Assembly (NCBI GenBank): GCA_041671125.1
Contig: JBAZCA010000004.1
Location: 87,029-151,028, forward strand
From: Patescibacteria group bacterium
Lineage (GTDB): Bacteria; Patescibacteriota; Patescibacteriia; Patescibacteriales; JBAZCA01
Reading direction: 5' to 3'
Length of the DNA stretch: 64,000 nucleotides
Shown: piece after piece, positions 1 to 64,000 of the stretch
Numbering within the stretch: position 1 is the first letter of the stretch
Layout of the letters: each line of letters starts with the position of its first letter
The notes under the pieces: model-generated
Seen by the model: the letters and a program-made list of their open reading frames with translations, nothing else
What the model was told of the DNA's origin: nothing
Database searches by the model: none
Made by a program: the position numbers and the translations under genes

Positions 1-2325
1 ACGACTTATTGTTTAAATACGAATACCAGTATTCGGAGCGCGGCTGGCGGATTTATCAGATTCATTAGAGAAAGACTTTATGTGTTTTTAGGCAAAACGG
101 CGGTTTTTCGGCGGGGGCTGGTATTCAATAAAACGAGCGGCAGTTTGGATTTGGGCAAGGGAACGGAAGTTTCCAAAGTTAAGCGGGGAAAAATAGTCGT
201 CACTAATTTTGCCGGAAGAAAAGAGGGAAGCGAAGGCGCGAGCTGGAAAGAATTATCGGCGGGGGACTGGGGCGCGGATTATTATGAAAATATAAATTCA
301 ATCGCCGGACAGGGCGGATATATTTATCTTTCTGATAAAGACGAGCGGAGGATAATAAGAACCGATGAAAAAAACGCGACAATCCTTGGCGACGCGAGCT
401 GGGGCTGGATCCCTGAAGATATAGCGGTTGATTTGGACTCTATGATTTATATTACTAGTTCTTTAAACGAACATGACGAAACGGCTCTTACCGGCTTTAA
501 TATTGTCAATCCCGAAGACGGGAGCGTGTATTATGCCGGGGATCGGGTTAAGATTTCCTGGAATTCATTCCCCGGAGCGGACGCTTACCGGCTGGTTTAC
601 AACAATGGCAAGGAAAACGCTGAAATAAAGACCGCCGAAACGATTGCGAATGTTGAGCTCAAATTTAGGGGAAATTATATTTTTAAAGTCGAGGCTTTAT
701 ACGGAGATGAGATATTGGCTCATACCGGTAATGAATTATCGCTTTTCGCGATAAATAAGAAAGAACAGGCTTTCAGGCTGCTATACCCAAAAAGTGGGTC
801 AGTTTTTGGATTAGGCGAAACCATAACGTTCTATTGGGACAGATATCAGGGGAGTTTTAAGAATCTTAATTATAAGCTGGAGTTTAAAAAGAGCGGACTT
901 TCCGTTCCGCCCGTTCCCATTGTTGAGAAGGACACTTCTTATGAGCTGATAATTGACGATAAAAATATGATCGGCGATTATGAATACATAGTAAGAGCTT
1001 ATGACGGGGACAGGTTCCTGGCCGCGGCGAATACCGGCGCGCTTTCAATCGCGGATAAATCTAAAGCTGATAGCCTTGATTTGGGAGGAAATATTTTTAA
1101 AACTAAAATTGACGGAGGAGGCTGGCGGCAGTTTTTGCCGGACCGGAAGAATAAGTTAGCGGTTAAAAGGTTTAACGCGCTAAAAGAATATCTTCAGGCG
1201 GCGAATAATGATCCAAAGGCTTTGTCTTTTAATAATCCTTCGGGGGTGGCGTTATCCGGCGGCTATATTTACATCGCCGATACCGGTAATAACAGGATTA
1301 TAAGGCTTGCTAAAAATGTGTTTTTTCCCGCTGATCTCGGCGATTACTTAATTGATTTAAAAGCGAATAACGGCAAAGACTGGTCGGCGAAAATCGCGGC
1401 TAACCGTAAAGCTGAGGCGGAAAATTACTGGCAGGTTTACAGTACCGGATCGTTAAACCTTAATAATCCCCGGGATATTTTTATCGGAAACAGCGCGTAT
1501 ATCGCCGACACGGGGAATAAAAGGGTTATATTCAGGAGAGGCAACGACTGGGTAAGTATAGGAGGCGAAGGATTTAACTGGGAGCCGAACCGGGTATATG
1601 CGATAGGCGACATGCTTTATGTCCTTGATTCTTTTAACGGGCGGATAGTTAAGATTGATATTTCCGACGGTTGCAACTCATATTTTACCAAAAGTTTGGC
1701 TTTGGGTAAAAGCTATTTTATTTTTGGAAGAAGGGGAGGAGAAAAAATGGAATGGACTTATCCGGTTGACATGCTTAATAAGTCAGGAAATTTTTATGTC
1801 GTTGATTCGGTCGGGGATTTTGGCTATTCGCTTATTACTGGAGGGAACAACCTTCTCTCCATCTATTCCCCTGAAAGCAGCCGGGACATTATGGATTCCG
1901 GCGCCCCCAACCCTTTTAACGCGGAAATTACCGCCTCCATCGCTACCGCCGATCATTTGGCGTCGTTCGGAATCGCTGACGGCTTTAATAGCGAAGAAGA
2001 CCATTACGTTGAGTGGATGCAGGGAGAAGGAATTTCCCACTGTCCTTCTATTTCCGGTTGCGCGACTTCAACCTGCCTCGGTCAATGGGATTGGGACAGT
2101 AATGCCGGAAATTGTTACCATTACACGCAAGGATGCTGCGAATACAGCACGTCAACGCCTTCCGTTTGCCTTCAGACTGGTTGTTGCGAGATTGAAACCG
2201 AGAATTGCCATGTTGGTTATTCGGTCAGTTTTAAGGATTATATTAAACCTTATAAAGATCAGGATTTAAACGATGATTTGATTTACGGCTGGATGGCGTC
2301 ATCAACCAGGGATAAGTGCGATTAG
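1..2325 (+). CDS. NHL-repeat / Ig-like-domain surface protein with Cys-rich C-terminal module (5' end probably outside window)
   Basis: ORF track gives 82..2325 (GTG), but the same frame has no stop back to position 1. NHL-like motifs: YIYLSDKDERRIIR, YIYIADTGNNRIIR, AYIADTGNKRVIF, LYVLDSFNGRIVKI. The last ~90 aa are Cys-rich (CPSISGCATSTC, GCCEY, GCCEIETENC). Confidence 0.6.
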   Translation, partial: TTYCLNTNTSIRSAAGGFIRFIRERLYVFLGKTAVFRRGLVFNKTSGSLDLGKGTEVSKVKRGKIVVTNFAGRKEGSEGASWKELSAGDWGADYYENINSIAGQGGYIYLSDKDERRIIRTDEKNATILGDASWGWIPEDIAVDLDSMIYITSSLNEHDETALTGFNIVNPEDGSVYYAGDRVKISWNSFPGADAYRLVYNNGKENAEIKTAETIANVELKFRGNYIFKVEALYGDEILAHTGNELSLFAINKKEQAFRLLYPKSGSVFGLGETITFYWDRYQGSFKNLNYKLEFKKSGLSVPPVPIVEKDTSYELIIDDKNMIGDYEYIVRAYDGDRFLAAANTGALSIADKSKADSLDLGGNIFKTKIDGGGWRQFLPDRKNKLAVKRFNALKEYLQAANNDPKALSFNNPSGVALSGGYIYIADTGNNRIIRLAKNVFFPADLGDYLIDLKANNGKDWSAKIAANRKAEAENYWQVYSTGSLNLNNPRDIFIGNSAYIADTGNKRVIFRRGNDWVSIGGEGFNWEPNRVYAIGDMLYVLDSFNGRIVKIDISDGCNSYFTKSLALGKSYFIFGRRGGEKMEWTYPVDMLNKSGNFYVVDSVGDFGYSLITGGNNLLSIYSPESSRDIMDSGAPNPFNAEITASIATADHLASFGIADGFNSEEDHYVEWMQGEGISHCPSISGCATSTCLGQWDWDSNAGNCYHYTQGCCEYSTSTPSVCLQTGCCEIETENCHVGYSVSFKDYIKPYKDQDLNDDLIYGWMASSTRDKCD

Positions 2326-2376
2326 CGCCGTGAGAATTTTTGTCTTGAACCGTATCCGGATGCGATGCGTTAATTT

Positions 2377-3405
2377 GTGTCAGGCGTTTGCGGATTAATG
2401 ATTGAAAAACAAATGGATTTACTGAGACAAGCAAAGAAGCTGTGTGAAATATATAAAATTACGCCTTCCCGCTCCAAAGGGCAGAATTTTTTAATCAATG
2501 AAAGCGTGTACACAAAAATTGTACAGGCGGCGGATTTGGATAAAAATGACATTGTGCTTGAAGTCGGGCCGGGACTTGGATTTTTAACGGCTAAGCTTGC
2601 TAAAGCCGTGAAAAGGGTTATTGCCGTAGAACTGGACGATAAGCTGGCGCAGGCTTTAAATGATGGGTTGGACGCGCATGGAATCAGGAACGTGGAAGTA
2701 ATAAACGAGGACATACTGAAAATTAAACATTCTGTCATTCTGAGGGAGCTTGCGACCGAAGAATCTATTATAGATCCTTCGTCCCGCCCCATAAAATGTG
2801 GGGCGGAACTCAGGATGACAAAGGGCTATAAAATAGTGGCTAATTTGCCATATAATATTACTTCCATATTTTTGCGTAAGTTTTTAAGTGAGATGGAAGT
2901 TAAGCCGGAGTCAATGACATTGCTTTTACAGAAAGAGGTGGCGGAAAGGATTGTCGCCAAACCGCCCAGGATGAGCGTTTTGGCGGTTTCGGTCCAATTT
3001 TACGCTGAGCCGAAAATTATCCGGAAAGTTTCCAATGGTAATTTTTGGCCCAGTCCGAAGGTGGATAGCGCGGTGATACAGTTAAAAGTTCAAAGTGATT
3101 TCTTAAACGTCATCCTGAGCGGAGCGAAGGATCTCGTGAACGGCGCTCCTGATGCGAGATTCTTCCCCCGCGAAATGCGGGGTCAGAATGACGGAGAGAA
3201 GAAATTTTTTAGGTTAGTGAAGTTTGGTTTTAGCTCAAAGCGGAGGATGCTAAAAAACAACCTGGCGGGCGGACTGAAAATCAGTAACGAGGAAGCGGAA
3301 AAGGCGCTCGCGGCCATCGGCCTCAATCCGAAAATCCGGGCCGAAGGTCTTTCGGTTGACGACTGGATAAAATTACTTGGCGAGCTGAATAAATATATGG
3401 TATAA
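2377..3405 (+). CDS. rsmA: 16S rRNA (adenine1518/1519-N6)-dimethyltransferase RsmA/KsgA, carrying two in-frame palindromic-element insertions
   Basis: Motifs SKGQNFL, VLEVGPGLGFLT (SAM-binding), VIAVELD, ANLPYNITS. True start may be ATG 2398 or 2413. About 342 aa, versus ~260-270 typical for the family. Confidence 0.9.
   Translation: MSGVCGLMIEKQMDLLRQAKKLCEIYKITPSRSKGQNFLINESVYTKIVQAADLDKNDIVLEVGPGLGFLTAKLAKAVKRVIAVELDDKLAQALNDGLDAHGIRNVEVINEDILKIKHSVILRELATEESIIDPSSRPIKCGAELRMTKGYKIVANLPYNITSIFLRKFLSEMEVKPESMTLLLQKEVAERIVAKPPRMSVLAVSVQFYAEPKIIRKVSNGNFWPSPKVDSAVIQLKVQSDFLNVILSGAKDLVNGAPDARFFPREMRGQNDGEKKFFRLVKFGFSSKRRMLKNNLAGGLKISNEEAEKALAAIGLNPKIRAEGLSVDDWIKLLGELNKYMV
2734..2819. repeat. 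Palindromic element, family R1 (GTCATTCTGAG...CTCAGGATGAC), in-frame inside ksgA
   Basis: Terminal inverted repeat gtcattctgag / ctcaggatgac with internal hairpins (cgcccca taaaa tggggcg). Translates as SVILRELATEESIIDPSSRPIKCGAELRMT. Confidence 0.8.
3109..3192. repeat. Palindromic element, family R1 (GTCATCCTGAG...GTCAGAATGAC), in-frame inside ksgA
   Basis: Ends gtcatcctgagc / ggtcagaatgac. Translates as VILSGAKDLVNGAPDARFFPREMRGQND. Confidence 0.8.
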
Positions 3406-3406
3406 T
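3398..3406 (+). promoter_or_regulatory. Extended -10 box TGGTATAAT
   Basis: Exact TGnTATAAT overlapping the ksgA stop codon, upstream of the 3480 gene. Confidence 0.3.
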
Positions 3407-3479
3407 ATCCGCAACGGATAACTGCCTGGTTGCAACAGCAATAACAAAATTTTTAAAATAAATTAAAGCTATTTTCCCC

Positions 3480-4223
3480 ATGCTTGATGACTTGGAAAAT
3501 AGAAATGTCGGCGGAGCCGGAGAGCAGAGGAACCAGTCGCCGGGTTTAAGAAAAAGCCAAAAGATTGCTGTGGCGGCTTTGGCGTTTTTTGCGTTGTTCA
3601 TTATGGTGATGTGGACTATCCAGTTTAAAAAAGGCCTTAGCGACCCTTTTGTCTATAAAGGGCCGGATACTTCTAATACCGCGGAAGGAAGCGCCTGCTC
3701 CGGACCCGACTGTCCGGCTGTCCAGGAAGCGCAAAAGAAAAAAGATACTGATAAAGACGGCTTAAGCGATTACGATGAAAATTATGTTTACAGGACTTCG
3801 GCGTACCTTGAAGATTCGGATTCGGACGGCTTAAGCGATAAAAAAGAAATTGACGCCAATAAAGACCCAAATTGCCCGGAAGGGAAAGAATGCTATCAAT
3901 CCCCGCTGATAAATTCCGAAGCCGGAGCCGAAGTGAATAACGGTGCTACCAACCAGAGCAATGAAGCGCTTAGTGAAATGCTGAAACAGTATGGTGCCAC
4001 GGATCCGGGCCTGATGCAAAATCCGTCAGCGGCTAGCGATGGTAGTCAGACTGGTTCCAGCCAAACGGGCGGGTCGGCGCAGGAATCGGCAACCGGTGAG
4101 ATAGACGCCAAGACTTTAAGACAATTGCTGATTGAACATGGAATGAATGAGCAGGCCTTAGCCGGAATCAGCGATGAGCAGCTGATGAAGAGTTTTGGCG
4201 AGGTGATGAGCCAGGGCCAGTAA
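3480..4223 (+). CDS. Membrane-anchored protein with two DxDxDGLSD calcium-binding (thrombospondin type 3-like) motifs
   Basis: One N-terminal hydrophobic helix (IAVAALAFFALFIMVMW). Motifs DTDKDGLSDYDE and DSDSDGLSDKKE. Confidence 0.5.
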   Translation: MLDDLENRNVGGAGEQRNQSPGLRKSQKIAVAALAFFALFIMVMWTIQFKKGLSDPFVYKGPDTSNTAEGSACSGPDCPAVQEAQKKKDTDKDGLSDYDENYVYRTSAYLEDSDSDGLSDKKEIDANKDPNCPEGKECYQSPLINSEAGAEVNNGATNQSNEALSEMLKQYGATDPGLMQNPSAASDGSQTGSSQTGGSAQESATGEIDAKTLRQLLIEHGMNEQALAGISDEQLMKSFGEVMSQGQ

Positions 4224-4289
4224 AATATATTTTTTGAAAAAGTTGGTTTTATAAAACATTTCAGCGGAGCGCGAGCGGCATGAATTAAT

Positions 4290-7200
4290 ATGGTTGGAAA
4301 AAAAGAAAAAAACAATAAGGTTATATCACTTTTGGTAATGATTTGTTTTTGCTTTTCAGTATCGGCGTCTGTTTTTATTTTCCCATTTTTTTCCCCTGAA
4401 GCAAAAGCGCAGAGTATAGGTCTCGAGGGAGCTACCTCGGAATTGGGGGGAATTGCCGCCGGAATGGGAATCACGGTTAAAGATCCTGGCGTAACGGCGG
4501 GGGTAGATAAAAATTATTTAGAGACTGCTACCGGCTGGCTGATGGATAGAGCGAGGGAAAATTGGAGAGATATGCTCTTTAACGCTTCCGCGCTGGCCTT
4601 TAAATCGGGTCTGCGGTTTTTTTTGAATGAGTTAGCTTACAACAGCGCCGTGTATCTCGCGACCGGCGATAAAGGGCAGACTCCGATGTTTTATACCGAT
4701 AGCTGGAAAGACTACCTGATAATGGCGGCGGACGGGGCGGCCGGCATGTTTTTAGATAAAATGGTAACGAATATCGGCAGCGCGACTGGCTGGTGGCAGA
4801 ATTTCAGCATTTGCGATCCGAATATAAACGTAAAAATTATGATCGCCCTCGGCCTCCGGCGGCAGATGTATGAGAGGCCGAGATGCACTTTTTCCCAGCT
4901 AACCGAGAATTGGGAATCCAAACTTTCCAGCCCGACTTTTTTAAATGATTTCCAGAATATGTTTAATCCCTGGGAGAGTGATATGGGAATCGCCTTAACC
5001 ATGCAGGCCGGAAGCGTTGATTACGCCCAAAAAGCGAAGGAGAATGCGACTTACCAGCGGCTGACAAACGATTTTAAGCCCATAACGGAAAAGATATCGG
5101 GATTTATAAAGAGTCCTTCCAGGGCGACGATGAAAGCCTTTGACAAGCCGATTGACGATTCGGACGCGCCGGAAAAAATATTCACCGGTTCTATGGCGGC
5201 GGATGCGATTGATATTTTTATCAGCACGTTAATCGGAAAACTGTTTGAGCAATGGCTGATGTCGGGGCTCGTATCCGAAGTGCCTTCCACTGTTGATTTG
5301 AGTAATCCGGAAATTGAAGCCTTAAATGATGATATTGAAGCCGCTAAAGAAAGATTTAGAAAATTAATAGAACCGCAGTTCGGCACGCGCGGCGATTATG
5401 ACATTTTAGTTGATTTAACATCCTGTCCGGATCCGTCTAAGCCCGGGCCGACCGATTGTGTGATAACGGAAAAATTTCGGCAGGCCGTCGCCAACCGGCT
5501 GACGGTCAAGGCGGCCATGGATCAGGGTTATCTTAATAAAAACGGAGTTTTCGGGTTCATCGCCGGAAAAAGCCTTGAGCCGAAGTTTGAAAACGGAGAT
5601 TATCCTTACCGTAGCCTCGTCATTTTAAGAAAATACCGGATTATTCCGGTCGGCTGGGAAATTGGCGCCCAGTATATAAAAATGGATAATCCTCAGGGCG
5701 GGAACGACCAAGGCAAGAATATCACTTTAAAGGAGATGGCGGAATGTTTTGAGGCTGATGACAACGTTGAAGGCTACGAAGAGCCTTGGTGTCGGGGACT
5801 CGTTGATCCGAATTGGGTCTTAAAGGCGCCTTTAAATTATTGCAAAAAGCTCGGTTACGGTCCGGAAATAATTTCAAAATCAATTACCGGCGATGGCGAT
5901 TCCAGCAAGACTAATATTTCAAGGAATGGCGATTATTGCGCTGACGAGCAGTCCTGCGTTAAAGAGAATTTTGACGGTTCCTGCCAGGTTTACGGCTATT
6001 GCTCCGAAGAGCGGAGAACCTGGAATTTTAATAACCGATCCTGCGATCCGAAATATAATACCTGCGAAATTTTTCGCTCGCGTTCCGGCAATACGGCTTC
6101 TTACCTTGAAAATACCCTGGACTATAACGGCTGTACGGCCGATAACGTCGGCTGTCTTGGTTATTGTAAGACCGAAAATTATGTTCCCGGCGTAAAAAAT
6201 ACGTCTTTTGTAATTGAGCAGGATTATGACGCCGGAGGAGGAAAGATTAGAACCAGGAAATGGGAACTCCCGGCGACTTTCCAGAATAATCAGACCGCCG
6301 CGGAATTTTATGGTTACCGGGACGCCCATTCGCTAATGGATAACCAATGGATTGTAAAAGCTGACCGGAGCGAATTTTTCATTCACTATAATACGGTTAC
6401 CGGAATATCCAGCATCGGCTGGCTCCATGACAAACCGCAACTGGTAAAGTGTCAGGCTTATATAAAACATCCGGAAGATCCTTATGACTCTCAGAGTGAA
6501 AATGACTGGTGTGTTGATTCCGCCAATCCAGGAGCCTGCGGTAACGGAGAAAATTGGCAGACGGCCGACCCTTCAGCTAACTGTTTTGATTTTGTCGAGT
6601 ATTGTAAGACCCATGAAGACGACAGATCTGACGAGGTAAATTGCGACGGCGGGGAAGCGGCGCTCGCGTTTAGTAAAATTACGGCCGGTAACAAAGTCGC
6701 GGTAAGGGATGACGCTGGAGACGCTAATAATAGCGGAATAGGAAATGAAATAAAACAAGGAGACAACTGGGAGGAAGGATGGACTAAAAAAAATACCGAC
6801 GGCGGCATGATTGAGATGCCGTCCGGGAACTGGGAAGTTGAGATCGCTCCGACGCTTACAGCCGGAATAAGCGAATTGGTTTTTGCTTATGAAGGAGGAA
6901 TGCTGGACGCGAGCCAAGGGTTTAAAGTGGTTTTGGGCGGAAGTAATTTGCCGTTTAGAATTAAGTCCAGCCCGGACACTTTAAGCGGAGAATGGCAATG
7001 CGAAGGAGCTAAAGATAAAATTTATTTTGACAAGGACGCGGAAAAATGCGATTCCGGAAACGAGGGTTGCCATGAATTCATAAGAACCAAAGCCGGAATC
7101 GGGGCGAACCTCCTTATCAATTCCGGGTTTGAGGATTATCTTGATATCGGCGGATGGGATAAATGGGGAAAAGCCGATTCTGATCGGAGAAGCGGGAGTA

Positions 7201-10200
7201 GCGCTTTGGCATTAAAAGACGGCGGCGTCAGCAAGGACGATGTTTCCCCGGGTCCGTGGGAAGTCGGCGAATATTTTACGCTTTCTTTATACGCGAAGAA
7301 TTGCGCGGGTCTTAAAGCTAAACTGGGAGACGCGGAGAGTGAGACCGGACTAAGCGGTTCTTCAGACTGGCAGAGGTTAATACTCAGCGCGAAAATGGAT
7401 GGTACGGGAATTGAAATAGCAATCGGGTTAAAAGAATACGCCGCCGGATGCGTTATAGACGACATAAAACTGGAAAGAAATGACAGCGCGAGCGACTGGA
7501 ACGAATATGGGGGGCCGGGAAAAATTTACGAAAAACTGATACCGGCTTATTTTGAAAACAGCGCGGAAAATGAAAACAGGAGCCATTGCTATGAAGATGT
7601 TAATCCGGACGACGGAGACGGTCTGGATTATACGTTCAGTAAAGACGCTTTGCCGGAATGTTCCAATTTTGCGAGAAAGTGCAATCCGGACGAAGCGAAT
7701 TGCGAATTATACACATCGATTCGGACTAAAGAAGCCATACCGGCGAAGATTTCAGCTAATGATTTATGCCCGTCAACCTGCGTTGGGTATGATATGTTCA
7801 TCCAAAAAGAAACCGGTTTTGATTCCGCGCGGCCCGAATACTTTATACCGAAAACCGCGAGAACCTGCGGTTATGTTTCAGCCGGATGCGATGAATTTAC
7901 CAATCTTGATGAACTGGAAAAAGGAGCGGAAAAAAAGGAGTATTATTCGGAGTTAAGGCAGTGCATAAAGCCCGCCGAGGCGGGCAGTCCCGGCTGTAAT
8001 GATTTTTACACCTGGGAAGGCTCAAGCGAAACCGGGTTCCAGCTTAAAGTTTTTCGGCTGAAGCAGGATGACGACGGCGAGGCAGGAGATCTATATAGCG
8101 GAGATCCGGCAATTACCGGAGATGATTCGGATAATTGCGGTGAAACCAGTTACGCCGACGGAACAGGAGGATCCGACTGCCGCCAGTTCTATAACCGCCA
8201 GGGCGGAATTTCTTACCACCTGTATTTAAAAACTATATCTTGCTCGGACGATTGCCATCCATACCGGCGGACGGAAAATAATACTTTAGATTCCGAGGCC
8301 AGGTGCAAAGAAGAATGTCCTGACTCAAACCAGGCCTGCGCCTGTTCAACAGACTGCGGAGCGGCCACGGGTAAGTTAAGCTGTAAAAAATCTAATACCG
8401 AGTATATTTATTGTAAAAACGGCGGAACCTGGCGAAATGACCATAATGCCTGCGTTTATTCGGCTATTCCGGGAGAAGGAAGAGCCTGCTCGGCCAGCCA
8501 GGCCGGTTGCCGCGAATATAACGGCAATAACGGCGCGAATGTCCGAACCATATTTTCCGATAATTTTGAAGACGGAACCGGTGATTGGACCGCGAACAAA
8601 GGGACGCTAGAGATTTCCGGCGAAGCGGTTTTTGTCGGCGAACATTCGCTCAAAGCTACCGTGAGCGGGACCGAAGTTGAACTTGTGAAACCGGTCGGAA
8701 CTTTGCTCGCGGATGATGATGAGAGTTCCTACATCTTAACTTTTACCGCCAAAAAATTAAAAGGAGGATCCGGCGGGCAGTGGATTGTTGACAATGGCAT
8801 CTATTTTTCAGACGGAACTGATAAGTCTTACTTTGAAATTGACGAGGAAACTAAAGCCGGCTTGGCCGGAGACGGAGACTGGCTTTTATATAAATTTAAT
8901 TTGAAAAAGCTTGATCATGCCGAAACCGACAAGGAAATTTTAGTAATTAAAGCTAATCAGGGATATTATATTGATAATATTAAACTCACGCAGACCATTG
9001 ACCGCTACTATCTTATTAAAAATTCCTGGAATACGCCCTTAGAATGTGATAACAAGATTGATGATCCTGAGGGGCAAAAGGCCTATGCGAGCGGAAGCGC
9101 CGGATGTAAAACAGCACTTCCGGATAGTGACGGAACTGTGAGGGCCTGCTTCCCCCAGGAAATGTTAAACTGCGACCAATATAAGGATCGGGAAAAGATT
9201 GATTACTACCTGAAAAGTTTTTCCGCGCTTTGCCAGGATTCGGCCGTCGGGTGCGAATTAATGGTTGATACCCATAATTCAACCAATCCGGAAGCAATGA
9301 GCTATGAAGACGGGGAAATAAGCGTGCCGGCCGATAATTTTATCTACGCGGTTTATGATAAGAAAAAAACCTGCAACGCGGCGGATAAAGGCTGCGAGCG
9401 GCTCGGCAAACCCTATAGTTATTCAGGCGATTCGGTTTATCAGAATGAATTTTTAAAGAATGACCCGGACGCGTATCCGAAGATTCTTTGCTCATCGTCC
9501 GAAGAAGGCTGCGAAGAATGGATCGCGACGGAGAGCGATAAAAATTATTTTAAGGATCCGGGCGACCAGGTCTGCGAATACCGGCAGGCTTTGGGATTGG
9601 GCGCGGGCTGGTGGAAAAAACAGGTAAAGAGATGCGACGACGGAAGCGGTGTCGGATCGTCGGTTAACGGAAAAATTGACGCGGAAATTAACGCCGAAGG
9701 CAATTCGGTCAAGGCTTCGGAGAATCAGATCTGCGTTGACACCGGCGGTTGCGGACGCACCGGAATAAAATGCGATTCTGACGAAGTTTGCGGAGCTTTT
9801 AGAACCTGCCTTGAAGGAGAGTGCCGCTATACCTGTATTCTGGACGCTAACAATTACGGTTGCCAGACTGATGCCAAAAAAGCTCCTAAAACCATAGGTT
9901 ATCCCGGAGCGCCAATAGAACAGCCGGACGAAGAAGAGATTAAAGACGTTAATGACATCGACAGAGACGGCAATACAGATGAAATAATTAAAACTATTAA
10001 ATGGGCCGGAGCCTGCCCGGCTTCTGAAGCAGGTTGTTCGGAATATATTGATCCGGTGAGCCGGTTTTTAACTAACGTTGTTTTTAATAGTGATTTTTCC
10101 CAGAACGTGGACAACGCGAACGGACCGGACGGCTGGAATTGCGACGCGAGGGAGGAAGATTGTTCGCAAGAACTGCAATTGTCTCCGAGCGCTCTGTATA

Positions 10201-13200
10201 TTATATCGGGCGAAAATCTTGCCGGCGGAAACGTAAGCTTAAAGGAAAAAGCGGCAGCGGCAAAAGATATTCATGAATTGATTGAAGGGGCCGGTAGCGG
10301 AGGAGCTAATTATTTCAAAGACGGGGAAAATTCAATATCTCTTGATTTGTCCGGTAATATACGGAAAAGCAAACGCTTTTACGTGTCGGGTAATGATATA
10401 ACCAACGGGACTCTTTCGGTAAAGGGCAAGGCGGACAATTCTACGCTGGAAATTAAGGAAGCGGCGATTAGCTACCAGCTTAAAAGGAATATTGATAAAA
10501 CTTCCTGCAACGGGCTGGTAAACTTTGACAACGGGTGCGTTTTGTTCAATGAAAGGACTTACGCCGGAGCCGGCTGGGCAGGACTCACCTTAAACGCCGA
10601 TTCCTCAAAAGACGGAGAAGCGCCGAAAACCGATTCGCCGGTAAATGCCAACGTTTTAATTAAGGTCGCTCCCGACCGGGTCTGCAATGAATGGCTGGCC
10701 TGCCGATCAGCCGTCGGCCTCGGAATAAAAAATGCGAGCAATTCCGAAGAGCAGGCTTGCTTTAATATTGGCACCTGCAACCAGATGGACGACAGCGGCA
10801 AATGCGTCAGTTTTTCCATTTCGGATGATGAAAGCGCAATGGAGGCGAAAGGAATCAAAGGCGCGCTAAGCAATGTTTCGGAATTCGCGAACCGTTCTGG
10901 TTATTCAAAAGTCGGAATAAAAACGGTTGACGACCCGGGGATGAAAGGCTACTTTGCTTTTGGCGATATGAATCAGATCGGCGAAGTGTCCACTGTTCCT
11001 AACGGAAATTTTGAAATTTATGGCAGTAATAAATATCCGATCGGCTGGTCTCCACAGAAAGGAAGTTGGAACATGAACCTTTTCTCGGCAATTAACAATC
11101 CTTACGCGGCTCAGGCTGAAGGAGGAATTTCCGGCCGGGGCGGAATCGGTTATCCGGTTGAAGGCGTAAGCTTACTTAAATATTCGGCCGCCATCCATCC
11201 CAAAGTCGGGCCGACTTCGGAATATATAGATGTTGAAAGAGGGGAATATGTTCTTAGCGCCAGGATTAATACTCTTGGTTTAAAATCCGTTGATTCCGCG
11301 ACAGTCAGAGCGGTTGTCGGGCTGGAATTTTTTAACTCTCAGGGAAACAGTCTGGCCTCCTCCTTAGAGCCTATTAACATGGACATGGCCGGAGACTGGA
11401 AGCTGAATGTGGCAAAATTTAAAGTGAGCGGATCAGCCAAAAGAATAAAACTTAACCTTACCAGTAAAATCGGGAATGATTATTGCCAGTCCGCCGTCGA
11501 TCCGGTCTTGAGATTATCAGACGGCGTTTCCAATATTGACTGTAACGAAGGCGCCTGGATGACTGTCGGGCCCGAAGACAACGGCGAAATTCAGAGCGAT
11601 TCATCGGGCCCGGAAATAAAGATAAGAAGCGATAATCAGACTCCGTCCGATTGCGCCACTGAAAAATGGAAGGCTGAAATACAGGACGCCAGCGGCGGCT
11701 GGCATGAAGTTTATTCGGGTGATTCCTGCAATTTAGAAAACGGCAGTAATTTTTTAATAAACATGGAAGATTTCGGGCTTTCGTCCATAAAAAATGTCCG
11801 GGCGACCTGTACCGGTACCGGATCGGATGAATGCGTGTCCTGCCCGGATATTAGCGATTGGCATTTTATCAGCCTGGCCCCGGCATATAATATTTCCAAC
11901 TCAAAGTGCTCGGGAAATATTTACATAGACGACATAAAAATAAAACCGGCGCTTGCCGCTCGCCCGGAATGGAACATAACCCAGTCCTGTCGGCTCTATC
12001 CGCAGTCCGATTCCCTTTCCTGCGATTACTTTAACGATTCAGGCCTCCGGGAAAAAGGCCTTTACGGCTACTGCCTCCAGTACGACCGGTCTCCGGGCTC
12101 GCCGGAAAATTGCCTTCAGTGGTGGCCGGTTGATAAGGTAAAAGGCGACGGTATAGAAGAAGGCGCCGGGTATCAAGGCAGATATCCGTTGTATTATACG
12201 ACTGACATAGAGGATATAAGCCATTGCTCAAGTTATGAATTAGTCGGAGTGAAAAAAAATCAAGTTTTTACGACTCCAGCCATGCACTGTGATAGCTTCG
12301 GCGATGAGTGCGATGACGATCGCGTAGAAGTAATTTTTGACGCAGTAAGAATGGAAAAGAGACTAAATCCCGGGCCATTTCCAGGGTTTACATTCAGTTG
12401 TTCCGAGGATGGGGTTAATATGCAATATACTGGAGCCGGACTTAATCCCGTATATTCAGATTCAACATATGATTGGTTTTGTACTTCTGATTCTTTTGTT
12501 CCCGAACTGATTGAAATAAACGCGCCTTGCGGAGCTGAGGCAATCTTTGATCCAGGTCCGCGCAAACCATGGTATAAGTTTATTGCTACTAAGATTATTC
12601 AGGTTGTTACTCCGTCAGGACAGAATAAATATTGGAGTGGTAGAGTTTATAATGGAAGCACTTTTAACTATAGTTGCAACGCAGGCTTGCCTGACGGTTT
12701 ATTGCCGGATCCTAACTATAGGAATTGCGAATATGGATATGACTATCCTCCTTTCGGCTCTCTTGTTTATCCTTACCCTTCGGCTAATCCTTATGAATGG
12801 GACGGCAAAGGCGATTTAGGTATCCAGCCATTATATTATGAACTTCCGGATACGGAAAATTACTCCGCGCCTTATCAGCCGAGAACCGGACAGCTAAGTA
12901 CGGAAGACAATATCAAAAACCTTTTTGCCCAAAGCTACGGCAACTGGCAATGGGACGGGAGTAATTATGTTCCATACAATTCCAGCTGTGTCGGCGGAAG
13001 TAATGACAAGAAAGTCTGTATAATTGACGCGGATTGTCCGGGAGGCGCTTGCACCGGCAATAATTGGACTTCGCCGGGAATAGTTTGTCCGACTGTTAGC
13101 GGAGAGATATTAAGACCGGAATTTAATTCAGCCGCCCCAAGCGCCGACCTTTGCGCTGTCCCTCCCCTGATCTATAACATAAAAGTCAACGCTACTTCAA

Positions 13201-13607
13201 CGGTTGACGTAGAAATCATAAAGAACGGCTACGTCAACTTCACTTTTAACAGCCATATTGACTCGCAGCAGCTGCCCCTCACTATGATTTCGGTTGACTG
13301 GGGAGATTTAGAAAACACCATAATAACCGGGGTGGAAATGCGCGACCGCCAGGATCCGGTTAATCCGCATTCGCTCTATCACCTGTATGATTATTGGGAT
13401 TTAAAAAGAAAGGCGGCGGATACGAGCCCGAGGGGTCTAGACGTTTCGGATATTGACTGCCCGGCGGGAGGAAATTTTTGTCTCGTAAGGCCGAGAATAA
13501 AAATCATGGATAACTGGGGTTGGTGCACGAGCGGAACTACCGGCGACAATTGTCCTAGCAACGGCTATATTGAATTTTCGCATTGGATTGTTGTAAAGGA
13601 GAGGTGA
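4290..13607 (+). CDS. Giant (3105 aa) Cys-rich secreted/surface protein with several beta-sandwich (CBM4/9- or laminin-G-like) modules
   Basis: Uninterrupted 9.3-kb ORF with an N-terminal hydrophobic signal/anchor (ISLLVMICFCFSVSASVFIFPFF). Cys-rich throughout. Recurrent N-x-x-F-E type module starts (NLLINSGFEDY, FSDNFEDGTGDW, VPNGNFEIYG). Ends with TGA. Confidence 0.8.
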   Translation: MVGKKEKNNKVISLLVMICFCFSVSASVFIFPFFSPEAKAQSIGLEGATSELGGIAAGMGITVKDPGVTAGVDKNYLETATGWLMDRARENWRDMLFNASALAFKSGLRFFLNELAYNSAVYLATGDKGQTPMFYTDSWKDYLIMAADGAAGMFLDKMVTNIGSATGWWQNFSICDPNINVKIMIALGLRRQMYERPRCTFSQLTENWESKLSSPTFLNDFQNMFNPWESDMGIALTMQAGSVDYAQKAKENATYQRLTNDFKPITEKISGFIKSPSRATMKAFDKPIDDSDAPEKIFTGSMAADAIDIFISTLIGKLFEQWLMSGLVSEVPSTVDLSNPEIEALNDDIEAAKERFRKLIEPQFGTRGDYDILVDLTSCPDPSKPGPTDCVITEKFRQAVANRLTVKAAMDQGYLNKNGVFGFIAGKSLEPKFENGDYPYRSLVILRKYRIIPVGWEIGAQYIKMDNPQGGNDQGKNITLKEMAECFEADDNVEGYEEPWCRGLVDPNWVLKAPLNYCKKLGYGPEIISKSITGDGDSSKTNISRNGDYCADEQSCVKENFDGSCQVYGYCSEERRTWNFNNRSCDPKYNTCEIFRSRSGNTASYLENTLDYNGCTADNVGCLGYCKTENYVPGVKNTSFVIEQDYDAGGGKIRTRKWELPATFQNNQTAAEFYGYRDAHSLMDNQWIVKADRSEFFIHYNTVTGISSIGWLHDKPQLVKCQAYIKHPEDPYDSQSENDWCVDSANPGACGNGENWQTADPSANCFDFVEYCKTHEDDRSDEVNCDGGEAALAFSKITAGNKVAVRDDAGDANNSGIGNEIKQGDNWEEGWTKKNTDGGMIEMPSGNWEVEIAPTLTAGISELVFAYEGGMLDASQGFKVVLGGSNLPFRIKSSPDTLSGEWQCEGAKDKIYFDKDAEKCDSGNEGCHEFIRTKAGIGANLLINSGFEDYLDIGGWDKWGKADSDRRSGSSALALKDGGVSKDDVSPGPWEVGEYFTLSLYAKNCAGLKAKLGDAESETGLSGSSDWQRLILSAKMDGTGIEIAIGLKEYAAGCVIDDIKLERNDSASDWNEYGGPGKIYEKLIPAYFENSAENENRSHCYEDVNPDDGDGLDYTFSKDALPECSNFARKCNPDEANCELYTSIRTKEAIPAKISANDLCPSTCVGYDMFIQKETGFDSARPEYFIPKTARTCGYVSAGCDEFTNLDELEKGAEKKEYYSELRQCIKPAEAGSPGCNDFYTWEGSSETGFQLKVFRLKQDDDGEAGDLYSGDPAITGDDSDNCGETSYADGTGGSDCRQFYNRQGGISYHLYLKTISCSDDCHPYRRTENNTLDSEARCKEECPDSNQACACSTDCGAATGKLSCKKSNTEYIYCKNGGTWRNDHNACVYSAIPGEGRACSASQAGCREYNGNNGANVRTIFSDNFEDGTGDWTANKGTLEISGEAVFVGEHSLKATVSGTEVELVKPVGTLLADDDESSYILTFTAKKLKGGSGGQWIVDNGIYFSDGTDKSYFEIDEETKAGLAGDGDWLLYKFNLKKLDHAETDKEILVIKANQGYYIDNIKLTQTIDRYYLIKNSWNTPLECDNKIDDPEGQKAYASGSAGCKTALPDSDGTVRACFPQEMLNCDQYKDREKIDYYLKSFSALCQDSAVGCELMVDTHNSTNPEAMSYEDGEISVPADNFIYAVYDKKKTCNAADKGCERLGKPYSYSGDSVYQNEFLKNDPDAYPKILCSSSEEGCEEWIATESDKNYFKDPGDQVCEYRQALGLGAGWWKKQVKRCDDGSGVGSSVNGKIDAEINAEGNSVKASENQICVDTGGCGRTGIKCDSDEVCGAFRTCLEGECRYTCILDANNYGCQTDAKKAPKTIGYPGAPIEQPDEEEIKDVNDIDRDGNTDEIIKTIKWAGACPASEAGCSEYIDPVSRFLTNVVFNSDFSQNVDNANGPDGWNCDAREEDCSQELQLSPSALYIISGENLAGGNVSLKEKAAAAKDIHELIEGAGSGGANYFKDGENSISLDLSGNIRKSKRFYVSGNDITNGTLSVKGKADNSTLEIKEAAISYQLKRNIDKTSCNGLVNFDNGCVLFNERTYAGAGWAGLTLNADSSKDGEAPKTDSPVNANVLIKVAPDRVCNEWLACRSAVGLGIKNASNSEEQACFNIGTCNQMDDSGKCVSFSISDDESAMEAKGIKGALSNVSEFANRSGYSKVGIKTVDDPGMKGYFAFGDMNQIGEVSTVPNGNFEIYGSNKYPIGWSPQKGSWNMNLFSAINNPYAAQAEGGISGRGGIGYPVEGVSLLKYSAAIHPKVGPTSEYIDVERGEYVLSARINTLGLKSVDSATVRAVVGLEFFNSQGNSLASSLEPINMDMAGDWKLNVAKFKVSGSAKRIKLNLTSKIGNDYCQSAVDPVLRLSDGVSNIDCNEGAWMTVGPEDNGEIQSDSSGPEIKIRSDNQTPSDCATEKWKAEIQDASGGWHEVYSGDSCNLENGSNFLINMEDFGLSSIKNVRATCTGTGSDECVSCPDISDWHFISLAPAYNISNSKCSGNIYIDDIKIKPALAARPEWNITQSCRLYPQSDSLSCDYFNDSGLREKGLYGYCLQYDRSPGSPENCLQWWPVDKVKGDGIEEGAGYQGRYPLYYTTDIEDISHCSSYELVGVKKNQVFTTPAMHCDSFGDECDDDRVEVIFDAVRMEKRLNPGPFPGFTFSCSEDGVNMQYTGAGLNPVYSDSTYDWFCTSDSFVPELIEINAPCGAEAIFDPGPRKPWYKFIATKIIQVVTPSGQNKYWSGRVYNGSTFNYSCNAGLPDGLLPDPNYRNCEYGYDYPPFGSLVYPYPSANPYEWDGKGDLGIQPLYYELPDTENYSAPYQPRTGQLSTEDNIKNLFAQSYGNWQWDGSNYVPYNSSCVGGSNDKKVCIIDADCPGGACTGNNWTSPGIVCPTVSGEILRPEFNSAAPSADLCAVPPLIYNIKVNATSTVDVEIIKNGYVNFTFNSHIDSQQLPLTMISVDWGDLENTIITGVEMRDRQDPVNPHSLYHLYDYWDLKRKAADTSPRGLDVSDIDCPAGGNFCLVRPRIKIMDNWGWCTSGTTGDNCPSNGYIEFSHWIVVKER

Positions 13608-13767
13608 ATTGTCTGAACCGCTGATTTCGCCGAGAACGCTGATGTCTTTGATTTATGTTATGTCACGGCAGAATCTCCTGAAAAGGGATTCTGCCGGTAG
13701 AAAAATTTTAGAATTAAAGAATTAGAAATTGTTTAAAAATTGAAAATTAGAAATTGAAAATTTAGAC

Positions 13768-14436
13768 ATGTCTGATATAAATGAAAACATATTCCGGGAA
13801 AAAGTTTTGGGGAAAGAGCTTAGCGGCGAAAGTCAGGCGCGGGCGGCCGGGGACAGGTTAAGGCAGGATAAGGCGGAGAGCGCGAGTAAAAAAAGAACTG
13901 AAAATCAGACCGCCGGAAACCGGAGAGGGCTCAGGATGCCGGAGACAGGAAGCGGGAATAATGGTAATATGGATAGTATGCGGGACGAACAGGATGGCGA
14001 TAAAAACAACGAGCCGGAAAGACTTAATGATCCGGTTGAGCAGGCAAAAGCGGCCGGGGATTTAGCGAAAGGAGAAAAAGAAGCTAAAGAAAAGGGAGAT
14101 AAAAAGAAAGATGAGTCTGGCGAAGAAGGTTTAGTGCAAGGATTTTTCGCGAAAAAAATAAAGAATAAAATATACAGCTCCATTCCGGGGTTTAACCTAG
14201 TCTGGGCGTTATGGAGGTTTTTAAGCGGAAAGAAATTGAAACTGGATATTGGCGATATTTTTTTGATGTCGTTTTCAAGTCTGACCGCGTTGTTTGTGGT
14301 ATTAGCTACAACCGGCTTTATAGTAATGATTACCACCTTTATGTTCCATCCCTGGGAGGCGACGAAAACTTTGGTAAGCGCGCTTTGGAGTGGATTAGAC
14401 TGGAGCGCGTTCAAGGCTATAGCCGACTTATTTTAA
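13768..14436 (+). CDS. Small protein with charged low-complexity N-terminus and two C-terminal transmembrane helices
   Basis: K/E/D/G-rich N-terminal half. C-terminal hydrophobic segments FNLVWALWRFL and LTALFVVLATTGFIVMITTFMF. Confidence 0.5.
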   Translation: MSDINENIFREKVLGKELSGESQARAAGDRLRQDKAESASKKRTENQTAGNRRGLRMPETGSGNNGNMDSMRDEQDGDKNNEPERLNDPVEQAKAAGDLAKGEKEAKEKGDKKKDESGEEGLVQGFFAKKIKNKIYSSIPGFNLVWALWRFLSGKKLKLDIGDIFLMSFSSLTALFVVLATTGFIVMITTFMFHPWEATKTLVSALWSGLDWSAFKAIADLF

Positions 14437-14479
14437 AATCAGGCGCGTCTAAAGAAAAGTAAGTAACAGCTAATCTTAA

Positions 14480-17218
14480 ATGTTTAATATTACTGAAAAG
14501 AAAAATAAATTTTATAGTTTTATCCATCAAAACAGGCGGATTATTTTTTCGTTCGCAGGGAGTATTTTATTATTATTTGTCGCGAATAATACGGCGTATG
14601 CCGTTGATAATTCTTCTGGTGTGCTTGGAACGGTTTCCAATGCGGTAGGCGGAGTCGTGGCGACGCTCATCGCCATAATCGCGTTGCTGGTTTCTTCCGC
14701 GCTCGGGCTTTTATCAACCCTGCTAATCCAAGTTTTGATCAACATAGCCAGCTATAGCAGTTTTACGGGCGCCCAAGCAGTTATAACTGGCTGGGTTATT
14801 ATTAGGGATATATGCAACATGTTTTTTATATTAATTCTCTTAATAATCGCTTTTGCTACGATTTTAAGGGTTGAAAGTTATAATATAAAAAAAACTTTGC
14901 CAAAACTGCTTATAATGGCGGTGCTTATTAACTTTTCCAAAACAATTTTCGGTTTAATAACTGATTCAGCCCAGATAGTCATGATGACTTTTGTCAACGC
15001 TTTTTCCCAGGGGGCGGGGTTTTTTGTAAATATGCTCAATATTGTTGACATATATAAAGGAGTAGCGTTATCAGGCACCGGATGGGAGAATTGGAAAGTA
15101 GCAGCCACACTAATATTGGCGGTTATTGCTTCCATAGTCACGGTCATCATATTAGGGGTAATGATAGCGGTGCTCACAGTAAGAATTGTGATGATTTGGA
15201 TTTATACGATTTTTTCGCCTTTGGTATTTTTAGGCTTTGCTTTTCCGCCTATTGCTAAATATACCGGCCAGATCTGGCAGGATTTTATTAAGCAGGTAAT
15301 AGTCGGACCGGTTCTGGCGTTTTTTATTTGGCTGGCTCTAACTACCCAGCAAAGCACTCCGTTAGTAAATCAAACGACCGTATGCGCAGGAGTGGCCGAA
15401 TTTTTTTGCGAAGGAAATTTTCAAAAATTTATCATAACCATCGGCCTTTTAATGGGCGGGATGATGGCCGCCCAGCAGATGGGCGGGGCGGCGGCGAGTA
15501 TCGCCGGGAAAGGTTTAAATTGGGCGAAAGCGGTGGCGGGTACTCCAGGAAAATTGGCGCTCGGAACACCGGGCTGGGTGGCTGGTAAAATAAAAATGGG
15601 GGCATTTTCGGATTTATTGGCAACAAAGAAAACAGTGGATGTTCATGATGAAGCGGGAAATGTTATCGGCCAAAAGACGAAATATGTCGGAAAAAAATGG
15701 AGCAGGGGAGTTGGAGGCGCGCTGGCTAATTTTGCTTATGGACTGGAATTAAATCCAGTGAATATGTATAAGGGTATTAAGGAGGGGTTGGCTTCAAAGA
15801 CTGAAAAAGACAAGATGAGGGGAATCGTCGCATCCTCAGACGCCTTAAAAGGTGGTGGAGTTTTGGGTTTAGTCAAAGGACTCGGGGTTTCCAGAGATAT
15901 GACCGAGGCGCTGGCGCATGGATTTTTTTGGGCGGATGGATTTAAGAGAGTGATAGCGGTTGCCAGAGGAACGGATAGAAAGAGAATGGGAATTTCCAAG
16001 GAACTGGATAAAGCTTTTGCGGAACAAAAGGCTCTGGAGAAAGACGGAAAATATTCCAAATCGCAAATTGACGGGCAGAGAGAAAAAGCTATGGATGCCA
16101 AGGAGCGCTATGATAATGCTGATCGGTCTGCCACTTCTCCGGAAGAATTAAATAAGCTGGTAGAAGCGGCAAAAGAAGAGAATAGAATTCTTAAAGAAAT
16201 GGAAGCGAATTTTGATAGTGAAAAAGATAATAAAGTTTCATTAAATAATAATAAAATAGAACAGCTAAGAACGGACATGACTCATTACCGGCCGATTCAG
16301 ACCTTCTACGCTGATCGCGATCGGGACGCTTTAATTTCGCAGACCCAGCAAAAATTAGGCAATACTAATAATGAAGATTTATTGAAAGAATTGTTTAAGA
16401 ACGCAATTGCCAATAAAGACCGGGAAGCGGCGGCCGCTATTATGCTTCATGCCGCCCGAGTTGGGCATCTAAACGAAATGATCCATTCTTGGACCTCAAA
16501 GAAAGACGTTAAGGAAGAATATATTGATGAAAATGGTAACAAGAAAGAGAGAATAGTAATTGGCGAAGGTAAAAAATTACATCAAAGCGGGTTGGGACTG
16601 AATGAATTAGTTAACCAAGCGCTTATTAGCGAATTAGGCATGAGTGAACAGCAGGCTTACGCAGTGCAGGCGGACGCGAGCATGTTGGCTAAATCAGTTG
16701 GTCATTTTAATATGGCTGAAACTATAACTTCCGAAAACGGACGTTTGAAACAATTAAGCCAGGCAAATCATATGGGAAGAATCAGGGGAGAGGCGAGAAA
16801 AGTTGATGCTAGAACGTATCTTAGGAATTATAACCGGATAGCCCATGGAGACGAAATAGAAGCCGAAGACGGCTCAGGAAGAGATTTTAAAATCAATGAT
16901 CTCGGTTTCAGAACATTTCTGGAAAACCCTGGAGCTTACAGATATCTTGTTCTCAGGAATGAATTTAATAAAAATGCGGCTATGAATATAGCCAGAGATA
17001 AGAAGCGTTTGTTTGAATTTGTAGATAAATTAAAAGGGGCGGGAACGGAGACATATTGGGATGAATATGAGAAGAAAGAAGTCTCTTATAAGGATGTAGC
17101 CGATTCTCTTGTTAAATACGGAGAAATAATCAGTAAGACTTCCGTAGGAGAAGGTAAAGAAAAGCTAGGAGTTGATGAGGCTATAAAACAAATGCGAGAA
17201 TCCGGAGCTAAGAGTTAA
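14480..17218 (+). CDS. Polytopic membrane protein (about 8-10 TM) with ~500-aa charged coiled-coil-like C-terminal domain; possible VirB6/TrbL-like channel component
   Basis: N-terminal signal-like helix followed by many hydrophobic helices up to about aa 330, then a long K/E-rich soluble region. The VirB6-like call is topology-based only. Confidence 0.55.
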   Translation: MFNITEKKNKFYSFIHQNRRIIFSFAGSILLLFVANNTAYAVDNSSGVLGTVSNAVGGVVATLIAIIALLVSSALGLLSTLLIQVLINIASYSSFTGAQAVITGWVIIRDICNMFFILILLIIAFATILRVESYNIKKTLPKLLIMAVLINFSKTIFGLITDSAQIVMMTFVNAFSQGAGFFVNMLNIVDIYKGVALSGTGWENWKVAATLILAVIASIVTVIILGVMIAVLTVRIVMIWIYTIFSPLVFLGFAFPPIAKYTGQIWQDFIKQVIVGPVLAFFIWLALTTQQSTPLVNQTTVCAGVAEFFCEGNFQKFIITIGLLMGGMMAAQQMGGAAASIAGKGLNWAKAVAGTPGKLALGTPGWVAGKIKMGAFSDLLATKKTVDVHDEAGNVIGQKTKYVGKKWSRGVGGALANFAYGLELNPVNMYKGIKEGLASKTEKDKMRGIVASSDALKGGGVLGLVKGLGVSRDMTEALAHGFFWADGFKRVIAVARGTDRKRMGISKELDKAFAEQKALEKDGKYSKSQIDGQREKAMDAKERYDNADRSATSPEELNKLVEAAKEENRILKEMEANFDSEKDNKVSLNNNKIEQLRTDMTHYRPIQTFYADRDRDALISQTQQKLGNTNNEDLLKELFKNAIANKDREAAAAIMLHAARVGHLNEMIHSWTSKKDVKEEYIDENGNKKERIVIGEGKKLHQSGLGLNELVNQALISELGMSEQQAYAVQADASMLAKSVGHFNMAETITSENGRLKQLSQANHMGRIRGEARKVDARTYLRNYNRIAHGDEIEAEDGSGRDFKINDLGFRTFLENPGAYRYLVLRNEFNKNAAMNIARDKKRLFEFVDKLKGAGTETYWDEYEKKEVSYKDVADSLVKYGEIISKTSVGEGKEKLGVDEAIKQMRESGAKS

Positions 17219-17232
17219 ATATTTTAAGTAAT

Positions 17233-18156
17233 ATGGCGCAACAAACAAAATTAAAAGATCAGGAATTCTTCGCGAAAGTTCAGAAAACAGCCGAGGATTT
17301 GATTAATGATAATAATTTTACCGAAGCTTATAATCTTGGCGCGGGATTGAATGACAGTATAGAAAAAGCGAAAAATTTTAAAATTGAATCGCAGGAGCTG
17401 TACCGGAAATATAAGGAGTTAGCGATTAAATTACTCTGGATTGGACTGCCGGTTATGACCAAAAATGAAGTGAGAAGGATATTCCGCGATCATTTTGTTA
17501 AGAGTTTTGCTATTTTCGGATATGACCATTGGGTTAAATTAAAACCCATCTTGCTCGCGATAATGTCATTGGACGATCGGGATGCCTTTAAAAAGCAGTT
17601 AACTCAGGTCTTGGCGGAGAATCAGGAGAAAATTACCAATAAGAAACTCCTAATCAGCAGCGAAGAAAAAGATCCGACGGTCGGCAATTGGATTCTTGAT
17701 TATAACCGAAGCCTTGGGACTTCGGGAATGAGTGGAATCGCGAGAACTCAGTATCTAGTTAATAGTATAAACATAAAAAATCTTTCCAAAGAAGAAAAGG
17801 AGAGAATTCAAAAACTTTTTGAGTTGTATGAGCGGCTTAAATTATCTTCACAGACTCTTGAGGGCTATGAAATGGATGTTCCGGTAAATGAGATGGGGGT
17901 AAACGGAACAATCCGGCAGGGAGTTTTTGAGCCGACTCCGCCGGAAACAAAGAACGATAAAATTATCCAAAGGATAATTGATGAAATGATGGGGCGGATC
18001 AAGCCGACGGCAAGCGGCGGTGAGGATGTGGTTGGAGGCACAAAAGGGGTTCAAAATGAACTCACTCAGCTAAAAATCCTCGCCTCCGAATACCCGGCCG
18101 GGTCGCTTGAGCGTAGGGCGATTGAGGAGGAGATGGGGAAGCTGAATGCTGAATAA
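17233..18156 (+). CDS. Hypothetical soluble protein
   Basis: 307-aa ORF starting 14 bp after the previous gene. No motif recognised. Confidence 0.5.
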   Translation: MAQQTKLKDQEFFAKVQKTAEDLINDNNFTEAYNLGAGLNDSIEKAKNFKIESQELYRKYKELAIKLLWIGLPVMTKNEVRRIFRDHFVKSFAIFGYDHWVKLKPILLAIMSLDDRDAFKKQLTQVLAENQEKITNKKLLISSEEKDPTVGNWILDYNRSLGTSGMSGIARTQYLVNSINIKNLSKEEKERIQKLFELYERLKLSSQTLEGYEMDVPVNEMGVNGTIRQGVFEPTPPETKNDKIIQRIIDEMMGRIKPTASGGEDVVGGTKGVQNELTQLKILASEYPAGSLERRAIEEEMGKLNAE

Positions 18157-18262
18157 TGAAGCATGAATTATGAATCAAGGAGGCAAGATAAAATCATTCA
18201 CTGATTTGAACGCGTGGAAAGAGGGTCATAAACTGGTACTAATGATTCGTTATTCGTAATTC
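18151..18262. repeat. Palindromic element, family R2 (GAATTATGAAT...ATTCGTAATTC arms) enclosing a four-helix-bundle gene fragment
   Basis: Left arm gaataatgaagcatgaattatgaat; right arm attcgttattcgtaattc. Same arm vocabulary as the elements in recG and pilD. Confidence 0.65.
18170..18259 (+). pseudogene. Truncated four-helix-bundle protein (23S rRNA intervening-sequence protein family) fragment, 29 codons
   Basis: Translates MNQGGKIKSFTDLNAWKEGHKLVLMIRYS*. The K-S-F-x-D-L-x-x-W motif matches the N-terminus of the four-helix-bundle family, but only about 25% of normal length is present. Confidence 0.4.
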
Positions 18263-18271
18263 AGTTGGAAT

Positions 18272-18904
18272 ATGTCGGAACTAATCCCCTACGAAAACAT
18301 TAAAACTAAAATTTACCTGATCCGGGGCCAAAAGGTTATGATTGACCGCGATTTGGCTGTGCTTTACGGGGTTGAGACGAAGAGACTGAATGAACAAGTA
18401 AGGAGAAATATTAAAAGATTTCCTTCGGATTTTATGTTTCAGCTTTCGAGAAAAGAATATGAAAACTTGATATTCCAATTTGGCATTTCAAGTTTAGAAA
18501 TTGGCGAAGGTGAAGTTAACTTGAAGTCGCAAAATGCGACCTTGAACGAGAAAGTGGGCGAAAATTCGCAAATTTCAAGGTCGCAAAATGCGACCTTGAA
18601 AGACAGAAGAGGTTCTAATGTTAAATATCTGCCTTACGCCTTTACCGAGCACGGTGTGGCTATGCTCTCCAGCGTTCTAAAAAGCGAGCGAGCCGTAGAA
18701 ATAAATATCGCGATAATCCGGACATTTATTAAATTGCGTGATTTTGCCTTAAACTACAAGGCGCTGGCGGAAAAGATTAACGAACTGGAAAGCGGCTATA
18801 AAAATCATGATAAAAAGATCGTAGAAATATTCGCGGCGCTAAGGCTGATGGCAAGGAATGACGGGAATGAAATAAAAGAGGAAATCGGATTTAAGGCTGT
18901 CTGA
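18272..18904 (+). CDS. ORF6N-domain (KilA-N-like) DNA-binding protein
   Basis: N-terminus IYLIRGQKVMIDRDLAVLYGVETKRLNEQVRRNIKRFPSDFMFQL and YLPYAFTEHGVAMLSSVLKSERAVEINIAIIRTF are typical ORF6N signatures. Internal duplicated KSQNATL segment. Confidence 0.75.
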   Translation: MSELIPYENIKTKIYLIRGQKVMIDRDLAVLYGVETKRLNEQVRRNIKRFPSDFMFQLSRKEYENLIFQFGISSLEIGEGEVNLKSQNATLNEKVGENSQISRSQNATLKDRRGSNVKYLPYAFTEHGVAMLSSVLKSERAVEINIAIIRTFIKLRDFALNYKALAEKINELESGYKNHDKKIVEIFAALRLMARNDGNEIKEEIGFKAV

Positions 18905-18958
18905 TAAAGCCGGACGCGGATAATTGACGGCGAAATGATTTTTAGGCAAACTGAATAA

Positions 18959-19954
18959 ATGAAAAATAACAAACTCAACATACTCGTCTCCGGCTCGCTA
19001 GCCATTGATCGGATTATGGACTTTCCGGGGTATTTTCGGGATCATATCCTGCCGGATAAAATCCATAATTTAAACGTCTCATTTAATATCAGCGAACTGC
19101 GGGAAAATTTCGGCGGCACGGCCGGCAATATCGCTTATAACCTGGCTTTACTCGGTGAAAAGCCGGTGGTTTTAGCGACGGCCGGAGCTGACTTCGCGCC
19201 GTATAGGGCATGGTTAAAAAAACAAGGGGTGGACATTTCACATGTTAAGGAAATTAGTAACAAACTCATGGCTTCGGCCTACATAATAACCGACAAGGAT
19301 GATAATCAGATCACCGGTTTTAACATGGGCGCCATGAATGCTCCGCTCGGAAAATTTAACGAAAAACTGTTAAAAAATTCTTTGGCCATAGTTTCGCCGG
19401 GCAATACCCGTGACATGGAAAAATACGCCCGGCTTTACCAGAAAAAAAAGGTGAAGTATATTTTTGATCCCGGCCAGGCCATGACCGCCTTAAGCGATGA
19501 CGTCCTGCGAATGGCCAGCGCCGGGGCGGAGATCGTCATCGGCAATGATTACGAAATTGAATTATTGAAAAAGCGGACCGGGTGGACAACCGATAAATTA
19601 GCTGATAAACTGAAAAAGTTAATTATCACCAAAGGCGCGCGGGGTTCGGAGCTATATACTCCTATTACAAATTCACAAATTATTTCACAAATACACAAAT
19701 ACGGTGGAAAAAGTAAAATTATTATAAGGGCGGTGAAAGCCAAAGTTCTAAAAGACCCGACCGGCGCCGGGGACGCTTACCGGGCCGGGCTGATCAAGGG
19801 TTTGGCCTTGGGTTGGGAACTGGAAAAATGCGCTCAGCTCGCCAGTACAGTAGCATCATACGCGGTGGAAAAATACGGGACGCAGAAGCACTATTTTAGC
19901 TGGAAGGACTTAGAGGGAAGATATGGGATAACTTATAAAGAAAGTTTAATGTAA
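18959..19954 (+). CDS. PfkB-family carbohydrate/nucleoside kinase (adenosine kinase-like by context)
   Basis: C-terminal DPTGAGDAYRAG motif and N-terminal GG dipeptide region (NFGGTAGNIAYN). Located next to ahcY/metK. Confidence 0.8.
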   Translation: MKNNKLNILVSGSLAIDRIMDFPGYFRDHILPDKIHNLNVSFNISELRENFGGTAGNIAYNLALLGEKPVVLATAGADFAPYRAWLKKQGVDISHVKEISNKLMASAYIITDKDDNQITGFNMGAMNAPLGKFNEKLLKNSLAIVSPGNTRDMEKYARLYQKKKVKYIFDPGQAMTALSDDVLRMASAGAEIVIGNDYEIELLKKRTGWTTDKLADKLKKLIITKGARGSELYTPITNSQIISQIHKYGGKSKIIIRAVKAKVLKDPTGAGDAYRAGLIKGLALGWELEKCAQLASTVASYAVEKYGTQKHYFSWKDLEGRYGITYKESLM

Positions 19955-19973
19955 AAATTAAAAATCAAAATGT

Positions 19974-20077
19974 AAAATTAATTCGTCATTCTGAGGCCGA
20001 AGGCCGAAGAATCTCGTGATAATAGCTCTGTTCACGGGATCCTTCGCTACGCTCAGGATGACGAGAAAAAATTTGTC
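19974..20077. repeat. Palindromic element family R1, intergenic copy (104 bp, identical to 22833..22936)
   Basis: Core gtcattctgaggccgaaggccgaagaatctcgtgataatagctctgttcacgggatccttcgctacgctcaggatgac, plus shared flanks. Confidence 0.9.
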
Positions 20078-20106
20078 ATTTTGATTTTTGATTTTTACAT
20101 TTTAAA

Positions 20107-21417
20107 TTGACTATGGAATACGACATCAAAGATATAAAACTGGCCGCTGGCGGGAAGAAGAGGATTGAGTGGGCGGAAAAAGACATGCCGGTTTTAGCAG
20201 CGATTAAAAAAAGATGGGCCAAGGAGCAACCTTTTAGAGGCGTCCGCATGTCAGCCTGCCTCCATGTTACCGCCGAGACCGCCAACCTGGTACGGACCCT
20301 AAAGGAGGGAGGAGCGGAAATATTACTTTGCGCGTCCAACCCGTTATCCACCCAGGATGACGTGGCCGCTTCGCTCGTTAAAGACTATGGCGTTCCGGTT
20401 TTTGCTATTTGCGGGGAGGATAAGAAATCATATTATTCGCATCTGGTCGCGGCCCTGGATTTTTCCCCGAATGTTACCATGGACGACGGCGCTGATTTAC
20501 TGCACCTTATACACACTGACTATAAAAAGCTGGCCGGAAAAATTTATGGCAGTATGGAAGAAACTACGACCGGAGTAATCCGCTTAAAAGCTTTGGAAAA
20601 AGAAAAAAAACTTTTAGTTCCGATCATGGCGGTGAACGACGCAAAAACTAAGAACATGTTTGATAATCGCTACGGCACCGGACAATCCACCCTGGACGGA
20701 ATTATCCGGGCGGCTGATATCCTTATCGCCGGCAAGACCGTTGTCGTCGCCGGTTACGGCTGGTGCGGTCGGGGGTTTGCCTCGCGCTCCCGGGGCATGG
20801 GCGCCAAAGTGGTTGTTACCGAGGTGGATAAAATTAAAGCTTTAGAAGCGGCTATGGACGGCTTTTCGGTTATGCCCATGCGCGAAGCCGCGAAGATTGG
20901 CGACCTGTTCTGCACCTTAACCGGCGACATTAATGTTTTAAGGGGCGAGCATTTTAGGCTGATGAAGGACGGAGCTATGATCTGCAATTCCGGGCATTTT
21001 GACGTGGAAATCAATATTCCGGAACTGAAAAAAATGGCGAAAAAAATAAATAAGAACGTAAGGAATTTTGTTGATGAATATGTGATAGAAGTCAACAAGT
21101 CAACAAGTCAACAAGTCAACAAGTCAGAGAGCCGGAAGGTTAAAAGTATTTATTTGCTTGGCGAGGGGAGGCTAATTAATCTGGCGGCGGCTGAAGGGCA
21201 CCCGGCTTCGGTAATGGATATGAGTTTCGCGACTCAGGCTCTCGCTTCGGAATATGTCATAAAAAATAAGGGAAAACTGGAAAATAAAGTCCATAATGTG
21301 CCGGTTGAAATAGAAGACTGGATTGCGGATCTTAAGCTGAAGTCCATGGGGATTAGCGTGGATAAGCTGACGACTGAACAGGAAAAATATCTTAAGAGTT
21401 GGGAGATAGGAACGTAG
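20107..21417 (+). CDS. ahcY: Adenosylhomocysteinase
   Basis: Motifs DDGADL, ETTTGV, NAD-binding [12 protein letters not shown], and [23 protein letters not shown]. Confidence 0.92.
21091..21126 (+). repeat. Tandem octanucleotide repeat (GTCAACAA) x4.5 inside ahcY
   Basis: gtcaacaa repeated four times plus gtca. Encodes [12 protein letters not shown] within an insertion relative to the usual YxLxDGRxIYLL region. Confidence 0.9.
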
Positions 21418-21421
21418 ATAG

Positions 21422-21523
21422 AATTTTTAATTTTTAATTTTTGAATTTTTAAAGTCCAAATTTTTCAACAAAAAAATCAAGGCATAGTTACTTAAAAATT
21501 ACAAAATTAAAAATTAAAAATTT
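21422..21523. repeat. Long AT-rich inverted repeat (about 30-bp arms) between ahcY and metK
   Basis: aatttttaatttttaatttttgaatttttaa pairs with ttaaaaattacaaaattaaaaattaaaaattt. Confidence 0.7.
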
Positions 21524-21616
21524 AATTTAAGGAAGACTAGTGGATGAGGATAGTGGGTTTTAATAGTTTTTGCTATTTACTTACTGTCCTTATCTCCTGG
21601 CTTCCTAAAAAATCGT

Positions 21617-22780
21617 ATGGAAGAGAACATCAGGCTCATTACTTCCGAGTCCGTTACCGAGGGCCATCCGGATAAAGTCTGCGACCAGATTTCGGACGGC
21701 ATTTACGACGAGATGTTAAAACAGGATCCGGACAGCCATGCCGGAATTGAGTGTTTTTGCACCACCGGTTTGGTGCTCGTCGGAGGGGAAGCTAGGACAA
21801 AAGCTTACGTGAACATTGAACAGGTAGTCCGGAACGTTTTGCGCGACATCGGTTATGATAAACAGGAGTTTGGATTCTGCTGTGATGACGTTGGCGTAAT
21901 TGTAACTTTGCACGAGCAGAGCCCGGATATCGCCCAAGGGGTAGACGAAGGGTCGGGCGAGCATGAAGAGCAGGGCGCCGGCGACCAGGGGTTGATGTAC
22001 GGCTTTGCCTGCAATGAAACCCCGGAATTAATGCCTTTGCCGATAATTTTAGCCCACAAGCTTACAGCCAAATTGGCCGAGGTAAGGAAAAACGGAATTC
22101 TGTCTTACTTAAGGCCGGACGGAAAAAGCCAGGTAACTGTGGAATACCATGATGGCAAGGCTACCAGGGTGGAGACCGTTGTCATTGCCGCCCATCATAG
22201 TGAACAGGTAGATACTCCGACTTTACGCGCTGATATCAGGGAAAAAGTTATCCGCCCGATTTTGGGCGATTTGATGGATGAAAAAACTAAAGTATTCATC
22301 AATTCAACCGGACGCTTCGTAATCGGCGGACCGCCGGCCGACGCCGGACTCACCGGACGGAAAATAATCGTTGACACTTACGGCGGAGTCGGGGCGCACG
22401 GCGGCGGAGCATTTTCCGGAAAATGCGCGACTAAGGTTGACCGGAGCGGCGCTTACATGGCGCGCTATGTCGCGAAGAACGTCGTGGCGGCCGGCCTCGC
22501 TGATAAATGCCAGTTGCAGGTAGCTTACGCGATCGGCGTGGCCGAACCGGTCGGAATTTACGTCAACACTTTCGGCACCAACAAAATATCGGAAAATAAA
22601 ATTATAGAACTCGTGAAAAAACATTTTGATTTCCGGCCTAAGCAGATTATAGAAAAATTAAACCTAAAAAGGCCGATCTACCGGAAAACCGCCGCTTACG
22701 GGCATTTCGGAAGAAATGACAAAGACTTTACCTGGGAAGCCGTTGACATGGCTGAGGTTTTAAAGAAGGATAGCTGTTAA
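21617..22780 (+). CDS. metK: S-adenosylmethionine synthase
   Basis: Motifs [42 protein letters not shown]. Confidence 0.95.
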
Positions 22781-22832
22781 GATAGTTTAAACATTAAAAA
22801 CATCTAAACAGAAATTAAAAATTTAAAATGCA

Positions 22833-22936
22833 AAAATTAATTCGTCATTCTGAGGCCGAAGGCCGAAGAATCTCGTGATAATAGCTCTGTTCACGGGATC
22901 CTTCGCTACGCTCAGGATGACGAGAAAAAATTTGTC
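22833..22936. repeat. Palindromic element family R1, intergenic copy (104 bp, identical to 19974..20077)
   Basis: Base-for-base identical to the copy upstream of ahcY. Confidence 0.9.
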
Positions 22937-22963
22937 TTTTGATTTTTTATTTTTGCATTCGTT

Positions 22964-23881
22964 ATGGAGTCAGAAACAAAAGATGACCGATATAAATTAT
23001 TTGGCGCTTTGGCTGTTATATTTGCGGCCCTTCTTTGGAGTCTGGATGGAGTTTTTATCCGGCCGAAATTATACGCCCTGCCAGCCGGATTGGTAGTTTT
23101 TCTTGAACATTTTTTAGGACTAATCGTGTTAAGCCCTTTTATATTTTTTGGTTGGGCGCGGATCAGGGCGCTTAAACTGAAAGATTGGGGAGCCGTGGCC
23201 TGGGTTTCGGTTTTCGGCGGACTGATCGGGACGCTTTTTATTACTAAAGCATTTTTCGCGGCTGTCTCCGGGGAAGTTACTTTCGCGACAGTCGTGATAC
23301 TGCAGAAGCTTCAGCCGGTTTTCGCCCTGATACTCGCGCGGATCGCGCTTGGCGAAAAACTGAAAAAAAGTTTTTATTTTTGGGCCGTTATGGCGATTGT
23401 CGCCGCTTATTTTCTTACGTTTGGAAAAATCATCAGCCTCGGAGAACTGATGCTCGCGCATAAGGCGGCGCTTTTCGCCGTAATCGCCGCTTTTGCTTTC
23501 GGCTCTTCAACGGTTTACGGAAAAAAGATTGTTAATCAGCTTGATTTTAAGTCAACCGCGGCTCTGCGTTTTGGTTTAACGACTATTCTGGCCGGAGTGT
23601 ATGTTTTTATTACCGGAGACATGTTTAAAATGGGCCAGCTTGAGTTTTCGCAATGGAAACTATTGGGGATAATTGTCTTTACCAGCGGGGCGGCGGCTAT
23701 GTTTATTTATTACTATGGCTTAAAAAAAATAAGCGCTTCGGCCGCCACTATTTTTGAGCTGGCCTGGCCGTTATCAGCCGTGATCCTGGATTTTATTTTA
23801 AACCGCAATATTCTCAGCCCCGTCCAGATCGGGGCCAGCCTAATACTTCTTCTTTGTTTTTTCAAAATCGTGAGAAAATAA
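22964..23881 (+). CDS. EamA/DMT-superfamily transporter (10 TM)
   Basis: Two-fold repeated 5-TM architecture, hydrophobic throughout. Typical EamA length (305 aa). Confidence 0.8.
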   Translation: MESETKDDRYKLFGALAVIFAALLWSLDGVFIRPKLYALPAGLVVFLEHFLGLIVLSPFIFFGWARIRALKLKDWGAVAWVSVFGGLIGTLFITKAFFAAVSGEVTFATVVILQKLQPVFALILARIALGEKLKKSFYFWAVMAIVAAYFLTFGKIISLGELMLAHKAALFAVIAAFAFGSSTVYGKKIVNQLDFKSTAALRFGLTTILAGVYVFITGDMFKMGQLEFSQWKLLGIIVFTSGAAAMFIYYYGLKKISASAATIFELAWPLSAVILDFILNRNILSPVQIGASLILLLCFFKIVRK

Positions 23882-23890
23882 GGTTGCCGG

Positions 23891-23976
23891 GATGACCTGC
23901 CTGCCGGCAGGCAGGTTTGCTCACCCGCAAAGAGATCCCTCGCCTTTCGGCTCGGGATGATTTGCTCACCCGCAAA
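23891..23976. repeat. GC-rich repeat cluster: 20-bp perfect palindrome plus 16-bp direct repeat
   Basis: cctgcctgccggcaggcagg (23896-23915) is a perfect palindrome. tttgctcacccgcaaa occurs at 23916-23931 and 23961-23976. Confidence 0.75.
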
Positions 23977-24001
23977 TCAGTTTTTTGTTTTTGGAAAAAT
24001 G

Positions 24002-24010
24002 TGTTATAAT
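24002..24010 (+). promoter_or_regulatory. Extended -10 box TGTTATAAT immediately upstream of ATG 24018
   Basis: TGnTATAAT ends 7 nt before the ATG, which suggests a leaderless or near-leaderless transcript. Confidence 0.35.
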
Positions 24011-24017
24011 AAGGGAG

Positions 24018-25610
24018 ATGTTTGACTATATCCAAAAATTCAAGAAACTCCCCGGAGACGTTTACGCTAAACTTTCGGGATCCGAAGCCGCGTCAATAAT
24101 TGATTCGCTGGAAAAAGAATATGGAGCAAGTCTCGTTAAACTGGTTATGCTCGTTTCCGTTAAGGAGATTTCTATTGAAAAGCTGGAAAATTACATTTTC
24201 GCAGAATTTGGTTTGAGCCCGGAAAAATCAAAAAAATTATCGGATAACCTTAAGGAGAAACTTTTTTCTTTGGTAAAAAGTTATTTTTATCCGGAAGCGG
24301 AATCCGCTGTCCGGCAAAATCCGGCAGTTAAAAAAGAAGAAATAAAAAAAGAATTGAGTCCGGCAAAGACCGGCGCGCAAAGTAATCCGGCCGGAGTGGT
24401 AGTGGAAGTAAGGGAAAAAAAGCTTGAGTCGGCGGCTCGGCCGGTTCAGTTAGCGGTTATGGCAAAAACGCAAACTTTGCCCGCGGCTTACGCTAAATCG
24501 GTAGCAGTTGCCGTTTCCGGCGCCCGGAGCAATAAAGTTGCGCCTTTCTTTTTTTCCGCCGAAGACGAAGAAGAGATTTCTAGCCTCTCAAGCAAAGTTT
24601 TAAGCTATCTCGGAGATAACCGGATTCAGTCGGAAATGGAAATGACGATTGACCGTGTAGTAAGCGAGTTTGGAAATAACTTCGCGAGCGCTGAAGCCGT
24701 AAGTCGGTTAAGGCAGATTCTCAAAATCTACATTCAGGGCATCCGCAACAAACTGGAAACAAAATCCACCCTAATGAAAGATTACCGTTCCGGAGGGATG
24801 GGGGTTGATGAAAAATTCGCTCTAGTCGTTCTTTCAGCCGTTGAAAGAGGCGGTGTCGTGCAGGGAGGTGCGCCGGGCAAGGAGGCGGATCGGGAGTTGG
24901 CTCTTCGCCCGGTTTGGAAACCGATTGTCGCCCCGGCGGCGAGAGATATGGATTATGACTTGAAAAATGAGATTGAAAAGAGGAAAAAAGAAATTTCAAA
25001 AATTGTTGATAAAAATGAACCGCCCGGCGAGGTAATAACCAGGGAAAAGGAGAACAAAATAAAAGAAGAGTTGTCCAGGGCGCTAAAGGCCGCGGTCGGG
25101 AAGCCCCGCCTTGCTCCGCTCACCGGGATTACTGGGGACAAGAAAGTTACGGAAGATAAGCCCCGTTTTGCCGAAGCTTCGCGGGATAAGTTGGCGGGAG
25201 AAAAAAATGAAGTTGCATTCGCTCCGGCGCGCTCCGGTGGCAATGGCCGAAAAAAGATGGAAGACGTAAAATTCACTCCAAAGATTCTAACGCCGGTTGA
25301 GGAGCTTAAGTATCTTGACTTAAGCAACTTCCGGAGGCTGTATAAAAATTCACCGGCTGAGGCGGCGGGAAAAATAATGGAAAAAATAGCTTTACTGGAA
25401 GAGGAAGAGTATGCCAAAAAGACGGCGGGAATAAAAGCTTGGCGCCAAAGTCCGCTTACCCGGCTTTACCTCGCGATAGGAAGCGAAGCGATTACCGAGA
25501 GGAAGCCGGTGGTTGATATCATCGCCAAAAGAAAGGCGGACAATAAAGATTTTTTAAGCGAAGAGGAAATTCATGCTATCATGGATTTAAACCGGGAGCT
25601 AAGATTTTAG
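24018..25610 (+). CDS. Hypothetical protein (K/E-rich), first gene of the PrgI/VirB4 block
   Basis: ORF track start 23985 (TTG) lies upstream of the -10 box, so in-frame ATG 24018 (MFDYIQKF) is preferred. No recognised domain. Confidence 0.5.
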   Translation: MFDYIQKFKKLPGDVYAKLSGSEAASIIDSLEKEYGASLVKLVMLVSVKEISIEKLENYIFAEFGLSPEKSKKLSDNLKEKLFSLVKSYFYPEAESAVRQNPAVKKEEIKKELSPAKTGAQSNPAGVVVEVREKKLESAARPVQLAVMAKTQTLPAAYAKSVAVAVSGARSNKVAPFFFSAEDEEEISSLSSKVLSYLGDNRIQSEMEMTIDRVVSEFGNNFASAEAVSRLRQILKIYIQGIRNKLETKSTLMKDYRSGGMGVDEKFALVVLSAVERGGVVQGGAPGKEADRELALRPVWKPIVAPAARDMDYDLKNEIEKRKKEISKIVDKNEPPGEVITREKENKIKEELSRALKAAVGKPRLAPLTGITGDKKVTEDKPRFAEASRDKLAGEKNEVAFAPARSGGNGRKKMEDVKFTPKILTPVEELKYLDLSNFRRLYKNSPAEAAGKIMEKIALLEEEEYAKKTAGIKAWRQSPLTRLYLAIGSEAITERKPVVDIIAKRKADNKDFLSEEEIHAIMDLNRELRF

Positions 25611-25614
25611 TGAT

Positions 25615-26079
25615 ATGCAACAGTTTACCATTCCTCAATTCATAGACGTGGAAGATAAAATTATCGGGCCCATAACGACGAGACAGTTCATAATTATACT
25701 CTCCGCCTCGGTTTTAATTGCCATCTGCTATAAAATTTTTGATTTTGAGCTTTTTGTTGTTGCCGGACTTTTAATTTTCGCGATGGCGGGAACTTTCGCT
25801 TTTCTAAAAATTAACGGTCGGCCTTTCCATTATTTTATCCTGAATTTTATTGAAACTTTAAAGCGGCCGGGTACCCGGGTCTGGAGAAATGTAAGCGATC
25901 AATCGTCCGAGACCGACGATGACGTCGCGATTAAGGCTATTCCGGCAAGCCGGCCGACGACGGAAAGCGGGCGGAGTATTTCCCGTTCCCGTCTGGCGCA
26001 GTTGTCTTTAATTGTTGATACCCACGGAGTTTATCGGAATGAAAACGAGGATTCAAATTCAATAAATGGAATTAACTAA
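25615..26079 (+). CDS. PrgI-family (VirB3-like) small membrane protein
   Basis: N-terminus IPQFIDVEDKIIGPITTRQFIIIL followed by two TM helices, as in PrgI/ConD-type proteins. Immediately upstream of the VirB4-like ATPase. Confidence 0.6.
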   Translation: MQQFTIPQFIDVEDKIIGPITTRQFIIILSASVLIAICYKIFDFELFVVAGLLIFAMAGTFAFLKINGRPFHYFILNFIETLKRPGTRVWRNVSDQSSETDDDVAIKAIPASRPTTESGRSISRSRLAQLSLIVDTHGVYRNENEDSNSINGIN

Positions 26080-26088
26080 AAGTGTTTT

Positions 26089-26769
26089 GTGCCAGAAAAT
26101 AAACTAGCTAAAAATAAGATAACCGTATCCACTCAAAGCTATCTTGATATAGCTGAAATTCGGGATGATACCGTGGTGATGAAGGATGGGACTCTTCGGG
26201 CCGTTATCATGGTCTCCAGCCTTAACTTTGCTTTAAAAAGCGACGACGAGCAGAATGCTATTATTTCTTCCTATGTAAGTTTTTTAAATAATATTGAGTT
26301 TCCCTTGCAGATAGTCATTCAGTCGCGGGAGTTGAATATTGAGAATTATCTTGTTGATCTTGAAAAAAAAGAAAAAGAGCAGACTAACGAACTTCTAAAA
26401 ATTCAGACCACCGAATATATCCAGTATGTTAAAGAACTTATATCTATCGGTAAAATCATGTCAAAGCGTTTTTATGTCGTCGTCCCCTATAATCCTCTCT
26501 CGGACAAGCAGAAAAAGTTCATTGCGCGGATTACGGATATTTTTAAGGCCGCCACGCTGATTAAGATGAAGGATGACGTGTTTATGAGGAGAAAGAGCCA
26601 GCTTAATTACCGGGTGGATAATATCGTTTCCGGCCTTATGTCCACCGGGCTTAATGCCGTCCCGCTTGACACCCAGGGACTGATAGAATTGTTTTATAAT
26701 ACTTATAATCCGGAAACTTCGGCCAATGAGAAGCTGGCCGACACGCGAGAGCTCCGGGTGGCGGAATGA
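26089..26769 (+). CDS. VirB4/TraE-type N-terminal domain encoded as a separate ORF
   Basis: STQSYLDIAEIRDDTVVMKDGTLRAVIMVSSLNFALKSDDEQNAIISSYVSFLNNIEFPLQIVIQS resembles the N-terminal region of Gram-positive VirB4-family ATPases. The stop lies 6 nt before the next ATG. Confidence 0.45.
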   Translation: MPENKLAKNKITVSTQSYLDIAEIRDDTVVMKDGTLRAVIMVSSLNFALKSDDEQNAIISSYVSFLNNIEFPLQIVIQSRELNIENYLVDLEKKEKEQTNELLKIQTTEYIQYVKELISIGKIMSKRFYVVVPYNPLSDKQKKFIARITDIFKAATLIKMKDDVFMRRKSQLNYRVDNIVSGLMSTGLNAVPLDTQGLIELFYNTYNPETSANEKLADTRELRVAE

Positions 26770-26775
26770 TAGATT

Positions 26776-28692
26776 ATGTTTAATCCAAAAAAAATTGAAA
26801 AAGACAAGGCTGATTTAGAAAAGGGCTTAAAAAAAGCCGCCTCTTTTGAGGCGCTGGAAAACCAGACTGACGCGGCCGGAGAAATAATCGCCGAAGAAAA
26901 AGCTTTTCGGCGGGGAACTCTCGGTATCAAAGATTTAATCGCTCCGGCGGCGATTGAAATAAAACCGAATTACCTTAAGCTCGGAGATAAGTTTGTCCGG
27001 ACGCATTTTGTCATCGGTTATCCGCGCTACATAAGCGTGGGCTGGTTCGCCCCGATAGTGAACCTTAATTCCACTTTTGATATTGGCATGTTTTTTTATC
27101 CGGTGAAGACTGCTTTGGTGCTGGAACAGCTTAAAAAGAAAGCTGGAATACTCGGAGCCCAAATCATGTCGGACTCGGAAAAAGGAGCTGCCCGCGATCC
27201 GCTCCGGGAGACGGCTTTGCGGGATGTTGAAAGCCTCCGCGACGCCCTTACCCAAGGGATTGAAAAATTCTTCCAGTTCGCCCTTTACCTTACGATTTAT
27301 TCAAACACGAAAGAAGAGATGGATAAGCTGTCGGACGAAGTTGAAAACATCTTCGGTTCCAGACTGGTTTATTCAAGAAAGGTCTTTTACCAGGCCGAGC
27401 AGGGATTTAATTCAACCCTGCCGCTCGGCAATGACGAGCTTTCCATCAGCTTTAACATGAACTCTTCGCCGATTGCCTCTTCTTTCCCTTTTATCTCTTC
27501 GGAATTAACATCGGATGAAGGAATTCTTTACGGCATCAACCGCCACAATAACAGTCTGATCCTTTTTGACCGTTTTAGCCTTCAAAACGCTAACGCGGTC
27601 GTTTTCGCCACTTCCGGCGCCGGCAAGAGCTATGCCATAAAGCTGGAAGTACTCCGGAGCCTTATGCTCGGCGCGGAAGTTATTATTATTGATCCTGAGC
27701 ATGAATATAAGCATTTGTCCGACGCGGTCGGCGGCACTTACATTAATATATCGCTGGCGTCCGAAGCCAAGATCAACCCTTTTGATCTGCCACGGGCCAT
27801 CGGCGAAGATTCAAAGCCGCAGGATATTATAAGAAGCGCGGTGATTACGGTTAAAGGGCTCTTAAGGCTCATGCTCGGCGAAATCACCCATGAGGAAGAT
27901 TCAATTATTGACCGGGCGCTTTTAGAAACTTACGCCAAAAAAGACATCACCCCGGACGCCGATATCGTCCGGCTGGAGCCGCCGATACTTTCCGATTTTC
28001 AGGAAATTATTGAAGGCATGGAAGGCGGCGAAGGCATCGCCCTGCGCTTAAAAAAATATACTGAAGGGACTTTTTCCGGTCTCTTAAATTCTTCAACCAA
28101 CGTGGAAATGGATAACCAGCTAGTCTGTTTTTCGGTTCGCGACCTTGAAGACGAACTCCGGCCGATCGCCATCTACACTATCGTCAACTATATCTGGAAC
28201 GCAGTGCGGAGCAAAATGAAGAAGCGGATTTTAGTCATTGACGAAGCCTGGTGGCTTATGCAGCACGAAGACAGCGCAAAGTTTATTTTCGCCCTGGTTA
28301 AAAGATGCCGCAAATACTATCTCGGGGTAACCACCATCACCCAGGATGTAAACGACTTTCTGACTTCACCTTATGGACAGGCGATTGTTACCAATTCCTC
28401 TATGCAACTATTATTAAAGCAGTCGCCGGCTTCGGTTGAGCTTATTCAGAAAACATTTTCCCTCACCGAAGGGGAAAAATACCTGCTTTTGGAATCCGGG
28501 GTGGGCGAGGGAATTTTCTTCGCCGGATCAAAGCACGCGGCCATTAAAATTGTCGCTTCCTACACGGAAGACCAGCTCATAACTTCCGATCCGCGCCAGC
28601 TTTTGGAGATTGAAGAGGCGAAAAAGGAATTTGCCGAAAGCTTGGAAGGTGGAACGGAAGCAGTAGATGCGACAACTGATATTCAAGGCTAG
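26776..28692 (+). CDS. VirB4-like (DUF87/TraC-type) secretion ATPase
   Basis: Walker A ATSGAGKSYAIK; Walker B ILVIDEAWWLM; C-terminal TITQDVNDF region. Confidence 0.8.
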   Translation: MFNPKKIEKDKADLEKGLKKAASFEALENQTDAAGEIIAEEKAFRRGTLGIKDLIAPAAIEIKPNYLKLGDKFVRTHFVIGYPRYISVGWFAPIVNLNSTFDIGMFFYPVKTALVLEQLKKKAGILGAQIMSDSEKGAARDPLRETALRDVESLRDALTQGIEKFFQFALYLTIYSNTKEEMDKLSDEVENIFGSRLVYSRKVFYQAEQGFNSTLPLGNDELSISFNMNSSPIASSFPFISSELTSDEGILYGINRHNNSLILFDRFSLQNANAVVFATSGAGKSYAIKLEVLRSLMLGAEVIIIDPEHEYKHLSDAVGGTYINISLASEAKINPFDLPRAIGEDSKPQDIIRSAVITVKGLLRLMLGEITHEEDSIIDRALLETYAKKDITPDADIVRLEPPILSDFQEIIEGMEGGEGIALRLKKYTEGTFSGLLNSSTNVEMDNQLVCFSVRDLEDELRPIAIYTIVNYIWNAVRSKMKKRILVIDEAWWLMQHEDSAKFIFALVKRCRKYYLGVTTITQDVNDFLTSPYGQAIVTNSSMQLLLKQSPASVELIQKTFSLTEGEKYLLLESGVGEGIFFAGSKHAAIKIVASYTEDQLITSDPRQLLEIEEAKKEFAESLEGGTEAVDATTDIQG

Positions 28693-28721
28693 ATAAGGTT
28701 TATTTTGTGTATTTCAAAATT

Positions 28722-28847
28722 TTCAATTATCAATGATCAATTTTCAATGAATTTTCAATGTTCCAATGAGCTAAATTAAACTTTCATAATTTAAAAATTG
28801 TTTAATTGAAAATTCATTGATCATTGTAAATTGAAAATTGATAATTT
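28722..28847. repeat. Long AT-rich inverted repeat (about 38-bp arms)
   Basis: ttcaattatcaatgatcaattttcaatgaattttcaat pairs with attgaaaattcattgatcattgtaaattgaaaattgataattt. Confidence 0.7.
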
Positions 28848-28851
28848 GTTT

Positions 28852-29466
28852 ATGAACCGCAGATATTTCGCCATCGCCTTAATCGTCATCGGAGCGGTTT
28901 TAATCGCCGGCCTGATTTATTTTTTCTTTTTTTACGAATATAAGGCTCCGGCTGAGGCGCCGGCGGTGAATGAGCCGACAGGCGGACTGCCTCAAACCGG
29001 AAACACCAACGTTCCGGCGGCTCCGGTCGGCCAAACCGGGATTTTTTCCCCGGCTACGAAGCCGAAAAAAGAAGAAATGGGCGAAGCTGAGCTAAAAAGG
29101 ATGGCCGGATCTTTTGCCGAGCGGTTCGGCAGTTATTCCAACCAGTCGGACTATTCCAATATTGAAGACTTAATGATTTTTATGACCAATCCCATGAAAG
29201 AATGGGCTAAAGATTATGTTGCGAAAACCGCCGGAAGAAGCGGCGACCGGAGCATCTATTATGGAATCACGACCAAAGCCGTAGCCGAAGAAGTGAAAAA
29301 TTATGATGAAATCGGTGGCGCGGCGGAAATACTCGTGAAGTCCCAAAGGCGGGAGGCAACCGGCGCCCGGGCGAATTCCCGGACTTTTTATCAGGACATA
29401 GCGATTCGGTTTAAAAAAGAGAGCAACGCCTGGAAAGTTGACGCGGCGATCTGGCAGACGGACTAA
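28852..29466 (+). CDS. Membrane-anchored hypothetical protein
   Basis: ATG 28852 is preferred over TTG 28831, which lies inside the inverted repeat. Has an N-terminal TM helix (YFAIALIVIGAVLIAGLIYFFFF). Confidence 0.5.
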   Translation: MNRRYFAIALIVIGAVLIAGLIYFFFFYEYKAPAEAPAVNEPTGGLPQTGNTNVPAAPVGQTGIFSPATKPKKEEMGEAELKRMAGSFAERFGSYSNQSDYSNIEDLMIFMTNPMKEWAKDYVAKTAGRSGDRSIYYGITTKAVAEEVKNYDEIGGAAEILVKSQRREATGARANSRTFYQDIAIRFKKESNAWKVDAAIWQTD

Positions 29467-29538
29467 GAATCCGGCGGATGGAAACGGCGGCAATAAAATG
29501 AAATTTTGGCAATAGCCCTAAGAGCCTGTCTTTAAAGC

Positions 29539-30354
29539 ATGCTGGAACCCTTAAAAATTGACAGATTAAAAAAAATTTTTAACCGCTTCGGCGCCAATCT
29601 CCTTGACGCGGTATTTCCGGTTGAATGTTTTGGTTGCGGGCGGGAAGGTGAATGGGTTTGCCCGGACTGTTTTAAAGACCTTGCCTATAAGGAAAAACAG
29701 TATTGTCTCGGTTGTAAAAAAGAAAACCGCTTTGGCGAATTCTGCCCCGGGTGCGCTGGGGATTATTTTTTAGAAGGCGTGCTTATCGCTGGGGATTATG
29801 ATAATGAGCTTCTTTCCCGGACAATCAAAAATGTAAAATATCATTTAGTCAAAGACGCGACCGGTTATCTCGGGAATTATCTGGCCGCTTTTTTAATTAA
29901 TGAAATCAATAAGGCCAAAGTGGCGGCCATTAACTTAAAAGAAGGCCGGATCTGGGAAAAATTATCCGGCGCTTCGGCCGCCCCCGGATTCTTTTTTAAC
30001 CCGGATGAAGCAATGATTATTCCGGTTCCGCTTTCAAAAAAGCGTGCGAGAACCAGAGGTTTTAACCAGGCCGAGTTAATGGCCGGCGCTTTAACAAAGA
30101 GGTTGTCATTTAGCGTGGAAAGCGGATTTCTTAACCGGGTTATCCATAAAATTCCCCAGGCTAAGTTAGGCGAAGAAAAAAGAAAGAAGAATGTTTCAGG
30201 CTGTTACGCCTGGGTCGGAAGAAACTTGGACGGCAGGGGAGTCGTGTTAATTGACGACGTCGCGACGACCGGGGCGACTTTAAACGAATGCGCGCGGATC
30301 TTAAAAGAAAACGGCGCCGGAGAAGTTTGGGGTTTAGTAGTCGCGAAGGGGTGA
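29539..30354 (+). CDS. comFC: ComF-family (ComFC) phosphoribosyltransferase-domain competence protein
   Basis: N-terminal double CxxC zinc-ribbon (CFGCGREGEWVCPDC, CLGCKK...CPGC). PRTase motif VVLIDDVATTGATL. Confidence 0.8.
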   Translation: MLEPLKIDRLKKIFNRFGANLLDAVFPVECFGCGREGEWVCPDCFKDLAYKEKQYCLGCKKENRFGEFCPGCAGDYFLEGVLIAGDYDNELLSRTIKNVKYHLVKDATGYLGNYLAAFLINEINKAKVAAINLKEGRIWEKLSGASAAPGFFFNPDEAMIIPVPLSKKRARTRGFNQAELMAGALTKRLSFSVESGFLNRVIHKIPQAKLGEEKRKKNVSGCYAWVGRNLDGRGVVLIDDVATTGATLNECARILKENGAGEVWGLVVAKG

Positions 30355-30361
30355 GAAATAA

Positions 30362-30383
30362 TTGGTGCACTCGCGAGGAATCG
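30362..30383 (-). repeat. 22-bp duplicate of the tRNA-Arg 3' end (T-loop/acceptor/CCA)
   Basis: ttggtgcactcgcgaggaatcg is identical to 30467..30488. Confidence 0.9.
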
Positions 30384-30466
30384 TCCGGCATGCGCCGGAC
30401 GCCCAGCGAACTTGTCGGGCGCATGCCCGATGCTGGGCGAACCTGCACCTTGAGGATTAGTGTTAT
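30384..30466 (-). other. GC-rich structured spacer between tRNA-Arg and its duplicated 3' end
   Basis: On the minus strand: CGCCCAGC...GCTGGGCG helix enclosing hairpin CGGGC-ATGC-GCCCG, followed by hairpin TCCGGC-GCAT-GCCGGA. Clearly more GC-rich than the surrounding sequence. Confidence 0.6.
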
Positions 30467-30467
30467 T

Positions 30468-30542
30468 TGGTGCACTCGCGAGGAATCGAACCTCGATTAC
30501 CAGCTCCGCAAGCTGATGTCCTATCCGTTGAACGACGAGTGC
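30468..30542 (-). tRNA. tRNA-Arg (anticodon GCG), CCA encoded
   Basis: Manual fold of the reverse complement: GCACTCG TC GTTC AACGGATA GGAC A TCAGC TTGCGGA GCTGG TAAT CGAGG TTCGATT CCTCG CGAGTGC A CCA. Confidence 0.85.
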
Positions 30543-30585
30543 TTAAATAAAGACTCTGCCATTTTTTGCGAGGCAGAGTTTTTGA

Positions 30586-31185
30586 CTAGAGTTTAAAAAG
30601 CCGGGCCAGACCTTCCGACGCCGGCGGGTGCAGGCGATCCAGATCCTCCGGCAGGTATTTTAGCAGAGTATCGCGAATTGGCAAGGGGTTCATGTCCAGG
30701 AGCGGAATGGAGAGCCGGTGTTTCAAGGGGTTTTTAAATTCAATATAGAGGTTTTTAATTTCTTCCCGCGGTTTGTAAATTATGGAAAAATCTTTTAAAT
30801 CGTCGTAATCGTAGAATTTCCGGCCGACAATAACGCCTTCGTCGGTTATGGTAATGGCAACGAGATCCGGCTCCCGGCCGTCGTTTAAGATTATGACAAT
30901 GGCGCCGATTATTACGATAAGAGCGAAAAGGAAGTTTGGCGAATAAGAGATGCTAAAAGGGAAGAAGCTCACGGAAAAGAAAGACGTAACCAGAAGAAAC
31001 CCCCCGGCGATTAAGGCCCAGGTGTACCAATGTTTGGTTCGTTCGTGTTTATCGTATTCCGGCACTTCCCAGCCGATAAGCCCTTCGGCGTGACTAATTT
31101 GCCCATTCTCTCCCTCCATATTTTGATTGACATTTAAGGCTTTATTTAATATAGTTATTATAGCAAAATAGCCTAAAACAGACAA
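30586..31185 (-). CDS. Membrane protein (two TM helices plus C-terminal soluble domain), function unknown
   Basis: 199-aa ORF. Hydrophobic segments WYTWALIAGGFLLVTSFF and FLFALIVIIGAIVIIL. Confidence 0.5.
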   Translation of the reverse strand: MSVLGYFAIITILNKALNVNQNMEGENGQISHAEGLIGWEVPEYDKHERTKHWYTWALIAGGFLLVTSFFSVSFFPFSISYSPNFLFALIVIIGAIVIILNDGREPDLVAITITDEGVIVGRKFYDYDDLKDFSIIYKPREEIKNLYIEFKNPLKHRLSIPLLDMNPLPIRDTLLKYLPEDLDRLHPPASEGLARLFKL

Positions 31186-31214
31186 CAGTCTGTTTTCTTT
31201 AGTCTATCTATCCG

Positions 31215-31301
31215 GGAGAGGTGCCTGAGCGGTCGAAAGGGGCACCCTGCTAAGGTGTTAGGTCTTAACGGGCCTCGAGGGTTCGAATCCCTCCCTCTCC
31301 G
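31215..31301 (+). tRNA. tRNA-Ser (anticodon GCT), no encoded CCA
   Basis: Manual fold: GGAGAGG TG CCT..AGG G GCACC CTGCTAA GGTGT, long variable arm, GAGGG TTCGAAT CCCTC CCTCTCC G. Confidence 0.9.
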
Positions 31302-31341
31302 CATGGAAATTTTCAATTGTCAATTTACAATCGGCAATTGT

Positions 31342-31372
31342 AAATCTTGAGGGAGAGATGCCAGAGCGGTCG
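31342..31372 (+). pseudogene. 5' fragment of a tRNA-Ser-like gene (acceptor strand, D-arm, start of anticodon stem)
   Basis: GGAGAGA TG CCA GAGCGGTCGAA TGG G GCAG, then the tRNA fold breaks off. Confidence 0.6.
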
Positions 31373-31389
31373 AATGGGGCAGATAAATA

Positions 31390-31476
31390 TTTTTAGGGCG
31401 GAGGGGTGCCTGAGCGGTTTAAAGGGACAGTCTTGAAAACTGTTGAGCCTTTACGGGTTCCGCGAGTTCGAATCTC
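31390..31476 (+). tRNA. tRNA-Ser (anticodon TGA), no encoded CCA
   Basis: Manual fold: GGAGGGG TG CCT..AGG G ACAGT CTTGAAA ACTGT, long variable arm, GCGAG TTCGAAT CTCGC CCCCTCC G. Confidence 0.9.
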
Positions 31477-31576
31477 GCCCCCTCCGCCCTGAAAAGTGCC
31501 TTGTCCGCCAAAAGGCGCCCAGCCAGAGGCGGGCAAGGATCCCTGTCCGCCAAGTGCGGACGCCTCGGGCGGAAAA
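31477..31576 (+). other. GC-rich structured spacer downstream of tRNA-Ser(TGA)
   Basis: 11-bp helix CCTTGTCCGCC / GGCGGGCAAGG, hairpin GTCCGC-CAAGT-GCGGAC, hairpin CGCC-TCG-GGCG. Confidence 0.6.
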
Positions 31577-31627
31577 ACTGCTGAGCCTTTACGAGTCTCG
31601 TGAGTTTAAACCTCACGCTCTCCGCCA
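31577..31627 (+). pseudogene. 3' fragment of a tRNA-Ser-like gene (anticodon-stem 3' strand, variable arm, T-arm, acceptor, CCA)
   Basis: ACTGC TGAGCCTTTACGAGTCTC GTGAG TTTAAAC CTCAC GCTCTCC G CCA. Closely parallels the 3' half of tRNA-Ser(TGA), but the T-loop is non-canonical. Confidence 0.6.
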
Positions 31628-31631
31628 ATAG

Positions 31632-31662
31632 AAATAAATCCTAATATTAGGATTTATTTTTT
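31632..31662 (+). terminator. Rho-independent terminator after the tRNA cluster
   Basis: Perfect 14-bp palindrome aaataaatcctaat/attaggatttattt followed by a T run. Confidence 0.75.
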
Positions 31663-31824
31663 AGCGGTATGATATAATGAAAAATATGACCGGAAATTTT
31701 ATTTATCCTTCAGAATTTTGTGTTGGGTTATTTTTTAAATTTTGGCGCTTATTCCGTTTATCTGGTAAAAAATGTTTTTCTAATTCAAAATGTTTGGATT
31801 ATAAACTCCCATGAGGAATTGATA

Positions 31825-31853
31825 TTGTCAAACTGTTGAGATTCTAGTATAAT
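31825..31853 (+). promoter_or_regulatory. Sigma70-like promoter TTGTCA-17 nt-TATAAT
   Basis: ttgtca at 31825-31830 and tataat at 31848-31853, about 50 nt upstream of ATG 31904. Confidence 0.4.
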
Positions 31854-31903
31854 GATAATAATTAAGCTCTTGAAATAATTATTATTAAGAAGACTCTAAA
31901 TGT

Positions 31904-33712
31904 ATGAGAATGATTAATAGGGTTTCAGTTGGCCTGCTGACAGCCGCTCTTTTATTTAGTTTGTCCGGTATAGCCAGCGCCGCGACCCAGATAGACCTTT
32001 TGACGGCTAGTGATTTCGCGGTTTTAGCCGGCTCAGGAATTACCTTCGCGGGTGCGGTAAATTCAAGCACGGTTACCGGCGATATCGGTACATTTCCAAC
32101 CACCGACATCACAGGCATTGTAAATGTTGTTTTGGACGGAGTAAACCACGCGGGCGACGCGGTTACGCAAGGAGCGAAAAATGATTTAGTAATCGCTTAC
32201 GACAATGCCGTCGGACAGCCGTGCTCCCAGGATTTAACTGGCCAGGATTTAGGCGCAATGACGCTTACGCCTGGCGTTTATTGTTTTGACACATCGGCTC
32301 AGCTAACCGGAAGTCTTACTTTAGATGCCCAAGGCGATCCGGACGCGGTATTTATTTTTAAAATCGGATCCACCTTAACTACGGCAAGCGCCAGCAGTAT
32401 TGTTTTAGCGGATAGCGCCCAGGCTTGCCACGTTTTTTGGCAAGTCGGCAGTTCTTCGACGCTTGGAACAACAACGGATTTTAAGGGAACAATTATGGCT
32501 CTTACGTCAATTACCTTAAATACCGGTGCTAAAGTGGAAGGCAGGGCTTTGGCGCGGAATGGCGCCGTCACCTTAGACGCTAACATTATTAATAAGGCGA
32601 CCTGCGCGGTCACTCCAACTCCGTCATCTTCAAATATCAATAACAAAATTACTGTAATAAAATACGTTATAAATGATAATAGTGGAACAGCTAAGTACTC
32701 TGATTTCCCCCTCTTTGTTAATGGTAATCCGGTGTCCAGCGGTCAGGGCGTAATAACGACACCAGGCATTTATAAAGTTACGGAGACCAGCTCCCCAAAA
32801 TACAAGACGACTTTTAGCGGCGATTGCAACGCCCAAGGCCAAATTGATCATGGCGGCCTTAACACCCATGATAGTATTTGCATTGTTACTAATGACGATA
32901 TAGGCTTGCCCGCGATCGTTGCGCCCGTGCCGCCGCTTATTGATGTGGTAAAAGTGCCCAGCCCTCTTGCTTTACCAGCCGGCCCCGGTTCGGTAACCTA
33001 CACTTACACGCTTCGCAATACGGGAACAGTTAAGGTAACTGACGTAACGATGATTGGCGATACCTGCAGTCCTATTGTTTTAGCTTCCGGCGATACTAAT
33101 AATGATTCAAATCTTGATATAAATGAAACCTGGGTTTACCGTTGTCAAACGACGCTGGCGCAAACCCACACCAATACTGTCGTCGCGACCGGCTGGGCAA
33201 ATGGCATTAGCGCTACTGATATTGCCAGCGCTACGGTTATTGTCGGCGAACCGGTAGTGCCGCCTTTGATTCATGTGACAAAAACCCCGAGCCCGCTGGT
33301 GTTGCCGGCCGGAGGGGGGACGGTTACCTATACCAAAAAAGTCTCCAACCCGGGAACAGTCGCGTTAAGCAATGTCCGCCTTACTGACGATAAGTGCGTT
33401 CCCGTAAAATATATTTCCGGCGACGCCAACGGCGATTCAAAGCTTGATCCTGAAGAAATTTGGAACTATACCTGTCAAGCCAATATCATTAGGACTACGG
33501 CGAACACCGCGATAGCGGAAGGCGAAGCGAATGGCCTCTTAGCGAGAGATTTTGCAATTGCCACTGTTGTTGTGGCCGCCGCTGTTCCGGCTCTGCCGAA
33601 TACCGGTTTTTCCCCTAAAGAAACAAGCGCCTTATTAAATATTTTTCTCTTAGCCGGCTTCCTTTTAATTTTGACTGGGATTTTTGTAGTTCTTAAAAGA
33701 CGCAAGAGTTAA
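31904..33712 (+). CDS. DUF3494 (ice-binding-like) beta-helix surface protein with two DUF11-type repeats and an LPXTG sortase signal
   Basis: Signal peptide. ASDFAVLAGSGITFAG...VTGDIG...LTPGVYCF...GRALARNGAVTLD matches the DUF3494 pattern. Duplicated PLI(D/H)V(V/T)K.PSPL.LPAG modules. C-terminal LPNTG followed by a TM helix and RRKS. Confidence 0.75.
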   Translation: MRMINRVSVGLLTAALLFSLSGIASAATQIDLLTASDFAVLAGSGITFAGAVNSSTVTGDIGTFPTTDITGIVNVVLDGVNHAGDAVTQGAKNDLVIAYDNAVGQPCSQDLTGQDLGAMTLTPGVYCFDTSAQLTGSLTLDAQGDPDAVFIFKIGSTLTTASASSIVLADSAQACHVFWQVGSSSTLGTTTDFKGTIMALTSITLNTGAKVEGRALARNGAVTLDANIINKATCAVTPTPSSSNINNKITVIKYVINDNSGTAKYSDFPLFVNGNPVSSGQGVITTPGIYKVTETSSPKYKTTFSGDCNAQGQIDHGGLNTHDSICIVTNDDIGLPAIVAPVPPLIDVVKVPSPLALPAGPGSVTYTYTLRNTGTVKVTDVTMIGDTCSPIVLASGDTNNDSNLDINETWVYRCQTTLAQTHTNTVVATGWANGISATDIASATVIVGEPVVPPLIHVTKTPSPLVLPAGGGTVTYTKKVSNPGTVALSNVRLTDDKCVPVKYISGDANGDSKLDPEEIWNYTCQANIIRTTANTAIAEGEANGLLARDFAIATVVVAAAVPALPNTGFSPKETSALLNIFLLAGFLLILTGIFVVLKRRKS

Positions 33713-33820
33713 ACCAGGCAGATCCGTAAAAGCAATAAATTTTTAGCCATTCGCTCCCGAAAACGGCAAAGGATCCGCAAAGCGCGGGTCTTTTGCATTA
33801 AGAATCTTTTAATCAGTTTT

Positions 33821-34486
33821 ATGCAATTAAGAGCTAAATTTAGATGGCCATCGTTTGCTATTAATATTCCGGGAATCCTGATTTTTTTAGGGATTGTTTT
33901 CTTCTCTATTTGTTTATATGGTTGGAGTTTTTATGGTAATTCGGCTCCACCTCCCGTAAGCCAAGCATCGCAAAACGCGACTGGCGACACGCCGACTGAT
34001 AACGTTTTTGGCAACGCTTTTACGGAACAAACTAGTCCCGGGCTTCCTGTCCGCCTCAATATCCCAAAAATAAATATTGATACTACTATTGAGCAGGTTG
34101 GCCTTACTCCTGACGGGGCGGTAGATACGCCGAAAAGCCAGAATGACGCGGCTTGGTTTAATCTAGGGCCGCGCCCAGGGGAAAAGGGCAGCGCCGTTAT
34201 TAGCGGACATTATGGATGGAAAGACGACAACCCGTCGGTTTTTGATAAATTATATAAATTGCGCAAAGGCGATAAACTATTTATTGAAGATGACAAAGGA
34301 GAAATTACTTCCTTCGTAGTGCGCGAAAACCGACGGTATGACCCGGACGCGCAAGCCAGAGACGTGTTTGCATCGGATGACGAGAAATCGCACCTTAACC
34401 TTGTTACTTGCGAAGGGGCTTGGGATGAAGTTTCTGAAAGTTATTCCTCCCGGCTAGTAATATTTACCGATAGGGTAGATAAGTAA
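33821..34486 (+). CDS. Sortase (class E/A-like transpeptidase)
   Basis: N-terminal TM helix, catalytic His context VISGHYGW, LVTCEG (TLxTC-type Cys), C-terminal Arg (SRLVIF). Confidence 0.8.
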   Translation: MQLRAKFRWPSFAINIPGILIFLGIVFFSICLYGWSFYGNSAPPPVSQASQNATGDTPTDNVFGNAFTEQTSPGLPVRLNIPKINIDTTIEQVGLTPDGAVDTPKSQNDAAWFNLGPRPGEKGSAVISGHYGWKDDNPSVFDKLYKLRKGDKLFIEDDKGEITSFVVRENRRYDPDAQARDVFASDDEKSHLNLVTCEGAWDEVSESYSSRLVIFTDRVDK

Positions 34487-34643
34487 ATATTTTTTTATAG
34501 TATTGCATTTAAAATTTATTAAACTTATAATTAGGATAATAATTATTAAAAATATTAAAAAGCGAAAATTGGTTTTTGAAAGTCATTAAGTTGAAAATAA
34601 AAAAACTTGAGCCCCTTTCAGATTAAGGCTTTTTATCAAGCGT

Positions 34644-37061
34644 ATGGCTAACGGAAATAATGGCAATCTTCCCGGGAAGAATTTGCTGGTCGTCAATACA
34701 GGATCAGTAAAGAAAAAATTTATTTTTCAGGAATTAAGAAAACTCGGACTCAACATACTGGTTTTAAACAAAGAAAAAAACTGGGCGCAGAGTTACGCCG
34801 ACCATTGGATTTTAGCCGATAACTACAACCATCCTGAATCAATTGAGGCGATAAAGGACTATTTGACGGCGAATAAGATAAAGTTGGACGGCGCCATTAC
34901 TTTTTGGGAAGACGACATCCCGCTACTCGCGAAAATCTGCCGTGAGTTTAAGCTGGCGGGGAACTCGCTTGAAACGGCGGTTAACACCCGCGACAAATTC
35001 CGGATGCAGGAAATACTGCGCCAGTCCGGGCTTTGCCATATTCGCCAAAGACTCATAAGGACCTGGGCCGACTTAAAAAAAGCCACCGAAGAAATCGGTT
35101 TTCCGGCGGTATTAAAGCCGGTTTACGGCGCCGACAGCCAGTTCGTCGTGCAGGTGGGGAATGAAAAAGAAGCCGAAGACGCCTACGATTATGTCTTAAA
35201 AAACTGCACCCCGGATTATGATCCGATTTTTAAATACAATAAAAGGCTTTTTGTTTACCAGGAATATGTCGCCGGACAGGAATTTTCTCTGGAATGCTAC
35301 TGCCAGCACGGCGTTCCGCACGTCGTCGGCATTCATGAAAAAACCGCTATGGATCTGCCTTTCTTCATGGAAACCGGCGACTACCTGCCGCCGAGAATTT
35401 CTCCCGAACAGGAAGCCGAGCTCGTAAAAGTTACCGAGTCGGCCCTAATTATCTTAGGCGTCCGGGACTCGCTCGCTCACGTTGAGGTAAAGCTTACGAA
35501 AGACGGGCCGAAAATCATTGAAATCGCCTCGCGCATGGGCGGCGACTATACGAGGGAAAATATTTGGCAGGTCTATAATTTTGATCTGATAAAAACCGGC
35601 TGTGAAATCGCCTTAAAAGTTAACTCGCCCGCGCACCATAAAGACGCGAAAAAATACGTCATCGGAAAGTTTTTTATCCCTAAGAGTTCAGGAATCATCA
35701 CGAAAATTATCGGTTTTGAAGAGATAAAAAAACACGCCCAGGTTCTTGATTATTTTCTCTCTAAAAAAGTCGGCGACTCGGTTTTAGTGCCGCCGGACGG
35801 CTATGAAAATATCGGTTGGGTGATCGTCGGCGGATCATCCTACACCGACGCCGAGCGGGCCATGGCTTATATTTCTGAAAAGGTGGATATTGAAATCGCG
35901 CCTTTTAAAAGTTATTCGTCTTTCGGCCGGACAGAGCGGAAAGACCGATTTTCTTCGGCGCTCTTAACGAAAAACGCCCTGGCGCGCTCCGCGAAGATTG
36001 AACATATCCGAAGCGTTTCGGATGAAGAACTTAAGAATCTCCATATTGGCGTGGCCTGCAACCTGTACGACGAAAACGGCAACGACGTGGAAAGAGATTT
36101 AACCTCGGTCGGCAAAAATATTGAAAAAACGCTTCTGGAAAAAGGCTACCGGGTTACGTTTTTTGACTTTAATGATTTTGGCAAGACGATAAATGATTTA
36201 AAGGAATCGGACGTTGATCTGGTCTTTAATGTTTGCGAGCGGATTAATAATTCAAGCCTCTTAGAGCCGCACGTCGCCTCCACCCTGGATATCCTCCAGA
36301 TTCCTTACACAGGCTCCAACCCTTTTACCCTGGCCATGTGCATTGATAAAATCCGGGTGAAAATTTTACTTAATTACCATAACATTCCGACGCCGAAATG
36401 GGATTACGCTTATTCGCTTGAAGACCGGATCCGCGACGATTTGCGCTACCCGCTAATCGTCAAGCCGGCCAATACTGATAATTCCATCGGTATTACCAAC
36501 GATTCGGTCGTTACTAATAAAAAAGAACTTGACCGCCAGCTGGAATACGTCATTGAAGAACTTGACTCGCCGGCCCTGATTGAGGAATATATTGAAGGCG
36601 ACGAATATGACGTTACCATTATTGGCAACGATGAAGATGATTTAAAGGTTTTGCCGCTTTCGCGTTCAATTTTTAAAGAAATGCCCGCCGGCTTCTGGCA
36701 TATTTATCCGTATGACGCCAAATGGACGGAAAACCCGGCCTATCAGGCGATCATTTCCCAACAGCCGCCGAAAAATATTTCCCGCCGGCTAGAATCGCTT
36801 TTGACCGAAATGGCGCTGGATACCTATAATATTCTTGACTGCCATGACTACGGCCGGGTGGAAATCCGGGTGGATGACAATGACAACCCTTATGTGCTTG
36901 AATTAAATCCCAACCCCTCAATCAATATCGGCGACTGCGTTCCGGGATCGGCCGAGCTTATTGGTATGGACTACGGCCGGTTTTTAGAAGAGATTATTAA
37001 GATGACCATCAAGCGCTACAAAGACCGGCCGCCGTATTATCATCTGCAGACGAGTTTTTAG
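34644..37061 (+). CDS. Fused double ATP-grasp ligase (N-terminal L-amino-acid-ligase-like half, C-terminal D-Ala-D-Ala-ligase-like half)
   Basis: N-terminal half: FPAVLKPVYGADS, VYQEYVAGQEFSLE, HVEVKLTKDGPKIIEIASRMGG. C-terminal half: YPLIVKPANTDNSIGI, LIEEYIEGDEYDV, YGRVEIRVDDNDNPYVLELNPNPSI. Confidence 0.75.
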   Translation: MANGNNGNLPGKNLLVVNTGSVKKKFIFQELRKLGLNILVLNKEKNWAQSYADHWILADNYNHPESIEAIKDYLTANKIKLDGAITFWEDDIPLLAKICREFKLAGNSLETAVNTRDKFRMQEILRQSGLCHIRQRLIRTWADLKKATEEIGFPAVLKPVYGADSQFVVQVGNEKEAEDAYDYVLKNCTPDYDPIFKYNKRLFVYQEYVAGQEFSLECYCQHGVPHVVGIHEKTAMDLPFFMETGDYLPPRISPEQEAELVKVTESALIILGVRDSLAHVEVKLTKDGPKIIEIASRMGGDYTRENIWQVYNFDLIKTGCEIALKVNSPAHHKDAKKYVIGKFFIPKSSGIITKIIGFEEIKKHAQVLDYFLSKKVGDSVLVPPDGYENIGWVIVGGSSYTDAERAMAYISEKVDIEIAPFKSYSSFGRTERKDRFSSALLTKNALARSAKIEHIRSVSDEELKNLHIGVACNLYDENGNDVERDLTSVGKNIEKTLLEKGYRVTFFDFNDFGKTINDLKESDVDLVFNVCERINNSSLLEPHVASTLDILQIPYTGSNPFTLAMCIDKIRVKILLNYHNIPTPKWDYAYSLEDRIRDDLRYPLIVKPANTDNSIGITNDSVVTNKKELDRQLEYVIEELDSPALIEEYIEGDEYDVTIIGNDEDDLKVLPLSRSIFKEMPAGFWHIYPYDAKWTENPAYQAIISQQPPKNISRRLESLLTEMALDTYNILDCHDYGRVEIRVDDNDNPYVLELNPNPSINIGDCVPGSAELIGMDYGRFLEEIIKMTIKRYKDRPPYYHLQTSF

Positions 37062-37066
37062 ATTTT

Positions 37067-37210
37067 AGGCGCGAAATATTTCATTTTTTCACTGCGGAAA
37101 TCTACGCCCGCGTTTAGTGAACGCATTTCCTGAAAGCGTCTTTACTTTACTGAAGATATATCCTCAGCGCGATACATGTCCTCGCTTCAAAAATGAAATA
37201 TTTCGCGCCT
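37067..37210. repeat. 22-bp perfect inverted repeat flanking about 100 bp; right arm covers ATG 37193
   Basis: aggcgcgaaatatttcattttt (37067-37088) is the exact reverse complement of aaaaatgaaatatttcgcgcct (37189-37210). Confidence 0.85.
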
Positions 37211-38125
37211 TCAATTATTATGTTCAAGATAAAAGAAATTATTGATCCGGAAGAGTGTAAAAATATTTGGAACGAGCTAAGTCCCAATGAGTCAATCTAC
37301 GACAATTGGGATTTTCGTTATTGCTTCCATAAATACGCTCCCGCGCCTTTGCATTTTTTCGCCGGCTATCTTAATGACGAACTGATCGGTCTCCTGCCAC
37401 TTGAATATATTAACGAAGAGGGCGGCTATCTCGGGTATTTTGCCGAGGAATTCATGGAAGAAAACCGGCTGTTTATTAAGCCGGGTCGGGAAAAATATAT
37501 TCCCGATTTTTATGACTCGGTTAAAGGGGATATAATGATAGACGATTTGTCCGGAGAAGACGCCTTTACCTCCGGACTGCCGCTTGAGGATTACAAATAT
37601 GTTTTACCGCTTAACGGGTTAAAAGGCTTTAAAGACCACCTGGAAAAATCATTTTCTTCAAAGCGCCGCCGGCAGTTTTTAAAAGTTAATAGTGAAATTG
37701 AGAAGAACGGAATTAAAATCATTCATAATAATTACGATGACATTGATTTGCTTTTTGAACTGAACATAAAGCGGCACGGTAAAGAGTCATATTTAAGCGA
37801 GCCGCACAAAAAGGAAATTTTTAAAGACCTGGCAAGCTTGTTTAAAGTTGAGATGCTGACCGCGGAGATAAGCGGAAAAAAACAAGGCGTGTCTTATTCA
37901 ATTCTCCATAACGGCGTTTATAATTACCTTTCGGTAGGAGCCAATTTGACCGGCTATTCAAGTTTAGGCGCTTACATCGGCATGAAGAACATTGATTACG
38001 CCATTTTATCCGGCGCGCGCGTTTTTGACGCCGGACTCGGGGATTGCGGCTGGAAACACCTTTGGCATTTTGACCGGGTACCTCAATATTCTTTAGCCAG
38101 AATCAATAACCAAATCCGTTATTAA
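37193..38125 (+). CDS. FemAB/CelD-like GNAT (Acetyltransf_6-type) protein
   Basis: C-terminal region (GVSYSILHNGVYNYLSVGAN...GARVFDAGLGDCGWKHLW) resembles the BioF2/CelD/FemAB-like acetyltransferase fold family. The start could instead be ATG 37220. Confidence 0.5.
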   Translation: MKYFAPSIIMFKIKEIIDPEECKNIWNELSPNESIYDNWDFRYCFHKYAPAPLHFFAGYLNDELIGLLPLEYINEEGGYLGYFAEEFMEENRLFIKPGREKYIPDFYDSVKGDIMIDDLSGEDAFTSGLPLEDYKYVLPLNGLKGFKDHLEKSFSSKRRRQFLKVNSEIEKNGIKIIHNNYDDIDLLFELNIKRHGKESYLSEPHKKEIFKDLASLFKVEMLTAEISGKKQGVSYSILHNGVYNYLSVGANLTGYSSLGAYIGMKNIDYAILSGARVFDAGLGDCGWKHLWHFDRVPQYSLARINNQIRY

Positions 38126-38137
38126 GAAAATTAATTA

Positions 38138-38881
38138 TTGCTAACTGACATTATGTTTTTATTGCCTGAAAAACACCTTGAAGTGAGAAAAACCAAAAGA
38201 CGGGGAAACGGGGTTTTTGCTATTCGCGAAATTGAAGGGGGAGCTGTTATCGGCGATTATCTCGGAAAAATAATCAGCGAAGACGAGGAAGAAGAGTATG
38301 AGAAGAAAAATGGTTTTTATGTTTTTGGCTATACCAGAGATTCTTCAATCGCTCCGGATCCGGCTTCTCCCGGCCCGCACCTGATAAACCACTCCTGCTC
38401 GCCTAACTGCGAATCTTTCCAGTATCGGGGCCATATCCTTTATTTCGCTTTGCGGAAAATTTTTCCCGGCGAGGAGTTGACAGTAAATTATTATGTTTTG
38501 GCCGATGTCGGGGAGGTGTACGATTTTCCCTGCTACTGCAAGAGCCCGGTCTGCCGGGGAACCATGGCCTGCACTGAGAAAAAATTTGAGGAGTATAACG
38601 CGTTTATTGAGCGGATGGATAAGGAATTCAATAATAAAATGGAAGTCGGTTTCGGAGAATATTTGCCGCCGCTCGCGCGCTACCCGAAAGCCATTAAAGA
38701 CTATCCGGTTTTTGACATTTTTGGCAGTCTGAAAGTCCGGGCGCTTGCCTGCGACGACGAATTTTTGCCGCCAAAAAATGAGCTAAGAAAAAGAATTCGC
38801 CAGAGCGGAAGATGCCTCAATTTTAAAAAACTGAAATTTAAAGTGTTTGGCGTGATGAACGGAATGGTAGTTTTGTTGTAA
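38138..38881 (+). CDS. SET-domain protein (lysine) methyltransferase with post-SET Cys cluster
   Basis: RGNGVFA, NHSCSPNC, GEELTVNYY and CYCKSPVCRG motifs. The start may be ATG 38153. Confidence 0.8.
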   Translation: MLTDIMFLLPEKHLEVRKTKRRGNGVFAIREIEGGAVIGDYLGKIISEDEEEEYEKKNGFYVFGYTRDSSIAPDPASPGPHLINHSCSPNCESFQYRGHILYFALRKIFPGEELTVNYYVLADVGEVYDFPCYCKSPVCRGTMACTEKKFEEYNAFIERMDKEFNNKMEVGFGEYLPPLARYPKAIKDYPVFDIFGSLKVRALACDDEFLPPKNELRKRIRQSGRCLNFKKLKFKVFGVMNGMVVLL

Positions 38882-38922
38882 AGCGAGCAGCTGTCCTTTG
38901 TTATTTTATTTGCGGAATAATA

Positions 38923-38952
38923 AAACCGCCCCGGCGCATGCCGGGGCGGTTT
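38923..38952. terminator. Bidirectional GC-rich terminator hairpin between convergent genes
   Basis: aaaccgccccggc gcat gccggggcggttt (13-bp stem), with A/T runs on both sides. Confidence 0.75.
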
Positions 38953-38964
38953 AAGAGCTGGTAA

Positions 38965-39381
38965 TTAGTCTCTTACTAAAACTGTTACTTTGGCTTTTTT
39001 TCCTTTGAAGAACTTTTGGCAGAATAAGACCGCCTTTTCCGCTTCAAAGAACTTACAGCTGAATATATCAATAAAGGCTTTTCTATGCGTCTCTTCAAAA
39101 TGGGCGGTTATGGACGAAGTTTCAATAAACTGCATGAAGGAATAACCTTCGCTTACCGTAACCCCGTCTCCAAAACGGTCAAGATGGGTGTCCCCGTGCC
39201 GTTTCATGCCGATTTCATTACAAAGTTCAATTACGAATTTTTTGATATGCTCCGGCGAACTGATTAAACCGAGTTCGCAATCGTAGATATCAATGACCGC
39301 GTGCAATCCCCAGGCTTTGTCTTGTCCGAAATCATTTTCGGTAAGGGTTTGGAGCTGGGTTCCCATGTAGGTTTTTTCCAT
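38965..39381 (-). CDS. AdoMetDC-family (SpeH-like) pyruvoyl-dependent decarboxylase homolog
   Basis: Aligns by eye with small class-1 SAM decarboxylases: GLHAVIDIYDC, FIETSSITAHF (equivalent to ISESHLTIHTW), AFIDIFSC. The cleavage-site residues are ET-SS rather than SE-SH. Confidence 0.6.
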   Translation of the reverse strand: MEKTYMGTQLQTLTENDFGQDKAWGLHAVIDIYDCELGLISSPEHIKKFVIELCNEIGMKRHGDTHLDRFGDGVTVSEGYSFMQFIETSSITAHFEETHRKAFIDIFSCKFFEAEKAVLFCQKFFKGKKAKVTVLVRD

Positions 39382-39697
39382 AGGCCTTTTTTCAAAAGGT
39401 TGAAACTAGCTAGACTGGTCCTCGTTCCGGGTAATCGGGACGGGAGTCGCTCTAGCAATATAAATTAAAATATTTAAAAAATATTTCGCCCGGAAGAAGC
39501 TCTCTTCCCCGAAAGAAATATTCCCGTTATAATATACCATATCGCGAAAAATTGCAAGAGGGGATATAATTTCATGCGTTCGGAAATAATAAATTGATAT
39601 TTATTATTTCCTCACTTTATTCAATTATAAAGCCAAACTTATAAAGAGGCAATAGTATTTTTAGAAAAAGAAGCGGGATTTTTTTAGGATTAAAATT

Positions 39698-41857
39698 ATG
39701 CTTGAAGCGGGTAGTAATATTTTGGATCTAAGCGGGGTTGGGGAAGCGACCGTGCGGGAATTAAAAAAGGTTGGCGTGGAAAAAATCCGTGACCTCTTAT
39801 TTTATTTTCCTTTCCGTTATGATGATTTTTCCCGGACAATTCCCATTGCCAAAATTAAAATTGGTGAAAACGCCAATATAATCGGCCAGATTGAACTCTT
39901 AGAAGCGAGGCGCAGTCCGCGGCGGCGCGCGCATGTAACAGAAGCGCTTATCCGGGACGCAACCGGCAGTCTCAGGGTTGTTTGGTTTAACCAGCCTTTT
40001 ATCGCCCGCCAATTCGCGGCCGGTGACACGATTTCCATCGCCGGAAAAGCGTCCGAAGACTACGGCGGAGCCGTGATGATTTCTCCTTTTTACGAGAGAG
40101 CCGGAACAGTTATCCACAGCCGGGAAAAATTCGCGGCAAAAAAACCGCCAGGAGGAACTCTTTCTTACTTTCATACCCGGGGACTGGTTCCGGTTTATCA
40201 TCTTTCCGGAAAATTAAACCAGAAGCGGTTAAGGTCGCTGATGGGCAAGGCCATTTATATCGCGGAAAAATTTCCCGATTGGGTTCCGCTGGAAGCGAGA
40301 GGAAGAAAGTATTTATCCCTGCCGGAAGCTGTTAGGCTCATTCATTTTCCAAAAAATCAAAAGGACGCCGCGAGCGCTAAAAAACGTTTCTCTTTCCAGG
40401 AGTTATTTTTAGTCCAGCTCCGGTCGCAAATGGCGAGAAGGGAGATGGATTCGTGCCTCGCCCATCGGCTGAAATTTTTTGAAAAAGAGACCCGCGATTT
40501 CGTCTTTAGCCTGCCGTTCCGGCTTACTGACGCCCAGAAGAAAGCGGCCTGGGAAATTTTACGCGACCTGGAAAAAGAGCGGCCGATGGCCAGGCTTTTG
40601 ACCGGAGACGTCGGGTCAGGTAAAACTATAGTGGCGGCCATCGCTATACTGAACGCGGTTTTAAACGGCAAGCAGGCGGTTCTTATGGCGCCGACCGAGA
40701 TTCTCGCCAAACAGCATTTCGCGACGCTCAGCGGGCTGTTTTCGGGACTGGACTTTAAAATCGGGTTGGTTACTTCGGGGGAGAAAATTACGAATTACGA
40801 ATTACGAATTACGAATAATGAATTAAAGGCTAAGAAGAGAAAGGAAACCCATGATTCATTATTCATAATTCGTAATTCACAGGTAATTATCGGCACGCAC
40901 GCCTTGCTTGAGGAAAAAGTGGCATTTAACAATTTGGCTCTGGCGATAATAGACGAACAGCACCGTTTCGGCGTGGAACAGAGAAAAGCCCTGATTGAAA
41001 AAGCGACGGCCAGGGGCATTAGAAAAAAGTTCGCCCCGCATTTTCTTTCCATGACCGCCACGCCCATCCCGCGCAGTCTCGCGCTTACCCTATACGGCGA
41101 ACTGGAAGTTTCCGCAATCAATGAAATGCCTAAGGGGAGAAAAAAAATCCTTACCCGGGTAATTCCCGAAGAAAAACGAGAAGCGGCTTATGGGTTTATC
41201 CGTAAAAAGGCGGACGAAGGACGGCAGATATTCGTTATCTGCCCGCTTATTGACCCTTCCGACCGGCTCGGAGTTAAGTCAGTAAAAGAAGAATACGAAA
41301 AATTGAACAAGCTGGTTTTTCCGGATTTGAAAGTCGGGCTTTTGCACGGCCGGCTAAATTCGCGGGAAAAAGACAGGGTGATGAGAGATTTTTCTTCCGG
41401 CAAAATAAAAGTACTCGTTTCTACTTCGGTAATTGAAGTCGGAATTGATATTCCCAACGCGACCGTTATGATGATAGAAGGCGCCGACCGCTTTGGTCTC
41501 GCGCAGATCCATCAGTTCCGGGGAAGGGTTGGGCGGGGCGCTCACGAATCATTTTGTTTCCTTTTTACCGACAGTGCGGCGGAAAAAACCCTGGCCCGGT
41601 TAAAAGCGGTGGAGACCGAAAATGACGGGTTTAAGCTCGCCAGGATGGATCTTGAACTCCGCGGCCCGGGCGAAGTTTACGGAATTGCCCAAAAAGGTTT
41701 TCCCGAATTTCGCGTAGCTTCGCTTTTTGATTACGAGCTTATGAGCGAGGCTAAAGCGGCGGCGGAGAAAATAATGAAAATTGACCCGAGCCTTAACCGC
41801 TGGCCGCTATTGAAGCGCGAACTCGGAGAATGGAAAAAAGGAACGCATATGGAGTAG
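39698..41857 (+). CDS. recG: ATP-dependent DNA helicase RecG with an in-frame palindromic-element insertion
   Basis: Wedge/OB N-terminus, helicase motifs GDVGSGKT, DEQHRFG, MTATPIPRS, QFRGRVGRG. Confidence 0.9.
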   Translation: MLEAGSNILDLSGVGEATVRELKKVGVEKIRDLLFYFPFRYDDFSRTIPIAKIKIGENANIIGQIELLEARRSPRRRAHVTEALIRDATGSLRVVWFNQPFIARQFAAGDTISIAGKASEDYGGAVMISPFYERAGTVIHSREKFAAKKPPGGTLSYFHTRGLVPVYHLSGKLNQKRLRSLMGKAIYIAEKFPDWVPLEARGRKYLSLPEAVRLIHFPKNQKDAASAKKRFSFQELFLVQLRSQMARREMDSCLAHRLKFFEKETRDFVFSLPFRLTDAQKKAAWEILRDLEKERPMARLLTGDVGSGKTIVAAIAILNAVLNGKQAVLMAPTEILAKQHFATLSGLFSGLDFKIGLVTSGEKITNYELRITNNELKAKKRKETHDSLFIIRNSQVIIGTHALLEEKVAFNNLALAIIDEQHRFGVEQRKALIEKATARGIRKKFAPHFLSMTATPIPRSLALTLYGELEVSAINEMPKGRKKILTRVIPEEKREAAYGFIRKKADEGRQIFVICPLIDPSDRLGVKSVKEEYEKLNKLVFPDLKVGLLHGRLNSREKDRVMRDFSSGKIKVLVSTSVIEVGIDIPNATVMMIEGADRFGLAQIHQFRGRVGRGAHESFCFLFTDSAAEKTLARLKAVETENDGFKLARMDLELRGPGEVYGIAQKGFPEFRVASLFDYELMSEAKAAAEKIMKIDPSLNRWPLLKRELGEWKKGTHME
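40787..40878. repeat. Palindromic element family R2, in-frame inside recG
   Basis: Left arm attacgaattacgaattacgaattacgaataatgaat; right arm attcattattcataattcgtaattc. Translates ITNYELRITNNELKAKKRKETHDSLFIIRNS. Confidence 0.8.
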
Positions 41858-41998
41858 ATGAAAAAATTTTAAATTTTCAATTATAAATTTTAAATTAATA
41901 AGTGAAATGAATCTCAGCTTTTGTAAGATAATTTAAAATTTGTCATTTAAAATTTAATTAAAATTAAAAATTTTAAATTTAAAATTGTTTAGGTTTAA

Positions 41999-43351
41999 TC
42001 AAAAGCGATTAAGTTTTAACAGGTCAATTATTTCCCTCAAATTCTTCATTTTAATAATTTCCAGCCCTTCGGTTTTAACTTCAAAATCAGGTATGACGGC
42101 TTTTTCAAATCCGAGGCGCGCGGCTTCATAAAGCCTTTGTTCCAGATTTTTTATGTTTCTTATTTCTCCGCCGAGCCCCACTTCGCCGAGGATGATGGTT
42201 TTCCGGTTTAAAGGCAGGTTTAAAAGCGAAGAGGCGATAGCGGCGGCAACAGCCAAATCCAGGGCCGGATCGCTGGTTTTTAATCCGCCGGCGATATTAA
42301 GGATTATGTCCTGAGCCGAGAGATTTATTGCCGCCCGCTTTCCGAGGACAGCGGCGAGAATCGCGAGGCGGTTTATATCAAAGCCCGAAGCCCGACGCAC
42401 CGGATAGCCAAAAATGGTTTTCGTGACTAGAGCCTGGATTTCAAGAAGAAAAGGCCGCGAGCCGGAAAGCATGGCGCTTACGGCCGAACCGGAAAGGTTT
42501 TCCCCGCCCGGGTGCAAAAATATGAGCGAAGGGTTTTTTACTTCCCGGAATCCTTCGGCTGTCATTTCAAAAATCCCGAGCTCGCTCGCCGACCCAAAGC
42601 GATTTTTAGCGGCTCGGAGAATCCGGTAGCTTTCTGATTTGTCGGTTTCAAGATAAATGACCGTATCCACCAGATGCTCAAGGGTTTTTGGCCCGGCGAT
42701 ACTGCCGTCTTTGGTAATATGGCCGATTAGAATCACGGCGATGTTATGATTTTTTGCCATCTCCATGATTTGCGCGGCCGAAGCCCGGATCTGCGAAGCG
42801 CTGCCGGGTTCAGATTCAAGCTTATCGGTGTAAATCGTCTGAATGGAGTCAATAATAAGAAGCTCGGGCCTTAATTCTTCAGCCGTAGCGATGATTTTTT
42901 CCACCCGGGTTTCGTTTAAAAAATTGATTTTTTCTTCTTTTATGGCCAGTCGGTCGGCGCGTAGTTTTATCTGCTCGGCCGATTCTTCGCCGGAAGCGTA
43001 AAGCGCGGCTGAGCCGTCAGGCAGGGAGCTCGCGATTTGGGCGACTATCGTTGACTTTCCAATGCCCGGTTCTCCGCCGAGGAGGATGAGGGAACCCGGG
43101 ACAATGCCGCCGCCTAAAACCCGGTCAGCTTCTTCAATGCCGGTCTTAATCCTTTTAAAGCGGCCGGCGTCAATTTCCGAAATCGGGGTGGTCTTGGCGG
43201 CCGGCAGGCGTTCGCTTCCGGGCTTTTCTTTTTTTTCAATAATCTGGTTTTGCAGAGTTCCCCATTTTCCGCATTCCAAACAGCGGCCGCTCCATTTTAA
43301 GGACTGGGCGCCGCAGTTGGAGCAGACGTAAATTGTCGCGGTTTTAGACAT
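41999..43351 (-). CDS. radA: DNA repair protein RadA/Sms
   Basis: N-terminal zinc ribbon CSNCG...CLECG, Walker A GGEPGIGKST, KNRFG motif, Lon-like C-terminal domain. Confidence 0.93.
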   Translation of the reverse strand: MSKTATIYVCSNCGAQSLKWSGRCLECGKWGTLQNQIIEKKEKPGSERLPAAKTTPISEIDAGRFKRIKTGIEEADRVLGGGIVPGSLILLGGEPGIGKSTIVAQIASSLPDGSAALYASGEESAEQIKLRADRLAIKEEKINFLNETRVEKIIATAEELRPELLIIDSIQTIYTDKLESEPGSASQIRASAAQIMEMAKNHNIAVILIGHITKDGSIAGPKTLEHLVDTVIYLETDKSESYRILRAAKNRFGSASELGIFEMTAEGFREVKNPSLIFLHPGGENLSGSAVSAMLSGSRPFLLEIQALVTKTIFGYPVRRASGFDINRLAILAAVLGKRAAINLSAQDIILNIAGGLKTSDPALDLAVAAAIASSLLNLPLNRKTIILGEVGLGGEIRNIKNLEQRLYEAARLGFEKAVIPDFEVKTEGLEIIKMKNLREIIDLLKLNRF

Positions 43352-43362
43352 GGGATAATAAA

Positions 43363-44115
43363 TTACTGTTTGTTTAGTTCTTCTTCAATCGCCATTTTCA
43401 GGTCTTCATATCTGACTTCTCCGGTAATTTTTTTTTCATTGACATAAACCGCGGGAACACCGGAAATGCCGAGAGCCTCGGCTTCGGTAAGGTTGTCAAC
43501 GATAAATTTGCTTTTTTCGCGGCCAAGGTAGCAGCCTTTGAAATTTTTTTCATTGAGCCCGATCCGTCCGGCCAGCGCGTAAAAAAGACTATCCTCCCAA
43601 GGCACTTTTTCTGAATAAAGCGCGGAGGCGTATCCGAAAAAATCTCCTTGTTCGGCGGCGCAACGTCCGGCCAGCGCGGCTTTCCAAGTCGGAGAATCTA
43701 TAGAGGCTTCGGGAAAATCTTTCCAGACGAATTTTACTTTTTTTGGATACTCTTTCACGGCTTTTAATGAAGCTTCCATGCTTTTAAGGCATTTAGAGCA
43801 TTGGAAATCGGAAAACAGGGCGATAACTATCGGCGCGTCTACGACACCGGCTGATGGATCGTCAGATCCGACAAGCGGCTGGGTAATCAAATCATTTAAG
43901 CCGGGAATCATAGTTAAAAGCGGATCACCCGATTTTATGTCTTCGCTATAGGACGCCACAGAAGGCGAACGGCCGGCGGATTTTTTAGTTGACATTATAA
44001 ATGCTTTAAAAAAAATTATCAGGAGCGTTGCCAAAAGAAGATTAGCCAGGGCGGTGGCAATAAAAATTTTAACAGGGAAGTCGCGCTTTTTTTTCAGGGA
44101 AAATTGTGGAAGCAT
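43363..44115 (-). CDS. DsbA-family thiol:disulfide oxidoreductase, membrane-anchored
   Basis: N-terminal TM helix, CSKC active-site motif in a thioredoxin-like context, GVPAVYVN near the C-terminus. Confidence 0.7.
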   Translation of the reverse strand: MLPQFSLKKKRDFPVKIFIATALANLLLATLLIIFFKAFIMSTKKSAGRSPSVASYSEDIKSGDPLLTMIPGLNDLITQPLVGSDDPSAGVVDAPIVIALFSDFQCSKCLKSMEASLKAVKEYPKKVKFVWKDFPEASIDSPTWKAALAGRCAAEQGDFFGYASALYSEKVPWEDSLFYALAGRIGLNEKNFKGCYLGREKSKFIVDNLTEAEALGISGVPAVYVNEKKITGEVRYEDLKMAIEEELNKQ

Positions 44116-44122
44116 ATTATGG

Positions 44123-45361
44123 TTATTTTAACCTCATTTTAAAAGTCTTTCCTTCGGGGTCGCTGTAATAAAGATAGCGCCCGTTTTCCGTAATGATAAG
44201 GTTGCGCATGGAAGTTTCGGTTTCCGGCCGGGCGACTAATTTTTTCTGGCCGGTATAGATATTGACCTGGTAAAGCGCGTCCGGCGAAGCGTCAGAGAGT
44301 TCTGGATAAAGCCCGGATCCTTCTTCAAGTTTTTCCGGAACGGCGCAATAAACATTTTCACTGTCAGAGAAGACGCATTTATCGGCCCAGGTAGAAATAT
44401 TCAGATTTTTCCGTCCGCTACCGATGGCTTCGCCTTTGGCGTTCGCCGCCCAGAGAGCCGGTTTTAAATCACTGTCAGCGGAGTAGACGCTGTAAAGGAG
44501 GCGGCCGCCATCGGGCGCCCAGAGGAATTTTAAGCCGCGGCCGGTTATGGTTAAAGCTTTATAATTTTCATTGTTCAGCCCGACAAAATAAACTTTTTGC
44601 TCGTCAAATCCGGTTGACTCGGTAAACATGGCGATTGACTGCTTATTCGGCGACCAGGAAGGATAAACGCGGTCTTCTTCATTTCCGAGCGCCTCAAGCG
44701 CCCGGGCTTTTGATCCGTCAGCGCTGGCAACCGCCAGCCAGCGGTTACTTCCATCAGTCCCGAGGCTTTTCATTACTATCTCGTCGCCGGATGGCGAAAA
44801 ATCAAAATCCTCCCAGTGGGCGGGAAGCGTAGTCTGGCTGTTGTCCTTAAAATTATAAAGGATATTGGCTCCGTCCGGATACTCCAAAATTGCTTTCTCG
44901 CCCTCGGGCGCCCAGTAAATATCTTTTACCTCATGAAAGACTTTGTCAGTCAGAGGCTCTAGTTTGCCGTTTTGGTCAAGGCGGTAAAAGCGTCCGTCCA
45001 GGCTGTTATATTGGAGAAGGCTTAAACCGTCTCCGGCCAGTTTTTGCCCCATCCCGCCAGCCGGGGATAAAGCTTCGGATTGCGTTAAGCCTCCCCGGGC
45101 GATTTCATCCGCCGGCAGTTCGCCGGATCCTTGCTCCGGCTGGAGCCTTGTATCGCCGCCGGTTCCCGCTATATTAGTTCCGCTTCCCGGTTCGGTTTCG
45201 GGAAGTTTTGCTCCCGGGGTGGAAGTGCCTATCAGGCCGGAAGGCGGCGGTTCGGAAATGGATTTAAAGAAAAAATTGTAAATTAGAAAGCCAAAGAAAA
45301 ACGCTACCAGCAGGAACGCGGAAATCTGGAAAATTTTATTATTTTTTAAAAAAGAAAGCAT
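44123..45361 (-). CDS. Membrane-anchored PD40/TolB-like beta-propeller repeat protein
   Basis: N-terminal TM helix. Repeated W-(A/S)-P-(D/N)-G/K motifs (YWAPEGEKAI, SWSPNKQSIA, LWAPDGGRLLY). Confidence 0.6.
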   Translation of the reverse strand: MLSFLKNNKIFQISAFLLVAFFFGFLIYNFFFKSISEPPPSGLIGTSTPGAKLPETEPGSGTNIAGTGGDTRLQPEQGSGELPADEIARGGLTQSEALSPAGGMGQKLAGDGLSLLQYNSLDGRFYRLDQNGKLEPLTDKVFHEVKDIYWAPEGEKAILEYPDGANILYNFKDNSQTTLPAHWEDFDFSPSGDEIVMKSLGTDGSNRWLAVASADGSKARALEALGNEEDRVYPSWSPNKQSIAMFTESTGFDEQKVYFVGLNNENYKALTITGRGLKFLWAPDGGRLLYSVYSADSDLKPALWAANAKGEAIGSGRKNLNISTWADKCVFSDSENVYCAVPEKLEEGSGLYPELSDASPDALYQVNIYTGQKKLVARPETETSMRNLIITENGRYLYYSDPEGKTFKMRLK

Positions 45362-45391
45362 GGACGAAGATTTTGAGGGAAATGAAGTTTA

Positions 45392-45419
45392 TGGTATAAT
45401 TATTAAAATGTGGTATAAT
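45392..45419 (+). promoter_or_regulatory. Two tandem extended -10 boxes (TGGTATAAT x2) upstream of the pilus operon
   Basis: Exact TGGTATAAT at 45392-45400 and 45411-45419. Confidence 0.3.
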
Positions 45420-45587
45420 TGAATTATAGTTCTGTTGGCGGTATTTTTTCTGCTCGGCTCGTTTTATCCACTTGTCCAGGAGCTATGAATATTATATAAT
45501 AATATAAGGATAGCGGCAACCCATATTAAAAGTACCGGCCTGAAAGCGAGCTGGTTGTAAGTTAAATAATGTTGATAAGCTAAACGC

Positions 45588-46649
45588 GTGGAGATTATGT
45601 TTTTATCTAATTCTACTAAAAGCTATCTCGGAGTGGATATCGGAGCGTCAGGCATCAAAATCGTTGAACTGCGTAAAGAAGGCGCGAAAGTGCGGCTTTC
45701 TTCTTACGGGGTGGGCGAATTAAAAGACAGCTTGGTGTCGTCAAACTGGCAAAATGAAGCCGGGCGGATAGCGAAAATGATAAAAGAGGTTTATAAAAAA
45801 GCCGGAATGATCTCAAAAAACGCCGTCGCGGCTTTGCCGACTTACTCGGTTTTTTCTTCAATAATCACTTTGTCAAACGTTGATTCCAAGGATATTGAAT
45901 CGGCGGTAAAATGGGAGGCCAAGAAAGTAATTCCTCTTCCGCTTGAGGAAATGGTAATTGACTGGGTGGAAGTCAAAGACGTCGTGGATGGCTCTGAAGC
46001 CGCCGGAGGAAAAAATTTGAAAGTCCTTCTCACCGGCGCCCCGAGAAATCTCATTGAAAAATACATAACCGCGTTTAAGGAGGCGGAATTTAATTTGATC
46101 AGTTTGGAAACCGAAACTCTGTCGCTTATAAGATCGCTCGCGGGAAACGACAAATCATCGCTTGCCATAGTGGAAATCGGTTCGGGTACTACCGATATTT
46201 TTATTGTTGAAAAAGGAATACCGGTATTAAGCCGGAGTCTTGATGTCGGCGGATTATCCATAACCAGAGCGGTATCAGAAAGCCTTAACGTAAATTTGGA
46301 TCGTGCCGAACAATTTAAGTTTGACCTCGGTATGAGTTCCCTTGAGTCGGATGAAAGTTCCATACCGAAGACCATAGCCGATTCAATCACGCCTATCGTC
46401 AATGAAATCAAATACTCCCTAAAACTTTATCAAAGTAAGAACGGCGGCAGTCCGGAAAAAATAATCCTTTCCGGCGGCTCAGCCCTTCTTATGAATTTTA
46501 CCAATTACTTAAGTAAAGTTTTGGATTGTAAAGTGATTATCGGCGACCCCTGGGCTCGCGTTCATTGTCCGGTTGATTTATTGCCTAAATTAAAAGAACT
46601 CGGCCCGAGACTGGCCGTAGCCGTAGGATTGGCTATGAGAGAGATGTAA
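45588..46649 (+). CDS. pilM: Type IV pilus assembly protein PilM (actin-like ATPase fold)
   Basis: LGVDIGASGIKIVEL N-terminus, IVEIGSGTTDI, SGGSALL motifs. The start could be ATG 45597. Confidence 0.8.
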   Translation: MEIMFLSNSTKSYLGVDIGASGIKIVELRKEGAKVRLSSYGVGELKDSLVSSNWQNEAGRIAKMIKEVYKKAGMISKNAVAALPTYSVFSSIITLSNVDSKDIESAVKWEAKKVIPLPLEEMVIDWVEVKDVVDGSEAAGGKNLKVLLTGAPRNLIEKYITAFKEAEFNLISLETETLSLIRSLAGNDKSSLAIVEIGSGTTDIFIVEKGIPVLSRSLDVGGLSITRAVSESLNVNLDRAEQFKFDLGMSSLESDESSIPKTIADSITPIVNEIKYSLKLYQSKNGGSPEKIILSGGSALLMNFTNYLSKVLDCKVIIGDPWARVHCPVDLLPKLKELGPRLAVAVGLAMREM

Positions 46650-46735
46650 ATTAACGCTTAAATTTTTTTCCGTCTCCGGCTAAGGGCGGGATGGAATTGA
46701 CACTAAAGTAATTTTTACGGGTTGGTATTATAAAT

Positions 46736-47929
46736 ATGGATAAAAAGATAAATTTTCTTGAAGAGAGCCGCAAGCGCGAAAATAAAAAGCGACCTCCGGA
46801 GAAGGATAAAGAAAAAATAGAGTGGACGTCTCCGGGAAAGCTTAAGGCGTTAAAAGAAGCCGGAGGTTCTACCGGAGTTTTTGGCGGCTGGAAAGAAATT
46901 TTATCCGGTTTGCTGAAAAAAGGCGGCAAGAAAGCAAAGAATGATTTTTCGGCCGAAGCTTCTCCGCCGATCCTGTTAGCCCGGAAGAAAAATTATCCGG
47001 AAAAGGAGCGGGAAGTTTCTTTCGTCTCTAAAATAAATAAAGTGAATGAACTGAAAGAAAAAATATTTGGCTTATTTAAAGTCGGGAAAAAGAGTTTTTT
47101 GAAAGCTGAAGGCCCTGAAGCTAAAATTAGGCCGGTTAGAGAGGATGCGAAGAAAAAAAATCAGCTACTTCCGAAAACTCCGGACATTAAGATTGACTTT
47201 ACCGAATCCGTCAGACCCAAGCCTGAGTTCGCCAAAGCCGGATCGGGGTCATTGGGAGGAGTTCATCCCGGTGAAGAAAAGAAGGATAAAGCCGGGGCAG
47301 AGAATGAGTCCGAATCAGGCGAATGGGCGGAAGGATCTTTCAGAGGTACTAATCTGATTAAAGAGCGGGTGAGCCTCCAGGAGATAAAAAAGAAATTTGT
47401 AATTACGTCCTGCTTGGTTATATTTTCGTTTTTTGCGGTGGGAGCAGTTTACTATTTTTTAGGGCTTTGGGAAAAGAGTAGTGCTGGCGAGAAGGAGAGT
47501 CTCAAGAAAGAGGCGGAAGCTCTAATCGAGGAAAAAAAGGCCAAGGAAAAAGATCTGAGTGAAGTTTTTATTTTTGAGGATAGGCTTAAATATGCCAAAC
47601 TCCTTCTTGACCGGCATGTTTATTTTACCAATTTTTTTAATTTTCTTGAGAAAAACACTTTGGAGGGCGTTTTTTATTCGGATTTTATCGGGGATAACAG
47701 AGGATCTTATATGCTTAACGCCGTAGCCAGAGATTTTAAAAATATCGCCAGACAGATTGAAATATTAAGAGCCGACCCTTTAGTGAAAGAAGTGGCCTCA
47801 ACCGGAGGAGAATATGCCGAGGGCGGGGAAAAGAGCCGCAATGGTTCTAGTAAAACTCCCGCCGCCGGAGCGAGCTTCAAGCTTAGCTTGCAACTTGAGA
47901 AGAATATTTTTTATAATCTTCCTAAATAG
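46736..47929 (+). CDS. PilN-like bitopic pilus assembly protein with extended K/E-rich N-terminus
   Basis: Position after pilM. Single TM helix (VITSCLVIFSFFAVGAVYYFLGLW) followed by an approximately 150-aa external domain. Confidence 0.45.
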   Translation: MDKKINFLEESRKRENKKRPPEKDKEKIEWTSPGKLKALKEAGGSTGVFGGWKEILSGLLKKGGKKAKNDFSAEASPPILLARKKNYPEKEREVSFVSKINKVNELKEKIFGLFKVGKKSFLKAEGPEAKIRPVREDAKKKNQLLPKTPDIKIDFTESVRPKPEFAKAGSGSLGGVHPGEEKKDKAGAENESESGEWAEGSFRGTNLIKERVSLQEIKKKFVITSCLVIFSFFAVGAVYYFLGLWEKSSAGEKESLKKEAEALIEEKKAKEKDLSEVFIFEDRLKYAKLLLDRHVYFTNFFNFLEKNTLEGVFYSDFIGDNRGSYMLNAVARDFKNIARQIEILRADPLVKEVASTGGEYAEGGEKSRNGSSKTPAAGASFKLSLQLEKNIFYNLPK

Positions 47930-47957
47930 AAAAATGCCCGGCTGCGGCTAAAATAAT

Positions 47958-48617
47958 ATGGCTAGAGAAAATATTATTTCATCGTCCAGAAAAATATTGA
48001 GCCCCGGCCGGTTCTATATAAAGTACTGGGGATTGATAAATTTATTGTTAATGCTTGTTATCATCGCGGCAGGAACCCTTTTTCTTTTAAAGCCAAAGTA
48101 TGAAAAAGCAAGGGCCGAGATGGAAACGGATTTGCTCCGAAAGGAGATCGAAAGAAGCCGGCAGGATTTAAAAAAGATGAACGCGGTGAGCGGAATTTTT
48201 GCCGGAATTTCAGATGAGGAAAAGGAGAAAGTGGCCGCGATAATTCCTTATCAGGAAAATTTTGAGAACCTTTTGCCTTTAATTGAAACTATTGTCCGGA
48301 AAAACGGGCTGGTAATTGTTTCGCTGGACGTCGCGAAAGAGGAAGAGCAGCTTTTTAAAACCAGGCAGGAGCAATTGGAAGAGCAGACTGAGGCGGAAAA
48401 TTCCGCGGAGTTCGTAACCGGCGAGAAAGAAAGCCTGCCGCCCGAAATAGGGGAAATAAAAATAAATTTAACGGTCGGCGGGGCGGACTATCGGGGTTTT
48501 AAGAGCCTTCTCGCTAATTTTGAAAGCAATTTAAGGCTGATGGATGTTACCAATGTGGGTTTTACGGAGGGTAAAAACGTAAGCCTTGAGATGTATACGT
48601 ATTTTTTAAAGCGTTAA
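47958..48617 (+). CDS. PilO-like bitopic pilus assembly protein
   Basis: N-terminal TM helix then a coiled-coil segment. Follows the pilM and pilN-like genes. Confidence 0.45.
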   Translation: MARENIISSSRKILSPGRFYIKYWGLINLLLMLVIIAAGTLFLLKPKYEKARAEMETDLLRKEIERSRQDLKKMNAVSGIFAGISDEEKEKVAAIIPYQENFENLLPLIETIVRKNGLVIVSLDVAKEEEQLFKTRQEQLEEQTEAENSAEFVTGEKESLPPEIGEIKINLTVGGADYRGFKSLLANFESNLRLMDVTNVGFTEGKNVSLEMYTYFLKR

Positions 48618-48675
48618 AGTCCGTTAGAGCTTAAATGCCGCGCAATTTAATTTTTAAAATTTTCGATCCGCGATT

Positions 48676-49050
48676 ATGCTGATAGCTTCTAAAGCCAATT
48701 TAAAAAGAGTTACTGTTTATGTTTTTGTTATGATCGGGATGCTTTTTGGCACGGGTTTTATGATATATGATAATTTTATCAAGGATTCGACGCCTGGCTC
48801 TTATCCGGAAATAATTCCGGTTCCGGCCGATAACGGAACTTTAACTTTTCCTTTAGAAACAGCCGTTCCCGCGGAAGATGGTGATCCCGGTTTTCCGGCC
48901 GGAGAGTCGGCTAAAAATGAAAATATAGATGTTATAAAGAATATTGATCTGGTAGCGGATAAAAGATTTATTGATTTGAAGGAAGTTATTGTAGAGCCGG
49001 CTACGGGAAAGCCGGGGAAAGATAATCCGTTTACTCCTTATACTCAATAA
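48676..49050 (+). CDS. Small membrane-anchored protein of the pilus operon
   Basis: One TM helix (VTVYVFVMIGMLFGTGFMIY). No recognisable motif. Confidence 0.4.
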   Translation: MLIASKANLKRVTVYVFVMIGMLFGTGFMIYDNFIKDSTPGSYPEIIPVPADNGTLTFPLETAVPAEDGDPGFPAGESAKNENIDVIKNIDLVADKRFIDLKEVIVEPATGKPGKDNPFTPYTQ

Positions 49051-49093
49051 TGTAATTTTGCTGGTTCTCCGTTCCGGGCGAATTACCCGTTGA

Positions 49094-49244
49094 GATTATA
49101 TTCTGAGGGCATGAATTTATTCGTTTGGAAATGGTAAATTGAGATTTACCATTTCCTCACTCATTGCGATTATATCTGAGGATATAAACTTATTCGTTCG
49201 GAAATGGCGAATTAATATTCGCCATTTCCTCACTCATTGCGATT
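49094..49244 (+). promoter_or_regulatory. Tandem ~73-bp repeat (2 copies) upstream of pilB, each with a 13-bp-stem hairpin
   Basis: Copy A 49094-49167, copy B 49168-49240. Hairpins ggaaatggtaaat-tgag-atttaccatttcc and ggaaatggcgaat-taat-attcgccatttcc differ by compensatory changes. Confidence 0.6.
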
Positions 49245-50981
49245 ATGAATAATTTTTTAGTTGGCTTAGTGGAAAAGAAAAAAATTACCGAAGAACAGGC
49301 CGGGGAAATAGAGAAGCTCATGTCCGAGACGGGAAAATCTCCCGAAGAGCTTATAGCTGACCGCGGAATACTTGATATTGAGGATATCTACAGTCAGAAG
49401 GCCGGTTTTTTTAACCTTCCCTATCAGAGTTTGATAGGAAAAAAAATTGACGAGAAGATTCTGAATTTTATTCCTTTTGAGGCTGCGGAAAATTATCAGA
49501 TTATATGTTTTGACAAGAAAGAAAATGAGTTTTACCTGGGACTCGCCGACCCGGGAAATTTCAAAGCCATTGAAGCGGTTGACTTTCTTGCCAAAAAAAA
49601 AGGAGTAAAAGTAAAATATTTTTTTATTTCTTCGGTAAGCTTTGATCAAGCACTTAAGCAATATCGTTCATTAAATCAGGAGGTTAACACGGCTCTTGAG
49701 CGAAAAGCGCTGGAGAAAAAAAAGGATGATGAAAAAGAGGAAAAGGAAAAACCGGAGTTTCAAGAAGTGATTAAGAGCGCGCCGGTAGCGAAGATAGTTT
49801 CGGTGATTATCCGCCACGCGGTTGAAGGTCGGGCGTCGGATATCCATATTGAGCCTTCCGCCAAAGAAAGCCGGGTGCGCTACCGGATTGACGGCATCCT
49901 CCATACGTCGCTTATAATGCCCAAAGATATTCACGGCGCCGTGGTGGCGAGAATTAAAGTTCTTTCCAACTTAAAATTAGACGAAACCCGCATTCCTCAG
50001 GATGGACGCATAAGGGAAGTTGTAAATGACAAAGAAATTGATTTCAGAATTTCCATCCTTCCTCTTACTAATGATGACGAGAAGGTGGTTATGAGAATAC
50101 TTGACGTTACCCATGGAGCGCCGGAGCTTACCGATCTCGGCTACATGGGGGAAGGTCTCGTGGTCATTCAGAAAAATCTTAAGAAAACTGACGGCATGAT
50201 GCTTGTCACCGGTCCAACCGGTTCGGGAAAATCAACCACCCTTTTCTCGGTTTTGAATAAATTGAACAAAGAAGGGGTAAATATTTCTACGCTTGAAGAT
50301 CCGGTTGAGTATAAGATCAAAGGCGTAAATCAGTCTCAGGTAAGGCAGGAAGTGGGTTTTACTTTTGCCTCCGGCCTCCGTTCGCTTCTCAGGCAGGATC
50401 CGGATATTGTAATGGTTGGGGAAATCCGCGATAATGAGACGGCCGAGCTGGCGATTCACGCCAGCCTTACGGGGCATTTTGTTCTTTCCACGCTCCATAC
50501 TAATGACGCCATCGGCGCTCTTCCTAGGCTTTTAGATATGAAAGTTGAGCCATTTTTATTAGGCTCTACCCTGAATATCGTTATAGCTCAGAGGCTGGTG
50601 AGGAGGATATGCCCGCATTGCGCGGATAAATATAATCTTCCTAAAGATATTATCGCCGAAGTTAAAGCTACCTTTGAAGGCATCCCCGCGGAAATCATAA
50701 AAAAGCATTTTCCTAAGCTGGAAAAGAGGGATTTTGTTTTTATTAAGGGTAAAGGTTGTCCGCGATGTGGCAATACCGGCTATAGCGGGCGGTTGGCGGT
50801 AGCCGAAGTTCTTGATGTTAACGACAAAATAAGGGATATAATTCTTGATAAATCAAAAAACCTGAGTCTTAAAGAAGCTAAAGAGTCGCAACTCTTCATC
50901 TCTTTAAAGGAAGACGGAGTAATCAAAGTTCTCCTGGGGCTCACAACTATGGAAGAGGTAATGAGAATTATACAGGATTAA
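49245..50981 (+). CDS. pilB: Type IV pilus assembly ATPase PilB (GspE family)
   Basis: Walker A GPTGSGKSTT, MVGEIRD, TGHFVLSTLHTND, tetracysteine CPHC...CPRC. Confidence 0.92.
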   Translation: MNNFLVGLVEKKKITEEQAGEIEKLMSETGKSPEELIADRGILDIEDIYSQKAGFFNLPYQSLIGKKIDEKILNFIPFEAAENYQIICFDKKENEFYLGLADPGNFKAIEAVDFLAKKKGVKVKYFFISSVSFDQALKQYRSLNQEVNTALERKALEKKKDDEKEEKEKPEFQEVIKSAPVAKIVSVIIRHAVEGRASDIHIEPSAKESRVRYRIDGILHTSLIMPKDIHGAVVARIKVLSNLKLDETRIPQDGRIREVVNDKEIDFRISILPLTNDDEKVVMRILDVTHGAPELTDLGYMGEGLVVIQKNLKKTDGMMLVTGPTGSGKSTTLFSVLNKLNKEGVNISTLEDPVEYKIKGVNQSQVRQEVGFTFASGLRSLLRQDPDIVMVGEIRDNETAELAIHASLTGHFVLSTLHTNDAIGALPRLLDMKVEPFLLGSTLNIVIAQRLVRRICPHCADKYNLPKDIIAEVKATFEGIPAEIIKKHFPKLEKRDFVFIKGKGCPRCGNTGYSGRLAVAEVLDVNDKIRDIILDKSKNLSLKEAKESQLFISLKEDGVIKVLLGLTTMEEVMRIIQD

Positions 50982-50991
50982 ATATAAATTT

Positions 50992-51369
50992 ATGCTTAAA
51001 AAGAAAATACTAATAGCGGAAGACGATTCTTTTCTTCTATCCATGTATGCCAACAAATTTGAGATGGAAAATTTTACCGTTTTTATGGCCGAGGACGGCA
51101 AAAAAGCTTTGAGGATCGCTTTAAAAGAACTGCCTGATTTGATATTGCTGGATTTAATGCTTCCGGCAATGGACGGATTTGAGGTCTTAAAAGAATTGAA
51201 GAGCGACGAAAGAGCTAAAAATATCCCGGTAATTCTTCTTACAAATTTGAGCCAGAGAGATGAGATTGAGCGTGGGATCGGGCTCGGGGCCATGGATTAT
51301 CTGATAAAAGCCCACTTCATGCCTTCGGAAGTGGTGGAGAAGGTAAAAAATATTTTTAACAGGAAGTAA
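50992..51369 (+). CDS. Stand-alone response-regulator receiver domain (CheY/PilH-like)
   Basis: AEDD, LILLDLMLPAMDG (phospho-acceptor Asp), LLTN, and a conserved Lys (YLIKAHF). Confidence 0.85.
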   Translation: MLKKKILIAEDDSFLLSMYANKFEMENFTVFMAEDGKKALRIALKELPDLILLDLMLPAMDGFEVLKELKSDERAKNIPVILLTNLSQRDEIERGIGLGAMDYLIKAHFMPSEVVEKVKNIFNRK

Positions 51370-51374
51370 ATATT

Positions 51375-52403
51375 ATGGAAACACCTCAGAGTTATCTCTA
51401 CAAAATTCTTTCGGCGGCCATCAAAAAAAATGCCATTCTCGTGCATTTTTCGGTTGGCAATCGGCCGCAGGTCAAAATCGGCGCAAGTTATCAGCCGATT
51501 GACGACGCGATATTGGAAAAGGAAATGGCGGAAAAAATCCTCAACGATATACTCTCGGACGAGGAGAGGGAGCAGCTCGGAAAAGACAGGGAAATTGTGG
51601 CCGTCAAAGAGCTGGAAAAGAATCTTCGCTTCAGGATAAACATATATTTTGAAAGAAATTTTCCCGCTTTTTCCTTTTATCACATAAGCGGGAGTAATCG
51701 CGAGCTTGCGGATTGTGATTTTCCAGAGTCCGTAACCGCTTTTACTTCCATTTCTTCGGGGCTTTTGGTAATTGCCGGCAGTCTCGGTTCAGGCAAAACT
51801 TCAACCGCTTTTTCGTTCATTGAAGAAATTAATAAAAATCAGGCCAAGCATATAGTTACCATAGAAGAAACGATTGACCGCGTCTTAGCGGCGCGCGGAA
51901 GTATTGTTGAGCAGAGGCAGGTCGGACGCGACGCGGTTTCCTTTCGCGATGCGATTAAATATTGTCTAAAAGAAGATGTTGATTTGGTTTATATTAATGG
52001 GATTAAAGATGAGCTGGATGTATGTCTTATTTCCATCATGGAACTAGCGTCGGGAAACTCAAGAGTGATTCTTGAGCTTAACGCTGATAGTTCAGTGGAA
52101 ATTATTGCCCGGCTTGTCAATATACTTTCTAAAAGCCTTTCCGCAGAATCATCGCGCTATATATTGGCGGACGACCTTTTTGGGGTTATTGTCCAAAAGC
52201 TTATCTACGGCCGGTCCGGTGAACCCAATATGGCGGCTGAAATACTATTGGCTAATTCAGTGGTTAAATCTTACATCCGCGAAGGAAAATTTCAGCAAAT
52301 TGAAAGCGTGATTCAAACATCACGGCGGGAAGGAATGATTAGCATGGAAAAAGCCGTTGATGAACTAGTGAGAAAAGGCAAAATAAGAAAAGAAGACCTC
52401 TAA
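51375..52403 (+). CDS. PilT-like hexameric ATPase homolog with degenerate catalytic motifs
   Basis: PilT length and order, with Walker A GSLGSGKTST retained. However, Walker B/Glu reads YINGIKD and the His-box region reads SGNSRVILELNADSS. Confidence 0.7.
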   Translation: METPQSYLYKILSAAIKKNAILVHFSVGNRPQVKIGASYQPIDDAILEKEMAEKILNDILSDEEREQLGKDREIVAVKELEKNLRFRINIYFERNFPAFSFYHISGSNRELADCDFPESVTAFTSISSGLLVIAGSLGSGKTSTAFSFIEEINKNQAKHIVTIEETIDRVLAARGSIVEQRQVGRDAVSFRDAIKYCLKEDVDLVYINGIKDELDVCLISIMELASGNSRVILELNADSSVEIIARLVNILSKSLSAESSRYILADDLFGVIVQKLIYGRSGEPNMAAEILLANSVVKSYIREGKFQQIESVIQTSRREGMISMEKAVDELVRKGKIRKEDL

Positions 52404-52406
52404 CAT

Positions 52407-53609
52407 ATGCCTATTTTTAAATACAAAGCTTTGGATCGGGAAAAACGAACAATAGCCGGATTGGTTGAAGCGGAGAATATTGAATTCGCCGAAGAAATTT
52501 TGAAAGATAAAGGTTTTTTTATTGTTTATCTGTCACTGGAGTCCGAAGGAGGGGCGGCCAGACTGGGATTTTTGAACCGGGTAAAACTTAAGGAAGTCGT
52601 GATTTTTTCCCGACAATTTTCAGTTTTAATATCCGCCAACGTCCCGCTGGTCCAGTCGCTTAAAATCCTCGTTGAGCAGACTACCAACCCCAAATTAAAG
52701 GTGATTATTTCCCAGGTTGCCGACGAGGTGGATGCCGGTTCCCGGCTGTCCGACGCCCTGGCTAAGCGTTCCAGTGCGTTTTCTGATTTCTACGTAAGCG
52801 TGATAAAATCCGGCGAAACCTCGGGAAAGCTTGATGAAGTCCTTAATTATTTAGCTGATGAAATGGAAAAAGATTTTGACATGATGAGCAAAATAAAAGG
52901 CGCCATGATTTATCCGGCTTTTGTCCTTTCCGGCCTCGGAGTTGTCGGGGCGCTGATGCTTACTTTTATTGTTCCGAAGCTCACCGATATCATGTCCGAA
53001 TCGGGCGGGGAATTGCCTTTGGCCACAAGAATACTAATCGGGGCGTCCGATTTTATGGCTAATTATTGGTGGCTCCTGATCGCGGTTATCATTGGAGTGG
53101 TAATAGGCGCGAGATTATTTATCCGCACCGAACAGGGAAGGACTATTTTTGACACAATAGCGCTAAGGATGCCTGTTTTTGGAAAATTGCTCCAGAGGAT
53201 TTATTTAGTCCGTTTTACGCGGTCAATGAAGACTCTGATTGCCGGTGGCGTAACTATAGTGAAATCCCTTGAAATTTCCGGAGACGTGGTTGGTAATTCT
53301 ATTTATAAGAGGCTGATAACCGATACGATTAAGGAAGTGGAAGACGGCAATTCTATATCGGCGGTATTTGTTAAATCAAAGGAAATTCCCGCCATGGTTT
53401 CCCAGATGATGAGTATCGGGGAAAAAACTGGGAAACTTGATGTCATCCTTTCCCGGGTCACAGATTTTTACGGCCGGGAGATTGAAAATATCGTTGCCAA
53501 CCTCATGACTTTAATGGAGCCGATAATTATGGTAGTAATGGGCGTCGGGGTAGGGTTGATGGTTGCGGCAATTATTATGCCGATGTATAACATGGCCAGC
53601 CAGTTTTAG
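52407..53609 (+). CDS. pilC: Type IV pilus platform protein PilC (T2SS-F family)
   Basis: Duplicated T2SSF domains, three TM regions, 400 aa. Confidence 0.9.
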   Translation: MPIFKYKALDREKRTIAGLVEAENIEFAEEILKDKGFFIVYLSLESEGGAARLGFLNRVKLKEVVIFSRQFSVLISANVPLVQSLKILVEQTTNPKLKVIISQVADEVDAGSRLSDALAKRSSAFSDFYVSVIKSGETSGKLDEVLNYLADEMEKDFDMMSKIKGAMIYPAFVLSGLGVVGALMLTFIVPKLTDIMSESGGELPLATRILIGASDFMANYWWLLIAVIIGVVIGARLFIRTEQGRTIFDTIALRMPVFGKLLQRIYLVRFTRSMKTLIAGGVTIVKSLEISGDVVGNSIYKRLITDTIKEVEDGNSISAVFVKSKEIPAMVSQMMSIGEKTGKLDVILSRVTDFYGREIENIVANLMTLMEPIIMVVMGVGVGLMVAAIIMPMYNMASQF

Positions 53610-53714
53610 ATTTTACGAATGACAATTGCCCTGCCCGAAACGCTGCGCGTATCGTTGCGGGCAGGCGACTGACAATTTAAAAAATTTTAATTTTAATAAT
53701 GACAAAGACATTTT

Positions 53715-54173
53715 ATGAAAAAAATCATTAAGAGCAAAAAAGGTTTTACCCTGATTGAGCTTCTGGTTGTCATTGCCATCATCGGCCTTCTGTCATCTTT
53801 CGCAGTCGTGTCTTTAAACGGAGCGAGAACCAAGGCTAGGGATGCGCTTCGGAAAGGCGATATGGCCCAAATGAGGACGGCGATGAACCTGTATTATGAC
53901 GATCATAGCAGTTTCCCGGTCTGTGGAACTTTTAATTCCGGGGCGGCGGATTTCGGCGCCACCGACGTCTGTTGGAGCGGCACGCTGGCAACGGCTTTAA
54001 CTTCGGGAACAAAGCCGTATATGGCCGAGATGCCCGAAGACCCGAGGAATCAGAACAACGATCCGGTCGTAAGCGCTGTTTACATTTACCGCTACGCTTC
54101 AAACGGAACCGAGTATGCGATAACTTACCGGCTGGAAGAAGTTACCGATCTTAAGGTGATTCGGGGATGGTAA
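53715..54173 (+). CDS. Type IV pilin (prepilin with N-terminal methylation motif)
   Basis: KKGFTLIELLVVIAIIGLL class III signal. Confidence 0.85.
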   Translation: MKKIIKSKKGFTLIELLVVIAIIGLLSSFAVVSLNGARTKARDALRKGDMAQMRTAMNLYYDDHSSFPVCGTFNSGAADFGATDVCWSGTLATALTSGTKPYMAEMPEDPRNQNNDPVVSAVYIYRYASNGTEYAITYRLEEVTDLKVIRGW

Positions 54174-54275
54174 ATGGTTTATCGCCGGAATGTTCCGGTA
54201 ATCAGGACTATCGGGATGTTTTAATATCTGTTTTTTTAATCGCTTGGCTTGCGTGTTCATATTAATTGGTAATTA

Positions 54276-54284
54276 TGTTATACT
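54276..54284 (+). promoter_or_regulatory. Extended -10-like box TGTTATACT upstream of the second pilin gene
   Basis: tgttatact lies about 170 nt upstream of ATG 54454. The leader contains two imperfect hairpins and a strong SD (gagggggtg). Confidence 0.3.
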
Positions 54285-54453
54285 GTGGATAAGTTTAATC
54301 AATCCTTCAATCTTCAATTTACAATTTTAAAGTTGTTATTAATTGCAGATTGATAATTGAAGGATTGAAGATTGATTATTAATTATTCGCGATTGTTAAT
54401 TTAATTCCTGGGATTAAATGAATAATCGCGAGCCTAACGAGAGGGGGTGAATT

Positions 54454-54861
54454 ATGAGAAAACAAAAAGGTTTTACTTTAATCGAGTTATTGGTGGTTAT
54501 CGCCATTATCGGTCTTTTGTCCACCCTGGCCGTTGTTTCCTTAAATAACGCCCGGTTGAAATCAAGAGACGCCCGTCGCGTCTCCGACGTAAAGCAGATT
54601 CAGACGGCTTTGGAATTGTATTACAACGATGTAACTGCTTATCCGGCGTCCGCGGCTTCTGGCAGCGCTATCCTTAACGGCAGTGTAACTTATATGGCCG
54701 TAGTTCCTACCGCCCCGACACCTCCAACCGGAAACGCTTACGCCTATACCCAAACTGAAAGCGGAGCGAGTTACACCCTGACCTATACTCTGGAAGGAAT
54801 TTCAGGCGGAGTTATTGCCGGCAGTCATACCGCCACTCCGGCCGGCTTGGCTAACCCATAA
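54454..54861 (+). CDS. Type IV pilin, likely major pilin
   Basis: QKGFTLIELLVVIAIIGLL class III signal. Strong Shine-Dalgarno GAGGGGGTG upstream and a strong terminator downstream. Confidence 0.85.
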   Translation: MRKQKGFTLIELLVVIAIIGLLSTLAVVSLNNARLKSRDARRVSDVKQIQTALELYYNDVTAYPASAASGSAILNGSVTYMAVVPTAPTPPTGNAYAYTQTESGASYTLTYTLEGISGGVIAGSHTATPAGLANP

Positions 54862-54881
54862 ACTGAACCGGTGTTTATCCT

Positions 54882-54919
54882 AAATCCCGTCCCGATAATT
54901 CGGGACGGGATTTGTTTTA
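54882..54919 (+). terminator. Rho-independent terminator after the pilin gene
   Basis: aaatcccgtcccg ataatt cgggacgggattt followed by gtttta. Confidence 0.8.
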
Positions 54920-54998
54920 TCCCCTCCCCGGCCCTCCCCCCATCGGCTCCGCTCAGGGGGAGGGAATTGAAGGTGGCTAGCGGTTTTTATTAGTAATC

Positions 54999-55007
54999 TG
55001 GTATAAT
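54999..55007 (+). promoter_or_regulatory. Extended -10 box TGGTATAAT just upstream of GTG 55014
   Basis: Exact TGGTATAAT ending 6 nt before the predicted start. Confidence 0.3.
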
Positions 55008-55013
55008 AAGAAA

Positions 55014-57179
55014 GTGAAAGAGAAAACCATAAAAATCAGCGATAAGCTCATAAACTTTTTTCTTCTGGCAGTTGTTTTTTTAACCCCGCTTTTTTTTAAC
55101 CCTTTAACTTTTTTAAGTTTTGAAATTGATAAAATAGTCCTTGCGAGGATCTTGACCGAATCGGCCCTGTTCTTTTTTCTTTTAAAAATTATATTGCAAA
55201 AAAAGATGGAATTGCCGAGAGAGAAGAATTTTTATCTCGCTATATCGCTCATTTTTTTTATCCAGGTTTTATCCGCTTTTTTTTCCGGCCATATTTACCA
55301 AACTTTTTGGGGAAGTTATTTCAGGGGAATGGGAATTTTTACTTACCTGCATTTGTATTTGTTTGCTTTTTTGGTTTTTGTCCGGCCGATAGCCGTTAAA
55401 AAAATTTTTGGAATTATAACATTATCCGCGTTCATTATAAGCCTTTACGGCCTCGCGCAGGTAGCCGGGTTTGATTTTTTAGAATGGCAGGAAAACCTTA
55501 CCGGGTTGCATTACCGGGCGAGCTCAACTTTAGGACAGCCTAATTATCTCGGCGGTTATCTTTTATTTACTCTGCCTTTAGCGTTTTATTTTTTTTTGGT
55601 TTTAAAGAAGACGCTTTATAAGATTTGCCTGGCGGCAGTTTTTTTTATAGAATTCGCGGCTTTCTATTTTACCTACAGCCGGGCGGCTTGGCTGGGGTTT
55701 GTTATTTCGCTCTTTGTTTTTTTAGCGGTTTATGCCGTAAGAAAATTTGGCGCAGCTAAAACTTTAATTGGCTTGGTGGTGTTTTTATTGTTCATTTATA
55801 TTTCCGGATTTATCCTTTCCGGTTTAGCCGCCGATCGCTGGTTCTTTGACCGGCTTTCCGTTCCGGAAAGAATTATGAGTTTAAAAAAAATCGGCGAGGG
55901 AAGCGCCGGAATCAGGCTTTATTATTATGACGCGGCCCTTAATATCATTAGGGAGCGGCCGATTATCGGACGCGGACCAGATACCCAAAGTTATTATTTT
56001 GCCCATTACTATGCGCCTTATTATGCTATTTTGGAACGGATAAATACATATCCGGACCGGGCTCATAACGAAATTTTAGACATCCTTATAACAACCGGAT
56101 TGCTCGGACTTTTGGCTTGGTTTTTTCTTTTTTATATTCTGGCCGGGCAACTGGTTGGGAATGATAAAAGTCATGAATCAATCTTGGAATATAGGGGAAC
56201 AATAGCCGTTCTTTTATTCGGGTTATGCTCTTTTGCCGTTTACCTTTTATTTTCTTTCATAACCGCGGTAAGCGCCATTTATCTTTGGCTTTTTTTAGCG
56301 CTTCTTTTCAGGCTATCCGCCCGAGACAAAAAAGAAATGGTTTTGCGGTTCAGCTTAAAGGCCATGGCCGCAACTATTATTATTCCGGTTCTTTTTTTTC
56401 TCCTCGTTTTTTCAATTTACGTTTTTAATCTTAAATTTACCATTGCCGATTATTATCACCGTCGGGCCAGAGTGGCGTTTATTAAGGGTGATATCGGTGG
56501 CAGTTACGAGAATTATATTAAATCAATTGAATTATTGCCCGGGGAAAGCTATTACCCCGAACAGATGGCGGCTCAGCTTCATGGAGCGCTGGATAATCTT
56601 CCGGACGCGGAAGCAAAAAGACTGTCTCTGGAAGATTTAAGAGGGAATCTGGACCGGATTGGTTTTAATCAGCTCAATTTTGAAGGGAAAGCTTATTTGG
56701 CGATTGTTTCGGGGCTTCTTTCGGAATACGGCGAAGCGGACCGGATTTTTTCAACACTGGCAGACGATTATCCTGGTTTTGCGAGAATTTATCTTGACTG
56801 GGGCAATTCGTATTTTGACCGAAAAGACTATAAGACCGCTCTGGAAAAATATTATTTTGCGCTTACCCGTTATCCCGGATTTGACGACCCGGGTTTGAAC
56901 ATCGAGCATAAAGAGGCAATAGTTTACGAAATGCTTATGGTTTATAAAAAGATCGTCCGGTCGGAAATTGCCCTGAAAAATTTTAAGCGGGCGGAAGAAT
57001 TAAACAGCCAGGCGCTAAAATTGTCACCGTTTGATTTTGAACTGCTAGACTTAAAGAACGTGATTTTTGCCTCTAAAGGAAAGAAAGAAGATCTTTTATT
57101 ATCCCTTAAGCATTTCTCGGCGCTTTTTCCCGGCAACCAGGACATACAAAAACAGCTTAAGTTGCTTTCCGGACAATGA
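55014..57179 (+). CDS. O-antigen-ligase-like (Wzy_C) polytopic membrane protein fused to C-terminal TPR repeats
   Basis: More than 10 TM helices. YSRAAWLGFVISL and DRAHNEILDILITTGLLGL are typical Wzy_C loop motifs. The C-terminal ~270 aa contain TPR-like repeats. Confidence 0.7.
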   Translation: MKEKTIKISDKLINFFLLAVVFLTPLFFNPLTFLSFEIDKIVLARILTESALFFFLLKIILQKKMELPREKNFYLAISLIFFIQVLSAFFSGHIYQTFWGSYFRGMGIFTYLHLYLFAFLVFVRPIAVKKIFGIITLSAFIISLYGLAQVAGFDFLEWQENLTGLHYRASSTLGQPNYLGGYLLFTLPLAFYFFLVLKKTLYKICLAAVFFIEFAAFYFTYSRAAWLGFVISLFVFLAVYAVRKFGAAKTLIGLVVFLLFIYISGFILSGLAADRWFFDRLSVPERIMSLKKIGEGSAGIRLYYYDAALNIIRERPIIGRGPDTQSYYFAHYYAPYYAILERINTYPDRAHNEILDILITTGLLGLLAWFFLFYILAGQLVGNDKSHESILEYRGTIAVLLFGLCSFAVYLLFSFITAVSAIYLWLFLALLFRLSARDKKEMVLRFSLKAMAATIIIPVLFFLLVFSIYVFNLKFTIADYYHRRARVAFIKGDIGGSYENYIKSIELLPGESYYPEQMAAQLHGALDNLPDAEAKRLSLEDLRGNLDRIGFNQLNFEGKAYLAIVSGLLSEYGEADRIFSTLADDYPGFARIYLDWGNSYFDRKDYKTALEKYYFALTRYPGFDDPGLNIEHKEAIVYEMLMVYKKIVRSEIALKNFKRAEELNSQALKLSPFDFELLDLKNVIFASKGKKEDLLLSLKHFSALFPGNQDIQKQLKLLSGQ

Positions 57180-57245
57180 GTTTTTAGGCGTTCCGTCGGT
57201 CGGTTTAATGTTATAGTATTATGTTTAACTACTATTAATAAATTT

Positions 57246-58058
57246 ATGCTTTTAGCTTTTTACATTTTCATTTTTATTTTTGGCAGCATAATCGGCTCTT
57301 TTCTAAACTGTCTTATCTGGCGCCTCCATACCGGCGAAAGCATGTGGGGCAGGTCCCATTGCCCTAAATGTAAAAAGATGATCGCCTGGCATGATAATAT
57401 TCCGGTATTTAGTTTCATTATGTTAAAAGGGAAGTGCCGATATTGCCATAAATCTATATCTTGGCAATATCCGGCCGTTGAAGTAATAACGGGATTGCTG
57501 TTTGTTATAGCTTGGGTCAGTGAATTAAGAATTATGAATTATGAATTATGGTTTTATCCGGACTTCGTTATTCATAATTCGTTATTCATAATTCACATTT
57601 TCCGGGATTGGTTCCTTATCTCGGTCATGATGATTATTTTTATTTATGACCTGCGCTGGTATTTGATTTTAGATATTGTAACGCTCCCGGCGGCCGCCAT
57701 TTTGCTGGCATTGAATTTAATGCTGGGTCACTCTTGGCAGACCTTGCTGTTTTCTGCTATAATAGGAAGTAGCTTCTTTCTAATACAGTTTGTTATTTCA
57801 AAAGGAAGGTGGATCGGCGGAGGCGATATACGCTTAGGGTTTTTAATCGGACTGGCTTTAGGGTGGCCGAATACGCTCGTAGCGATATTTTTAGCTTATT
57901 TCATCGGGTCAATCGCGGGATTGGGGTTAATAGCTTCTAAACGCAAAAAATGGGGTTCGGAGATTCCGCTGGGAGTATTTCTATCGCTCGGCACGATAAT
58001 AACTCTTTTTTGGGGGGATAGAATTTTAAACTGGTATTTGAATATTTTTAAATTTTGA
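57246..58058 (+). CDS. pilD: Prepilin peptidase PilD (A24 family) with an in-frame palindromic-element insertion
   Basis: N-terminal CPKC...CRYC zinc motif and GGGDIRLG catalytic Asp motif. Confidence 0.9.
   Translation: MLLAFYIFIFIFGSIIGSFLNCLIWRLHTGESMWGRSHCPKCKKMIAWHDNIPVFSFIMLKGKCRYCHKSISWQYPAVEVITGLLFVIAWVSELRIMNYELWFYPDFVIHNSLFIIHIFRDWFLISVMMIIFIYDLRWYLILDIVTLPAAAILLALNLMLGHSWQTLLFSAIIGSSFFLIQFVISKGRWIGGGDIRLGFLIGLALGWPNTLVAIFLAYFIGSIAGLGLIASKRKKWGSEIPLGVFLSLGTIITLFWGDRILNWYLNIFKF
57522..57594. repeat. Palindromic element family R2, in-frame inside pilD
   Basis: Left arm gaattaagaattatgaattatgaattatgg; right arm cgttattcataattcgttattcataattc. Translates ELRIMNYELWFYPDFVIHNSLFIIH. Confidence 0.8.
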
Positions 58059-58209
58059 ATTAGTTTTTTAGGACGTTACCGCCGATTCCCTTAGCCCTTT
58101 TTATTTTTTTAAAAATGTTATAATATGATTAAGCTGTCAATCAAAGAAAACTTTATTAAAAGAAATTTTTTTTAATTCAAAATGCAGTCTCTTAATAAAA
58201 TTTAATTTT

Positions 58210-58668
58210 GTGTCCCCAAAAAAAGCCTTAGTCATTCTTTCCGCAGCCGCCATTATTCTTTCATCGGTTTTTTTAGCTACTTATTTTTTTAGCGGTAAAA
58301 ATAGTCCATGGAGCGATTCCCGGGCGCCGGCGGATGGAACCGGAAAATCACCGGACGGAATCCGGCCAGGGGAAAAGGGTTTGGGTGGAATAATTGAAAA
58401 ATCAAATACCGGTCAGCCGTTAACGGGAGAAGAATCGGCGGTTCTTAACGAGGCGATAAACGAGAAAGCCGAAGAAAAATCCGGCGCGGTCCAGTCAGCG
58501 GCTAAAGAAAGGTCCTATACCCAGGAAGAGACTGACACTATTTTAAATCCGGAAAAAAAAGCCATGGAGGATCTTGGAATCAAAGAGCTAGTGAATAATG
58601 AAGACGTTAGTCCGGCTAAATTGTCGACCCAGGAAGAGATAGACGCGCTATTAAATCCGAAACAATAA
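58210..58668 (+). CDS. Membrane-anchored hypothetical protein
   Basis: GTG start. N-terminal TM helix (ALVILSAAAIILSSVFLATYFF). Duplicated EE(T/I)D.(I/L)LNP motif. Confidence 0.4.
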   Translation: MSPKKALVILSAAAIILSSVFLATYFFSGKNSPWSDSRAPADGTGKSPDGIRPGEKGLGGIIEKSNTGQPLTGEESAVLNEAINEKAEEKSGAVQSAAKERSYTQEETDTILNPEKKAMEDLGIKELVNNEDVSPAKLSTQEEIDALLNPKQ

Positions 58669-58771
58669 AACTGGCTGCATAGACTGGTTTTTTGAGGAGC
58701 GTGAAAAGATTAAGGCAATGAATAACCATAATGTTTTGAAATATAAAATTTTTTAATTTTGGAATTTTAAT

Positions 58772-61177
58772 ATGCGCGTCCCTAAATTATTAGCAGGCTT
58801 TTTAGCCGCCATAATTATTACCCTTGGGCTTTCGGTCTCCCTCCAGTCGCTTCTCGCGGCCTGGATTTCCCCGTCTTCCGCCCCTCCTGACGGGAATATT
58901 CCGGCCCCGATTAACGCAAGCGCGATCGGCCAGTCTAAAGATGCGGGGCTGGTTTTAAACCATGGCAATGTCAGTGGCAACGGATTAGTGGTGGAATACG
59001 GCAATGTTGGCATCGGTACGGCTGTGCCGTCTTCAAAAATGGAAGTAGCGGGCGACCTTGAGATTGCGAATTTAAAGAAAAACAACGGAGCAAATTTTTT
59101 CGGGGGTTGCGGATCTTCGGCGTCTTATATTTACCAGATCAACTCGGATGGAACCGTTCTTTGCGATCTGGACAGTTCTTCCGGCGGTACGAGCCTCTGG
59201 TCAGCCAACGGATCGGAAATTTATTATATAGGGAACGTCGGCATCGGGATAGCGGATCCGGCAAATCGCCTGTCCATAACCGTTGATCAGACAACTTTTC
59301 CGGACGACACACCGCTGGTAGGTTTGTCTACGACGGGAACGGCTTCTCCCAAAAAAGGGTCGTTATTATGGCTTTATACGACGAGGGGAGTGGTAACCGA
59401 TGATACGGATTTATTTAAGGTGCATAATAGTAGCGGATTAACTTTGTTTACGGTAAGAAATTCCGGCAATGTCGGAATAGGGGCGGGTAGTCCGAGGGAT
59501 AAGCTCCATATATCCAATCCCGGCTCCGGTAATCAGACAGGCATTTATTTAGAAGATCCTACGGCGCCAGCATACGGCGGCAGAATATATTTTGATGATA
59601 CCAGTAATACTTTAGCGCTAGGGGTGGTGAATAATTCCGTGGAAACTTTGGGTCTTGTGATACACAGAAATTCCGGCAACGTCGGCATCGGGACGACGGA
59701 TCCGGGGCAGTTACTGGACGTGGCGGGGAATATAGGCCTGCTCGCGAATATTAACCAGTCAGGAACTTATTCCCAGCTGGACATTAATCCATATGCTAGG
59801 GTTCGCATCGGCCGGAGTACGAACAATAGCGGTTTTGGCGTTGGAATATTCAAGGGCGACAGTTCAACTACCCAAAACCACTGGTTCGCCGGAAACGGCA
59901 ACAGCTATCTGGCGGGGGACAACGGCAACGTTGGCATCGGTTTAGTGTCGCCTACTGAAAAGTTGCATGTTGAAGGCGACATCAAAATCCAAACCAATTC
60001 CGGCGCGGGTGCCCTGCATTTCGGGGATATTAGCGATGAGACAAAAATAGTCGGTTTTGACGCAAGCGGAGGAAGTTATCTTGGATTTTATGCGGGAAGC
60101 AGTGAAAGGGTAAGAATAAACAGCGGCGGCAACGTCGGCATTGGGACGGTAGCCCCTAATAGCCAGTTGCACGTGAAAACCGCTTCGGGCAACGCGGAAA
60201 TAGATATCCAGAGCGCGAGTTCGGGGTACTGGGGGATATATCAGGATGACGCGACGGACGCCTTAAGATTCTGGAACACTGACAACCGGATGACCATCCA
60301 AAGCGGCGGCAACGTCGGCATCGGGACGACGAACCCGGGTCAGAAATTGGACGTGGCGGGGAATATAGGCCTGCTCGCGAATATTAACCAGTCAGGAACT
60401 AATTCCCAGCTGGACATTAATCCATATGCTAGGGTTCGCATCGGCCGGAGTACGAACAATAGCGGTTTTGGCGTTGGAATATTCAAGGGCGACAGTTCAA
60501 CTACCCAAAACCACTGGTTCGCCGGAAACGGCAACAGCTATCTGGCGGGGGACAACGGCAACGTTGGCATCGGTTTAGTGTCGCCTACTGAAAAGTTGCA
60601 TGTTGAAGGCGACATCAAAATCCAAACCAATTCCGGCGCGGGTGCCCTGCATTTCGGGGATATTAGCGATGAGACAAAAATAGTCGGTTTTGACGCAAGC
60701 GGAGGAAGTTATCTTGGATTTTATGCGGGAAGCAGTGAAAGGGTAAGAATAAACAGCGGCGGCAACGTCGGCATTGGGACAACGGATCCGGGAACGGATA
60801 AATTGGATGTGAGGGGCCGGGCGTACGCGTCAGGCGGATGGCAAACAACAAACGCCGATTACGCCGAATGGTTTGAAAAGGAAGAAAATTCCGGGCCAGG
60901 CGATATTATCGGCATTAACCTTGAAACCGGCAAAGCAAGGGTCTATCGGCCGGGAGACAGGTTTATAGGCATCCACTCAGCCGATCCGGCGTATGTCGGA
61001 AACAGGCTTAATGAGACCGACGAAGAGATGGCTAAGACCCATATCTTAGTGGGCTTGCTGGGGCAATTGGATTTCAACCGGGAACAAGCGGCGATTGACG
61101 GGAAAATCGTTAAAACCCTTGACGGAGAAGAAATCGGCGTCCTGCTAAGCAACGGCAAAGTATTTATAGGCAGATAA
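58772..61177 (+). CDS. Secreted repeat protein with recurrent GNVGIG(T/L) fibre-like motifs (tail-fibre-like architecture)
   Basis: Signal/anchor followed by AWISPSSAPPDGNIPAPIN. At least eight GNVGIG motifs spaced along the protein. Contains a near-identical internal duplication. Confidence 0.7.
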   Translation: MRVPKLLAGFLAAIIITLGLSVSLQSLLAAWISPSSAPPDGNIPAPINASAIGQSKDAGLVLNHGNVSGNGLVVEYGNVGIGTAVPSSKMEVAGDLEIANLKKNNGANFFGGCGSSASYIYQINSDGTVLCDLDSSSGGTSLWSANGSEIYYIGNVGIGIADPANRLSITVDQTTFPDDTPLVGLSTTGTASPKKGSLLWLYTTRGVVTDDTDLFKVHNSSGLTLFTVRNSGNVGIGAGSPRDKLHISNPGSGNQTGIYLEDPTAPAYGGRIYFDDTSNTLALGVVNNSVETLGLVIHRNSGNVGIGTTDPGQLLDVAGNIGLLANINQSGTYSQLDINPYARVRIGRSTNNSGFGVGIFKGDSSTTQNHWFAGNGNSYLAGDNGNVGIGLVSPTEKLHVEGDIKIQTNSGAGALHFGDISDETKIVGFDASGGSYLGFYAGSSERVRINSGGNVGIGTVAPNSQLHVKTASGNAEIDIQSASSGYWGIYQDDATDALRFWNTDNRMTIQSGGNVGIGTTNPGQKLDVAGNIGLLANINQSGTNSQLDINPYARVRIGRSTNNSGFGVGIFKGDSSTTQNHWFAGNGNSYLAGDNGNVGIGLVSPTEKLHVEGDIKIQTNSGAGALHFGDISDETKIVGFDASGGSYLGFYAGSSERVRINSGGNVGIGTTDPGTDKLDVRGRAYASGGWQTTNADYAEWFEKEENSGPGDIIGINLETGKARVYRPGDRFIGIHSADPAYVGNRLNETDEEMAKTHILVGLLGQLDFNREQAAIDGKIVKTLDGEEIGVLLSNGKVFIGR
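59675..60147 (+). repeat. Intragenic duplication, copy 1 (473 bp)
   Basis: Near-identical to 60308..60780. Differences cluster in the first ~40 bp, plus one T/A change. Confidence 0.9.
60308..60780 (+). repeat. Intragenic duplication, copy 2 (473 bp)
   Basis: Offset of 633 bp (211 codons) from copy 1, in the same frame. Confidence 0.9.
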
Positions 61178-61187
61178 TTTTTTAAAA

Positions 61188-62879
61188 ATGGAAAAGCCGC
61201 GCGTAATAAATTTGTCAGCGATTATTTTTCTCGTTGCCCTGATTTTTTTTCTGCGAGGAGAACGGCCGGAGATTCGCCGTTTAACCGCCCTAGCCGGAGC
61301 CGGACATAATATCTACGGTTTTGCCTGGTCGGAAAATATCGGCTGGGTAAGTTTTAATTCAAGGGATTGCGACGCGGATGATGACGGCTTGTCGGATGGG
61401 AGTCCTGTCGGTTGTCCTTTGGCCGGGATGGCCATTCCTGATTACGGAGTCAACATAGACGCGGCAACCGGCGATCTTTCCGGTTATGCCTGGTCGGAAA
61501 ATATCGGCTGGATAAGTTTTAACCGGAGCGACGCCGGATCGCCTCCGGGTCAGCCTTATCTTAACGGAACCATTATAGCCCACTATAACGGAGGAAATAA
61601 TCAGATTGAAGGCTGGGCGAAAATTTTGGGCTTGGGCGGTGAGGGCTGGTTAAAATTAAGAAAATTCAGCGCCGATACGGGAGCGGATTACGGGGTATCA
61701 ATCAGTCCGATCAACGGAGAATTGTTTGGCTGGGCCTGGAACGGCAGCGATGCTAACAGCGACGGTATCGTGGATACGGGCATAGGCTGGCTGGATTTTT
61801 CAGGGGTTAGCTACGGGTCGTTTGAGCCTACCGAGTCTCCTGTTTTAATCGGCGGGGCAAGGGATTTTGCTTTCGGCGAACAGGCCGGCTGGATTGATTT
61901 TAACGTTGGCATTGCCAGCACTACCGTATATAGTGATCACCTAGAGGGCTGGGCTTTCGGCGAACAGGCCGGCTGGATTCAGATGAATCCGGCCGGGGGT
62001 GGAGTTTTATTGGATCAGGCAACGGGAAAGTTAAGCGGTTACGCTTTTGGGGAAACCGTCGGCTGGATTAATTTCGCGCCTGACGTTAATAACTACGTTA
62101 AAATCAATTTTATCACTAATGAGTTTGAGGGCTGGGCTTTCGGCGAACAGGCCGGCTGGATCAGTTTTAACTGCGCTAACACTAGCAGTTGCGGTTCGTC
62201 GGACTATAAAGTAATTTTGGTCGGAGAAGGTCCCCTTGCCCCGGCAATGGGGGTAATAACCGAAGATTCTGATTGCGTCGGCGGCAGTAAGACGATAACT
62301 GTCAATTGGACCGATAACTCTTCCAATGAAATCGGATTCAGGGTGGAAAAAAGCGATGACGGAATAAACTGGCCGGCTCCGGCTGACCCGGCTTTCTGCT
62401 ATCTGAGTTATGACCTGAGCGACGCGAGATCATCCGAAAGCGGAGTGAGCCGGTCATGCTCCGGCATAGCCGATCCAGGAGCGGAATATTATTTTCGGGT
62501 TAAAGCTTTGGGAACCGGAGGAAACGATTCCGCCTGGTCGCCCGACGACAGCGGACAGACTTACGCCGTCGGTCATTGTCCGCCCGAACTTATGCTCGAA
62601 AGTTTTAATTGCGAAAAAGTTGATTTAAGCTGGACTTACGACGGAGAAGATGTTCATCATTACGATATTTACAGGAATCTCACTGGTAATGACCCATGGG
62701 ACGAGGCAATTGCCAGCACAACGCCGCCGACCGCCGTTTTTAGTGATACTGATATTATTTCCGGAGAAAGATATTACTATAAGGTTAATGTCCAATACGG
62801 CAATATTGACTCCAATATTCTCGGTCCGGTTAATCCCTGTCCCGATATGCCTTTGTGGAAAGAAGTGAAACCGAGATGA
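61188..62879 (+). CDS. Membrane-anchored protein with ~8 G(W/Y)A(W/F)xExxGWIxF repeats and C-terminal FN3-like domains
   Basis: Repeats: GFAWSENIGWVSFN, GYAWSENIGWISFN, GWAFGEQAGWIQMN, GYAFGETVGWINFA, GWAFGEQAGWISFN. Also ITVNWTDNSSNEIGFRVEKS. Confidence 0.65.
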   Translation: MEKPRVINLSAIIFLVALIFFLRGERPEIRRLTALAGAGHNIYGFAWSENIGWVSFNSRDCDADDDGLSDGSPVGCPLAGMAIPDYGVNIDAATGDLSGYAWSENIGWISFNRSDAGSPPGQPYLNGTIIAHYNGGNNQIEGWAKILGLGGEGWLKLRKFSADTGADYGVSISPINGELFGWAWNGSDANSDGIVDTGIGWLDFSGVSYGSFEPTESPVLIGGARDFAFGEQAGWIDFNVGIASTTVYSDHLEGWAFGEQAGWIQMNPAGGGVLLDQATGKLSGYAFGETVGWINFAPDVNNYVKINFITNEFEGWAFGEQAGWISFNCANTSSCGSSDYKVILVGEGPLAPAMGVITEDSDCVGGSKTITVNWTDNSSNEIGFRVEKSDDGINWPAPADPAFCYLSYDLSDARSSESGVSRSCSGIADPGAEYYFRVKALGTGGNDSAWSPDDSGQTYAVGHCPPELMLESFNCEKVDLSWTYDGEDVHHYDIYRNLTGNDPWDEAIASTTPPTAVFSDTDIISGERYYYKVNVQYGNIDSNILGPVNPCPDMPLWKEVKPR

Positions 62880-63001
62880 GCGCCGAATTTAAGCCAAAAA
62901 CAGCGCCAAACGCTTTGGGCTGTTTTTTGTTTGCGAGACGGGTATTTATGCCGCCAGCCGAAAGAAGATTAGTTTGGCAGTTTCTTTTATCACCGCAATT
63001 A

Positions 63002-63010
63002 TGGTAAAAT
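63002..63010 (+). promoter_or_regulatory. Extended -10-like box TGGTAAAAT immediately upstream of ATG 63018
   Basis: The box ends 7 nt before ATG 63018. Confidence 0.3.
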
Positions 63011-63014
63011 ATTA

Positions 63015-63572
63015 TTGATGACAAAAAGAAAATTGTTACCAAAAAAGAACCAATCCGGTTTTACGATGATTGAGCTGCTCGTCGGAATTTTTATTATCGC
63101 CATGATCTCCGGCATATTTTTAGCCAATTACCGCAGTTCAGACGAGAACTCAAAATTAAAAAATGCGGCCGACAAGTTTGCTAGTGATATAAGGCTGGCC
63201 GAGAATTATACCCTGGGTTCAAGGAAGCATCTGGCCGGAATAGACCCGCCGGATGTTCCTTCGGGGGGCTGGGGCGTTTATTTAAATATCGCCGAATCGG
63301 CGGGAGTCTATAAAATTTTCGCTGATAAAAATGCGAACCGGCTTTATGACAGCGGAGAAGAGGAAAAAGAATTCGTTCTGCCAGACGGAGTTTTGTTTTC
63401 GGCGACTACTAAAGGCGACCAGGCGGTAATTGTCTTTATGCCTCCGGATCCGGATACTTTTATCAATGGCGGTCGGCCGGAAAATATTACGATTACACTG
63501 CATTATTCCAGGGCGGGAACGATCGCATATGTTTACGTAAATTCCGAAGGCCTTGTTGAGTCAACTTACTAA
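63015..63572 (+). CDS. Minor (pseudo)pilin with prepilin N-terminal methylation motif
   Basis: QSGFTMIELLVGIFIIAMISG. The start is probably ATG 63018. Confidence 0.75.
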   Translation: MMTKRKLLPKKNQSGFTMIELLVGIFIIAMISGIFLANYRSSDENSKLKNAADKFASDIRLAENYTLGSRKHLAGIDPPDVPSGGWGVYLNIAESAGVYKIFADKNANRLYDSGEEEKEFVLPDGVLFSATTKGDQAVIVFMPPDPDTFINGGRPENITITLHYSRAGTIAYVYVNSEGLVESTY

Positions 63573-63579
63573 AAAGCGA

Positions 63580-64000
63580 ATGTTTCAATTTATGCAAATC
63601 GCGCGAAGAGCCGCAAACAGCCAAAAAGGTTTCTCAATTCTTGAGGTAATGGCGGCTGTTTATATTATCAGCATGGGTTTAGTTGGAATCCTTTCTTTAA
63701 TGTCCTTCAGCTATAATGTCAAGTATGAAAATAAAAATAATATAATCGCTTCCATGCTCGCCCAAGAAGGGCTGGAACTCATAAGAAATACGCGGGATTC
63801 CAATTTTTTAACCGAAGGAACGGAATATGACGATGGCATAAGCAGCGGCGGTGTCAGAATTTTTATAATTGATTTTTATGGAAAAGATTATATTAAAGAA
63901 GTGGTCGGCATAGACGACGCGGCCACCCGGCTTTATCTTGATTCCAACGGATTTTACGCCCATACCGTTGGTTCTTTAACCCCTTATTCAAGAATAATAA
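63580..64000 (+). CDS. Minor (pseudo)pilin, 3' end beyond window
   Basis: Not in the ORF track because it runs off the window. Manual translation MFQFMQIARRAANSQKGFSILEVMAAVYIISMGLVGILSL... has no stop up to position 64000. Confidence 0.7.
   Translation, partial: MFQFMQIARRAANSQKGFSILEVMAAVYIISMGLVGILSLMSFSYNVKYENKNNIIASMLAQEGLELIRNTRDSNFLTEGTEYDDGISSGGVRIFIIDFYGKDYIKEVVGIDDAATRLYLDSNGFYAHTVGSLTPYSRII

Follow-up and report, generated by a model that had tools for sequence, protein, structure and literature searches.

A heptamer-armed hairpin element read in frame inside recG of a Patescibacteria bacterium, and its link to four-helix-bundle cassettes

The recG gene of a Patescibacteria group bacterium holds, in frame, a palindromic element like the Rickettsia palindromic elements (RPE), that is, an element of a known kind that appears here in a new form, with arms built of heptamers, a link to four-helix-bundle (4HB) genes and a CPR host. 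We think it probable that the element is a miniature hairpin cassette of the 4HB/intervening-sequence (IVS) type, devoid of an ORF of its own, which was inserted, was inherited and is translated together with RecG. The window is the whole stretch of 64,000 nucleotides that was analyzed; its relevant features are collected in table 1, and loci elsewhere are designated by handles that begin with L.

The recG element is an imperfect, AT-rich palindrome of 94 bases (40785-40878). Units of 7 nt in tandem make up its arms, (GAATWAY)n the left arm and its complement the right arm. TRF reports a period of 7 for both arms, with 5.7 copies of AATTACG at 40786-40825 and 4.3 copies of CATAATT at 40850-40879, and the best arm pair, 40799-40823 with 40854-40878, is 25 nt long and 96% complementary around a loop of 30 nt. 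The predicted RNA fold reaches -32 kcal/mol, against -13.1 +/- 2.7 kcal/mol for shuffled sequences (z = -6.96), and none of 200 shuffles folded as well. The sequence of the element, its two arms and its in-frame peptide agree exactly with those given by an earlier, sequence-only reading of this DNA. REP/BIME are short (20-40 nt), G+C-rich, extragenic palindromes, and an assignment to them was rejected for an element that is about 94 nt long, AT-rich and intragenic. A separate family of G+C-rich mini-hairpins is also present here.

Table 1. Positions in the window of the hairpin copies, their parts and their host genes
Feature	Position	Strand	Description	Source
recG ORF	39698..41857	+	719 aa, intact; hosts the element	ORF list
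recG element, left arm	40785..40825	+	about 5.7 heptamers (four AATTACG, then AATAATG); read (K)ITNYELRITNNE	
recG element, loop	40826..40849	+	A/G-rich; read LKAKKRKE(T); predicted disordered	AF2 model
recG element, right arm	40850..40878	+	ATTCATT ATTCATA ATTCGTA ATTC; read HDSLFIIRNS	repeat finding, translation
pilD-like prepilin peptidase ORF	57246..58058	+	270 aa; second host gene	ORF list, Pfam
GAATWAY hairpin in pilD	57520..57601	+	in frame; read ELRIMNYELWFYPDFVIHNSLFIIH	repeat and fold analysis
Intergenic copy, left arm	18144..18175	+	GAATGCT GAATAAT GAAGCAT GAATTAT GAAT	
4HB (PF05635) gene remnant	18170..18259	+	start and 28 codons (MNQGGKIKSFTDLNAWKEGHKLVLMIRYS*); runs into the right arm	exhaustive HMMER
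Intergenic copy, right arm	18238..18262	+	ATTCGTTATTCGTAATTC	

The host protein matches at 100% a protein of a Patescibacteria MAG that bears the annotation RecG, its sequence is identical across NCBI, JGI and ENA records, it contains the Pfam domains RecG_wedge, DEAD, Helicase_C and RecG_dom3_C, and its AF2 model has a mean pLDDT of 81. Motif Ia (PTEILAKQH) precedes the element and motif Ib and GTHAL/motif II (DEQH) follow it, and the element contributes in frame the 31-residue peptide ITNYELRITNNELKAKKRKETHDSLFIIRNS, residues 364-394 of RecG. Through this in-frame position the segment exceeds its counterparts in the RecG proteins of Escherichia coli (9wm0) and Thermotoga maritima (1gm5) by 15 aa, and the alignment gap falls at the element; the sequence-only reading, which had suggested an alignment of RecG orthologs, had given an excess of roughly 16 aa over E. 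coli. The possibility of a pseudogene or an assembly artefact was rejected, given that the ORF is intact, that the element is also present in the closest relatives and that the protein is the same in all three records. Residues 372-381 of the AF2 model have a pLDDT below 50, and residues 387-393 (SLFIIRN) form a predicted helix packed before the strand 396-399. The left arm and the loop accordingly add some 15 surface residues to the modeled protein, most of them disordered, and the SLFIIRN of the right arm supplies the helix that runs up to the GTHAL strand and precedes motif Ib. In RecG orthologs free of the repeat an ordinary helix (..IEIIKNGE..) occupies the site of the right arm.

The reading frame of the element is kept open by specific substitutions. 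The heptamer (GAATTAC)n has stop codons in none of its frames, as follows directly from its sequence. (GAATTAT)n gives TTA TGA in the frame concerned, and the left arms that are read in frame have TTA CGA, TTA AGA or TTA GGA; (ATAATTC)n gives TCA TAA TTC, and every in-frame right arm has TCA or TCG followed by TTA TTC, that of the window being TCA TTA TTC where a pure repeat would give TCA TAA TTC. The recG frame survives because the TGA heptamer of the left arm has C, A or G in place of T and the TAA of the right arm has become TTA. An intergenic hairpin in L121 retains the TAA, and in L209 the same TCA TAA TTC is the natural stop of a 4HB gene. The likeliest fate of the recG copy is that it is translated as part of RecG and not excised, since the ORF and the RecG domains are intact, no Rfam intron or ribozyme is present, the AF2 model accommodates the insert and the protein is 15 aa longer. 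Rfam detects three tRNAs only, and no intron or ribozyme family, in the 64-kb window. An intron or intein was rejected in view of this result, of the insert's length of 31 aa and of the modeling of its right half inside the RecG fold.

Copies of the same arms occur at two further sites in the window. The motif GAATTAYGAAT has 11 matches in the 64 kb, where 0.25 would be expected, and these form three clusters only (18144-18262, 40785-40878 and 57520-57601). The copy in the pilD-like gene, where the sequence-only reading had already recognized the arm family, is read in frame and separates the two Pfam domains of PilD, A24_N_bact (residues 11-91) and Peptidase_A24 (residues 122-225). Its arms are 27 nt long and 89% complementary, it folds at -27.7 kcal/mol (z = -6.6), and it is kept in an ortholog with 81% identity (L211). 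The third copy is intergenic. Its left arm overlaps the stop of the ORF at 17233-18156 and shares homology with its counterpart in the complete L209 cassette. A fragment of a 4HB gene had been proposed between these arms, and homology searches bear this out, identifying the reading frame 18167-18256 as the N-terminus of a 4HB protein: exhaustive phmmer gave 22 matches at E <= 1e-3 with 66-91% identity over the N-terminus, the longest of which are PF05635 proteins (E = 6.7e-37), and an HMM of 120 CPR 4HB proteins recognizes the fragment at E = 9e-9. Searches of Pfam, NCBIfam and PDB with the 29-aa fragment gave no match. Three phmmer matches, the two top-scoring (P0241, P0242) and a lower-ranked one (P0250), were set aside as spurious, being of low complexity and lacking the 4HB motifs. 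To judge from these similarities, the intergenic copy represents a 4HB cassette that has lost most of its ORF by deletion. At least eight further arrays or hairpins lie between genes of the window, with other heptamers as their units.

Full-length 4HB genes are found between arms of this kind, a point that the sequence-only reading had proposed for checking. A CPR contig (L209) carries between def and fmt a complete 4HB gene of 130 aa (PF05635, E = 7e-37) whose stop TAA lies inside the right arm, and 4HB genes framed by the same arms occur in L057, L038 and L067, which belong to Bacteroidota and other phyla. Among 120 CPR 4HB proteins the start is often the arm-coded MNxELxIMN and the end is mostly an arm-coded ..IHNS, and metagenomic 4HB remnants that end in arm peptides form a deletion series of 130, 78, 64 and 37 aa. 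The 4HB gene is the only ORF associated with the hairpin family; we know of no transposase activity in a 4HB protein. The analysis brought to light no target-site duplication, transposase or further mobility function. The ends of the elements show inverted arms and no visible direct duplication, and the window and the empty L203 and L207 are too diverged for junctions to be compared. An HMM of the 4HB C-terminal tail found no recognizable 4HB remnant in the RecG and PilD inserts; the recG loop and this tail (NGLIKKSKxIHNS) look alike by eye and share the 9-nt ATTAAAGGC, and with the HMM finding no match the identification of the one with the other stands as no more than an idea. Because the HMM misses the recG loop, it is from the arms alone that we infer descent of the recG copy from an ORF-bearing cassette. 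The 18-nt arm sequence is present at no fewer than 120 genome loci, which span many phyla, and the viral contigs that contain it number at least 119. Among the loci listed, a 4HB gene adjoins a (GAATTAY)n array at 3 of 120 genome loci and at 0 of 119 viral loci; the arrays can thus exist alone, and hairpins already in place might be where 4HB genes settle, instead of being carried by these genes. A conserved 23S motif was found at none of the 212 loci examined, and rRNA is absent from the window.

The recG site is variable among orthologs. A clear GAATWAY hairpin is present in 38 of 119 RecG orthologs, 21 have a degenerate one and 35 were classed as "other/none." L201, the closest relative (91% aa identity), agrees with the window in unit count, two nested in-frame mini-hairpins being the only difference; the syntenic L203 (66% aa identity) and L207 have RecGs without the element; and L204 and L206 hold only a direct heptamer array upstream of an intact native helix, with z values of about 0 to +0.8. 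At the element sites of RecG and PilD most CPR orthologs have heptamer repeats, and the sequence of these repeats varies. The recG arms are GAATTAT/ATAATTC in the window, L121 and L205 and TGTATTW/WAATACA in L208 (24 of 25 positions complementary), those of pilD are GAATTAT/ATAATTC in the window and L211 and GAATTTT/AAAATTC in L212, and the hairpin variants of both genes fold better than shuffles (z = -3.3 to -8.4). Across orthologs, two palindromes of possibly independent origin show apparent covariation by construction. L121 and L205 have the same right arm, although the RecG of each is only 58-59% identical to that of the window, and the peptide pattern NYE..IMN..K-rich..HNSLFIIHNS recurs in at least 38 orthologs of 55-60% identity. 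In L121 there are three or four copies within 22 kb. A metagenome scan with the RecG alignment returned mostly distant RecGs, L121 being the only one with the element among the matches listed. A GxxExxY nuclease-fold cassette occurs whole and in frame inside other RecG orthologs.

L204 and L205 are 100% identical over about 2 kb up to motif Ia and then only 42-58% identical across the repeat segment (150 nt in L204, 147 nt in L205), with a breakpoint about 75 nt upstream of the repeat, which suggests that near-identical genomes swap the recG repeat segment by recombination. With this swapping, and because most orthologs carry varied heptamers at the site, the recG element is not a simple recent insertion. 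The neighbor-joining tree of 118 RecGs is star-like, and one ancient gain followed by turnover is not separable on it from many gains. The sequence-only reading had spoken of an IVS-like hairpin that colonized protein-coding genes while preserving the frame; the shared arm family, the framing of 4HB genes and the frame-keeping substitutions uphold the kinship, but "colonized" is too simple a word for this history, in which, moreover, the right arm has taken the position of an ancestral structural helix.

The course of events that we favor would be as follows. An ancestor of this Falkowbacteria-like CPR group would have received, in a permissive loop of its recG, a 4HB-type hairpin or a derivative already shortened. 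The element would then have been inherited, decaying in some lineages and being replaced by other heptamer families in others, and may have passed between strains through homologous recombination. The arms would change by replication slippage in 7-nt steps and would stay complementary either because selection acts on the hairpin or because template-switch repair takes place between them. The effect on the host is most likely neutral or slightly costly, and the hairpin in the recG mRNA may plausibly be an RNase III substrate. The different heptamer families of different lineages at the RecG and PilD sites can also be read as in-situ evolution of a conserved hairpin or as selection for the hairpin itself.

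A functional cis-acting hairpin, of RNA or DNA, kept by selection in recG and at the equivalent site of pilD, is an account that we regard as unlikely. On this account the sequence is free to vary while the arms stay complementary, and the hairpin might set mRNA dosage as a site for RNase III or another nuclease, or act in recombination as a DNA cruciform. It would agree with the finding of hairpins of different sequence at the same two sites, both arms changing together and all variants folding far better than shuffles, with the right arm shared by L121 and L205 despite their distance from the RecG of the window, with the breakpoint just upstream of the repeat in L204/L205 and with the cleavage by RNase III at heptamers of the Coxiella IVS (PMC4990558). 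Yet many orthologs are free of a hairpin (L203 and L207, and L204 and L206 with their direct arrays), the degenerate and "other/none" classes make up 21 and 35 of the 119, and any two unrelated palindromes, once aligned, mimic covariation. Furthermore, template-switch correction of quasi-palindromes, familiar from quasipalindrome mutagenesis, can maintain complementary arms with no selection. In L121 and L205 the stop-avoiding changes even mismatch the arms, and frame therefore has priority over pairing.

We also doubt that the element arose locally and without a mobile element, through slippage seeded by the DNA of the native helix (..ATT GAA ATT ATT AAA AAT GGA GAA..) and an inverted copy made by template switching, the likeness of the pilD and intergenic copies being due to a genome-wide mutational bias towards a few favored heptamers. 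The right-arm SLFIIHNS stands at the exact place of (M)IEIIKNGE and the segments of L204 and L205 are similar in length; L204 and L206 have only the direct array upstream of the intact helix; and the arrays of other heptamers in the window fit such a process, as do heptamer arrays being the commonest long simple repeats in many bacteria and TAACTGA arrays existing in Beggiatoaceae, Cyanobacteria and Bacteroidetes with no known vehicle (PMC4679880). What tells against it is the arm itself, found across many phyla and in viral contigs, clustered at three sites of the window against an expectation of 0.25 matches, and identical between distant RecG orthologs. Moreover, the arms accompany a 4HB remnant in the window and frame complete 4HB genes elsewhere, a tie that independent local slippage would not be expected to produce. 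A lineage-specific functional loop of RecG, in which selection on the protein maintains the 31 residues and the palindrome is incidental, is very unlikely: the peptide pattern does recur in at least 38 orthologs and the right-arm peptide is a predicted helix in a RecA-like domain, but the same nucleotide repeat with the same peptides is present in the unrelated membrane protein PilD and in noncoding DNA, the arms are conserved at synonymous positions, the loop varies and is disordered by prediction, and orthologs without the insert exist. Still more improbable is a phase-variable contingency locus in which gain or loss of 7 nt shifts the frame and switches recG on or off. The unit of 7 is not divisible by 3 and unit number differs between orthologs; against this, the imperfect arms have at most four identical units in a row, the closest relative (L201) has the unit count of the window, 120 of 120 listed orthologs are in frame, and the fixed stop-avoiding substitutions of the in-frame copies imply long-term translation.

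Among known systems the closest parallel is with the RPE, which were reportedly described by Ogata et al. in 2000. They are also mentioned in another article (PMC1779305). The likeness lies in a dispersed palindromic repeat of about 100 nt that is both intergenic and in frame inside conserved genes, is translated as an additional surface peptide, and is present in some orthologs and absent or decayed in others; here there are three copies in 64 kb, intact ORFs and domains of recG and pilD, and empty orthologs. The differences are that the host here belongs to an unrelated lineage (CPR/Patescibacteria), the arms are tandem heptamers where RPE have a unique consensus, a small ORF (4HB) goes with the family, several repeat families share one protein site across lineages, and part of the recG element replaces a native helix. 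Given the heptamer build and the CPR host, sequence homology to RPE is unlikely.

The 23S IVS with S23p/4HB ORFs of Coxiella, Leptospira and Salmonella share with the present family a long stem with a 4HB ORF in the loop, tandem heptamers of variable copy number beside the ORF, decay of the ORF by deletion and a sporadic distribution suggestive of horizontal spread (PMC4990558). In Coxiella tandem GACAGAT heptamers, in place of GAATWAY, lie beside the 4HB ORF and RNase III cuts at the first of them (PMC4990558). In contrast to IVS, which reside in helix 25 or 45 of rRNA and are cut out by RNase III without religation, the recG copy lies in a protein-coding gene, has no PF05635/TIGR02436 ORF and a loop of 30 nt, and must be translated through. 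The cyanobacterial STRR and the TAACTGA arrays also have 7-nt tandem units and no known vehicle, are mostly intergenic and patchy across phyla, and are restricted in their placement within genes by stop codons in one orientation (PMC4679880); the present arrays differ in being paired as inverted arms of a hairpin, in lying in frame in housekeeping genes and in their link to 4HB genes. That link is not made in the article on these arrays, from whose text "four helix" and "intervening sequence" are absent (PMC4679880). ERIC and RU-1 to RU-3 of enterobacteria are likewise MITE-like, sometimes lie inside ORFs and contribute peptide (PMC2759123, PMC2229807), but have another sequence and structure, no heptamer periodicity and no 4HB ORF.

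A literature search that covered few subscription journals found no published in-frame 4HB/IVS-type hairpins in CPR genes, and the present case suggests that these 4HB-linked elements can also live inside ordinary protein genes. The nature and movement of IVS elements and 4HB proteins have been an open question since the 1990s (PMC4990558), and the accumulation of heptanucleotide repeats in bacteria is unexplained (PMC4679880); the recG locus ties the two questions together, the same heptamer arms framing 4HB genes, forming ORF-less hairpins between genes and being translated in essential-type genes. A bolder and rather doubtful proposal is that hairpin-armed small-ORF cassettes (4HB, GxxExxY) are one pan-bacterial mobile class of which rRNA IVS are merely the rRNA-resident subset, the CPR copies and their derivatives devoid of an ORF being standing hypervariable in-frame modules in fixed loops of housekeeping proteins, RecG and PilD among them, kept for processing (e.g., by RNase III) or as recombination hot spots; if true, the hairpins would be regulatory or diversifying and not mere passengers. 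The window, L201, L203, L204/L205, L207 and L208 provide natural filled, empty and variant recG alleles. The arms also account for variation in the length of CPR proteins and for odd peptides that recur in them, such as ITNYELRITN, HNSLFIIHNS and FSIFNFQF, and such arm-coded peptides can mislead annotation, alignment and structure prediction.

Several features of the 94-nt hairpin within recG are best accounted for if it is a translated, ORF-less member of a family of heptamer-armed hairpins of the four-helix-bundle (4HB; PF05635, 23S rRNA intervening sequence [IVS] protein family) type, which became fixed, with the frame kept, in a permissive loop of the protein. A sequence-only reading had described the hairpin, and we find its sequence and placement as described there. 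The recG ORF is continuous through the element, and its product, which has an exact match carrying the annotation RecG on a 158,957-nt contig of a 'Patescibacteria group bacterium' MAG, contains the Pfam domains RecG wedge, DEAD, Helicase_C, and RecG_dom3_C. The arms go beyond mere inverted repeats in that each is built from tandem 7-nt units: TRF gives AATTACG x5.7 at 40786-40825 and CATAATT x4.3 at 40850-40879, and the best arm pair (40799-40823 and 40854-40878; 25 nt, 96% complementary) encloses an A/G-rich loop of 30 nt. The RNA fold is -32 kcal/mol versus -13.1 +/- 2.7 in dinucleotide shuffles (z = -6.96). The element encodes residues 364-394, with motif Ia (PTEILAKQH) on its N-terminal side and GTHAL/DEQH on its C-terminal side, and here alignment to the structures of RecG from E. 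coli (9wm0) and T. maritima (1gm5) opens a gap of 15 residues, close to the excess of roughly 16 over E. coli RecG estimated previously. In an AlphaFold2 model (96 orthologues; mean pLDDT 81), pLDDT is < 50 over residues 372-381 (TNNELKAKKR), which span the left arm's inner end and most of the loop, and residues 387-393 (SLFIIRN; right arm) are modeled as a helix leading into strand 396-399.

Features discussed in the text. Positions refer to the window except where a compared contig (L201, L202) is named
Feature	Position	Strand	Remarks
recG ORF	39698-41857	+	2,160 nt; contains the element
recG element	40785-40878		94-nt hairpin
pilD copy	57520-57601		in frame in 270-aa prepilin peptidase
Intergenic copy	18144-18262		starts at stop codon of ORF 17233-18156
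Other heptamer hairpins/arrays	13733-13762, 19948-20101, 21415-21529, 22789-22955, 28717-28847, 31308-31345, 41861-41990, 54296-54378
G+C-rich mini-hairpins in recG arms	L201 526-723; L202 11063-11272
~70-nt repeat family	37062-37215, 39560-39650, 49090-49246; L202 9730-9930
ORF with many predicted membrane segments	14480-17218		912 aa

By its arm sequence, the recG element belongs to a repeat family. The motif GAATTAYGAAT has 11 matches in the window versus 0.25 expected, and a degenerate 18-mer has 21 versus 1.8 expected; bar one stray 18-mer match (54371-54388), both are confined to the recG element and to the pilD and intergenic copies. The pilD copy lies between the domains A24_N_bact (residues 11-91) and Peptidase_A24 (122-225) and folds at -27.7 kcal/mol (z = -6.6). 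Between the arms of the intergenic copy are a start codon and 28 further codons, MNQGGKIKSFTDLNAWKEGHKLVLMIRYS, followed by a stop codon. Searches of this peptide against Pfam, NCBIfam, and PDB gave no recognition. When 1.84 billion representatives were searched exhaustively with phmmer, there were 22 matches at E <= 1e-3, 19 of which align at their own N-termini with 65-91% identity, and the longest are PF05635 proteins (P0260, E = 6.7e-37; P0244, P0253, and P0262). The other three are low-complexity proteins without any 4HB motif and were judged spurious. The window fragment also scores E = 9e-9 with an HMM of 120 CPR 4HB proteins run against six-frame translations of all collected sequence. 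Based on these matches and this score, we therefore agree with the earlier assignment of the peptide to a 4HB gene fragment.

Elsewhere, arms of this family are associated with 4HB genes and with their decay. On the CPR contig L209, the 130-aa 4HB gene encoding P0260 lies between def and fmt, with ..atgaagcatgaataatgaataaagaagtATG as its left flank and ATTCATAATTCATAATTCATGCTTCCTAATTC as its right flank. Its left arm is alignable with window positions 18144-18175, and the gene ends in ..GAA ATT CAT AAT TCA TAA, so that the 4HB stop codon is inside the right arm. Many of the 120 CPR homologues of P0260 have annotated N-termini that extend into arm-coded sequence (MNQELGIMNNN.., MNHELRIMND..), and most end in arm-coded ..IHNS, IRDS, or ILNS. 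In decayed cassettes recovered by exhaustive search, N-terminal 4HB residues are joined to later parts of the protein or straight to arm peptides (for example, P0247, 78 aa; P0256, 64 aa; and P0246, 37 aa, ending in ..IHNTVYIIQNT), and the 29-codon remnant in the window fits near the end of such a deletion series. Two shortened 4HB genes on contig L212 (10908-11144 and 19005-19301; 78 and 98 aa), each between AAATTTT-type AT-rich arms, lie <20 kb from a pil gene cluster syntenic with that of the window, one of them directly 3' of pilD. A scan for GAATTAYGAATTAYGAAT in one genome per species gave at least 120 loci, and those listed span Bacteroidota, Cyanobacteria, Ignavibacteria, Acidobacteria, Chloroflexi, Lentisphaerae, Treponema, Planctomycetes, and Firmicutes. 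These arrays are mostly intergenic and often adjoin arrays of other heptamers; among the matches listed, only 7 of 142 arrays are well inside a long ORF, and a 4HB gene directly abuts the arms at three loci (L057, with PF05635 E = 5e-29 and TIGR02436 E = 9e-32; L038; and L067). Viral contigs carry at least 119 such arrays, and none of those listed has a 4HB gene beside it.

The codons of the in-frame arms show selection for an open frame, with translation-compatible editing of the repeat. Since 7 and 3 share no common factor, each of the three frames of a heptamer array yields one and the same set of seven codons. No stop codon occurs in (GAATTAC)n; (GAATTAT)n has TGA, and the complementary arm, (RTAATTC)n, meets TAA at 21-nt intervals in all three frames. 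Where TTA TGA would be expected in the left arm, recG of the window has TTA CGA, the L205 arm has TTA GGA, and the arms of L121, window pilD, and L211 pilD have TTA AGA. All in-frame right arms have TCA/TCG TTA TTC in place of TCA TAA TTC, which in L209 supplies the 4HB stop; the intergenic hairpin of L121 (6318-6418) retains CAT AAT TCA TAA.

Alignment of RecG orthologues, which had been suggested as a check, indicates that the recG site is a long-standing hot spot rather than the scene of a one-off insertion. We classified the segment from IGLVT to GTHAL in 119 orthologues, mostly 54-60% identical to the window protein. A clear GAATWAY hairpin peptide (NYE..IMN..K-rich..HNSLFIIHNS) is present in 38, and 21 have a single recognisable arm only. 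Other repeats occupy the segment in the form of a (TGTATTW)n hairpin (..NNVLCILYN..HNTKYIIQNT; 6/119), a (CAATTTT)n direct array (FSIFNFQFSN; 7/119), PMTN/QIPN-type repeats (11/119), or an (AACACGA)n array (1/119). The remaining 35 have other sequence or none, including a repeat-free 22-aa form, NGKKLKATDIVAEAD. RecGs with only a direct array continue into an ordinary helix, ..KKKMIEIIKNGEVD, whose position is occupied by the right-arm peptide SLFIIHNS where a hairpin is present; the 66-nt segment of a syntenic orthologue with 66% aa identity (L203) has neither repeat nor helix. Fold z-scores are -3.3 to -8.4 for hairpin-type orthologues and about -0.6 to +0.8 for array-only and repeat-free ones. 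Repeat classes are interleaved in a neighbor-joining tree, which is itself poorly resolved. The repeat segment has also been exchanged by recombination between the syntenic CPR contigs L204 and L205, which form a sharp mosaic: they are 100% identical over ~2 kb up to motif Ia, 42-58% identical over the next ~200 nt (L204 ~5407-5620; L205 ~6760-6970), where one has an (AACACGA)n array and the other a GAATWAY hairpin, and then 88-100% identical. L205 also carries a partial 4HB gene followed by a (GTGTTTT)n array (184-240, 330-415), the complement of the (AACACGA)n within recG of L204. In PilD, heptamer-type peptides of varied families occupy the same loop in nearly all of ~115 orthologues, and the L212 pilD arms are (GAATTTT)n/(AAAATTC)n versus (GAATTAT)n/(ATAATTC)n in the window and L211.

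Selection on the hairpin itself is one of two main rivals. It would explain why the arms change together at a fixed site, although template switching could mimic such co-change and many orthologues have no hairpin. The other, a purely local origin of the repeat by slippage, is opposed by an arm that is identical across phyla and associated with 4HB genes. There is little support for phase variation, for an adaptive peptide, or for an intron or intein. We favor membership in the 4HB/IVS-type family, and consider the sequence-only reading, which envisaged an IVS-like hairpin colonising genes with the frame kept, partly supported. The tie of the arm family to 4HB genes and the stop-avoiding arms support that proposal; the age of the hot spot does not, and an HMM of the 4HB C-terminal tail found no significant 4HB remnant in the recG loop. 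We infer that the recG copy descended from an ORF-bearing cassette, and the same holds for its mode of insertion and any effect on recG expression.

An in-frame palindrome itself has precedents: Rickettsia palindromic elements are selfish palindromes tolerated in frame, and the recG element behaves alike but is a member in none of the tested senses. Like rRNA IVSs it has a stem and heptamers, and sister copies also have the 4HB ORF; of the features that define IVSs, namely location in rRNA, the ORF, and RNase III excision, the recG copy lacks at least the first two. In the 23S IVS of Coxiella burnetii, a 4HB (S23p) ORF that is decaying by deletion is immediately preceded by three tandem copies of the heptamer GACAGAT, whose number varies, and RNase III cuts at the first of them (PMC4990558). 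CPR rRNA insertion sequences sometimes encode 23S_rRNA_IVP (PMC11270868). A conserved 23S motif had no match among 212 loci searched, and three tRNAs are the only Rfam families in the window. STRR and TAACTGA repeats share the 7-nt periodicity; descriptions of these place them between genes as direct repeats, with no link to 4HB genes (PMC4679880). No account of such a situation in CPR turned up in our literature searches, which covered few subscription journals. What is new is that heptamer repeats and 4HB/IVS cassettes are tied to fixed in-frame sites of high variability in CPR housekeeping genes, a link open to experiment.

Other inserts occur in and near recG. In closest relatives, the element's arms contain nested G+C-rich mini-hairpins (CCTGCC...GGCAGG, 21-42 nt) read as PVSLSASRGG, PARPAGG, and SPARNEPRECGVHCG: in L201 (91% aa identity) two of them are added in frame to the window's element, lengthening the left arm by 30 nt and the right arm by 21 nt, and L202 has one of 42 nt. 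In the window this family (three matches versus 0.04 expected) is intergenic, just after stop codons (23896-23915, 53630-53665). RecG P0016 (L332 2066-4645) has a complete in-frame GxxExxY domain (TIGR04256 E = 3e-32; Pfam PDDEXK_3) between motifs II and III, as do P0055, P0066, P0082, and P0088; flanked by inverted 10-nt-unit arrays (GCGGAyTAAC/GCGGACxxxx left, AGTCCGCATC right), it is a whole hairpin-armed small-ORF cassette read through within its host. P0003, P0089, and P0107 carry 1 to 5 in-frame tandem copies of PLRLSYSEAS between ..CPLIDPSD and KLGVKSV (alignment columns 826-875), a further fixed loop of RecG with a variable repeat insert. Upstream of recG, a ~70-nt repeat (..TTCGYTCGGAAAT-hairpin-ATTTCCTCRCTTTAYTCAATTATA..) is present once in the window and in three tandem copies in L202; of its other window occurrences, that at 49090-49246 is a 73-nt x2.1 tandem repeat, and that at 37062-37215 lies within a short hairpin, whose L202 counterpart is empty.

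The window has at least eight further hairpins or arrays of other AT-rich heptamers, all intergenic (AAAATTG, TAAAAAT/TTTTGAT, AATTTTT, AATTWTC, AATTGTC, AAATTTT, and TCAATCC/ATTGAAG), one directly 3' of the recG stop and one between two tRNA-Ser genes. Near the partial 4HB gene of L205, an ATCGGAT/TTCGGAT heptamer hairpin separates two tRNA-like genes. Downstream of the 4HB remnant in the window is an ORF6N-domain gene (18272-18904) containing a 54-nt x2 tandem repeat (18496-18600). Upstream of both, ORFs of 3,105 aa (4290-13607), 222 aa (13768-14436), and 912 aa follow one another, and the region may be a mobile or secretion-related island.
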